A stretch of DNA of 32,000 nucleotides from the NCBI RefSeq assembly GCF_000007185.1, contig NC_003551.1, forward strand, positions 810,001-842,000, in the 5' to 3' direction. The DNA comes from Methanopyrus kandleri AV19. Its GTDB lineage: Archaea > JAADCQ01 > Methanopyri > Methanopyrales > Methanopyraceae. Both the position numbers and the translations under genes were made by a program. The stretch's first letter is position 1. Each line of letters begins with the position of its first letter. The notes beneath the pieces were generated by a model, which was not told where the DNA came from, did not search any database, and worked only from the letters and a program-made list of their open reading frames with translations. Below, piece after piece: positions 1 through 32,000 of the stretch.

Positions 1-419
1 GCAGCTACACTTGCCGGGATCTTCGGATCCTCTACGGCGACTTCAACCACATAAGCGTTCACGGAGTTCAAGAACACTGCCGGAGCTTTTCCGAGTCCCG
101 CTTTCCTTAACGCCTGACTCAGTTCCTGCGCTATATCGTACTTCGACACCGGAGTGGGCGCCTTCACTATGATGTACGCGTCACACGATGAAGGTGCTGT
201 CCTGATCCCTCCCACCCTGATCACGTAAGGACACTTGAGCAGTGCCCGCTTGACATCCCCTGGCTCCACCGATCCCTTGACGTTCGTGATCGCTACGTGA
301 TAACACCCGACTCTGGCTCCCTTTGAAGAGATCGACCACTGGTAAGTTATCACTCCCATCAACGCACCGATAAAGATCGCCGAGATGAGCAGGACGGCTA
401 CGATCTTAGTCCTCAACAC
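1..419 (-). CDS. Hypothetical membrane-anchored protein (3' part runs off the window start)
   Basis: The minus-strand frame is open from GTG 419-417 (or TTG 416-414) to position 1. It is absent from the ORF track because it is truncated. My translation starts VLRTKIVAVLLISAIFIGALMGVITYQW (one N-terminal TM helix) and continues with soluble-looking sequence. The start overlaps the TAG of the upstream gene (TAGTG). Confidence 0.5.
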   Translation of the reverse strand, partial: MLRTKIVAVLLISAIFIGALMGVITYQWSISSKGARVGCYHVAITNVKGSVEPGDVKRALLKCPYVIRVGGIRTAPSSCDAYIIVKAPTPVSKYDIAQELSQALRKAGLGKAPAVFLNSVNAYVVEVAVEDPKIPASVA

Positions 420-1270
420 TACCACCCCTGTCCCCTGGCGATCGCGGTCATCAGGAGGAGGGCCACCGCCCATACTACGGAGTTAGGAGCTAACGGGGAC
501 GTCAGGTACCAGACCACACGGATCGTCGCCTGAAGGAGCATCGGTGTCAGGCCGATGAGAACGGCGATGATCACGTATCGTCGTACGGGAAGCGGTCCTA
601 ACGCCCACACGATGAGCATCCCTAGTCCGATAACCATCGGTTTACACATGAACCCACCATCTACGGCTCCGAGCACTACGAGAAATCCCGCCCATGATAG
701 CAGTAGCGATTCGGCTGCACTCCCGCGCTCGTGGAACACGGCTAATGGTGACAGGATGGCTAAGATCACGTAGGATGCGATTACGGCGGCAGTGAAGATC
801 ACGGCGGCCCACGTGGGCATGAACTTGGACAAAACGGATCCATAATGGTACTTAGTCGGAATCGGACCTATAACGTAGTTCATGACCTTCCCTACGCACG
901 CCTTGAGGGAGTGGGTGTGAGTCAGCGAGGAGGTCTCACCGACCGACGACCCCCCGGACACGACGACCAAAGTGCCAGCTTTCAGGCCGTACGGGGTGTT
1001 GTATTGCAGTATCATCTGAGCCAGGTAGGGGCTCGTAAGGATCAGGAGCGCGAGGCATAATATCAATCTCCCCGAAGCGAGGACCTCGATCCATCGGCTC
1101 GGTATCGAAGGGGATGACCAGAGCAATAGGCACATCAGCCCGAGGTGGGCTAGTAGTATAGCTGGTTTGGCCTCCGTGGATCCCGTTAAAAGTGGGTAGA
1201 AAAACTTCCTGAAAATCCCGTCGAGAGGCGTATCGGCCAGAATAAGGGTGGCAGAGATCGAGAGTAACAC
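419..1270 (-). CDS. Polytopic integral membrane protein, family not recognised
   Basis: 283-aa ORF with a GTG start. It has multiple hydrophobic segments (AILLAHLGLMCLLLW, LILCLALLILTSPYL, WAAVIFTAAVIASYVILAIL, VIIAVLIGLTPMLL). The antisense and overlapping ORFs are compositionally poor. Confidence 0.6.
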   Translation of the reverse strand: MLLSISATLILADTPLDGIFRKFFYPLLTGSTEAKPAILLAHLGLMCLLLWSSPSIPSRWIEVLASGRLILCLALLILTSPYLAQMILQYNTPYGLKAGTLVVVSGGSSVGETSSLTHTHSLKACVGKVMNYVIGPIPTKYHYGSVLSKFMPTWAAVIFTAAVIASYVILAILSPLAVFHERGSAAESLLLSWAGFLVVLGAVDGGFMCKPMVIGLGMLIVWALGPLPVRRYVIIAVLIGLTPMLLQATIRVVWYLTSPLAPNSVVWAVALLLMTAIARGQGW

Positions 1271-1292
1271 GAGCGATGCAGCGAAGTAGAGA

Positions 1293-2264
1293 TTACCCGA
1301 CTTCGAGGATCTCTTCGACGATCTCCGCGACGGCGCTTCGCCCCCTTCTTATGAGCCACTCTCCACGTGGCTTGCGGGCCATCTGGACGGCGTCCTCCGC
1401 ACCGGAGCTTTCGCTTAAGTACATTACCGGTACGCCGGACTCTTCGGCGATCCAATGGCTCAGGTGTTTGGGATGCACTTCCGACACCTTCACGGCCTTC
1501 TTCGCCACCACACAGGCTTCTATCGTGACCCCGAACCCTCCGGCGAACACTACCGTATCGGCCAGCATCATTACTCCGGGTAAATCCACGAATTCCCGAA
1601 CGCACTCGAAGCCCTCTGGAGGGCTTACCCTGAACGGCACCACCACAGGATCGTGGTCCTCGAGATCGGAGAGCAGTCGTCGGGCTCCTTCCTCCGTGAT
1701 GTCGCCACCCAAACATACCAGTACGCGACCTTCGTACTCTTCCGGTACGGGTCCCGGAATACGACCGGATAGGTGGCGGTCCGCTAGGTACTGGGCCAAC
1801 GGTGCCCCGGAAACCACCTTAGTCTCAACTCCCACCCGTCGTTTGAGTACCTCCGCCCACTTCTCCGAGAACGGCACCAGCACACGCGTCGCCCATCGGA
1901 CGGCTTCCACGGGGTTGTACACGTCCATCTCTAAGTGTACGGAGGGGATCCCTAGCATCCGAGATGCTATCAGAGACTTCCTGGCGTCCCCGGTGTTACC
2001 GGATGAAAGTACCACGGAAGCACGCTCCGACGCCAAAGCCCGTACCGTCCGTATTAAGTCAACGGAGAACCCTACGTACCCAAGTAATCCTTGTCTCCGT
2101 CGGGGCTTTCCTAACTGCTTCGTCTCGATACCTTCCCATTTCAGTATCTCGACTCCACGCCCGTGTCCGTATACTGTTACTTCCCACCCTTCCTCCAGGA
2201 GTCGCTCCCACACCGGGAGGAGGTTCTTGGCCGGGGACGGTTCTACGAGACTGAAAGCTTTCAT
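1293..2264 (-). CDS. MurG-like GT-B fold glycosyltransferase
   Basis: The ORF track gives 1293..2312. I prefer ATG 2264 (MKAFSLV...), which lies 4 nt past the hisB stop and is preceded by GGTGA. The protein is collinear with MurG-type transferases (GWEVTVYG..GIE; VVLSSGNTG..LGIPSVHLE; RVLVCLGG; ADTVVFAGGFGVTIEA). The N-terminal glycine-rich loop of MurG is absent. Confidence 0.55.
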   Translation of the reverse strand: MKAFSLVEPSPAKNLLPVWERLLEEGWEVTVYGHGRGVEILKWEGIETKQLGKPRRRQGLLGYVGFSVDLIRTVRALASERASVVLSSGNTGDARKSLIASRMLGIPSVHLEMDVYNPVEAVRWATRVLVPFSEKWAEVLKRRVGVETKVVSGAPLAQYLADRHLSGRIPGPVPEEYEGRVLVCLGGDITEEGARRLLSDLEDHDPVVVPFRVSPPEGFECVREFVDLPGVMMLADTVVFAGGFGVTIEACVVAKKAVKVSEVHPKHLSHWIAEESGVPVMYLSESSGAEDAVQMARKPRGEWLIRRGRSAVAEIVEEILEVG

Positions 2265-2268
2265 CCGC

Positions 2269-2865
2269 TCACCCGCGTCGGAGCGTTCCCTTAGTGGATG
2301 GCACTCCGTCACCGACGATTTCCTTCGCTGCGCCGAGTGCGCGGCCTACGGCCTTAAACATGGCTTCGATGGCGTGATGGTCGTTGTCCCACCACCGTAC
2401 CACCACATGCATGGTTACGCCGGCGTGGTCGCAGAAGCTTTTCCAGAAGTGCGAGACGTTCTCCGTGGATAATGGAGGAGAACCGATTCTATTGCGTCGG
2501 GGTCGGTACCCCTTTAAGACGAAGTAAGGCCTTCCGGAGATATCTACAGCACATTCTACTAGCGCTTCATCCATAGGTACCAGTGCCCATGCGATCCGTC
2601 GGATACCCTCGCGATCTCCGAGTGCTTCGTTCAAGGCTTTACCCAGGCATATACCGACGTCCTCGACGGTGTGATGATCGTCGACCTCTAGGTCGCCTCG
2701 GGCTTTGATCTCAACATCTATACGTCCGTGAAAGGCGAACTGGTGCAGGAGGTGGTCGAAAAACGGAAGACCGGTGTCGACCTTAGCGCGACCGGATCCG
2801 TCTAGGTTCACGCTCACCTCAACTTCCGTTTCCTTCGTCGTACGCTTGACATCCGCCGTCCGCAC
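2269..2865 (-). CDS. hisB: Imidazoleglycerol-phosphate dehydratase
   Basis: Hallmark HisB blocks are present: KRTTKETEVEVSVNLDGSG, TGLPFFDHLLHQFAFHG, GDLEVDDHHTVEDVGICLG, HVVVRWWDNDHHAIEAMFKAVGRAL. The ORF is open to 2967. GTG 2865 is preceded by GGGGTGA at 5 nt and gives a typical 198-aa protein starting MRTADVKRTTKET. GTG 2874 or the upstream ATGs remain possible. Confidence 0.92.
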   Translation of the reverse strand: MRTADVKRTTKETEVEVSVNLDGSGRAKVDTGLPFFDHLLHQFAFHGRIDVEIKARGDLEVDDHHTVEDVGICLGKALNEALGDREGIRRIAWALVPMDEALVECAVDISGRPYFVLKGYRPRRNRIGSPPLSTENVSHFWKSFCDHAGVTMHVVVRWWDNDHHAIEAMFKAVGRALGAAKEIVGDGVPSTKGTLRRG

Positions 2866-2901
2866 CGAGTTCACCCCATCGCAAACGTCGGTTGGTGGCG
2901 G

Positions 2902-2907
2902 TAAATA
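2902..2907 (+). promoter_or_regulatory. Candidate TATA-like element (TAAATA) for the OB-fold gene
   Basis: TAAATA lies 32-37 nt upstream of ATG 2939, in the roughly 70-nt spacer that exists if hisB starts at 2865/2874. This would give a very short leader. Confidence 0.25.
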
Positions 2908-2938
2908 GCACGGACGTGCGGCCCGATCTAGGGTCCCC

Positions 2939-3283
2939 ATGGAGAGGACGGTTTCCATCGTCTGCATCGTCCTAGGTGCCGCGTTACTTTGGATGTCTTC
3001 CGGTGCTTCTCATCAGGTGGTCGGGGCGAGAGAGTTGCAGTCGACCGATGACGGAACATTAGTAAGGGTCAAAGGCGAGGTGCTGCAGGTGAACGTAGTG
3101 AGCGACGGCGCGGAAGTTGTCGTTCTAGACGCGGGGGACGGGACGGTGACCGTGTTCCTCAGTAGGGAAGCCGCAAGTACTTTGGCCCCGACTCCTGGGG
3201 AATCGCTGGAAGTGGTAGGAAGAGTTGAAGAGTATCGAGGGCGGAAGGAAGTCCGTGTGGATTCGCCGGTACGTGCCCGCTAA
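2939..3283 (+). CDS. Membrane-anchored OB-fold (tRNA_anti-like) protein
   Basis: 114 aa. It has an N-terminal hydrophobic anchor (VSIVCIVLGAALLWM). The rest follows the OB-fold pattern LVRVKGEVLQVNVVSDGAEVVVLDAGDGTVTVFL...GESLEVVGRVEEYRGRKEVRV. Confidence 0.65.
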   Translation: MERTVSIVCIVLGAALLWMSSGASHQVVGARELQSTDDGTLVRVKGEVLQVNVVSDGAEVVVLDAGDGTVTVFLSREAASTLAPTPGESLEVVGRVEEYRGRKEVRVDSPVRAR

Positions 3284-4070
3284 GGCTCTCATCGTCGTGA
3301 TCATCACGACGTTAACGGTCCCGTATTTCGTGTTCTACGGTAAGCCGCGCGGTCCCGGGTACCCTACGGAGCTGTACGGATACCGGATCGTACTGGAAGA
3401 TCCGGCGCTCGCGGTAGTGGACGTGGAACCCAGACGGACCCTGCTGTTCAGACACACGCTTACGGTGTCCGATGAAGGTTGGTCCGTACATCCTGTCTTC
3501 GATATACCTCCCCTGATATTCGTGCGCGCGGAGCGCATGGATACTCTTGAAACGGTTAAGAGGAACTTGTGGGCGGTTGTACTACAGGAGGGAGCTGGAC
3601 GGGTGTTCATGCCCGACGAGTTCGTTGAGGGTGGCGTTCCGGGACTCATCACAGGCATCGCCGGCCAGGCTTGGGCCTGGAAACATCTGAAATGGGCCAG
3701 AGAGTTCGGAGTTATTCACGGGCTACGTCGGTACGCTAAGGAGGTCGGACCCGAGCGCATTTCCACTGCCATCTTAGAGGAGTATAGGAGAGCACCGTGG
3801 CGGGCGATCCTAGATTTCTGTGACATGATGAAGAACAGTGACGTAGGGAGGTTCCTGCGCTCACGTGGGCTTTCCTTCCGGGATTTCCTCACCAGTAAAG
3901 ATCCGAAACTAGTAGCGGAGGTCCTAGTCGTGTTGGACCTGGGAAGGCTCGACGAGCGAGTAGTCGATGAAAGAATACGGTACGTGTTGGATGCGAGGGC
4001 TTACCCCATCCCCGAGTCGGAAGAAAAGATCGTGGATAAGGCGGCGCGTGAGCTGCTTCGTCATGGATGA
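3273..4070 (+). CDS. Hypothetical protein with N-terminal TM helix
   Basis: The ORF track gives 3225..4070, but its first ~59 nt overlap the OB-fold gene. GTG 3273 (or 3255) is more likely. The TM segment is ALIVVIITTLTVPYFVF. No family recognised. The 3' end overlaps the tfb stop by 10 nt (convergent). Confidence 0.55.
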   Translation: MPAKALIVVIITTLTVPYFVFYGKPRGPGYPTELYGYRIVLEDPALAVVDVEPRRTLLFRHTLTVSDEGWSVHPVFDIPPLIFVRAERMDTLETVKRNLWAVVLQEGAGRVFMPDEFVEGGVPGLITGIAGQAWAWKHLKWAREFGVIHGLRRYAKEVGPERISTAILEEYRRAPWRAILDFCDMMKNSDVGRFLRSRGLSFRDFLTSKDPKLVAEVLVVLDLGRLDERVVDERIRYVLDARAYPIPESEEKIVDKAARELLRHG

Positions 4071-4984
4071 AGCTCGATCCCGAGGGCTTCACAGATCTCC
4101 TTGTACCGGTTTCGGATCGTAACTTCCGTAACTCGAGCAACCTCCGCAATCTCCTTCTGAGTACGTCTCTCTCCCTCGAGGATGGACGCGATGTATAATG
4201 CGGCCGCGGCTACGCCGGCTGGCCCCTTACCCACGGTGATGCCTTTCTCCTTGGCCTTTTCGATGATCTCTTGAGCCTTAGCCTGGACGTTTTCGGAGAC
4301 CCCTAACTTCGAGGCGAACCTGGGTAGGTGATCGGAGGGTTCAGTCGGTTTCTGCTTCAGGTTCAGCCGACGTTGCAGTACTCGATAAGCCCGGAGTATC
4401 TCGTTCTCATCCGAGACTCCGAGCGCCTCCGCGATCTCGCGGGCAGTCCGGGGCACGCGAGCTTCTTTACACGCGGCGAATACCGCCGCTCCCAAAACGC
4501 TCTCTATGCCGCGGCCACGCACGATCCCTTCTTTGTACGCCTTCCTGTATATCGAGGCGGCGAGTTCCCTGACCGACTCGGGTAACTGAAGCTTGGACGC
4601 GAGATTCTCCAGCTCCAGGAACGCCTGGAAAAAGTTCCTTTCCCGACTTCCCGATACTTTGATACGTGCATCCCAGGTGCGAATGCGCCGCATCCGGGGG
4701 TTCTTTTTCCCACCGGAGTCGCGCAACTCCCGGTCTATAATCGTGGAGATGCCCTTATCCGGCAACCTCAGCTTGACGGGCTCTCCAGTTCGAGACCTCC
4801 GTTGTCTCTGGTCCGGGTTAAAGTGCCGCCACTCAGGGCCGGGATCTATCACCGGGTCTTCCGTGACCAGTCCGCAATTCGCGCAGACGTACTCACCCCG
4901 CTCCTCATCGAAAACAATCTCTGCGGAACCACACGCCGGACATTCCTCCGTGAACTTCCCGGTGTTCCTTTCAGAAGCAGCCAT
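4061..4984 (-). CDS. tfb: Transcription initiation factor IIB (TFB)
   Basis: 307 aa. It has the N-terminal Zn ribbon CPACGS...CANCG and the PGPEWRHF linker. Two cyclin-like repeats follow, ending in the HTH QKEIAEVARVTEVTIRNRY. Confidence 0.96.
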   Translation of the reverse strand: MAASERNTGKFTEECPACGSAEIVFDEERGEYVCANCGLVTEDPVIDPGPEWRHFNPDQRQRRSRTGEPVKLRLPDKGISTIIDRELRDSGGKKNPRMRRIRTWDARIKVSGSRERNFFQAFLELENLASKLQLPESVRELAASIYRKAYKEGIVRGRGIESVLGAAVFAACKEARVPRTAREIAEALGVSDENEILRAYRVLQRRLNLKQKPTEPSDHLPRFASKLGVSENVQAKAQEIIEKAKEKGITVGKGPAGVAAAALYIASILEGERRTQKEIAEVARVTEVTIRNRYKEICEALGIELHP

Positions 4985-4999
4985 TCTCGATACACCCCA

Positions 5000-5284
5000 T
5001 CATCTGCGGCGGCGGGGCCGACCCCGCCGCCTGCGAGGAGGACGCCTTCGCCGTCGTCTGGGTGGTATGAAGAGCTCCTTCCCGACGAACCTCTCGAGGT
5101 GGTGGCGGGACTTATCTCGGATGGCCACGTAGGGCTTATCCGCGGGCCCAAAAACGTCCACAATAACACCTACACGCTCACGACGGCGAGTTACAACGGG
5201 CGCCCCTAACGGCGGTACGTGATCGGCCCTTGCGATCAGATTTCCCCGGGGCGTAACGTGGAGGGCGCGCCCCAGCCTGCGCAT
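5000..5284 (-). CDS. gar1: H/ACA RNP component Gar1
   Basis: MRRLGRALHVTPRGNLIAR...VGVIVDVFGPADKPYVAIRDK is collinear with archaeal Gar1. It ends in a basic C-terminal tail. It lies 15 nt upstream of tfb, a commonly conserved gar1-tfb pairing. Confidence 0.88.
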   Translation of the reverse strand: MRRLGRALHVTPRGNLIARADHVPPLGAPVVTRRRERVGVIVDVFGPADKPYVAIRDKSRHHLERFVGKELFIPPRRRRRRPPRRRRGRPRRRR

Positions 5285-5320
5285 GACGACACCGCCTGTG
5301 TGTCATTGTTCAACTCGAAG

Positions 5321-5336
5321 GTTTTATTGTTTTTGG
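5321..5336 (-). promoter_or_regulatory. Candidate TATA/BRE region for the gar1-tfb operon
   Basis: This is the only AT-rich stretch in the 77-nt spacer (minus strand CCAAAAACAATAAAAC). It lies ~38-52 nt upstream of the gar1 ATG. Confidence 0.35.
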
Positions 5337-5361
5337 CACTCTAGAGCCCACGACTCAGACT

Positions 5362-5835
5362 TCACCTGTTGGCACATTCCGAGCACACATCGAGTTTCTT
5401 GTTGCTCTTGAACTTCTTCCCACACACCTTACACGTACACTCGTACAGCTTTGCTCGCTTACCCTCGAGCTCGGCTTCCCTCTTGATCCGGCATGTCCTC
5501 TCCAGCTCTCGACGGAGGTAGAACCAGGTATCACCGAACACATCCCTGCCACGCATTACTACTCTCCTGGCGACCTCGAGTCCATCGCCGTCTCCATGCA
5601 TAGCACGTACCATGGCACTCAAGAACTGGCGCTCTCGGTACCTGTAAAGGTCTATAGCGTCGTTGGGGCAGACGCGCACGCACTCATCGCAAGCGTCGCA
5701 GGCCTCCAGGTCCGCGATGACCACCTCTTCGCCCTTGATTTTCAACACTCCTCTCTCACAAACTTCCACACAGAGCGCACAGGAGGCTCCCTCACATCTG
5801 GTCCGGTCGATCTCGATCCGACGGACTACCTGCAC
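5362..5835 (-). CDS. 2x[4Fe-4S] ferredoxin-like domain fused to a helical region and C-terminal Zn ribbon
   Basis: The ORF is open to 5943. GTG 5835 is preceded by GGGGGAG and starts right before the Fe-S domain. Cysteine motifs are CEGASCALCVEVC and CDACDECVRVCP. The C-terminal ribbon is CTCKVCG...CSEC. Confidence 0.65.
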   Translation of the reverse strand: MQVVRRIEIDRTRCEGASCALCVEVCERGVLKIKGEEVVIADLEACDACDECVRVCPNDAIDLYRYRERQFLSAMVRAMHGDGDGLEVARRVVMRGRDVFGDTWFYLRRELERTCRIKREAELEGKRAKLYECTCKVCGKKFKSNKKLDVCSECANR

Positions 5836-5861
5836 CGAGGCTCCCCCGGGGAGGATCGGAG

Positions 5862-6254
5862 TTGGACGTACGGGTTCGAGAGGATGACGGCGACGTGATC
5901 TTAGAGTTCTATGCGGAGGATGGCAAGTCGGTCGAAGTTTCAACGCGTGCGTTCTACACGGCAGTATACCTGAACCGTCAGGACCCTATCGAGAAAACGA
6001 AGGAGTTGTTCATTAAGGTCTCGAGGATCCTCGGCGAGGAGCAACCCGAGATCTCGGTGCGGCGAGAGGAGGACCCTTCGGGTCACATCCTGAACCCGTG
6101 GGTGGCTAACTCGGAGGGTGCTGACGACGTATGGCCGCTGGTGTTCGAGGTGAGATCGAAGGACGGAGTGGCACGGGAGTTCACGTTACTTGTTCCCGTG
6201 AGGTTAGAGCGTCGACGACTCAGGGAGATACTTTTAAAAGTTTTCAGATCTTGA
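5862..6254 (+). CDS. Hypothetical protein
   Basis: 130 aa with a TTG start 6 nt after GGAGGA. Composition looks protein-like. No family recognised. Confidence 0.5.
   Translation: MDVRVREDDGDVILEFYAEDGKSVEVSTRAFYTAVYLNRQDPIEKTKELFIKVSRILGEEQPEISVRREEDPSGHILNPWVANSEGADDVWPLVFEVRSKDGVAREFTLLVPVRLERRRLREILLKVFRS
6232..6239 (+). promoter_or_regulatory. Candidate TATA box (TTTTAAAA) for the HTH-PhoU operon
   Basis: TTTTAAAA lies inside the 3' end of the preceding ORF, ~46-53 nt upstream of TTG 6285. A strong SD (GGAGGTGAT) sits at 6270-6278. Confidence 0.35.
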
Positions 6255-6284
6255 TCGTCGGGTTTCCACGGAGGTGATATCATC

Positions 6285-7220
6285 TTGTACCCGAGAGGAA
6301 GGGAGGCTACCCTCGCGGCCGTCTTGCATACCATACTGCGGGACCGTCCCTCGACACAGAAAGAGATCGCAGAGAAGGTTGGCGTTTCCCGACGATACGT
6401 GACGGAACTCCTAAGGCCGCTCATCGAGGAGGGCGCCGTTCGAAGGACGTATACCGTCGACATGTCGAAGCTCAGACGCCATTTCCCCGAATTATTCGAG
6501 GAGCTTGGAAACTTCCTGTACGAAGATGTGGAGATGCACTTAGAGGGCGTCCGACCTTACTTCAAACGCATGACCGACCTGACCCTCGAGCAGATCGAGA
6601 CGGCTCTTATCGCGGTCGAGGAGAACCCGGAACAGGCCCCCAAAGTTATCGAGATGGACGAGGAAGTGAACCGGTTGGACGAGGAAATACGTCTCTACGT
6701 CCGGACGCTTCCAGTCCTCCATCCTTGTGAAGAAGCCGGCAAGGTGGCGACCCTACTGCTGGAGATCTCGCACTGCATCGAGCGGATAGGGGACTACGCG
6801 TGCAACATCGCGGAGGTGGCGGAAACACTCGGGACACTGTCCGACCTGCAATGCTGGAGGGAAGTGCGGGAGGCCGCCCTGGAAGCCCGTAGCATGGTGA
6901 AAACCGCCTACAGCATTTTCCTCGGTCGGGTGAAGGAGGAGGACCTGCGCCATGAAGCCGAAAAGGTGTACTGCGCCGAAGATCGTGTCCACAAAAACAT
7001 AATTAGGGCGTGTGAGAAGGCCGTCGAGGAAACGAAAGAGTTTCCTGAAAAGGCCGACCGACTGTTCGGTCTCTCTCGGATCACGAAGGACATCGAGCGT
7101 ATCGCGGATAAGGCTGTAGACGTTGTAGATTTCACGCGCGAGCTCGTAGAGGGTAGGCCCCGGGATCTCACACCTGAGCAGGAGATGAGGAGCACCCTAC
7201 CCGCTGACGGCACTCATTAG
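6285..7220 (+). CDS. Winged-HTH fused to PhoU-like (two-repeat) domain; putative regulator
   Basis: The N-terminal HTH is STQKEIAEKVGVSRRYVTELLRPLIEEGAV. Two PhoU-type repeats end in CIERIGDYACNIAE and DIERIADKAVDV. Confidence 0.75.
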   Translation: MYPRGREATLAAVLHTILRDRPSTQKEIAEKVGVSRRYVTELLRPLIEEGAVRRTYTVDMSKLRRHFPELFEELGNFLYEDVEMHLEGVRPYFKRMTDLTLEQIETALIAVEENPEQAPKVIEMDEEVNRLDEEIRLYVRTLPVLHPCEEAGKVATLLLEISHCIERIGDYACNIAEVAETLGTLSDLQCWREVREAALEARSMVKTAYSIFLGRVKEEDLRHEAEKVYCAEDRVHKNIIRACEKAVEETKEFPEKADRLFGLSRITKDIERIADKAVDVVDFTRELVEGRPRDLTPEQEMRSTLPADGTH

Positions 7221-7231
7221 GGGGGTGCCGG

Positions 7232-7948
7232 TTGTACTACATCGGGCTCGGTGGCTTCGGCTGTCGGTTCTCCACTCACGCCTCAAACGCAGGCCTCGAG
7301 GTGATCCTCTGCGCGGGATCCAGAGGAGACCTACTGCGGGTGTCGGAAGGCGAGAAAATCGAGGTGGCCAGCGGTATCGGGTTCAGTCGGGACTGGCGTA
7401 AGGCTTCCGAGGAGCTGCAAGAGCAAGCGGAGACTATCCGTGAGACGTTAGAAAGGGTGGGCGCCGAGGAACCCACGGTCCTCGCTTTCGGTCTCGGTGG
7501 AGCCGTCGGATACGCTTTAGCGCAGCAGATTCTGAAGGAGCCTCCGGTGCCTTTCATCGTACTGACCACGGTTCCGGGAGAATCGGAGGATCCTCAGGTG
7601 CGTCGCAACGCTGCTGAACAGGTGAAGAGCGTCCTGGGAGTGTCCATCAAGCTTCCCGTCCTCTGGGTGGACAACGCGTTAGGTGGGTATGAACGGGTTA
7701 ACAGGGTACTCGAGAGGACACTCCTCGACCTCCGAGACTTCCTGGGCGTGCCCGTGGAGGAGCTCCCGAACTTGGCCGGTAACTACGCGTTGTCACCTTC
7801 GATATCCGGAGAGAAGGTGACCGGGGACGTCGTCAAGACATCGGCGGATGAGGTCAGGAAGCTGGTGAAGAGTAGGGAGCCAGAGGAACACGTGGTTCGA
7901 CGCGAGCGCCGTGGGCCTGACCCGGAGTCGCTGAGAGAATTGTTCTAA
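7232..7948 (+). CDS. Truncated, degenerate FtsZ/tubulin-like GTPase-domain protein
   Basis: 238 aa with a TTG start after GGGGGGTG. It is collinear with the FtsZ N-terminal domain. T1: YYIGLGGFGCRF versus the GxGGxGxN pattern. T4: VLAFGLGGAVGYALA versus the GLGGGTGTG pattern. T5 region: VLTTVPGESEDPQVRRNAAEQV versus TxPFxxEGxxRxxNAxxG. T6: LWVDNAL versus the vIPNxxL pattern. There is no FtsZ C-terminal domain or T7 loop, only a charged ~70-aa tail. Confidence 0.6.
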   Translation: MYYIGLGGFGCRFSTHASNAGLEVILCAGSRGDLLRVSEGEKIEVASGIGFSRDWRKASEELQEQAETIRETLERVGAEEPTVLAFGLGGAVGYALAQQILKEPPVPFIVLTTVPGESEDPQVRRNAAEQVKSVLGVSIKLPVLWVDNALGGYERVNRVLERTLLDLRDFLGVPVEELPNLAGNYALSPSISGEKVTGDVVKTSADEVRKLVKSREPEEHVVRRERRGPDPESLRELF

Positions 7949-7960
7949 GGGGGAACCGCT

Positions 7961-8197
7961 ATGGCGAGGAAAGCTAGAGTGACGCTCACACTCTCCGAGG
8001 ACGCCTTGGCCCGGGTCCTAGCGACCAAAGACGCCCTCGAGGGAGACAGTATCTCGGCTACCGTCGGTAAGTTGGTGAAGTTCGGGTTCGCGTACCTCAG
8101 GGAGAAGTTCCCCGAACTGTTCGAGGGTATAAATCTCGAGGAGTACCGTGAGAAGGCGCGTGAGCGCTGGTTCGATTCCGGATCCTCTCGGTCATAG
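7961..8197 (+). CDS. Ribbon-helix-helix (CopG/Arc/MetJ-like) DNA-binding protein
   Basis: 78 aa with an ATG 6 nt after AGGGGGA. ARVTLTLSEDALARVLATKDALEGDSISATVGKLVKFGFAYL fits the strand-helix-loop-helix RHH pattern. Confidence 0.6.
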   Translation: MARKARVTLTLSEDALARVLATKDALEGDSISATVGKLVKFGFAYLREKFPELFEGINLEEYREKARERWFDSGSSRS

Positions 8198-8205
8198 TTT
8201 TTAAA
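8198..8205 (+). promoter_or_regulatory. Candidate TATA box (TTTTTAAA) for argJ
   Basis: TTTTTAAA lies 32-39 nt upstream of TTG 8237. There is no obvious SD, which is compatible with a very short leader. Confidence 0.35.
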
Positions 8206-8236
8206 CTCGGGTCAGGGGCCCCTCCAGGGAACCGCG

Positions 8237-9400
8237 TTGCGGGCACCTGAAGGCTTCCTTCTAGGTGGCATCAAACGCGAAGGTATAGGAGTCGGGTTGA
8301 TCTTCTCGGAGCGTCGATGTGCCGTGGCGGGCACTTTCACCGAGAACACCCTCCGCGCCGCTCCGGTGGAGCACTCCGAGGAAGTGTGCGATCGAGGTGT
8401 CGCCCGCGGAGTGATAGTGAACAGTGGTCACGCCAACGCGATGACGGGTGAGGAGGGGTATCAGGACGTACTGCGCACGGCGGAAGCGATCGCTGAGCTA
8501 ATGGGGGCTCCGGAGGACGAGATAGTGGTGTGTTCTACGGGCGTGATCGGTGAGCGTCCTCCTGTCGACAAGATCGTGAGGTACGCGCGCGAAGTTTGGG
8601 AGGATATAGGACCCACCGAACGGCACGTTCGGGAGTTTAGTCGGGCTATCATGACCACCGATACCGAGGAGAAAATAGCTTTGTACGAAGGCGATGGCTG
8701 GTCACTTCTCGGAATCGCGAAGGGTGCGGGTATGATACATCCGAACATGTCCACTATGCTCGCGTTCTTGCTCACCGATGTAGGAGCGAAACCGAAAGAG
8801 CTTCAGATGTGGCTACGCGATGTCGTGAACGACACGTTCAACATGATAACGGTAGATGGGGATGAAAGCACTAACGATTCCGTGGTGCTGCTGGCGAACG
8901 GCAGCTCGAACCTCAAAGTCGGCAGCGATGTTACCATCACGGAGTTCCAGCGCGCCCTGGAAGAGGTCTGTACGGAGCTCGCTGAGAAGATCGTACGAGA
9001 CGGTGAAGGAGCGACGAAGCTCATGATAGTGTGTGTACACGGTGCGAGTAATGAAGTAGAAGCTCGGCGTGCGGCCCGTGCGATAGCGTCCTCAAACCTG
9101 GTGAAGGCGGCGCTGTTCGGCGAGAATCCGAACTGGGGCCGGATCGGAGCCGCTGTCGGGGCCGCACGCGTCGATGTTGATCCGGACGAGTTACGGATAG
9201 CTTTCCGCAGCTCAGAGGGCGAGATAGTGACCTACGAAGGAGGTCCAGTGGACTTCGACGAAGAGAAGGCTAAGCGCGTTCTCTCCGCGAGTGAAGTCGA
9301 GATTGTGGTGGACTTAGGCGTAGGTGACGCGTCCGCCCGCGCGTGGGGGTGCGACTTAACGTACGAGTACGTACGGATCAACGCGGAGTACAGGACTTGA
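8237..9400 (+). CDS. argJ: Bifunctional glutamate N-acetyltransferase / amino-acid acetyltransferase (ornithine acetyltransferase)
   Basis: 387 aa. It begins with the APEGFLLGGIKREG N-terminus. The self-cleavage region is GMIHPNMSTMLAFLLTD. Further blocks are ITVDGDESTNDS, NPNWGRI and a C-terminal YVRINAEYRT. Confidence 0.95.
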   Translation: MRAPEGFLLGGIKREGIGVGLIFSERRCAVAGTFTENTLRAAPVEHSEEVCDRGVARGVIVNSGHANAMTGEEGYQDVLRTAEAIAELMGAPEDEIVVCSTGVIGERPPVDKIVRYAREVWEDIGPTERHVREFSRAIMTTDTEEKIALYEGDGWSLLGIAKGAGMIHPNMSTMLAFLLTDVGAKPKELQMWLRDVVNDTFNMITVDGDESTNDSVVLLANGSSNLKVGSDVTITEFQRALEEVCTELAEKIVRDGEGATKLMIVCVHGASNEVEARRAARAIASSNLVKAALFGENPNWGRIGAAVGAARVDVDPDELRIAFRSSEGEIVTYEGGPVDFDEEKAKRVLSASEVEIVVDLGVGDASARAWGCDLTYEYVRINAEYRT

Positions 9401-9519
9401 CCCTCCCCGCCTTAAAGGATGATTCGGGGCGTCGGCCCTCTGTTCAGTCACATCTTTCACTGGGCGGGCAGTCGAGCCGTTCAGAATGCATTTCGGGAGC
9501 AAATAGCGGGTGGGTTCGG

Positions 9520-9546
9520 GGCGATTTCTACGGATCGCCGATCGCC
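9520..9546. promoter_or_regulatory. Inverted repeat GGCGAT-N8-ATCGCC with tandem GATCGCC GATCGCC; candidate operator or hairpin
   Basis: GGCGAT (9520-9525) can pair with ATCGCC at 9534-9539 or with the second copy at 9541-9546. It lies ~15 nt upstream of the AATAAAAA element. Confidence 0.3.
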
Positions 9547-9560
9547 CGTGGTAACCCAAG

Positions 9561-9568
9561 AATAAAAA
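9561..9568 (+). promoter_or_regulatory. Candidate TATA box (AATAAAAA)
   Basis: This is the only strongly AT-rich octamer in the 187-nt argJ-downstream spacer. It lies 20-56 nt upstream of the candidate starts at 9588, 9609 and 9624. Confidence 0.35.
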
Positions 9569-9587
9569 CTCTCCCATCCTTTCAACC

Positions 9588-10862
9588 TTGGAGGATGAGG
9601 CTAGCAGCGTGAGGGGGCCTCACTTGACCGACAGGGAGGAAGTGGTAGAACTCCGCGGTCATATTATCGACTCACTCATTTTCTCCCGGGTACTGGACAC
9701 TATCATGGAGATGGGCGGAGATTTTGAAATATTGGAATTCAAGGTAGGGAAGCGTAAAACGGACCCTAGTTTCGCGAAGATCCTCGTCAAGGGGAAGGAT
9801 CCTGAGCATCTTAGAGAGATAGTCTCCGAACTACGCAAGTACGGGGCGGTCCCCGTTCACACGCAGGAAGTCCGACTGGAGCCGGCTCCGGCGGACGGCG
9901 TCTGTCCCCGGGGCTTCTACACAACTACGAACCACCGAACGTTCGTACTTTTCGACGGCGAGTGGATCGAGGTCGAGGACATAGAGATGGACTGCGCGAT
10001 CGTGGTTTACCCGGAGGAACGCAGGGCAGTGGCTAAACCCATCCGAGAGGTTCGTGAGGGAGAGTTGGTGGTAGTGGGAGACAGAGGAGTGCGCGTGAAG
10101 CCCCCCGAGAGACCCCGCGGTAGGACTGGAATCTTCGGCTTCATGGAGAGCGAAGTCTCACCTGAAAAGCCCACACCAACGCTGATCCGAAGAATAGCTG
10201 AAGAACTAGAGTGGCACCGAAAGAACGGTAAAATCGTGGTAGTCGTTGGCCCTGCCGTGATTCACGCTGGAGCCCGTGATGATCTGGCATGGATGATCAG
10301 AGAGGGGTACGTAGACGTACTCTTCGCGGGTAATGCCGTGGCTACGCACGACGTTGAAGCTAGTTTATTCGGGACGTCACTCGGTGTGGATTTGGAGACG
10401 GGTGAGCCAGTAAAAGGAGGACACAGCCACCACCTTTACGCCATCAACGAGATCCGGCGAGTGGGCGGGTTACGCGAAGCCGTCGAGAAAGGAATCCTGA
10501 AAGATGGGATAATGTACGAGTGCATCGTCAACGATGTTCCGTACGTGTTGGCAGGCTCGATACGTGATGATGGTCCTATCCCGGACGTAATCACCGACGT
10601 CATGGAAGCCCAAGCGGAGATGCGACGTCATCTCAAGGGGGCCACCCTAGTGCTGATGATGGCGACGATGCTTCACTCGATCGCCACCGGCAACCTCTTG
10701 CCTTCCTGGGTCAAGACTATCTGCGTAGATATCAACCCGGCGGTAGTTACGAAGTTGATGGATCGAGGGACCGCCCAGGCTCTGGGAATAGTGTCCGACG
10801 TCGGTGTATTCCTACCGGAACTCGTGAAGGAGCTCAAGAGGGTCCGCGACGACGAGGCTTAG
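9588..10862 (+). CDS. TIGR00300 / LOR-SDH-like family protein (possible ornithine cyclodeaminase-type enzyme)
   Basis: The N-terminal block VELRGHIIDSLIFSRVLDTIMEMGGDFEILEFKVG is followed by a Rossmann-like part (KIVVVVGPAVIHAGA...VLFAGNAVATHD...GGHSHHL...VLAGSIRDDGP). The start is uncertain. TTG 9588 is the ORF-track start. GTG 9609 or TTG 9624 (MTDREEVVELRGH) fit the TATA position better. Confidence 0.8.
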   Translation: MEDEASSVRGPHLTDREEVVELRGHIIDSLIFSRVLDTIMEMGGDFEILEFKVGKRKTDPSFAKILVKGKDPEHLREIVSELRKYGAVPVHTQEVRLEPAPADGVCPRGFYTTTNHRTFVLFDGEWIEVEDIEMDCAIVVYPEERRAVAKPIREVREGELVVVGDRGVRVKPPERPRGRTGIFGFMESEVSPEKPTPTLIRRIAEELEWHRKNGKIVVVVGPAVIHAGARDDLAWMIREGYVDVLFAGNAVATHDVEASLFGTSLGVDLETGEPVKGGHSHHLYAINEIRRVGGLREAVEKGILKDGIMYECIVNDVPYVLAGSIRDDGPIPDVITDVMEAQAEMRRHLKGATLVLMMATMLHSIATGNLLPSWVKTICVDINPAVVTKLMDRGTAQALGIVSDVGVFLPELVKELKRVRDDEA

Positions 10863-11058
10863 TCCACTCTTCCACCCTGCGCTCGATGAGTTCTTCCATC
10901 ACCTTTTTAGCCTCTTCCAGCGCATCCTTCGTCCCCCTGAAGGCTAGGACCGTTGTCTTCGTCCCGCCCCGTTCAATCTCCCGTTGCACGACTTTTACGT
11001 CGCACCTTCGTTCCACCTCGGCGATCACGTCCGCGGGGACGCCCAGTGGTATTATCAT
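10834..11058 (-). CDS. Small hypothetical protein (alpha/beta, KH-like pattern without GXXG)
   Basis: The ORF is open to 11205, but the upstream part looks non-coding. ATG 11058 gives the 74-aa protein MIIPLGVPADVIAEVERRCDVKVVQREIERGGTKTTVLAFRGTKDALEEAKKVMEELIERR... Its 3' end overlaps the convergent gene by 29 nt. Confidence 0.4.
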   Translation of the reverse strand: MIIPLGVPADVIAEVERRCDVKVVQREIERGGTKTTVLAFRGTKDALEEAKKVMEELIERRVEEWTKPRRRGPS

Positions 11059-11116
11059 ATCATACTTCTTGGTATCTCGTTCGGACACCTTCGACACCCC
11101 CAGAGGGGGATGACCG

Positions 11117-12100
11117 TTGTCGGAAAAAAGTAGCCGGAAGGAGCGAGATGAGAAGACGGAGAAAGAGACCGCCAGACAGGGAAAGCACCGCCGCATCAGG
11201 GTCAAGTCTAGGCACTACGAAATGCCGTTTTCCCGAGGCGTTCTCGCCAGATCCCTCACAGCGATCGGCGTCGAGCCTCACAAAGCGTACGAGATTGCAC
11301 TCAAGATCAAAGAAGAGCTGCAAGATGAAGGTATAGAGGAAATTAGCACTGATGAATTGGCGGATATAATCCGGACTAAACTTGAGGAAATCGATGAGAC
11401 ACTAGCGGAACGATATGAGCTATGGAGGAGGATTAAGAAGCGCGAGGAGCCGATAATAGTCTTAATTGGAGGAGCTTCTGGTGTCGGTACATCTACGATA
11501 GCCTCTGAGGTAGGACACAGGCTCGGTATTACGAACGTCATCGGTACCGACGCTATTAGAGAAGTAATGCGCAGAGTTTTAGCCGAGGAGTTGTATCCGA
11601 CTCTCTATGAGTCTTCGTACACAGCTTGGAAGCGATTGCGCTATGAACCCGCCGAAGACCCTGTGATTACTGGGTTTCTTGACCACTCTGAACCAGTGGT
11701 GGTCGGTATTGAGGGAGTTGTGAATCGATCGATCAATGAAGGTATCCACGTGATCGTAGAGGGCGTTCATATCGTTCCACGATTGATTAAGAAGGAGATT
11801 CTCAACTACCCAAACGTGTTCGTGTTCATGCTCGCTGTAGAGGACGAAGAGGCGCATAAGTGGCGCTTCTACGCCAGGTCCAGGGATACCAAACTCTCAC
11901 GACCCGCCGAGCGGTACTTGAAGTACTTCGAGGAGATCCGTAGAATCCACGACTTCCTCGTGGAGGACGCCGAAGAACACGATATCCCGGTGATCAACAA
12001 CGAACATATCGATGAAACGGTGGACCAGATCGTGAGCTACATATCCTCTAAACTCCTGAAGGGTGAGAGAGAGCTATCCAAGAGCGTCTCCTGGTGGTGA
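11117..12100 (+). CDS. pgk2: 2-phosphoglycerate kinase (ATP-cone + P-loop kinase)
   Basis: The ATP-cone-like N-terminus is IRVKSRHYEMPFSRGVLARSLTAIGVEPHKAYEIALKIKEEL. The kinase core is IIVLIGGASGVGTSTIASEVGHRLGITNVIGTDAIREVMR...YESSYTAW. Note that the Walker A reads GVGTST, not GK[ST]. Confidence 0.82.
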   Translation: MSEKSSRKERDEKTEKETARQGKHRRIRVKSRHYEMPFSRGVLARSLTAIGVEPHKAYEIALKIKEELQDEGIEEISTDELADIIRTKLEEIDETLAERYELWRRIKKREEPIIVLIGGASGVGTSTIASEVGHRLGITNVIGTDAIREVMRRVLAEELYPTLYESSYTAWKRLRYEPAEDPVITGFLDHSEPVVVGIEGVVNRSINEGIHVIVEGVHIVPRLIKKEILNYPNVFVFMLAVEDEEAHKWRFYARSRDTKLSRPAERYLKYFEEIRRIHDFLVEDAEEHDIPVINNEHIDETVDQIVSYISSKLLKGERELSKSVSWW

Positions 12101-12106
12101 TGTATC

Positions 12107-12523
12107 TTGACGTTCCGCGAGAAGTTACGCGGTTGTAAGGTCGAGGAACTGATGACCAAAGACCCTATCACCGCGTCTCCTCAAGTTGGAGTGATAGAAG
12201 CGTTCGAGATCATGCTCAAGCATGATGTTGGAGCACTGCCGGTAGTGGACGATGAGGGGAGACTTATAGGGCTCGTAACCCGAACCGACCTCGGGCGCGC
12301 ACTACTCGAAGACGAGTACGAGCCCGGAACCACCGTCGAAGAGGTGATGGAAAGGGACGTGGTAGTAGTTCACCCGGATGACACCTTACTCGAGGCCTTG
12401 AAACGCATGACCTCCGCCCCTGAGGGTATCTATAACCAGCTTCCCGTAGTCGACGATGAAGAGAAGCTGGTGGGAATACTGACGGACGGGGACATCCTTC
12501 GGTGGATAGCGAAGAAACTGTGA
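12107..12523 (+). CDS. CBS-domain pair protein
   Basis: 138 aa with two CBS repeats (VEELMTKDPITA...GALPVVDDEGRLIGLVTRTDL and VEEVMERDVVVV...QLPVVDDEEKLVGILTDGDIL). It starts 7 nt after pgk2. Confidence 0.9.
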   Translation: MTFREKLRGCKVEELMTKDPITASPQVGVIEAFEIMLKHDVGALPVVDDEGRLIGLVTRTDLGRALLEDEYEPGTTVEEVMERDVVVVHPDDTLLEALKRMTSAPEGIYNQLPVVDDEEKLVGILTDGDILRWIAKKL

Positions 12524-12750
12524 GGGTCAGAGCGCGGGAAGCGCCGGAGGAATTACTTTCGCTGTTACGTAAGCTCGGGCTCTCAATCGCCCGGACCAAG
12601 AGCGGCTACGAGGTTAGGGGCCCCAAATCTCGGTTTCTGAGGGCCCTTCAACATATACCGCCCAAGATGGCTATTCTGGCCCGCGAGACCGTCGAAGAAT
12701 TAAGACGGGCAGTCGGGGTGGAAAGGCCCAGGTTATCCTATCGCCGTTAG
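12520..12750 (+). CDS. Small hypothetical protein
   Basis: The ORF track gives 12502..12750. GTG 12520 forms a GTGA overlap with the CBS gene stop. No family recognised. Its stop overlaps the convergent gene stop (TTAG). Confidence 0.4.
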   Translation: MRVRAREAPEELLSLLRKLGLSIARTKSGYEVRGPKSRFLRALQHIPPKMAILARETVEELRRAVGVERPRLSYRR

Positions 12751-13631
12751 AACACTATGTACTTGCCACGCAGTATATCTCGGTCTACCACGTATATGCG
12801 CTGCTTACCGCCTGAGTTTGATATCCATAGTGCCAAGGTTAAATGTTTAGATTTTGCATGTTCTGGTAATACCAGCACCATGGCCATTCTATCTCCGAAG
12901 TTTACGGTTCGATCGCCAACTTTCTCCTTCCCGGGTCCTAGAAGGGTTAGCTTTGCGGTTCCTAGTCGGGCAATCAACTGCTCGATTACGAGGCAACCTC
13001 TGGCACCCGTGGAGTGTAAGGCGCGCTCGATGCGTTCTTCTATGAGCGTATGTTTGCCATCACTTACGTTGCACAGTACCTCTCCGACAACTGCGTTGTA
13101 ACGCACTTTCAGCTTCGGTCCATCCATCAACCGATTACCAAGCTCACGGCGTATCGCCCGCTTGATGGCGTTAACGTCGGGCTTTCCGTCGTACGATGCT
13201 TGGAACACGAACTTGGACCCTTTAATCACGGTACCCCTGGCGTCCAGTACCTTATCCTTCAACCGCTCCTCGATTCGTTTTTTCACGTCTTCCGGGTCCG
13301 CAGTCAACGGGACTAGAGCGTCCACGACGAAGACCGTGTATCCCTTGATCTTGACTTTCCTGACGTCTACGTTCTCCACACCACCCGCACTGCTTACGGC
13401 ACTCTTCACGTCGGATGTCTTAACACCGGGCTTGGGCACGGCTAGGTATCGGACGACCGACACCTGGTAATCCTTCACTATGCTCGCATCGACCGTCCCT
13501 TCGGCCGCCGCTACGGCACTCTGTCCCCCCATCATGAAGGAGGGAATCGCGGATAGCACCATCATGGCTGCGAGAAAGATTATTCCGGCGGTGACGATGG
13601 ATTTTCGGTGTCTTCGAATCCAGCCGAACAA
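12747..13631 (-). CDS. Signal-anchored/secreted hypothetical protein
   Basis: 294 aa with a TTG start 3 nt after the CYTH stop and a GGGGGAGTGA SD. The N-terminus is a basic stretch followed by TM SIVTAGIIFLAAMMVLSAIPSF. No family recognised. Confidence 0.6.
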   Translation of the reverse strand: MFGWIRRHRKSIVTAGIIFLAAMMVLSAIPSFMMGGQSAVAAAEGTVDASIVKDYQVSVVRYLAVPKPGVKTSDVKSAVSSAGGVENVDVRKVKIKGYTVFVVDALVPLTADPEDVKKRIEERLKDKVLDARGTVIKGSKFVFQASYDGKPDVNAIKRAIRRELGNRLMDGPKLKVRYNAVVGEVLCNVSDGKHTLIEERIERALHSTGARGCLVIEQLIARLGTAKLTLLGPGKEKVGDRTVNFGDRMAMVLVLPEHAKSKHLTLALWISNSGGKQRIYVVDRDILRGKYIVF

Positions 13632-13634
13632 CGA

Positions 13635-14180
13635 TCACTCCCCCTGGTCGAGCAGCATCTCCAAGTACGAGTGACGTACTCGCTTACCCTCGACTCTCAG
13701 CTCCTCCAAGATACTTACCAGCAGCTTCTCTTTCTCATCGACCTCCGACTCATCGTCCGCCTTACACTCCAGCTCGAGAAACGTGCCGAGACCCTCCACC
13801 TCATCCAGCGCCGCTACAACTTTTTCTCCGTTCACTTCGAGCGTGTAGACCGTCCTAAGCTTCTTTACTTCCGCGTGCTCTAGCGGCTCGAACCCTAGGT
13901 GGCGCAGGATGGCGTCGGTTGTCTCGAAATCGTCGACTACCACTTCTAACTCCACCCGTGACTTCTCGCGCCCTACCTTCGGTCCCTTGTAAGTTAGTGC
14001 GACTTTATCGTCGGAGCAGCGCAGTCGAAGTGCTTCGTCCGTCTCCGCGAAGTCACGGCAAGGATGCTGGTAATACAGGTCCCGCTGTCGGACGGTCCTT
14101 ACCTTCTCTCCGAGCTCCTCCAAGCGCTTCCGCACGTCTTCGGGGTTCTTCAGCTTGACCTTAACCTCTACCTCGTACAC
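13635..14180 (-). CDS. CYTH-domain protein (class IV adenylate cyclase / triphosphate tunnel metalloenzyme family)
   Basis: 181 aa. It has the N-terminal EVEVK (ExExK) signature and the internal blocks ALRLR, LTYKG and VELEVVV, ending in FLELE. The GTG start is 6 nt after an AGGAGGTGA that overlaps the ClC stop. Confidence 0.85.
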   Translation of the reverse strand: MYEVEVKVKLKNPEDVRKRLEELGEKVRTVRQRDLYYQHPCRDFAETDEALRLRCSDDKVALTYKGPKVGREKSRVELEVVVDDFETTDAILRHLGFEPLEHAEVKKLRTVYTLEVNGEKVVAALDEVEGLGTFLELECKADDESEVDEKEKLLVSILEELRVEGKRVRHSYLEMLLDQGE

Positions 14181-14186
14181 ACCGGA

Positions 14187-15364
14187 TCACCTCCTCTTCA
14201 GTTCGATGACTACCTCGGGTTTCAAGAGCTGATACCCCAGGATCGCTCCCAAAGCGGCCGGGACGGCGCAGTCGATGCCGAACAGCTCGATGACCAGCAC
14301 AGCGGACGAGATCGGAGCGTTGAACGTCGCAGCCAAGAACGCAGCGATAGCCGTCGCGGTTCCGGCCGGAGCGGACGGGCCCAACGTTTGACCCAGAAAA
14401 GACCCAAAAACGCGCCCACGCACACTGTCGGTGAAACCAAGCCCGCGGGTGTTTCACTACCGACTGTTAGCGCGGTGGCTACCATTTTGCCCAGGAACGA
14501 TAGTAGCGCTTCTTCGGCTCCGATGCGGCCTAAGGCGGCCTTCGAGGCGTAGTCCAACCCCAATCCTACGGCTGTCGGAATAGCGATGCCTACCGACGCT
14601 ACCCCGAGTCCTGCTAGGAGAGAACGTACGGGTTGACTAGGTACGGATTCGACGAACAGACGACGGGCTTCCTTGACGCACCGGCTGTACACGTATGCGA
14701 GTAACGTCGCCACTACGGCGATCACCAGGAGTTCCGGCAGGTGCTGTGGGCTGTAGTGATAAGGGGCGTTCCTCACGAGCAAGTAGCGCTTTCCTAAGGT
14801 CGAAACGTACACGGAGTATCCGGCAAGACTGGCTATCGTGCTGGGAAAAAGTACGACGTAGCGGGACCTCACGCGAAGGACCTCGATGGCGAACAGGGCC
14901 GCCGCCAGCGGTGCGCACAGAACCCCGGCCACGCCTCCCGAAATTACCCCCAGCACGGCCCATTTTCTTTCCATCTCCGACATTCCCAGCTTCGAAGCTA
15001 CGTAGCCCCCTACGGACGCGCACGCCTGGGCACAAGGTCCTACTTGACCGCCACTACCTCCCCCGCCGATGACGAGACCCGCGAGTACCAACTTCGCCAT
15101 CCCTCTGATGGGATTCGCGGGCTCGTTTGGGAACCCCCGGACGATGATCTCCATCCCGGTCCCTCGGAGCTCGGGATGTAGTGCCGCTAGGCTGCCGGCC
15201 AGCAGCATGAACGCCGGGATAACTAACGGCTCGTTCCCGACGGCCTTCTCCACCGTGCTTATAATTGAGGAGATGGCGACAGCACACGCTCCGCCGACAA
15301 CGCCCAACGCCGCGGCCAAAACCGTCCACCGGGCGACGTGAATCAACGCCCCCGTCGACGGCAA
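14187..15364 (-). pseudogene. ClC-family chloride channel, reading frame interrupted by an apparent 1-nt deletion
   Basis: ClC-like motifs are RGTGMEII, GGGGSGGQVGPCAQ, APLAAALFAIEVL and GSETPAGLVSPTVCVGAFLG in the 14222..15631 frame. The family-typical C-terminus (SFLGQTLGPSAPAGTATAIAAFLAATFNAPISSAVLVIELFG) continues in the 14187..14423 frame. The switch point is at the A5/A4 runs at 14397-14410. The preferred start is TTG 15364, after GGAGGTGGAG. Confidence 0.75.
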
Positions 15365-15390
15365 CTCTCCACCTCCGGGGGTTCTCGGCG

Positions 15391-15711
15391 GTGTGGACCC
15401 TGACGGTAAGTGCTGAGGGGGAACGCGGACCGTGCGGACGCGTGCGAGAGTTGTACTCAAATGACAAGGTCTCCGTGGCAGAAGTGAGTGTTCGGGGTGA
15501 AGGCGAAGAGCATTACCACCGACGCACGTTCGAGGTGTACTACGTGATCGACGGTCGTGGAAAAGTGGTGCTGAACGGTCGTCCCGTCGACGTGGGACCG
15601 GGGGACGTCGTCGCCATCGAACCGGGGACAAGGCATAAGGTGATCGGCAACCTGAGGATGCTGGTGGTGTGCATCCCCCCGTTCGACCCGGAGGATGTGT
15701 ACCGGGTATGA
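15391..15711 (+). CDS. Cupin-domain protein
   Basis: The ORF is open from 15265, but its 5' part overlaps the ClC gene. GTG 15391 (or 15442/15451) is more likely. The cupin core is EEHYHRRTFEVYYVIDGRGKVVLNGRPVDVGPGDVVAIEPGTRHKV. Confidence 0.75.
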   Translation: MWTLTVSAEGERGPCGRVRELYSNDKVSVAEVSVRGEGEEHYHRRTFEVYYVIDGRGKVVLNGRPVDVGPGDVVAIEPGTRHKVIGNLRMLVVCIPPFDPEDVYRV

Positions 15712-15734
15712 TGAGCTAAGCCTACGCCGACCTA

Positions 15735-16055
15735 GTGGGGAGTGAGGATACGGGTGAGCTGCCTGACCCACCCCGCGTGTTTATCGAACTGAGGTTAAGA
15801 GTTCCCGAAGAGGTACTATCGGCCCTGGATCCGGATTCCGATAAGTGTTGCGACAGAAGTGGGGACGTTGTCGAGGTATTCGTCGAAGGGTTCGGGGCGG
15901 CGAAATACGCCGTCGAGGACGTTCTGCGGTGCGTAAAAGTGGGCACCGACACGCTCGAAACCGTCAGGGGGAGCGAGAGTGCAGCCACTGACGAGGAGGA
16001 ACAAGGACGAGCATCCCGCGGTTCTCGACCCGGATCGAACGATCGTCCTAGGTGA
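15735..16055 (+). CDS. Small acidic protein with a CitD/MdcC-like SGD motif (candidate carrier protein)
   Basis: 106 aa with a GTG start (GTG 15777 is an alternative). GC3 is consistent with coding up to ~15978. The motif CCDRSGDVVEVFVEG resembles the prosthetic-group serine region of citrate lyase and malonate decarboxylase acyl carrier subunits. The last ~25 codons overlap the next gene and look low-complexity. Confidence 0.45.
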   Translation: MGSEDTGELPDPPRVFIELRLRVPEEVLSALDPDSDKCCDRSGDVVEVFVEGFGAAKYAVEDVLRCVKVGTDTLETVRGSESAATDEEEQGRASRGSRPGSNDRPR

Positions 16056-16695
16056 CGTGACGGTGTCCCGAGACGCGGTGATAGGACCGGAGGTCAGACT
16101 GGGACCGGACGCCGTCGTACGAGGCGCTGTGATATCCGGACGTTGTGTCGTCTACAATTGTGAGCTCGGACGTTGTGCCGTAGGTCCTAAAACCACGGTC
16201 ACGGGTGATGTTGGGGACGGAGTTACCATCCACTCGGGTACGATTCTAGGGCAGCTCCGTGTGAGCGGGGAGATCGAACCACCCGAGGTAGGTGAGGGGG
16301 CCTTCTTGGGACCTGGGGTTTCCGTTCTTCCGGGGACGGTCATAGGTCCGGAGTCCGTCGTGATGCCCGATAGTGTGGTGACCGAGCGCGTACCGCGTCG
16401 CGGAGTCGTCAGCGGAAATCCGGCGATGCCCACGGGGATGGTCGTCGACGCGGAGACGTTGATCCTGGAGTTCGATGGAAAGCGGCTGTTACTCGAAGGG
16501 AAACGGGGAACCGCCTTCGACGTCAGGCTGAGCGACGGCGAACTCGAAATCACCGAAGAGAGCCCCGATAACTTCGGAGCCGTGCTTGAGAAGGACGTAG
16601 TGAAGGTGGTTCGCATGGGACACGCGATACCCTTGCCCGCTGAGCGACCTTTCTCCATCCCCCTGCACGTACTGGAGGTACGAACGAAGGGGTAA
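15979..16695 (+). CDS. Hexapeptide-repeat (left-handed beta-helix) acyltransferase-like protein with an extra C-terminal domain
   Basis: 238 aa with GTG 15979 after AGGGGGAG (alternative GTG 16056). The imperfect hexapeptide repeats are VLGDVTVSRDAVIGPEVRLGPDAVVRGAVISGRCVV...VGDGVTIHSGTIL...FLGPGVSVLPGTVIGPESVVMPDSVV, ending in the typical VVSGNPA. An ~85-aa unassigned domain follows. Confidence 0.7.
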   Translation: MQPLTRRNKDEHPAVLDPDRTIVLGDVTVSRDAVIGPEVRLGPDAVVRGAVISGRCVVYNCELGRCAVGPKTTVTGDVGDGVTIHSGTILGQLRVSGEIEPPEVGEGAFLGPGVSVLPGTVIGPESVVMPDSVVTERVPRRGVVSGNPAMPTGMVVDAETLILEFDGKRLLLEGKRGTAFDVRLSDGELEITEESPDNFGAVLEKDVVKVVRMGHAIPLPAERPFSIPLHVLEVRTKG

Positions 16696-16702
16696 GTGGG
16701 CG

Positions 16703-17305
16703 GTGCCGGTCCGCGAGTCACTACTGATAGACACCGATGTGCGCCGCTCGCTAGTGCTCGGGTCCGTATTGGAGATGTGCGAGGTGGAAAGAGCAGCCGT
16801 GTTGGGTACTGTTGCCCAGGGTAAGCGGTTCGAACACGGTGTTTTCGTGGCCGGGAAGCGGGTACCAGGCGAGGTAATCACGGTAGAGGTGGAAGTCTCA
16901 AGGGAAGTCGTACGCTCGGGATCGATGGAAATCGACCTCGATCCCGCGGATCCGGATCTGGTGGCGGTGGTTGCGGATGTGAGGGCTACTGGACTCATCG
17001 CGAACCTCACCGGCTTACGACCGGAGCGCCGAGGATTCCACGCCCTGTTCGCTTTCTCGGGTGAGTTACCCGCTCGAGTACGGAAGAGGGTGGTAAGCAA
17101 CCTGGACGTGTTCAGAGAATGTTGTCCGTGTGCCCTATTGGAGATCGGTGACGTGAAGCTGAGGTTTCTAGGAGGTCGACAGGTGTTCGATGAAAGGTCC
17201 AGACTGTCGTATACGGACGTCCTCGCCGTCAGGGACGGGAAGCCGATAGCATCTGCATGGAGGCCGGCGTCCAGAAGCGTCATCTCTAAGTTGGGGGCCA
17301 GGTGA
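16703..17305 (+). CDS. Hypothetical protein (orphan member of the CitG-like cluster)
   Basis: 200 aa with a GTG start 7 nt after the previous stop. It looks protein-like. No family recognised. Confidence 0.5.
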   Translation: MPVRESLLIDTDVRRSLVLGSVLEMCEVERAAVLGTVAQGKRFEHGVFVAGKRVPGEVITVEVEVSREVVRSGSMEIDLDPADPDLVAVVADVRATGLIANLTGLRPERRGFHALFAFSGELPARVRKRVVSNLDVFRECCPCALLEIGDVKLRFLGGRQVFDERSRLSYTDVLAVRDGKPIASAWRPASRSVISKLGAR

Positions 17306-17311
17306 GGGACC

Positions 17312-18238
17312 GTGGTGGGGACAGTCAGAGAGCTTCCGACGCTGTTTTGCGAGTCGGTCGCACTGGAGGTACTCTCCGGGCCGAAACCAGGGTTGGTGGA
17401 TCCCATCTCTCCTAGCTCCCACGAGGACATGGGGCCCCGTGAGTTCCTCGCGTGCCTTCCGGAGCTTCGAAGGTGTCTCGAGGAGGCCCTAGAGCTGGGG
17501 ATAGACGGTGAACCCGTAGACGAGTTGATCCGGTCCCTTCCCGCGTGGAACGTGGACGTGATAACAGCTTCTGGCGGACCTAACTCCGTGCGTGGGATAG
17601 TGTTCCTCGGGTCAGTGTACTGCTACTCGGCTGGGCTCGAAAACGACCCGTTCCCGTTCGGCCGCATCCGCGTCGTCGGGAGAAGGTGTACGGAGGCCCT
17701 CTGGAACCGGTCGGAAACCAAGTGCGGGCGAATCCGGATCAAGGAGCGATTGGCCGGTGTCTTCGGCGAGGTGGCCTCCGGAATGGCTACGGCTCGGGGG
17801 GTATCCTTGCCGGTCCTACGGGCCACGCTGCGGGCGGGAAGGCCCCTCGAAGAGGCCGTGATACACTCGGTACTGGCCTGCATGTCAACGTTAGAAGACG
17901 CCGGGATCCCCCGGAAACTGCGTAATTGGGTGAAACGAAGGGCGTCGGAAGTTCTACGCGCTGGAGGCCCGTTCACCGAACGGGGTCGCGCGGAGCTGCA
18001 CAAATTCGTGCACGAGTGCGCCGAACGTGGGGTGAGTCCCGGTGCCTCGGCCGACGTCACGGTCGTTGGACTCGTCCTCCTACTTGCGAGGTGGGGGAGG
18101 GACATCGTATCCCCGTATCGTGATCCTCCGCGGAGGTGGAGTGGCGGAGCTGTTGAACGGAACTCTCAGGCTTCTGATACGGTCGGACGGAACCCGGGCG
18201 GTCGCGTCCGCGGGAGACGAGAAGTTCTTAAAGGCTGA
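17312..18238 (+). CDS. CitG/MdcB-like triphosphoribosyl-dephospho-CoA synthase family protein
   Basis: Four blocks match the CitG family as I recall it. GPKPGLVDPISPSSHEDM fits PKPGLVD..H.DM. GGPNSVRGIVFLG fits the GxNTHKGxIF pattern. GVFGEVASG fits GxRGExxxG. VSPGASADVTVVGL fits SPGGSADLL. The last ~43 codons ([17 protein letters not shown]...) look out-of-frame and overlap the next gene. Confidence 0.8.
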   Translation: MVGTVRELPTLFCESVALEVLSGPKPGLVDPISPSSHEDMGPREFLACLPELRRCLEEALELGIDGEPVDELIRSLPAWNVDVITASGGPNSVRGIVFLGSVYCYSAGLENDPFPFGRIRVVGRRCTEALWNRSETKCGRIRIKERLAGVFGEVASGMATARGVSLPVLRATLRAGRPLEEAVIHSVLACMSTLEDAGIPRKLRNWVKRRASEVLRAGGPFTERGRAELHKFVHECAERGVSPGASADVTVVGLVLLLARWGRDIVSPYRDPPRRWSGGAVERNSQASDTVGRNPGGRVRGRREVLKG

Positions 18239-18677
18239 CGAAGCTGAGGTCCGCAGGGAGTTAACACCCTTCGAAGCTTACCGGAAGATATGCAAGAAAC
18301 TGGACGCGTCTGTTGTCGAGCCACCCGAAGATGTAGGACATCCCGTCGATCCTGAGGTGGGATATCGGGTCCTGGAACTCTTGGAGAGCCTGTGGGACTC
18401 GGGGTTCAGGCGCTTGGGTGTCTTGGGGACCGTCGGGTGCGGTGCGCCCCTCCACGACATCGAGGTCGGGAATCCGGTCGGGTGGACTAGCGTTCGGGTC
18501 TCGAACCCAGGCTCAGATCTCGACCTCGTGGCCCCCCACCGAGATTACTTATTGGAGATGTCACTGTCTGGTTTCGAAACTGTAAAGCGTTTCGCGGACC
18601 GTGTGATAATGTCTCCCGCGGCATTCACTGGGTTTACAGTTCCCAGAGTCGAAGTCCGGTTACCCAGGGGGTGTTAA
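18120..18677 (+). CDS. Candidate MdcG/CitX-like phosphoribosyl-dephospho-CoA transferase (nucleotidyltransferase-fold motif)
   Basis: The frame is open from 18042, and the start is uncertain (GTG 18120, GTG 18141 or TTG 18153). GC3 in 18120-18238 favours this frame over the CitG tail. The motif [12 protein letters not shown]...[11 protein letters not shown] resembles the G[ST]..G...SDLDL signature I recall for MdcG and polymerase-beta-type transferases. Confidence 0.45.
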
Positions 18678-18678
18678 C

Positions 18679-20148
18679 TTGACGGAAAAACTTGACAGTG
18701 TGTTACCCAAAACCTCACAAGGTTCGAACTTGAACGATCTGAAGAACCTCCGCGATGCGCTGGATAAGTTTTCCGAGATCGAGCCGGATCTGGACGTCGA
18801 GTCGCTGAAAGCTACGCTGGACGATCTGATCACGCTCATGGAAGAAACAGGCGTGAAAGACGTGAGGGATCTCTGCGAGAAGTTTCTGGACTTCAAGCGT
18901 GAAAAGGAGCGGTTGGAAGAGCTCCTCAAGGAGTACTTCAAGCGGTTGGAGGAGTTGGAGCGGAAGCTGCGAGCCCACGAGGAGAAGCTTCGCATCGAGG
19001 CCCGTCGTCGTAAGACTCTGGAGAAGGAGTTGGAGATGGAGCGCGACGAGAAGGCCGAGCTGCGGGAGGAGCTACGGCGTAAAGAAGTCATGATCGAGAA
19101 GCTCCGTAGCGACCTGCAGCGGATGAAGAAGCCCCCGCTCATCGTGGGTACCGTCGAAGAGATCCTCGACGACGGTCGCGTGATAGTGAAGAGTTCCACG
19201 GGTCCGAAGTTCGTCTCGAACGTGAGCCCGACCGTAGACAGAAACGAGCTCGAGCCGGGTGCTAACGTGGCCCTCAACCAGCAGAGCATGGCCGTGGTGG
19301 ACGTGTTACCGTCGGAGAAAGACTCACGTGTACTGGCGATGGAGGTGGACGAGTCACCCGATGTGTCGTACGACGATATCGGCGGTCTGGACGAGCAGAT
19401 CCGCGAGATCCGAGAAGTCGTGGAGAAGCCGCTCAAGGAGCCCGAGCTGTTCGAGAAGGTCGGTGTCGAACCGCCGAAGGGTGTCCTACTGTACGGTCCA
19501 CCGGGCACCGGTAAGACCCTGCTGGCCAAAGCCGTGGCGAACCACGCCGACGCCACCTTCATCCGGCTCGCCGCGCCGGAATTGGTCCAGAAGTTCATCG
19601 GCGAAGGTGCTAGACTGGTGCGGGAGCTGTTCGAACTCGCACGCGAGAAGGCTCCGAGTATTATCTTCATCGACGAGATCGACGCGATCGGTGCCCGGCG
19701 AATGCGGGACGCGACGAGCGGAGACCGCGAGGTCCAGCGCACGCTCACCCAGCTGCTCGCGGAGATGGACGGCTTCGATCCGCTCGACGACATCAAGGTC
19801 ATCGCGGCCACGAACCGGAAGGACATCCTGGACCCGGCCTTGCTGCGACCGGGTCGGTTCGACAGGCACATTAAGATCCCGCTACCGGACGAGGAGGGCC
19901 GGTACGAGATCTTCAAGATCCACACGCGCGACATGAACTTGGCCGAGGACGTCGATCTCCAGAAGCTGGCGAAGATCACCGAGGGTGCCTCAGGTGCGGA
20001 CATCAAGGCCATATGTACCGAGGCTGGTATGATGGCTATACGCGAGGACCGTGACATTGTCACCATGGATGACTTCCTGAAGGCCGTGGACAGGGTCATG
20101 GGTAAGAAGGAAGAAGAGAGCGGAGAGTTCAAGCGCGCGTACCACTGA
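18679..20148 (+). CDS. pan: Proteasome-activating nucleotidase (AAA+ ATPase)
   Basis: The coiled-coil N-terminus is followed by the OB region [28 protein letters not shown]. Walker A is GPPGTGKT and Walker B is IIFIDEIDA, followed by the second region of homology [22 protein letters not shown] 18679 gives 489 aa. ATG 18838 (MEETGVKD...) would give a more typical 436 aa. Confidence 0.95.
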
Positions 20149-20232
20149 TGCGGACTCCCCGACCTTCCACCAACAATCCCCTCCCCAGGATGACGAGGCG
20201 GTTGCTGGCGGACCCGACAGGGATGATGAATA

Positions 20233-21030
20233 GTGGGCGAGCGGACTGTTGCGCATTACGGTCCTTACGTCGTTAAGGAGATCAGAACGAACCAGGACAA
20301 CCTGGACGCGATCCGTTCGTTACTGAAGTCCGCCGAGCGCCGTGGTCCTGGAAACGTGGGAGAAGTGGTTCCTCTCGATGTCTTCGACACGGACCGTGGG
20401 CTAGCCTCCGATCGCACCAGGCTGCTGGTGGCTCTACGGGAGGACGAGATCGTCGCTTGCGTCGCCGCGGATCCTCGGGAACGCATAGGTTCCGGTCCCA
20501 ATCCCCACAACGTCTTCGGCCTCGTAGTGTCTCCGGAGGTGCGCGCCAGGTACCAGTTGGGACACGTCATGATCGCCGCCGCCCTGAAAACGCTCCGGGA
20601 AGAAGGTCTGAAGGTCGCACGAACCACTCCAATCAGACGCGCCTTACCGTTCTTCACGGGTATCCGCGCCGATCCCACTCATGTGTACCGGGAACTCGAG
20701 GTGAGGCTAAGGTGGTATCGTAGGACTGGGAGTGAGGAGTACTTGGAGCTAACCAGGGTACCGAGAGAGGTCCGTGAAGAGCTGGAGCTACTTCGAATTC
20801 GTACGGTGAACGCTCGGAGGGACCCTACACCGTTTCACCGGTTGGATCCGGAGAAGCCCGTGCACGTTTTCAGGTCGGGTGTCCGCTCGTTCACCCTCAT
20901 AGCATCGCTGGGGGACGGGGATCATGGTCGACGTCAGCGTGATATTGCCCACGTACAACGAGCGCGAGAACCTTCCAAGGGTGATTCCCAAGATCGAGGA
21001 GGTAGTGGAGGAAGAAGGCTGGACCGCTGA
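20233..21030 (+). CDS. Hypothetical protein with a possible GNAT-like N-terminal domain
   Basis: 265 aa with a GTG start. LLVALREDEIVACVAAD...VFGLVVSPEVRARYQLGHVMIAAALKTLREEGLKVA loosely fits GNAT motifs. The last 107 nt overlap the next gene in another frame and translate to low-complexity sequence. Confidence 0.4.
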   Translation: MGERTVAHYGPYVVKEIRTNQDNLDAIRSLLKSAERRGPGNVGEVVPLDVFDTDRGLASDRTRLLVALREDEIVACVAADPRERIGSGPNPHNVFGLVVSPEVRARYQLGHVMIAAALKTLREEGLKVARTTPIRRALPFFTGIRADPTHVYRELEVRLRWYRRTGSEEYLELTRVPREVREELELLRIRTVNARRDPTPFHRLDPEKPVHVFRSGVRSFTLIASLGDGDHGRRQRDIAHVQRAREPSKGDSQDRGGSGGRRLDR

Positions 21031-21646
21031 GATTCTGGTAGTCGACGACAACTCACCCGACGGAACGGCGGAAGTGGCCCGAGAACTTTCCAGACAGTAC
21101 GGTAACATCAAGGTGATCGTGCGCGAGGAGAAGCCGGGATTAGGTCTAGCGTACAGGAGAGGGTTCCGCGAGGCTAGGGGCGAGGTGATAGTATGTATGG
21201 ACGCCGACGGTCAACACCCACCAGAGTGTCTTCCTAACATCGTGAATCCGGTACTCGATGGGGAGTGCGACTTCGGATTAGGGTCCAGGTACGTCGAAGG
21301 GTCCGTCGTTGAGAACTTCCCGTGGTACCGTAAGCTGAACTCTTGGGGTGCACGCGTTGTTGCACGCTTGTTCCTCAAACTTCCGTACCGCGATCCGACG
21401 AGCGGGTTCCGTGCTATTTCCCGGAAGATACTGACCGAGAGCCGACCGTTCGTGTCCGAAGGTTTCGAGATACAGGTCGAGACGCTCGCGAAGGCCCACC
21501 ACATGGGCTACACCGTGCAGGAGTACCCGTTCTTGTTCCGACCCAGAGAGCGGGGATCCTCTAACGTGAATATCCGTCAGATACTACGGTACCTCAGAGG
21601 AGTGTGGAGGATCAGGAAGGACTTGAAGCAGCGTGGGCTCCTGTAA
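20924..21646 (+). CDS. Family-2 glycosyltransferase, dolichyl-phosphate mannose/glucose synthase-like
   Basis: VSVILPTYNERENL, ILVVDDNSPDGT, MDADGQHPP, GSRY and DPTSGFRA are collinear with Dpm1-type GT2 enzymes. Confidence 0.85.
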   Translation: MVDVSVILPTYNERENLPRVIPKIEEVVEEEGWTAEILVVDDNSPDGTAEVARELSRQYGNIKVIVREEKPGLGLAYRRGFREARGEVIVCMDADGQHPPECLPNIVNPVLDGECDFGLGSRYVEGSVVENFPWYRKLNSWGARVVARLFLKLPYRDPTSGFRAISRKILTESRPFVSEGFEIQVETLAKAHHMGYTVQEYPFLFRPRERGSSNVNIRQILRYLRGVWRIRKDLKQRGLL

Positions 21647-21688
21647 ACGTTTTCACATACCTGCTCCGGATGGCTCGAGGGCAGAAGA

Positions 21689-23029
21689 TTGCGCGTTGTG
21701 GTGGTAGGAGGCGGAGCCGCCGGCGTCGTAGCCGCTCGGACTGCCCGGGAACACGGCGCCGACGTGGTTCTAATCTCGGCGGATGAGCATATCGCGTACT
21801 CCCCCTGCGCCATCCCGTTCGTAATCTCAGGGGAGATAGAACGACCGGAAGATATCCTGATGCGCGATCCCACCCACTACGAGCGCCTCGGGATCGACGT
21901 CAGGCTGGGCGTGAGGGTGGAGGAAGTCGATCCCGAAGAGAAGGTCGTGACCACCGAAGACGGTGACACCGTCGAATACGACTCGATGGTTCTCGCTACC
22001 GGTGGAGAGCCTCTAGTTCCCCCGATCGAGGGTTCCGAACTGGACGGCGTCTTCACCGTTCGGCGGTTTTCGGATATCGAGCCTCTACTACGAGCCGTTC
22101 AGGAGTCGGAGCGAGCTGTGATAGTGGGAGCAGGACCCATCGGTGTAGAGATGGCGTACGCCCTTCACGAACGCGGGTTAGAGGTCACGCTGGTCGAAAT
22201 GCTCGATAGGGTTCTTCCGCAGTTCCTCGACGATGATGTCGCCGCGATAGTGCAAGAGCGGATGGAAAAGGAGGGCGTCAGAGTACTTCTCGGCTCGCCT
22301 GTGGAGGCTATAGAAGGCGATGATAGAGTGGAGGCCGTGGTGGTAAACGGTGAAGAGATAGAGGCCGACCTCGTCGTGATGGCGGCCGGTGTGAGGCCGG
22401 TAACGGACCTCTTTGAGAGCATAGGGGCTTCGGTCCTACCCTTTGGGGTTGAAGTCGATCCCGCCCTTCGAGTCAAGCGCGAGGACGGCGGTGTCTTCGA
22501 CGATATATACGCGGCCGGGGATTGTGTGGCTGATTGGTGTCCCATCACGGGTGAGCGAGTTCCGAGCCAGCTCGGCACGGTCGCCGTTCGACAGGGCAAG
22601 ATCGCCGGGAAAAACGCCGCTGGAGGTCCCAGGGCGACTTGGATGGGTACCCTCAACACCGCAGTGATCCGCGTGTTCGATCTGGAGGCGGCGGGTGCGG
22701 GATTGACACAGACCAGGGCCGAAGAATTAGGGTTGGAGGTGGTTTCGGCCACCGTCGAGACGACCACCAGGGCCAGGTATTATCCGGGTGGCGAGCCTAT
22801 TGCGGTCAAGTTAATAGCTGATGCGGACACGCACCGTATCGTCGGAGTTCAATCCGTTGGAGGGGAACGGGTGAGGGAGCGCGTCGACGGTGTCGCTTTG
22901 GCCATCCGGCTGGCGGCTAAAGTAGAGGACCTCCTGAGCTGGGATTACTCCTACTCGCCTCCGGTCGCTCGGGTTATAGAACCCATATACGAGGCCGCCG
23001 AGCTCCTTAGGGAGGAGCTTCACTCATGA
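21689..23029 (+). CDS. FAD-dependent pyridine nucleotide-disulfide oxidoreductase (NADH oxidase / CoA-disulfide reductase family)
   Basis: The FAD-binding start is VVVVGGGAAGVVAA and the single redox Cys region is AYSPCAIPF. The second dinucleotide fold is AVIVGAGPIGVEMA, followed by the AAGDC block and a dimerisation domain. TTG start. Confidence 0.85.
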   Translation: MRVVVVGGGAAGVVAARTAREHGADVVLISADEHIAYSPCAIPFVISGEIERPEDILMRDPTHYERLGIDVRLGVRVEEVDPEEKVVTTEDGDTVEYDSMVLATGGEPLVPPIEGSELDGVFTVRRFSDIEPLLRAVQESERAVIVGAGPIGVEMAYALHERGLEVTLVEMLDRVLPQFLDDDVAAIVQERMEKEGVRVLLGSPVEAIEGDDRVEAVVVNGEEIEADLVVMAAGVRPVTDLFESIGASVLPFGVEVDPALRVKREDGGVFDDIYAAGDCVADWCPITGERVPSQLGTVAVRQGKIAGKNAAGGPRATWMGTLNTAVIRVFDLEAAGAGLTQTRAEELGLEVVSATVETTTRARYYPGGEPIAVKLIADADTHRIVGVQSVGGERVRERVDGVALAIRLAAKVEDLLSWDYSYSPPVARVIEPIYEAAELLREELHS

Positions 23030-23541
23030 AGCGCTTCCTCAGAGACCTTTCCGCCGCCACAGCATCACTGACGGCCTTGGTCCTCATGGAATCGTTCACG
23101 GGGATTACGCTCGAATCCCTTAAGCATCGGTGGGTGCATCATCCTGAGTTCTTGGCGATGCTTCCGGCTCTCATGGACTTTCGGGGCAACGTGGCTCTCG
23201 CTCACTCCGCCCGCACCGCCACGGCGACCCATCTGGGTGACGAGGAGAGGGCACTGCAGAGCTCACTGGCGGTTCTCCTAATCGGCCTCATGGTGCCTCC
23301 GGTCATCGGCTCGGTCGTCTACTACGCCTACGGAGGTGATTTGAGTACCCTCGTAGGGACTGCGTTCCTTACCGTACTGTCGGTTACCGCGGTCGTGACG
23401 CCAGTAACAGTCGGTATCGTCCGCATGGCGGCGATGTTGGGTTTCGATCCGGATCATGTCGCTCCGCCACTAACAACGGCTCTCTCGGACGTACTGACGG
23501 TGGCTTTCCTGTTCACGATTGCGGAGGTGATGGTAGGTTGA
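23026..23541 (+). CDS. MgtE-like divalent-cation transporter membrane domain protein (half-size)
   Basis: 171 aa with an ATGA overlap with the upstream stop. Blocks are LPALMDFRGNVALAHSAR and FDPDHVAPPLTTALSDVLTVAFLF (MgtE TM-domain pattern P.l.d..Gn.G / DPA....T...D). Confidence 0.7.
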   Translation: MKRFLRDLSAATASLTALVLMESFTGITLESLKHRWVHHPEFLAMLPALMDFRGNVALAHSARTATATHLGDEERALQSSLAVLLIGLMVPPVIGSVVYYAYGGDLSTLVGTAFLTVLSVTAVVTPVTVGIVRMAAMLGFDPDHVAPPLTTALSDVLTVAFLFTIAEVMVG

Positions 23542-24059
23542 GCAGTGTATGGAGAGGGATTCTCAGGATCCTCCGATCGATGTTGGTGATTTCCATAATT
23601 CTCGCCGTCTGGAGCTCTTTCACGGGCTCGCTGCTGGCTAAATGGGAGGCCAAGCTCGAGCATAACCCCGGTCTAGCCGCGCTCCTCCCAGTTCTAATGG
23701 CGGCGGCCGGCGCTGCGGCCGCGTCGTTCGGTAGCCGTCTTTCTACCTATTTGCACTTAGGGACGTTCACGATATGGGCGGTACTGAGAGACGCGTTGGT
23801 GCAAGGCTCGGCCTTGCTGTTGGTAATCGCGGGCTACGCCGGTCTCGTGACCGTCGCGTTCTCCGGTCGACCGTCTCTGATCCTGTTGGCCGTTGAGTCG
23901 ACGGGGTTAACGTTCTTGACCTCTATTCTCGTGGCCCTCGGCTCGGCGTTCACGAGCGTAAGACTAGGGATGGATCCCGACGACGTCGTTGGGCCCGTCG
24001 TGACGACGGCCGCGGATTCCGTAGGGATCATACTTACCTTAACCCTAGCTCCGGGGTAA
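23538..24059 (+). CDS. MgtE-like divalent-cation transporter membrane domain protein (second half-size paralogue)
   Basis: 173 aa with a TTGA overlap. LLPVLMAAAGAAAASFGSRL and MDPDDVVGPVVTTAADSVGIILTL parallel the previous gene. Confidence 0.7.
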   Translation: MSSVWRGILRILRSMLVISIILAVWSSFTGSLLAKWEAKLEHNPGLAALLPVLMAAAGAAAASFGSRLSTYLHLGTFTIWAVLRDALVQGSALLLVIAGYAGLVTVAFSGRPSLILLAVESTGLTFLTSILVALGSAFTSVRLGMDPDDVVGPVVTTAADSVGIILTLTLAPG

Positions 24060-24661
24060 TGGCGTTGGAAATGGAAAAAATCGAAGAAGAGGTTAAGAAG
24101 CGGACGGTCGTGGAGCTCCTTACGGAAATGAAGAATCTCGCGCAGCTATCCGTTGACCTGGCTTACTCGGTCTTACTGTTCGGGAGCCCCGAGTTGGCCG
24201 AGGAGGTGCGACGCATTGAGAGACGCGTGGACGAGTTGTCTATGGTACTGAAGGCGAAGCTCGCTCTGGCTATTCGGGATCTCGAGGACGTTCGCCATCT
24301 ACTGCCCATAATGGAGTTGACGCAGTCGATGGAGGTTATCACCGACGCCGCGAACGACATTGCCGAAACCGTGGCTATGGGTGCGGAACCTCACCCTATC
24401 GTTCAGAAGGCCATCGCCGAGTCCGAAGAGAAGATACGGCTTGTTCGGGTTGAAGAGGGGTCGGAATTAGACGGCAAAACGCTGGGAGAACTCAGGCTGG
24501 CCAGTGAGACTGGGATGCACGTAATCGCGATCAGGCGGGGGTCGACTTGGATAATAGGGCCGGATAAAGACGCCAAGATACTGGGAGGAGATGTCTTGAT
24601 AGTTCGTGGTCGGGACGAAGGATACAGGAAACTGAAGAAGATGGCTAGTGGGCGAGGATGA
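24059..24661 (+). CDS. PhoU-like helical domain + TrkA-C (RCK_C) domain protein
   Basis: 200 aa with a TAATG overlap. The C-terminal block LVRVEEGSELDGKTLGELRLASETGMHVIAIRRGSTWIIGPDKDAKILGGDVLIVRG is a classic TrkA-C domain. The N-terminal helical bundle has a PhoU-like pattern (ELAEEVRRIERRVDEL...VITDAANDIAE). Confidence 0.8.
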   Translation: MALEMEKIEEEVKKRTVVELLTEMKNLAQLSVDLAYSVLLFGSPELAEEVRRIERRVDELSMVLKAKLALAIRDLEDVRHLLPIMELTQSMEVITDAANDIAETVAMGAEPHPIVQKAIAESEEKIRLVRVEEGSELDGKTLGELRLASETGMHVIAIRRGSTWIIGPDKDAKILGGDVLIVRGRDEGYRKLKKMASGRG

Positions 24662-24662
24662 C

Positions 24663-24959
24663 ATGCGTTGGGAGACTAGGCGCGAAAAGATCGTGTCCTT
24701 GCTCACGGAGAGCCGTGAACCTCTGACCATTGAGGAGATAGCTTACATGGTCGGAGAGGACGATAAATCGAAGATTATCGAGGACTTGGAACACATAGCT
24801 AAAACGCTACGTCGTGAGGGCAAGACGCTGCTTATGGAACCGGCTAGGTGTAACAAGTGCGGGTACGTGTTCAAGAGCCTCAGGGTTAAGCCACCGTCCA
24901 GGTGCCCGAAATGCAAGTCCGAGTGGATCCAACCGCCGAGGTTCACGATCAGGGAATGA
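24663..24959 (+). CDS. HTH + C-terminal Zn-ribbon putative transcriptional regulator
   Basis: The ORF track starts at 24648. ATG 24663 (MRWETRREKIVSLL...) lies 1 nt after the upstream TGA. The wHTH-like N-terminus is PLTIEEIAYMVG and the ribbon is CNKCGY...CPKCKS. Confidence 0.65.
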   Translation: MRWETRREKIVSLLTESREPLTIEEIAYMVGEDDKSKIIEDLEHIAKTLRREGKTLLMEPARCNKCGYVFKSLRVKPPSRCPKCKSEWIQPPRFTIRE

Positions 24960-25605
24960 CCCTCCGAGGGACGTCCAAGGACAAATCGTCCAACGTTATC
25001 CTTAGAAACTCACCCACCGCCACGACGTCTCCCAGATATCGTGAGCCGTTCTCACGTATCTCGACGACTTCGAGTCTCTCGGTGATCCCAACGATCGCGT
25101 CCGGTCTATGGAAGCCCAACGGACGACACCTCACGCCTTCCACTTTCAGGAAGCCCGAGGAGAGGTCTATCGACATGCCACCCGCGGAGAGTTCGCTCCC
25201 GCGACGCTGCGTCATGATGGTGAGACTCTCGTAGGTCCTGACGTGTAGGTTCTTACCGTACAGCGTCACCATGTAGTCGCTGCCCACCTTGCGGACGTCT
25301 ACGAAGAGTTCCCCGAGACGACGGTGCGGGATGATCGGTGGGACGACGACGCCTTCTCCGATCTTTCGGACCCGGAGCGGTTCGGTAATGACGCGCTCCT
25401 CCGTGACACGGTATGGGACCACGTAGTAATACCCAGAATCCGCACGCACCGATACCAGGCACACGGATCGGAACTTCTCAAGTCCCGCTACCTCACCGAG
25501 TCGCACGTACCCGTCGTGTGATCGGCGCATTACCCTAGCTTCTTCGCCTATGTCGAACTTCTCACAGACTACCGGGGGCTCCGGAACGTTCTCCGGCAGT
25601 TTCAT
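24949..25605 (-). CDS. Hypothetical protein
   Basis: 218 aa with an ATGA overlap with the upstream gene. It looks beta-rich. No family recognised. Confidence 0.55.
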   Translation of the reverse strand: MKLPENVPEPPVVCEKFDIGEEARVMRRSHDGYVRLGEVAGLEKFRSVCLVSVRADSGYYYVVPYRVTEERVITEPLRVRKIGEGVVVPPIIPHRRLGELFVDVRKVGSDYMVTLYGKNLHVRTYESLTIMTQRRGSELSAGGMSIDLSSGFLKVEGVRCRPLGFHRPDAIVGITERLEVVEIRENGSRYLGDVVAVGEFLRITLDDLSLDVPRRVIP

Positions 25606-26366
25606 CCGAACACAGCCCCCTCCATTTCGAGTACCGCGTTGAGTACGCCATTCACCAGCTCGGACCGTCTGCCCAACACTGCGGCAGGGCTCCAGCTGAA
25701 CATTCTGTAACCGACGTTCCTGGACGTCAGGACCCCTGCGGCTTCCAGTGCGTCCAGCATCTTAGTCCCGAGTTTGAACTCACGGAAATTCCTGCAGATT
25801 CTACCCAGTATCTCCGTGGCGGACAGGTACATCGTGCGGACAACTCGCACATCCCTTCGGGCGATTTCTCCTAATATCGTGGACCCCGTCTCTTCGACGA
25901 GCTCGCTCACGTGTTCATTCATCTCCTCAAGAGTGCCACCACGTTTCAACGCTTCCGGGCACGGCCCGTACGGCGGCCATGTCAAAATGTCCTTCGCGGA
26001 GCCTTCCACCTTAACCAGCTCGACCGACACCTCGCGCACGATGCTGTCGGGTACGAAGTCCAGAAACACCTGGGAGTAGACCACAACGTGAACTTCTTTG
26101 AACCTGTTGAGCAGCGCCGATAGAACGTTGTACACCTTGGATCTGATACTCCTGAGTGCGTAACGGTCACGGCGCTCCAACCACTCGAGCACCGTTGGCG
26201 CATCCATGTGAGCAATTACCACACGGTCTGCTCCCTCGTCACACAACGAGGTGATGTCGGATAGCCTTCGAGCATCCGATACGTCTACGATTTCGCCGTC
26301 TTGCGCTAACTTATGGCATACTTCTCTGAACCCGTAGCACGGCGGGCAGACGGTGACTTTCAGCAA
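25602..26366 (-). CDS. Hypothetical protein
   Basis: 254 aa. The TTG start overlaps the truA stop by 7 nt. It has an N-terminal CPPC motif. No family recognised. Confidence 0.55.
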   Translation of the reverse strand: MLKVTVCPPCYGFREVCHKLAQDGEIVDVSDARRLSDITSLCDEGADRVVIAHMDAPTVLEWLERRDRYALRSIRSKVYNVLSALLNRFKEVHVVVYSQVFLDFVPDSIVREVSVELVKVEGSAKDILTWPPYGPCPEALKRGGTLEEMNEHVSELVEETGSTILGEIARRDVRVVRTMYLSATEILGRICRNFREFKLGTKMLDALEAAGVLTSRNVGYRMFSWSPAAVLGRRSELVNGVLNAVLEMEGAVFG

Positions 26367-27130
26367 CTTTCTGCCCCCTCGGGCAGGCGTAGTAGTAATC
26401 TCCCCCCTAATTGTATTACTTTATGATCTTCAAACCAAGCTTTGGTACGCTCAAAACGTACCTCATCGTACTCGATGTGCCACAAGATCAATCCCTCCGC
26501 CGGAAGGCATCTGGGTTTCTTCGACGGCTCGAACTTCCCAGAAAGTAGCGCTTCGGCGTCCCCTTCCTCCCTGAGCCCGTGGCCTACCTCCCACACGAAC
26601 CCCGCTATCCTGCGGACCATCTCCCACAGGAATCGCGGTGCCACGACCCGCAACACGTACGCGTTAGGGGTTATTTCTACGAGTTCACACCGCTCGACGG
26701 TTATTATCGGATTCCGGCCATCCTCCCTTCGGAATGCCGAAAAATCGTGTTTTCCTTCGAGCTTGCGGGCAGCCCGTGCCGCGGCTTCGGGACGGTTTAG
26801 TGGTCCCAAGAAGTACCGATACTCCTTTCGTAGCGCGTCGCGCCGCGGATCGAACTCTTCATGGACTTCCGTTTTGGCTATAACCCGGATGTCCTTGGGT
26901 AATCTCGCGTTGATGGGGTCCGGTTGGGCTAGCTCCGGGTCGCCTTCTACCACGACTACCTGGTAGCGTGCATGGGCCCCCGCGTCGGTCCTGGATGCGT
27001 ACCCTACCAGTTCCAATCCCAGCTCCGAGAGCGCTTTTCGTAGCGCTCCTTCGATCGTTGGGACGTCGGGTTGGTACTGGAAACCGTGATATCGCGAACC
27101 GTCGTAGGCGACCCGGAGGGCTACTCTCAT
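26360..27130 (-). CDS. truA: tRNA pseudouridine synthase A
   Basis: MRVALRVAYDGSRYHGFQYQ and the catalytic block ASRTDAGAHA are present, along with the downstream KHDFSAF block. The ORF is open to 27346, but ATG 27130 forms an ATGA overlap with the upstream stop and gives the canonical N-terminus. Confidence 0.9.
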   Translation of the reverse strand: MRVALRVAYDGSRYHGFQYQPDVPTIEGALRKALSELGLELVGYASRTDAGAHARYQVVVVEGDPELAQPDPINARLPKDIRVIAKTEVHEEFDPRRDALRKEYRYFLGPLNRPEAAARAARKLEGKHDFSAFRREDGRNPIITVERCELVEITPNAYVLRVVAPRFLWEMVRRIAGFVWEVGHGLREEGDAEALLSGKFEPSKKPRCLPAEGLILWHIEYDEVRFERTKAWFEDHKVIQLGGRLLLRLPEGAESC

Positions 27131-28032
27131 CGCCCGGCCCCAGGGGGCTTGTAAGGGAGCCTCCGGTAGACCTCTATCATTTCCTCCTCGGAAACTAGTT
27201 CCCGGTTTCCGAAACGGATCACGGGTTCGTCCACAACCTCTCCTGCGACCGTGAACGGGCATCCCTCTTCGAACGCTATCTCGGCAGCACGTTCGACGTC
27301 GTTTGGATCCATACATACCATGAAGATCCCTAAATACCCCGTCCACGTGGGGTACGGCATCGACCGGAGCTCGACACCCTTCTTGGCTTTGCCCATCATC
27401 TCCAGTAGGTTCCCGAGTACCCCACCGCGACTGGCGTCCTTGGCGGCGCTCACGTCGATACCTTCCCGTAGGAACCTGAGAAACGCGTTGAATTTCACCT
27501 TAGCCTTGTAAACGCGATCCCCAACGTCCCCACGCACAGGCTCGCCCAAAAATACCAGCGCATCGCCTTCCCTGGCCGTACCGTCCGGGATCGGCTCGTC
27601 GGCTATCAATCGACCGATCACGACCACGGAGACGCAGGGCACTAGGTCGGGATGGGATTGTGTGTTACCGCCGAGGATCTTGATTCCTAACCCTTCCGCC
27701 TGTTTCCTTAAATCTTCAAGGATTTCCTCCGCCTGCTCCTCGCTTTCGGCCTGTACGGCGTCGAACGCCACTATCGGTTCACCGCCGGTGACCACGACGT
27801 CGGCCGCCGAGTGTATGATCGCGGTCTTTCTACCGATCTTGGCCGGGTAGGGGCCTTCCATGTTGATAACTAATCGCTCACCGTTTACTTCGATCACCGT
27901 GGCGTCATCGCCCTGTAGTGGGCCTATGATCGTCTTCCACTCCTCCGAGACTTCCCTGAATAACCTGCGGCAGAAGTTAGTCTCTTCTATGTGCTCGAGG
28001 AGGCGCTCCAGGTCGACTTTTTCCAAACTCAC
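27127..28032 (-). CDS. AIR synthase-related (PurM superfamily) protein
   Basis: The ORF is open to 28275. GTG 28032 forms a GTGA overlap with the upstream stop. PurM-type blocks are GDDATVIEVNGERLVINMEG, SAADVVVTGGEPIVAFDAV, GIKILGGNT and AREGDALVFLGEP. Confidence 0.75.
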   Translation of the reverse strand: MSLEKVDLERLLEHIEETNFCRRLFREVSEEWKTIIGPLQGDDATVIEVNGERLVINMEGPYPAKIGRKTAIIHSAADVVVTGGEPIVAFDAVQAESEEQAEEILEDLRKQAEGLGIKILGGNTQSHPDLVPCVSVVVIGRLIADEPIPDGTAREGDALVFLGEPVRGDVGDRVYKAKVKFNAFLRFLREGIDVSAAKDASRGGVLGNLLEMMGKAKKGVELRSMPYPTWTGYLGIFMVCMDPNDVERAAEIAFEEGCPFTVAGEVVDEPVIRFGNRELVSEEEMIEVYRRLPYKPPGAGR

Positions 28033-29210
28033 CCGACCCCCAGCAGCTTCAGAGCCGTCGGCAAGGCCAGCGCTGACGTGCAGAGCGACGGATCGACGCC
28101 GGAGCGGAGCGCGTAAATCCCTATTCCCGCACACGCGATCGCCGTACCGAGCGAACCTAACCCATGAAATGTCATCAACGCGAGCAGTCCGAGTACTACG
28201 GTACCGGTCAGTACTCGCGCCCGTGCTCCGGAGAGCACCCCTCCCAACACCCTGGTCGAAAAGATGAGCAGCCACGCTCCCAACACCGACACGAGTAGGT
28301 ACACTCCCACCGACGCCAACACTTCGGGGTACGTGATATCTCCAACGGATCGTTGGATGAACACCGAAGCTCCACTCCTAGGGTTCCCAAGCGCGTGTAG
28401 CGCCACGATCGAGGACACCGCGTCGGCGGCGTCGATACCGGAGGTGACCAGCAGGTACCGCTCGGTCGTGTCGACGCCCAACCGCGTCAGGACGGAAACC
28501 ACGTTGGCGGGTCCCAATCCCGGCAGGAAACCGAGAGCACAACCCGCGAGTGCGGCCAGGATTCCGCATTTCGGGAGCTCCTTTCCAGATATTGCGGGCT
28601 TTCCAGGCCGCTGCTTCGGGATCGAAGTGCGGTTCATCAGACAGGAAAGCCCTGGCCCGATCGCGTAGAATCCGGAGAGCATGGCTTCCAGTGGGGAGGC
28701 TACGTCGAGCGGTCCCGAAAGAACTACGTAGCCTACCGCGGAACTCGCCGAGAAGACCGCCAACCCGCGGAGTCCATTATCGTACGTTTGTAAGGCCAGG
28801 ATCGTCAGTACCAGCCACGGTATTATCGGCTTGGAGGCGACGTACATGGGTCCTACGATTTTCACGATGTATGGGAGCGCGACCGCCGCGAAAAAGCCCG
28901 TGGATAACGTCCCTAGGGCGACGAGGCGAGCGGCTTCTTCCGCCCTTCCCTCGATCGTATAGCGCTGCAACGGAATCAACACGGCAACCGACGCCTGATC
29001 GTCAGGTACTCCCAAGAACATGCTTTCAACCTTAGACAACGGGACGTTGACGGCTGAGCACGCTGAAGCGAATGTCAACACGTCTTCACGGTCGAGGTAC
29101 GTGGGATCGAACTCCGAAAAAAACGTATTCGGATGGAGACCGGGGATGTACCCCGATAGCATCCCGGAAAAGATTCCGAGAAACGCTCCACCGGAGCAAG
29201 TCCGACCCAC
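28029..29210 (-). CDS. TctA/DUF112-like integral membrane protein
   Basis: 393 aa and polytopic, with duplicated G-x3-G-x2-PG(L)G/H motifs (GAFLGIFSGMLSGYIPGLHP and LAGCALGFLPGLGPANV). The start is GTG 29210 (alternative ATG 29162). Confidence 0.6.
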   Translation of the reverse strand: MGRTCSGGAFLGIFSGMLSGYIPGLHPNTFFSEFDPTYLDREDVLTFASACSAVNVPLSKVESMFLGVPDDQASVAVLIPLQRYTIEGRAEEAARLVALGTLSTGFFAAVALPYIVKIVGPMYVASKPIIPWLVLTILALQTYDNGLRGLAVFSASSAVGYVVLSGPLDVASPLEAMLSGFYAIGPGLSCLMNRTSIPKQRPGKPAISGKELPKCGILAALAGCALGFLPGLGPANVVSVLTRLGVDTTERYLLVTSGIDAADAVSSIVALHALGNPRSGASVFIQRSVGDITYPEVLASVGVYLLVSVLGAWLLIFSTRVLGGVLSGARARVLTGTVVLGLLALMTFHGLGSLGTAIACAGIGIYALRSGVDPSLCTSALALPTALKLLGVG

Positions 29211-29228
29211 CGGACCGGGGACTTCGAG

Positions 29229-29777
29229 ATGCTAAAGGAGCTATGGCGATCGTTTGCGATGGCGCTAGGGGCTGCGTGGACACTCGGACTCCTAGCACTT
29301 ACGGTTCACATCCTGGGGCTCGTTTGGACTATCGTCCTCCTCTTAGGGATCTCAGTCTTGTTGGGAATTAGTGTCTCGAGGAGAGTCTCACCCTTCATCG
29401 CGGTAGCGAGAGGTCTAGGGTTGCTATCACTCCTGATGGTAAACGCGGCTAGACTGGAGTACCTGGCGCCATGGCTCGCCATGCCCGTACTCGGGGCACT
29501 CTACGTCTTCGATAGGCCCGCCTTTTACTTGGTGATAGCGGCGGCGGGAGCGGTCCTACTGCTTCGAGCGCTGATAGAAATCCATGAAGCGGCCGTCGAA
29601 GCGGACTTCCGGTACCGGTCGAAGGTTCAGGGACTGGCGTTGGCCGTCCGTGAGATCTGGTCTGGGATTATGGAGGCTCTAGAGAGACTCTCCACGATCT
29701 CGGCGGAGAAGAAAGAGGAGCTGAGTGGAACGTTCACCGTTGCCGGAAAGAAGTTGTTGAGGTGGATGCTCAGCTGA
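29229..29777 (+). CDS. Hypothetical membrane protein
   Basis: 182 aa with ATG 7 nt after GGGGA. It has about 4 TM helices followed by an amphipathic C-terminal region. No family recognised. Confidence 0.55.
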   Translation: MLKELWRSFAMALGAAWTLGLLALTVHILGLVWTIVLLLGISVLLGISVSRRVSPFIAVARGLGLLSLLMVNAARLEYLAPWLAMPVLGALYVFDRPAFYLVIAAAGAVLLLRALIEIHEAAVEADFRYRSKVQGLALAVREIWSGIMEALERLSTISAEKKEELSGTFTVAGKKLLRWMLS

Positions 29778-29828
29778 GGACGCGTCCGCGGTCCAATCGT
29801 CATCATCCTTCAGTAGCGCGGGACATCG

Positions 29829-31106
29829 TCATCCGCGTCCCTCCCAATCGACTAGGATCTGGTCACCTTGAACTAGCATCTTGCCCTCCGGGACGTTCTT
29901 ACGGACGACGGTGGAAGGTGCGGTGGCCGAGTACGGGCCCAGTTTCCGTCCCGGCAGTATAGAGGTGTTGATCCCTGTTTTAACCCCATCACCCAGTACG
30001 GCTCCGAACTTCCTCCTACCGGTATCCTCGAGCTCGCCCTTGACTACTACTTTCACGTTGCGTTCATCGTGTCTGAGGTTGGCGATGATGGTACCGGCTC
30101 CCAGGTTGCACTTGGCCCCGATAACGCTGTCTCCCACGTAGGAGAGGTGGCTGACGTTCGTCCCCTCCATGATTATTGAGTTCTTGATTTCGACGGCTTG
30201 GCCGATGCGGACGTCCCGGACCAGCGTCGTCGCCGGTCGGATGTAGCAGTTGGGTCCGATTTCGCACCCCGGGCCTATATAGGCGGGCCCTTCGACTACG
30301 GCTCCCGACCTGAGGATCGCATCCTCGGCTACCCACACCGGTCCTCTCAGCTCCACGTTCTCCTCGATGACTCCTTCAACCTCGGGACGCGACATCGCGT
30401 TCCGAAGTGCCCAAGCGTTGGCGTCGAGTAGGTCCCACGGGCGACCTACGTCGGACCAGAACCCGTCGTACGAAATCCCTAGAACACCTTCATCGATGGC
30501 GGCGTCGAGCAGCGCATCGGTGATCTCGAACTCGCCCCGCGGAGAGGGTTTGACTCGTTCCAAAAACCTCTCGAACTCCGGTTCCGCCACGTACACTCCC
30601 GCGTTCGCCAGGTTGGAGGGAGCCTCCTCGGGCTTGGGTTTCTCCACGAGCTCCACCACGTACCCGTCTTGTAGTCTCGCGACCCCGAATTCCGACGGAT
30701 CCTCGACCTCCACTAGCACCATTGAGGCGACGCCTTCGTGCTCACGTACCGCGCGCTCGAGCAACTCCGAATCGAACACCAAGTCCCCGTTTGTGATGAC
30801 CACGGTCTCGTCGGGTTCGATCTCCCGCCACGCGACGTACACAGCGTGGGCTGTTCCCAGGGGCTTACCCTGACGGACGAACTCCAGCTCGAAGGAATCG
30901 CCCCAGCGATCCTTGACGTACCGTTCCACCTTCTCGGCCAGGTATTCCACGACCACCACGAGGTGTTCCACTCCGATGCGCTTCATGGCCTCGATGGAGA
31001 AGTCGATAAGACGGCGATCGGCCACCGGCAGGAGGACCTTCGGCCGTGTCTTCGTCAGCGGTCGCATCCGGGTACCTTCGCCCGCCGCGAGCACGATACC
31101 GATCAT
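29829..31106 (-). CDS. glmU: Bifunctional sugar-1-phosphate nucleotidylyltransferase / acetyltransferase (archaeal GlmU type)
   Basis: The nucleotidyltransferase start is MIGIVLAAGEGTRMRPLTKTRPKVLLPV. A C-terminal left-handed beta-helix has hexapeptide repeats. ATG 31106 forms an ATGA overlap with the glmM stop and follows GGAGGTGA. The ORF-track start at 31127 is less likely. Confidence 0.85.
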   Translation of the reverse strand: MIGIVLAAGEGTRMRPLTKTRPKVLLPVADRRLIDFSIEAMKRIGVEHLVVVVEYLAEKVERYVKDRWGDSFELEFVRQGKPLGTAHAVYVAWREIEPDETVVITNGDLVFDSELLERAVREHEGVASMVLVEVEDPSEFGVARLQDGYVVELVEKPKPEEAPSNLANAGVYVAEPEFERFLERVKPSPRGEFEITDALLDAAIDEGVLGISYDGFWSDVGRPWDLLDANAWALRNAMSRPEVEGVIEENVELRGPVWVAEDAILRSGAVVEGPAYIGPGCEIGPNCYIRPATTLVRDVRIGQAVEIKNSIIMEGTNVSHLSYVGDSVIGAKCNLGAGTIIANLRHDERNVKVVVKGELEDTGRRKFGAVLGDGVKTGINTSILPGRKLGPYSATAPSTVVRKNVPEGKMLVQGDQILVDWEGRG

Positions 31107-32000
31107 TCCCTCACCTCCTCGACACACCTGCGGACGATATCGACGAACTCATCCCTGAGCTCTCGGGCGCGTTCCTCGGACTCCGCCTCCACCGTTATCC
31201 GTATGAGCGGTTCGGTGCCGGAGGGCCTGACGAGCACCCAGCCATCGTCCAGTTCGACACGAACGCCGTCTACGGTATCGATGTCGTCGTAAGCCTCCCG
31301 GAGGCGCGTCTCCACCAGCCTCATCACTTCGGGCTTGAGCTCGTCGGGACACTCGACGGTTTCGCGCACGACCGGGTAGCTCGGGATCTCGGCTAACAGT
31401 TCCGAGAGCGGTCGCCCTTCCTCGATCAGCAAGCTCACCATCCACGCCGCGGAGAGCGGACCGTCGGGGCACATGTGTACGTCCGGGTGTATCCAGGTTC
31501 CGTTCGGTTCCCCTCCGAAGACGCATCCTTCCTCCCGTATCGCGGCGGCTACGTGGACGTCTCCCACTTTGGTCCTCACCACCTCGCCGCCCATCTCGCG
31601 GACTACCTCGTCGATAACCATCGAAGCATCGACGTTCACGGCGACCTTCCCTGGACCCTTCTCCTCGAGGATTCGCCGGCACACCAACGCCAGCACTTCG
31701 TCGTACCCGGCGAACTTACCTTCCTCGGTGACGAAAACTACACGATCAGCGTCCCCGTCGTGGGCGATCCCCAGATCAGCATCCGTCGCCCGCACGGTTC
31801 GCATGAGGTCCTTCAGGTTCTCGGGCTTCGGCTCCGGTTCCCGGCCCGGGAAGTGTCCATCAGGATGCGCGTTTAGAGAGATTACCTCGCACCCCATCTC
31901 GCGGAGTACTACCGGAGTGACGAACGCGGAGGGGCCGTTGGCACAGTCCACCACGATGCGTAGCCCGTCCCCGTCGACGGAGACCTCGTCCAGTATCCTC
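31103..32000 (-). CDS. glmM: Phosphohexomutase (phosphoglucosamine mutase-like), N-terminus beyond the window
   Basis: The frame stays open upstream of 31954 to the window edge (..ILDEVSVDGDGLRIVVDCANGP). Blocks are GIAHDGDADR (Mg site), GGEPNGTW and VLVRPSGTEPLIRI. The adjacency to glmU mirrors the archaeal glmM-glmU pair. Confidence 0.85.
   Translation of the reverse strand, partial: RILDEVSVDGDGLRIVVDCANGPSAFVTPVVLREMGCEVISLNAHPDGHFPGREPEPKPENLKDLMRTVRATDADLGIAHDGDADRVVFVTEEGKFAGYDEVLALVCRRILEEKGPGKVAVNVDASMVIDEVVREMGGEVVRTKVGDVHVAAAIREEGCVFGGEPNGTWIHPDVHMCPDGPLSAAWMVSLLIEEGRPLSELLAEIPSYPVVRETVECPDELKPEVMRLVETRLREAYDDIDTVDGVRVELDDGWVLVRPSGTEPLIRITVEAESEERARELRDEFVDIVRRCVEEVRE

Follow-up and report, generated by a model that had tools for sequence, protein, structure and literature searches.

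A minimal tubulin-fold protein and its ribbon-helix-helix partner in Methanopyrus kandleri: a putative DNA-positioning module

We found that a 238-aa protein of Methanopyrus kandleri is a stripped-down member of the tubulin/FtsZ superfamily, a mini-tubulin, whose gene is followed here and at most related loci by a gene for a ribbon-helix-helix (RHH) DNA-binding protein. The coding sequence (7232..7948, TTG start) lies in a 32,000-nt stretch of the AV19 genome, hereafter the window; all features given below are on its + strand. The product is identical to AV19 AAM02076.1 (Q8TX16), which GenBank and UniProt label "FtsZ GTPase involved in cell division". Since this exact protein is already annotated as an FtsZ GTPase, its likeness to FtsZ is not new. 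The new element is the genomic context, that is, the RHH pairing, the varied neighbours and the repeat arrays (iterons) upstream of some copies. With its RHH partner, the mini-tubulin is arranged in a way that recalls a DNA-segregation cassette rather than a gene for cell division, and we tentatively read the pair, by analogy, as a partition-like DNA-positioning module that would be chromosomally fixed in Methanopyrus.

A reduced tubulin/FtsZ-superfamily protein

The mini-tubulin reading frame is a genuine gene subject to purifying selection. It stays unbroken across several Methanopyrus strains and in a homologue of 65% identity from a more divergent Methanopyrus-like lineage, against which its dN/dS was 0.22; the RHH partner gave 0.04, so that purifying selection acts on both genes of the module. 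Four nt before the TTG start, a Shine-Dalgarno-like run, GGGGGGTG (7220..7227), can be read from the sequence. The run shares bases with the stop codon of the preceding gene, suggesting co-transcription with it. That gene (Q8TX17, 6285..7220), 11 nt from the mini-tubulin start, encodes a winged helix-turn-helix (wHTH) protein with a PhoU domain. The frame, its length and the motif strings quoted in a preliminary description of this DNA were all recovered in place.

Several lines of evidence place the protein in the tubulin superfamily. A profile built from the Methanopyrus sequences only, searched against 1.84 billion proteins, found genuine PF00091 proteins with E values of 1e-6 to 1e-3. Aligned with hhalign against TubZ-like proteins, the mini-tubulin family reached probabilities of 97.8–98.4% (E 1e-12 to 8e-15). 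Between S1 and H7 it is collinear with the tubulin/FtsZ GTPase domain to a degree far above chance expectation. Two independent AF2 models (pLDDT 75.7 and 78.7; pTM 0.79 and 0.81) were compared with the PDB by Foldseek, and the top 50 matches of both were all TubZ, PhuZ, CetZ, FtsZ or tubulin. The best of these were c-st TubZ, phiKZ TubZ, PhuZ and B. cereus TubZ (E 5e-8 to 1e-6), although the PDB matches share only 12–23% identity with the mini-tubulin. In the viral structure library BFVD, phage tubulins alone reached significance, and other Rossmann-like folds followed only after a clear gap. The preliminary description had proposed a truncated, motif-degenerate member of this superfamily and had named a non-tubulin Rossmann-like placement as the contrary outcome; the alignments, profile searches and models bear the proposal out, every top structural match being a tubulin-superfamily protein.

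Within the superfamily, the protein is remote from FtsZ. The single sequence missed the Pfam Tubulin threshold (13.3 vs 33 bits, E 0.1), and neither the NCBIfam FtsZ models nor Pfam TubZ_C matched it. Against canonical FtsZ, hhalign gave E 1.3e-3 and 18% probability, compared with E 1.4e-5 against TubZ-like proteins; judged by these alignments, the family is nearer to TubZ-like proteins than to canonical FtsZ. We considered an FtsZ orthologue and ruled it out on the failure at the Pfam and NCBIfam thresholds, the degenerate T4 loop and the reduction of the C-terminal domain to a remnant of about 40 aa. FtsZl1, described by Makarova & Koonin (2010), resembles the mini-tubulin in having a highly diverged FtsZ-like GTPase domain, with nothing recognisable beyond H5 or of a C-terminal domain, and in occurring in archaea. 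It differs in its size of about 1000 aa, its coiled coil and helical C-terminal domain, its retained GGGTG(S/T)G and its neighbouring vWA, GTPase and OmpA genes, all of which the mini-tubulin lacks (PMC2875224).

The nucleotide-binding loops are recognisable and altered, and the positions assigned to T1, T3, T4, T5 and T6 in the preliminary description agree with the alignment of the family to TubZ-like proteins. The glycine-rich T1 equivalent, GLGGFGCRF (residues 5–13, 7244..7270), aligns with GLGQAGGNL of TubZ-like proteins, its Asn being replaced by Arg or Lys throughout the family. The T3 equivalent is GIGFSRDW (residues 48–55, 7373..7396), for which the family consensus is GSDTGAHRD with G50, R53 and D54 invariant. 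At T4, the canonical GGGTG[ST]G is absent; the mini-tubulin reads GLGGAVGYA (residues 87–95, 7490..7516), and the family form G-x-x-G-A-[VT]-G, with G87, G90, A91 and G93 invariant, differs equally from the GGG[ST]G[ST]G of TubZ/PhuZ. The T5/H5 region, TVPGESEDPQVRRNAAEQV (residues 113–131, 7568..7624), aligns with LPxxxES of TubZ-like proteins and contains a nearly invariant P115 and an invariant E117. T6 (WVDNAL, residues 145–150) and helix H7 (YERVNRVLERTLLDL...), together at 7664..7744, resemble VDNSL...YYDRVNRVI of the TubZ-like protein P0003; both are retained in Methanopyrus, whereas T6 is not conserved among the other family members.

The GTPase-domain core (residues 1–171) is followed by a remnant subdomain of about 40 aa (residues 175–213) and a charged tail (residues 204–238). 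A C-terminal activation domain, which would comprise about 100–120 aa of beta-sheet and helices, is absent from the AF2 models, where only some 40 residues fold after H7 (helix 175–181, strands 183–187 and 200–203, helix 205–213). The earlier statement that the whole C-terminal domain is missing, T7 included, is overstated: this remnant is predicted to fold and holds the invariant N180 and A182. These two residues form the family-wide N180-x-A182 motif of the short helix after H7 (7769..7777). A candidate degenerate T7, ISGE (residues 191–194, 7802..7813; LDG[EKR] in the family), lies in a loop of low pLDDT (189–196) and aligns with the T7-type LDGED of TubZ-like proteins at low confidence only. 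With the activation domain nearly absent, T4 degenerate and T6 lost in most members, both GTP binding and polymerisation are uncertain.

The tail, already called charged in the preliminary description, consists of charged residues by about 50%. The linker and C-terminal peptide (7841..7945) end in ...GPDPESLRELF, with a predicted terminal helix at 231–237; other family members end in DPW[DS][IL][FL], DPLDFL or DVLDLL. TubZ and PhuZ tails recruit a DNA adaptor or stabilise the polymer (PMC3678025). The archaeal FtsZ C-terminal peptide carries a "GID" motif that binds SepF (PMC8178401), and this motif was not found in the mini-tubulin tail; relative to archaeal FtsZ1 and FtsZ2, which belong to the same superfamily, the mini-tubulin lacks both the FtsZ_C domain and the SepF-binding peptide.

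A conserved gene pair in varied settings

The partner gene (7961..8197; AAM02077.1, F1SVK3) begins 12 nt past the mini-tubulin stop and encodes a 78-aa RHH protein with a C-terminal extension. We regard it as the most informative feature of the locus, and it was absent from the preliminary description. A homologous gene for a 75–94-aa RHH protein lies 12–69 nt downstream of the mini-tubulin in 10 of 11 distinct loci, and the pairing holds although the tubulins share just 21–30% identity. Two RHH members score above the Pfam cutoffs for RHH_1, RHH_9 and RHH_3. The RHH family is closed: it comprises 16 clusters, with no other matches up to E=10, and each member checked on a long-enough contig sits after a mini-tubulin gene. 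The exceptional copy (L009/L015), which has no RHH partner, also lacks the terminal hydrophobic motif of the tubulin tail. The RHH proteins extend 35–45 aa beyond a bare RHH, and similar acidic/aromatic motifs occur in this extension (DDW[DE]E; FPELFEG) and in the tubulin tail (DPW[DS][IL][FL]; SLRELF).

All 11 loci are Methanopyri-related or metagenomic, and the window protein shares 18 invariant positions with the ten other intact homologous loci; the suggestion of an uncharacterised branch of the superfamily holds in the form of this small, undescribed family. Its settings are diverse. In the window, the gene sits among housekeeping genes, flanked by ArgJ and PhoU, and synteny is stable between the two Methanopyrus-type loci (the window and L001), the only ones where a Q8TX17-type gene adjoins the mini-tubulin; that gene falls outside the conserved module. 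One copy (L010), flanked by a 23S rRNA gene and a 704-aa helicase-like ORF, is clearly chromosomal; another (L006) adjoins PCNA; the remaining loci are flanked by MBL-fold or DUF1678 genes or by ORFans alone. Some copies lie on ORFan-only contigs of 28–30 kb, and a single MAG holds more than one copy of the module. Neighbours thus vary between most loci, which fits the expectation for an autonomous module. Searches of IMG/VR, INPHARED phages, PLSDB plasmids and PHROGs gave no matches.

Helically phased repeat arrays lie directly upstream of the mini-tubulin gene in two sub-lineages. In one (L005/L018/L019), 7.4 copies of an 11-nt unit lie some 80 nt ahead of the start codon and abut a TATA-like box. 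In the other (L022), all seven ATGACAY sites of the locus fall within 250 nt upstream of the gene (expected 0.68; 0/200 shuffles), at spacings of 11, 53, 56, 56, 54 and 11 nt. Neither the 32-kb window nor L001 showed an iteron cluster, and searches at L002, L006, L008, L010 and L014 gave no arrays either. The two arrays are confined to two sub-lineages and could instead be autoregulatory operators.

Possible functions of the pair

We infer that the minimal tubulin NTPase and the RHH protein encoded downstream may act as a self-contained two-gene module. RHH dimers would bind repeated DNA sites; the mini-tubulin would self-assemble or switch state in a nucleotide-dependent manner through its retained top face, T7-like loop and tail; and the tail, the RHH C-terminal extension or both would couple the two proteins, with positioning or segregation of the bound DNA as the outcome. 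Such a system would combine a "type III" NTPase with a type Ib/II-style RHH adaptor.

The nearest parallels are TubZ and PhuZ, known from type III partition of plasmids and phages (TubZRC) and the positioning of the phage nucleus, which are the best structural and profile matches to the mini-tubulin. They share its GTPase-domain fold, a flexible acidic C-terminal tail, an adjoining gene for a small DNA-binding protein and iterated repeats by the operon, the last seen here in two sub-lineages. The TubZRC-type combination of a tubulin-fold NTPase with an adjoining adaptor gene is thus present in 10/11 loci, with an RHH protein encoded downstream as adaptor in place of the winged-HTH TubR encoded upstream. 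TubZ and PhuZ are also larger (300–480 aa against about 238 aa, the activation domain here being about 40 aa), and, unlike them, the mini-tubulins are found in Archaea (Methanopyri), in part on chromosomes. In the type II system ParMRC of plasmid R1, the order of iterons, NTPase and RHH adaptor (ParR) is that seen in non-Methanopyrus members, parC contains 11-bp repeats, and ParR makes contact with ParM through its C-terminal peptide. ParM is actin-like and the mini-tubulin tubulin-like, with no sequence relationship; the resemblance is one of architecture only.

Some observations count against the partition-like reading. The PhoU-HTH neighbour and the housekeeping surroundings in Methanopyrus are unlike a plasmid partition cassette. 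The lack of iteron clusters in the window and at L001, the lack of matches in the phage, plasmid and IMG/VR collections, the chromosomal position of the L010 copy and the uncertainty over GTP binding and polymerisation also weigh against it. The M. kandleri module occupies a chromosomal site amid housekeeping genes, shares an apparent operon with the HTH-PhoU regulator and has no iterons nearby, and so may be domesticated. A bolder version, in which a single-domain tubulin forms nucleotide-dependent polymers, the activation domain being replaced by a C-terminal peptide that docks and by a T7-like loop, and moves DNA through an iteron-bound RHH adaptor, seems to us doubtful.

The mini-tubulin may also be a switch that does not polymerise, an unlikely reading in which the tubulin domain senses a nucleotide or other small molecule, or binds a partner, and thereby modulates DNA binding by an RHH protein serving as transcriptional output or autoregulator, joined in the Methanopyrus operon by the HTH-PhoU regulator. 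RHH proteins are usually repressors, and the Methanopyrus operon holds two DNA-binding regulators; the lack of iterons near the Methanopyrus copy and the missing activation domain fit this, as does a T4 that is degenerate yet family-invariant, which suggests a ligand pocket kept in altered form. Helically phased arrays of 7–8 sites over 80–250 nt nevertheless exceed what a simple operator needs, and a conserved, acidic tail ending in a hydrophobic peptide, as seen here, is characteristic of TubZ, PhuZ and FtsZ proteins that form filaments. We know of no non-polymerising regulator with a tubulin fold.

That the protein caps or modulates host filaments, as the preliminary description suggested for FtsZ and CetZ, is improbable. 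A protein with an intact top face and no bottom face would be a logical design for an end-capper, databases already name it FtsZ, and the RHH protein could on this account be a CdrS-like division transcription factor, given that in archaea an RHH gene is widely co-transcribed with a tubulin homologue in the division-controlling cdrS-ftsZ2 operon (PMC7439475). From that euryarchaeal arrangement the locus differs in several respects: the RHH gene lies upstream there and downstream here, the tubulin homologue is a full-length FtsZ2 there and not FtsZ2 here, and the extended RHH proteins form a closed family tied to mini-tubulins. The greater proximity to TubZ-like proteins and the low PDB identities make it unlikely that co-assembly surfaces are retained, the tail has no GID motif, the module occurs in varied settings, partly on ORFan-only contigs, and nothing in the gene context favours capping.

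Slightly less probable again is that the two genes form a toxin-antitoxin-like or an addiction or defence pair. The RHH protein would then serve as antitoxin and autorepressor, and the mini-tubulin as a toxin that might poison host FtsZ or another NTP-dependent process. Compactness, varied contexts, multiple copies in one MAG and an antitoxin-like C-terminal extension on the RHH protein would suit such a pair, but its similarity to RelB-like antitoxins (15–20 bits) is far under the 50-bit cutoff and PADLOC matched neither protein. The "toxin"-first order and the 240-aa partner are atypical, the iteron arrays are bigger than toxin-antitoxin operators, and the two Methanopyrus-type loci show stable synteny and strongly purifying selection. 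Finally, a decaying FtsZ/TubZ remnant without a function of its own, to which truncation and eroded signature loops might point, is effectively refuted by the intact frame in Methanopyrus strains and the 65%-identical relative, the dN/dS of both genes and the 18 invariant positions across the other loci.

Implications for tubulin biology in Archaea

Q8TX16 is mis-annotated as a cell-division FtsZ, and comparative studies should leave it out when FtsZ paralogues are counted. The activation domain forms half of every known longitudinal tubulin/FtsZ interface, and in every characterised polymer of which we are aware both the GTPase and the activation domain are needed for that interface and for GTP hydrolysis. 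A conserved, selected family with a GTPase domain and tail only either tests how small a cytomotive tubulin can be or shows a non-polymer use of the fold.

If the pair does act in partition, its RHH coupling and iteron arrays would make it the first entry in a class of partition system that has so far stood empty, "tubulin NTPase + RHH adaptor". Tubulin-based DNA segregation would then also reach into Archaea, a domain in which little is understood of how DNA is segregated. Should the bolder version be true, no earlier tubulin-based machine for DNA segregation would be known from Archaea, the motif likeness between tail and RHH extension would amount to mimicry in the manner of ParR and ParM, by which the adaptor could attach to the ends of filaments, and the chromosomally fixed Methanopyrus copy might aid chromosome segregation or positioning.

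A reduced member of the tubulin superfamily

The 238-aa ORF at 7232..7948 (+) of the window begins with TTG, and its product is identical to AAM02076.1, WP_011019231.1 and UniProt Q8TX16. All motif strings that the preliminary description quoted were found in this ORF where it had placed them. About ten Methanopyrus strains carry the gene intact, and a 65%-identical homologue (P0002) lies on a 204-kb metagenomic contig (locus L001) with conserved synteny. The dN/dS against P0002 was 0.22, with 0.11–0.13 for the neighbouring ArgJ and PhoU genes (dS near saturation). The conserved intact ORF and this dN/dS therefore mark a real, selected gene rather than a decaying fragment.

With the single sequence, Pfam Tubulin gave E = 0.1 (13.3 bits; cutoff 33), and NCBIfam and PDB sequence searches returned noise only. 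A profile of three Methanopyrus sequences, run exhaustively with hmmsearch against 1.84 billion representatives, gave 16 matches beyond the Methanopyrus cluster (E 1e-6 to 1e-3). Four of the first ten were clearly above the Pfam Tubulin threshold (57–74 bits), two of them with TubZ C-terminal domains; the remaining six are small proteins for which Pfam gave nothing significant. A further match, P0018, we take from its sequence to be a canonical FtsZ. Six small proteins (230–254 aa) among the matches shared the architecture of the window protein, which we call a mini-tubulin. Using hhalign, a 10-member family alignment matched eight of these TubZ-like proteins at 97.8% probability (E 1.1e-12) over 175 columns (residues 1–183), and a relaxed alignment at 98.4% (E 8e-15). 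Two AlphaFold2 models were obtained (pLDDT 75.7 and 78.7, pTM 0.79 and 0.81), and for both the top 50 Foldseek matches in the PDB were exclusively TubZ, PhuZ, CetZ, FtsZ or tubulin (E 5e-8 to 2e-5). In a viral library, all ten significant Foldseek matches were phage tubulins or FtsZ-like proteins, separated from unrelated Rossmann-like folds by a 30-fold gap in E-value. These three independent lines (hmmsearch, hhalign and Foldseek on the models) settle the tubulin/FtsZ-likeness of the protein, and its nearest structural and sequence relatives among tubulins are TubZ and PhuZ, which position plasmid and phage DNA. Neither profile nor structure search put the protein in a non-tubulin Rossmann family, the outcome that the preliminary description had set against its own reading. 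The only signal of that kind was a local, non-significant match (E 0.016) of the T4 strand-loop-helix (vvvfGLgGAvGlAlAR in the family; window 7490–7516) to the N-terminal GxxGxxG dinucleotide-binding unit of NmrA, which occupies another place in the fold. The likeness may hint at a changed nucleotide specificity.

GenBank and UniProt label Q8TX16 an FtsZ GTPase; the FtsZ resemblance is not new. The label is misleading because the protein fails every FtsZ-specific test run. A literature search found no paper on the Q8TX16 protein, on a domain-reduced tubulin family or on a pairing of this kind with a ribbon-helix-helix (RHH) protein, and the closest published "truncated" family, FtsZl1, differs in architecture. 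The suggestion of an uncharacterised superfamily branch holds, in the form of a minimal tubulin branch.

Anatomy of the shortened fold

The hhalign register agrees with the preliminary assignments of T1, T3, T4, T5 and T6, pairing GLGGFGCR with GLGQAGGN of the TubZ-like proteins (T1), SGIGFSRD with GYDGAGAD (T3), GLGGAVGY with GFGGGTGS (T4), VPGESE with LPHEHE (T5) and VDNAL with VDNSL (T6); H7 (YERVNRV) resembles YDRVNRV of the matched protein P0003. Among family members just 21–30% identical, 18 positions are invariant, including G7, G10, G50, R53, D54, G87, G90, A91, G93 and E117. Because the degenerate loops are conserved within the family, their sequence points to a ligand pocket that is retained though altered.

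After H7 the models place a short helix (175–181), strands at 183–187 and 200–203 and a helix at 205–213; beyond these come a linker modelled at low confidence and a last helix (231–237). The whole C-terminal domain, T7 included, had been described as missing. Its reduction stands, but the models predict an activation domain shrunk to about 40 residues rather than cleanly deleted, and the absence of T7 is unproven, since a family L-D-G-[EKR] motif aligns, at low confidence, with the T7-type L-D-G-E-D of TubZ-like proteins. The Methanopyrus form of this motif is I-S-G-E (residues 191–194), in a low-pLDDT loop. N180-x-A182 is invariant across the family. About 50% of the tail residues are charged, and the last of them read ...GPDPESLRELF, with DPWSLL, DPLDFL, SPWDIF or DVLDLL at the end of other members.

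A two-gene module and its surroundings

Contig look-ups and collection scans gave 11 distinct mini-tubulin loci (the window, L001, L002, L005, L006, L008, L009, L010, L013, L014 and L022). Three come from reference genomes (a Methanopyri MAG and a "Methanobacteriota" MAG); the others are metagenomic, several sharing samples with Methanopyrus-like contigs. At 10 of the 11, the next gene, 12–69 nt downstream, encodes a homologous 75–94-aa protein. Two of these partners pass Pfam's own thresholds for RHH_9, RHH_1 and RHH_3, and the window copy (7961–8197; AAM02077.1, "Predicted DNA-binding protein") can be aligned over its whole length, with a dN/dS of 0.04. When an RHH profile was used as the query, 16 clusters matched, each at E <= 1e-15, with no other match up to E = 10; every member looked up on a long enough contig lay behind a mini-tubulin gene. 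The sole locus lacking the partner is L009/L015, where the mini-tubulin (5977–6729, +) lies ~120 nt from tRNA-Val (5783–5859, −), no RHH remnant is present, the ~1 kb downstream holds no convincing ORF, and the tail (...EDWIKRIGV) lacks the terminal hydrophobic motif. Elsewhere the tail and the RHH C-terminal extension (window 7841–7945 and 8096–8125) carry similar motifs, DPW[DS][IL][FL] and DDW[DE]E, or SLRELF and FPELFEG in Methanopyrus. Judged by motif likeness, the two may mimic a single docking site; their co-variation is imperfect (L002, L010).

Neighbourhoods outside the pair differ between most loci, so the conserved unit is the two-gene module. The window and L001 share an upstream gene for a winged-HTH and double PhoU-domain protein (Q8TX17; 6285–7220, +) and a downstream ArgJ; the HTH-PhoU adjacency is absent from every other family locus. 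In Methanopyrus the mini-tubulin thus sits between two DNA-binding proteins. The gap between the HTH-PhoU gene and the mini-tubulin start is 11 nt, and an SD-like GGGGGGTG run 4 nt ahead of that start overlaps the HTH-PhoU stop codon; from this gap and overlapping SD, the two genes are apparently co-transcribed in M. kandleri. Further upstream, a 130-aa ORF (5862–6254, +) with no Pfam match has a counterpart at the same place in L001 (131 aa) and diverges from a ferredoxin-like 4Fe-4S gene (5362–5943, −). Two ~490-aa ORFs overlapping almost fully on opposite strands (18660..20132, −; 18679..20148, +) are a typical high-GC shadow-ORF case; at most one is likely to be real. The copy in the Methanopyri MAG (L010) is clearly chromosomal, lying between a 23S rRNA gene (1418–4517, −) ~1.5 kb upstream and a 704-aa ORF (7020–9134, +), presumably a Hel308/Ski2-like helicase from its sequence, which is followed by tRNA-Cys (9178–9253, −). 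PCNA neighbours the module in L006, and MBL-fold or DUF1678 genes in L008, L014, L020 and L022. The 28–30-kb contigs of L002 and L018 hold no gene with a significant Pfam or PHROGs match. L002/L003 and L018 are syntenic and consist almost wholly of ORFans, including 749–1077-aa proteins, with one weak glycosyltransferase match; their similar lengths in independent assemblies (28.4, 30.5, 29.1 and 28.5 kb) may indicate that these are whole small replicons, or viruses, of Methanopyri.

In two sub-lineages a repeat array immediately precedes the mini-tubulin gene. One element (L005/L018/L019) has an 11-nt unit, consensus CCCGGGCCGAG, repeated 7.4 times in tandem within a 227-nt non-coding gap (L005 5907–5985 = L011 5845–5923 = L018 5015–5093 = L019 9074–9152). 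This array stops ~80 nt ahead of the start, with a TTTTAATAT box adjoining, and its one-helical-turn period resembles that of parC. The 7.1-kb locus L022 has seven ATGACAY sites, every one of them within 4827–5074, just before the mini-tubulin start at 5090 (0.68 expected; seven reached in 0 of 200 shuffles). Their spacings of 11, 53, 56, 56, 54 and 11 nt are near-integral helical turns; one site is inverted, and the sites (also in L023) lie inside a 279-nt AT-richer intergenic region, making this a candidate centromere or operator array. No repeat array was found at L002, L006, L008, L010 or L014, and no comparable cluster in the 32-kb window or L001.

Possible roles of the module

In the ParMRC partition locus of plasmid R1, iterons are followed by an NTPase and an RHH adaptor. 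The loci with arrays show the same order, with a tubulin fold in place of an actin fold. The flexible C-terminal tails of TubZ and PhuZ serve either to bring in TubR, the DNA-bound adaptor, or to lock one subunit to another (PMC3678025). Given the ParMRC-like arrangement and TubZ/PhuZ as nearest relatives, we favour, tentatively and by analogy, a partition-like DNA-positioning module. The RHH protein would bind repeated DNA sites, the mini-tubulin would supply nucleotide-dependent assembly or switching, and the two would be coupled through the tail, possibly also through the acidic/aromatic motif of the RHH extension; we infer every functional step.

A non-polymerising, ligand-dependent switch with the RHH protein as transcriptional output would suit the missing activation domain and the operon seen in Methanopyrus; it agrees less well with the filament-type tail and with arrays that are large and phased, and it seems unlikely. 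The earlier idea that the protein caps FtsZ has an analogue in the archaeal cdrS(RHH)-ftsZ2 operon (PMC7439475). Such a role is quite improbable, however, because the gene order here is the opposite, the RHH proteins form a closed family that is specific to mini-tubulins, the mini-tubulins resemble TubZ-like proteins more closely than they do FtsZ, and the GID motif that binds SepF is absent from the tail. A toxin-antitoxin or addiction pair, whose one supporting point is a sub-threshold RelB-like similarity, is very unlikely, with zero PADLOC matches, and a pseudogene, refuted by conservation and dN/dS, has a negligible chance.

The anatomy of the mini-tubulin and its RHH pairing are surprising and directly testable. 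To apply the partition-like model to M. kandleri itself is to extrapolate: its copy of the module is chromosomal, among housekeeping genes and in an apparent operon with an HTH-PhoU gene, with no nearby iterons, so it may well have a domesticated or regulatory role.

Follow-up and report, generated by a model that had tools for sequence, protein, structure and literature searches.

A divergent CitG/MdcB-family gene and its closely packed neighbours in Methanopyrus kandleri: a possible lineage-specific offshoot of a bacterial prosthetic-group module

Formation of the 2'-(5''-phosphoribosyl)-3'-dephospho-CoA prosthetic group in bacteria depends on a two-enzyme module that both builds the group and installs it. 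In the malonate decarboxylase module, which includes the biotin-dependent Mad type, MdcB (EC 2.4.2.52) and MdcG (EC 2.7.7.66) act together with MdcC, and in loci L015-L017, L023 and L027 the genes mdcG and mdcB adjoin or overlap each other; the citrate lyase activation module consists of CitG, CitX and CitD. A more distant member of the Pfam family of these synthases, Orf7, is found in the "archaeal-type" H4MPT/methanofuran islands of methylotrophs, where its neighbours are mch, a RimK-type ligase and fae. A gene cluster of Methanopyrus kandleri encodes a protein of the same family. The cluster shares with the malonate decarboxylase module a CitG/MdcB-family synthase that adjoins a ~180-220-residue protein with a G-x-G-[ST]...S-D-L-D-L motif, and with the citrate lyase module the synthase family. 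Unlike the former, it has no MdcC acyl carrier protein (ACP) and no MdcA/D/E/H, its gene order is reversed, with the synthase first, and its host is a methane-forming archaeal hyperthermophile; unlike the latter, it is without CitC/D/E/F.

The window analyzed is a stretch of 32,000 nucleotides, and on its + strand six co-directional, abutting or overlapping ORFs lie directly upstream of pan, an arrangement described in an earlier note on this DNA and confirmed by coordinates and by tblastn orthologues. In order they encode a cupin, an acidic 106-residue protein (ORF2), a left-handed beta-helix (LbH) acyltransferase-like protein, a 200-residue orphan (ORF4), a CitG-family protein and a last protein, P6; these are followed by the gene for the proteasome-activating nucleotidase Pan (18679..20148, + strand), whose counterparts in the syntenic loci carry the Pfam domains AAA and Prot_ATP_ID_OB. 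Spacing from gene to gene, cupin through pan, is +23, -77, +7, +6, -98 and +1 nt, the last being the gap between P6 and pan, and an SD-like G-rich sequence precedes five of the six gene starts. An AT-rich element containing TTATAA (15258..15268, + strand) lies within a divergent CLC-channel ORF, ~120 nt ahead of the first codon of the cupin, and may serve the operon as an archaeal TATA box; it is the sole AT-rich 8-mer across 15226-18225, and no AT-rich promoter-like element was found between 15268 and 18225. Gaps of at most 23 nt or overlaps, the SD-like sequences and the absence of an internal promoter-like element all point to a single operon, with pan probably co-transcribed as a seventh gene. 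In another Methanopyri lineage (L001) neighbouring genes from cupin through CitG overlap by 4-32 nt, P6 in its called extent (8905-9384) and pan (9327-10775) share 58 nt, and the CitG/P6 overlap would be 77 nt if P6 begins at 8794, the start suggested by alignment. Unrelated genes of the M. kandleri genome are tightly packed too, and pan likewise abuts the cluster.

By tblastn, each of the six ORFs has full-length orthologues, 36-67% identical, in six diverged genomes or MAGs of Methanopyri; they are thus real genes and not chance ORFs. ORF2, ORF4 and P6 have homologues only in Methanopyri and matched no Pfam family. Conservation of the six-gene neighbourhood, which the earlier note had proposed to look for across methanogens, is seen in Methanopyri and shown only there; since the synteny reaches far past the cluster, covering ~25 kb in all Methanopyri and taking in ArgJ, the CLC channel, pan, GT2 and MgtE, gene order carries no functional weight. 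The note's statement that known lyase and decarboxylase partners are lacking is borne out, with no CitC/D/E/F, MdcA/C/D/E or PF06857 ACP among the scanned window ORFs or in the Pfam tables of the syntenic loci.

The fifth gene (17312..18238, + strand) encodes a highly divergent protein of the CitG/MdcB (triphosphoribosyl-dephospho-CoA synthase) family. Judged from its sequence, this membership, already proposed in the note, is solid: PF01874 is matched over the whole domain (2e-37; 129.8 bits, cut-off 27; residues 11-256, profile positions 3-283 of 284), and comparison with 109 canonical CitG/MdcB sequences by hhalign gives E=5e-44 over 260 columns. The protein falls short of equivalog level, scoring 98.2 bits on MdcB TIGR03132 (cut-off 282), its best NCBIfam match, and 77.6 bits on CitG TIGR03125 (cut-off 272); the same two models give its nearest relatives 230-309 bits. 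CitX-CitG fusions and members of citCDEFXG-type operons make up many of the closest relatives in the database. In all six loci read for the nearest relatives outside Methanopyri, the synthase adjoins an ACP plus MdcG or CitX within a bacterial citrate-lyase or malonate-decarboxylase operon; each of the six synthases has a transferase as partner.

Of the 27 positions that no fewer than 95% of canonical CitG/MdcB members share, ~15 are kept in all Methanopyri and 8 are replaced in all; replaced positions include E to N80, R to F or L151, R to a variable residue at 202, and G to A245. Retained are KPGLVD, G-x-N-x-x-x-G, G-x-G-E and SPG-x-x-D, with E19, D39, D196 and D248 invariant. Conservation stops near residue 272, beyond which a G/R-rich tail is overprinted by the P6 gene, and ~90 positions are invariant across sequences down to 49% identity, a pattern that indicates clear purifying selection. 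The loss of near-invariant residues suggests that the substrates of the protein may differ from those of the canonical enzymes, or that its activity may be altered; no solved structure of the family was found for interpreting the replaced positions.

P6, the product of the last gene (18141..18677, + strand), is a 178-residue orphan and a candidate MdcG-like protein of nucleotidyltransferase (NTase) fold. Its likeliest start is the GTG at 18141, which stands behind GGAGGTG and agrees with the NCBI annotation, rather than 18120 as earlier supposed. The GTVG...GSDLDL motif (G-T-V-G-C...S-D-L-D-L) to which the note had drawn attention is real and invariant across orthologues, and a Pol-beta NTase signature is present, with G96, T97, G99, S125, D126, D128 and a third acidic residue, D153, invariant in six orthologues. 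Alignment by hhalign to a nine-sequence MdcG profile is in register (P=0.0027 for the whole protein, 0.0008 when confined to the C-terminal domain, as against 0.15-0.7 for its controls) and spans a helix, G-x-G-[ST] and SDLDL, a likeness at motif level only; over all four in-register runs, with profiles of five, seven and nine sequences, P was 0.0009, 0.0017, 0.0027 and 0.0008 at HH probabilities of only 11-24%, with one intermediate profile giving an out-of-register top match (P=0.008) and control alignments P=0.12-0.9. No significant Pfam MdcG (PF10620/PF20866) match was obtained for P6, one of six orthologues reaching E=0.22. Unlike MdcG, P6 has no MdcG N-terminal domain and carries a ~12-residue insertion within the motif spacer. 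Of the CitX/MdcG-like identity proposed earlier, the MdcG half survives as a weak but reproducible likeness; the CitX half does not, as P6 shows no likeness to CitX (PF03802; P=0.24 by hhalign against the first 190 residues of 58 proteins of CitXG-fusion length). The AF2 model is poor (pLDDT 50.6) and its Foldseek matches are meaningless, the secondary-structure order of this poor model fitting an NTase core. On the strength of the in-register profile likeness (P~1e-3), the invariant G-x-G...S-D-x-D residues and the coupling to the CitG gene, the candidacy of P6 as an MdcG-like transferase is plausible but unproven.

The reading that we tentatively put forward, possible rather than probable when its parts are taken jointly, is that the six genes, and probably pan as well, make up a single operon with coupled translation that is restricted to the class Methanopyri, and that its core is a strongly diverged, lineage-specific offshoot of the bacterial CitG/MdcG prosthetic-group module. 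By analogy with its family, the CitG-like enzyme would transfer the 5-triphospho-alpha-ribosyl group of ATP to a hydroxyl of dephospho-CoA, or of a close analogue, with release of adenine. P6 would then join the alpha-phosphate to an acceptor hydroxyl with release of pyrophosphate, a step suggested by its weak motif and profile likeness and by the gene coupling.

A doubtful though serious competitor is that the genes have no joint function and lie side by side, unrelated, in a very compact genome; the CitG-like protein would then be a diverged relic or serve a different role, and P6 would be no transferase but a protein with a coincidental SDLDL. This is in keeping with a synteny that takes in plainly unrelated genes, with pan abutting the cluster as closely as its members do each other, with a P6-MdcG signal whose HH probability stays below 25%, and with the absence of each defining partner of the known systems. 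Against it, the CitG-like protein is under clear purifying selection and keeps most family motifs; the sole gene translationally coupled to CitG is the one whose best weak Pfam match is MdcG, and the long conserved overlaps speak for coupled expression.

Quite unlikely, in either of its versions, is a small-molecule pathway in which the CitG-like protein ribosylates a non-CoA hydroxyl with ATP and P6 makes a phosphodiester with release of PPi, the product being the methanopterin side chain (alpha-ribofuranosyl-5-phosphate-hydroxyglutarate) or a metabolite specific to Methanopyri. The CitG and MdcG reactions are formally analogous to methanopterin side-chain chemistry; replacement of three near-invariant charged residues in all Methanopyri fits a changed substrate, the cluster holds no carrier-protein homologue, and Orf7 shows that a separate branch of the family does occur in methylotroph H4MPT/methanofuran islands. 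The earlier note was right to count Orf7 among the CitG homologues, and Orf7, like the CitG-like protein, has no association with an ACP, lyase or decarboxylase; the link to H4MPT that was drawn from it is not supported. The KPGLVD shared by the canonical enzymes and the CitG-like protein reads KPGNVH in Orf7, the pairwise score of Orf7 with the CitG-like protein is 27 bits, and a profile of three proteobacterial Orf7 sequences, none archaeal, gives the Methanopyri proteins P=0.0076 as against E=5e-44 for canonical CitG/MdcB. The CitG-like protein falls in the canonical CitG/MdcB branch, is only just detectably akin to Orf7, and is rejected as its orthologue; the C1-island neighbours of Orf7 (mch, RimK-type ligase and fae) have no counterparts in the window. 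Against the methanopterin version there is also the distribution of the genes: to our knowledge H4MPT is made by all methanogens, and since ORF2, ORF4 and P6 are confined to Methanopyri, a pathway for so general a cofactor is unlikely to need them. No H4MPT or methanofuran gene (mch, fae, fhc, mpt) is present in the 32-kb window.

ORF2 (15735..16055, + strand; pI 4.4), which shares its last 77 nt with the LbH gene, is an orphan with invariant C39 and C66 and no Pfam or PDB sequence match. That it is an acyl carrier whose SGD serine receives the prosthetic group, as the earlier note had it, is highly improbable and is rejected: its size, acidity and cluster position resemble CitD/MdcC, and R-S-G-D-V-V-E-V in M. 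kandleri resembles G-S-G-D-L-E-V of MdcC, but the SGD motif is confined to the M. kandleri lineage, the serine being D or G in the five other orthologue lineages, no serine is invariant in the alignment, hhalign finds no likeness to CitD/MdcC ACP profiles (P=0.12, and P=0.24 with a profile of eight sequences), and no Pfam ACP match (PF06857) occurs in six orthologues. Every protein of the cluster gave P of at least 0.24 against the eight-sequence profile, and a search for a conserved S-G-[DN] serine was negative. The C-terminal part of ORF2 shows a weak, local likeness to Pcc1 (31 columns, P=0.0034 against two Pcc1 sequences); the match falls short of the whole ~80-residue domain and is accompanied by no Pfam or PDB match, and ORF2 is not assigned to this KEOPS subunit.

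Under the proposed offshoot of the CitG/MdcG module, the acceptor would accordingly be neither a CitD/MdcC-type carrier nor ORF2, and the best remaining candidate within the cluster would be ORF4 (16703..17305, + strand), with a small molecule, or some protein whose gene lies outside the cluster, equally possible. The N-terminus of ORF4 looks beta-helix-like, and the AF2 model shows a confidently predicted domain of unrecognized fold at residues 55-185 (pLDDT ~90, as against 75 overall); in a Foldseek search of the PDB with ORF4, E was 0.13 at best and TM no higher than 0.26. Its invariant residues are E-C-C-P-C (139-143), H113 and S119, and S119 together with the novel ECCPC domain is what recommends it as an acceptor.

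The remaining two proteins belong to recognizable families. The LbH protein (15979..16695, + strand; 238 residues) has hexapeptide repeats (Hexapep PF00132, 5.2e-13) and a C-terminal GNP-type CoA-binding region (GNPA), which place it among LbH acyltransferases; the N-terminal PLTRRNKD-HPAV motif, H85 and GNPA are invariant, and a C-terminal extension of ~80 residues is variable. Its NCBIfam subfamily matches are all far under cut-off, and its PDB sequence matches (E of at least 3.7e-6) comprise many LbH acetyltransferases and gamma-carbonic-anhydrase-like proteins. The cupin (15391..15711, + strand; 106 residues) is a small single-domain protein (Pfam Cupin_2, 3.8e-15) that carries an H-x-H...E...H metal motif, and its orthologues in six Methanopyri loci are 60-66% identical. 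Speculatively, the LbH protein, of a family that uses CoA esters, and the metal cupin might load or act on a thiol-bearing product.

In its fullest form, which is unlikely, the proposal would describe a new archaeal system in which a CitG/MdcG-derived pair puts an arm of phosphoribosyl-dephospho-CoA type on ORF4, a carrier of novel fold, and in which the LbH acyltransferase and the cupin replace the lyase or decarboxylase subunits. If true, no earlier system of this kind would be known in archaea, nor in any metabolism other than that of citrate, citramalate and malonate.

The six genes of the cluster are all on the forward strand: a cupin gene (15391-15711; Cupin_2, 3.8e-15), ORF2 (15735-16055; 106 aa, pI 4.4), a gene for an LbH protein (15979-16695; Hexapep, 5.2e-13), the orphan ORF4 (16703-17305), a CitG-like gene (17312-18238; PF01874 at 2e-37, whole domain covered) and P6 (18141-18677; 178 aa), followed by pan, which starts at 18679 (+). 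P6 most likely starts with the GTG at 18141 behind GGAGGTG, and the NCBI annotation agrees. The inventory of the earlier note is thus confirmed, and every cluster ORF has a full-length orthologue in six of six diverged syntenic Methanopyri loci (L001, L004, L005, L009-L011; CitG identity 48-67%); NCBI proteins that bear the names Methanopyrus sp. or M. kandleri share 93-97% identity with the products of the CitG-like gene, ORF4 and P6. Two out-of-frame overlaps are kept across Methanopyri, 77 nt for ORF2/LbH and 98 nt for CitG/P6, and in both the invariant residues belong to the frame of the downstream gene, at its N-terminus, while the tail of the upstream gene is variable. These tails are G/R- or D/E-rich and appear overprinted, the overlap lengths are unusual, and a +1 shift would join CitG and P6 into one fusion. 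In L001 each neighbour pair from cupin through CitG overlaps by 4-32 nt, the CitG/P6 overlap is 77 nt when the P6 start is taken from the alignment, and P6 as called overlaps pan by 58 nt. AT-rich 8-mers are absent from 15268-18225, and the sole TATA-like element, TTATAA at 15258-15268, lies within a divergent CLC-channel ORF. That gene, whose ORF on the minus strand extends to 15631, leaves almost no intergenic space to the cupin operon; in L001 the space is 25 nt. The cluster probably forms a single translationally coupled operon, pan included.

The CitG-like protein scores 98 bits on the MdcB equivalog model (TIGR03132, cut-off 282) and 78 bits on the CitG equivalog model (TIGR03125, cut-off 272). 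In a HMMER scan of 1.84 billion representatives just two clusters fell below 1e-30, both of them Methanopyri, and the best match outside Methanopyri reached 100 bits at 32% identity. The best 150 matches group tightly in a single canonical CitG/MdcB/CitXG cluster, with the Methanopyri group apart; the nearest relatives are bona fide CitG/MdcB proteins scoring 230-309 bits on the equivalog models, and names sampled for 20 of these 150 representatives were bacterial wherever a name was given. An archaeal homologue is annotated in Methanobacterium formicicum (PMC7386643). Among 27 positions at least 95% conserved in canonical members, about 15 are retained by all Methanopyri, including KPGLVD, E19, D39, N91, G95, E153, D196, P243 and D248, and eight are replaced in all of them, among these E to N80, R to F/L151, R202 and G to A245. 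No solved structure exists for the CitG/MdcB family (PF01874), and a PDB sequence search with the CitG profile gave nothing meaningful.

The last gene product, P6, shares with ORF2 and ORF4 the lack of any Pfam, NCBIfam, PADLOC or PDB sequence match. Its invariant residues are G96, T97, G99, S125, D126, D128 and D153, and in hhalign comparisons with MdcG sequences from nine bacterial malonate-decarboxylase operons its helix, G-x-G-T and SDLDL fall in register with the MdcG helix, G-S and SDLDL. The in-register runs gave P=0.0009, 0.0017, 0.0027 and 0.0008, control alignments 0.12-0.9, and in one intermediate run the top match was out of register. CitX is unrelated to P6 (P=0.24). A RecA match in the PDB sequence search was an artefact of a tandem-repeat construct, and the AF2 model is poor (pLDDT 50.6), with Foldseek matches that are meaningless.

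ORF4 has an AF2 model of pLDDT 75 overall and ~90 over residues 55-185, and Foldseek against the PDB returned no analogue (best E 0.13, TM<=0.26); since the model is confident yet lacks a structural counterpart, ORF4 is a candidate new fold, which may carry a Cys-rich metal or thiol site. Its E-C-C-P-C motif, H113 and S119 are invariant. Likeness of its "GTVA-x-G" and "AFSGEL" to the MdcC serine motif was rejected, as orthologues have Q/H/R/S at the aligned position and the likeness falls short of significance. The LbH protein shows generic likeness to many acetyltransferases and to gamma-carbonic-anhydrase-like proteins, meets no subfamily cut-off, and has invariant H85 and GNPA.

All six non-Methanopyri relatives whose loci were read (P0010, P0031, P0041, P0049, P0106, P0148) lie in an operon with a PF06857 acyl carrier protein (ACP), MdcG or CitX, and lyase or decarboxylase subunits. 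The partners that the earlier note found missing are indeed missing: comparisons with ACP profiles led to rejection of every cluster protein as an ACP homologue, and the rest of the window holds no citrate-lyase or malonate-decarboxylase gene and none for H4MPT or methanofuran. A bacterial variant cluster (L028, 3806-7681) has a weak ACP, a CitE-like lyase, a Pfam-less 386-aa protein replacing CitF, CitG and CitX; the canonical CitG branch does, then, have non-standard partners. We tentatively favour the reading that the cluster is an offshoot, peculiar to Methanopyri, of the CitG/MdcG prosthetic-group module and that its acceptor is not of the CitD/MdcC type, a possibility for which we infer the enzymatic steps, the acceptor and the roles of P6, the LbH protein and the cupin.

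Somewhat unlikely, in our estimate, is that the six genes are unrelated neighbours within a compact genome. The cluster is conserved in Methanopyri; so are ~25 kb around it on both sides, ArgJ through MgtE and TruA, and its conservation therefore carries no functional information. Homologues of ORF2, ORF4 and P6 occur in Methanopyri only: word-indexed searches with P6 and ORF4 returned nothing else, and scanning genomes and metagenomes for CitG and ORF4 motifs brought up Methanopyri loci alone, yielding no distant contexts. We consider a small-molecule pathway, which would fit the missing carrier, improbable.

A particular role in H4MPT metabolism is very unlikely. The earlier note is right that orf7 of methylotrophs is a CitG homologue (PMC3615186, PMC11533326): the published island order is mch-orf5-orf7-fae (PMC3615186), and in Methylomonas DH-1 mch, an alpha-L-glutamate ligase and a triphosphoribosyl-dephospho-CoA synthase are listed in succession (PMC11533326). 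Such an island was retrieved from a Phyllobacterium zundukense plasmid (L030, NZ_CP104969.1, 1-20000), with orf7 at 10984-11847. The plasmid carries the H4MPT/methanofuran C1 island in complete form, with fhc, RFAP-synthase-like, mtdB-like, ATP-grasp, mch, RimK-type ligase, CitG-like orf7, fae, HisA/F-like, hydantoinase-like, DUF447 and MfnB-like genes; a Phd/VapC toxin-antitoxin pair interrupts the island. The link through Orf7 did not hold: the window protein reaches only 27 bits against this Orf7, and the Methanopyri profile matches canonical CitG/MdcB at E=5e-44 and Orf7 at P=0.0076, the Orf7 side resting on three non-archaeal, proteobacterial sequences, while Orf7 itself matches canonical CitG/MdcB at E=1.8e-16. 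These scores place the Methanopyrus gene on the canonical branch, as a diverged member, and not among Orf7 orthologues. Moreover, the partner genes are lineage-specific, whereas methanogens universally have H4MPT. Literature searches found no functional study of CitG with methanopterin or methanogens. Orf7 and the Methanopyri protein are distinct lineages of the family, and the methanopterin idea is thus better asked of Orf7-type genes than of this one.

The proposal that ORF2 is the carrier, modified at its SGD serine, can practically be dismissed, since that residue is D or G in other Methanopyri lineages, with no invariant serine, and ORF2 has no resemblance to ACP profiles (P=0.12 and 0.24). 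Two cysteines, C39 and C66, are invariant among Methanopyri orthologues of ORF2. ORF2 also matches the C-terminus of Pcc1 locally (P=0.0034), which was not accepted and is a lead at most.

Elsewhere in the window, an ATP-cone-containing ORF (11117-12100; PF03477 in syntenic loci) lies ~3 kb upstream of the cluster and is followed by a CBS-domain protein (12107-12523). We take the former to be 2-phosphoglycerate-kinase-like; 2-phosphoglycerate kinase catalyses the initial step toward cyclic 2,3-diphosphoglycerate, a compound that accumulates in Methanopyrus. A Pyr_redox_2/Pyr_redox_dim flavoprotein of the CoA-disulfide reductase/NADH oxidase type (21689-23029), possibly another CoA-related gene, is 3 kb downstream, beyond pan, an orphan and a GT2 glycosyltransferase. 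A TctA-family tricarboxylate transporter (28029-29210, minus strand; Pfam 2e-24) is ~10 kb from the CitG-family gene and not adjacent to it. Nine other ORFs, 180-400 aa long, matched no Pfam family at E<=1e-4: 419-1270(-), 1276-2472(+), 3225-4070(+), 7232-7948(+), 12747-13631(-), 20233-21030(+), 24949-25605(-), 25602-26366(-) and 29229-29777(+); for at least 12747-13631 and 20233-21030, other Methanopyri have an equally Pfam-less ORF in the corresponding place. No match came from PADLOC defence models or from scanning the window for Rfam families and tRNAs.

To our knowledge, CitG/MdcB-type synthases are known solely as makers of the prosthetic group for the carrier proteins of citrate lyase and malonate decarboxylase. 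A conserved and clearly selected member of this family in a hyperthermophilic methanogen, coupled to a possible MdcG-like transferase and lacking carrier, lyase or decarboxylase, is unusual, and points to a new acceptor for a rare ribosyl-phosphodiester chemistry or, alternatively, to an unrecognised archaeal use of dephospho-CoA derivatives.
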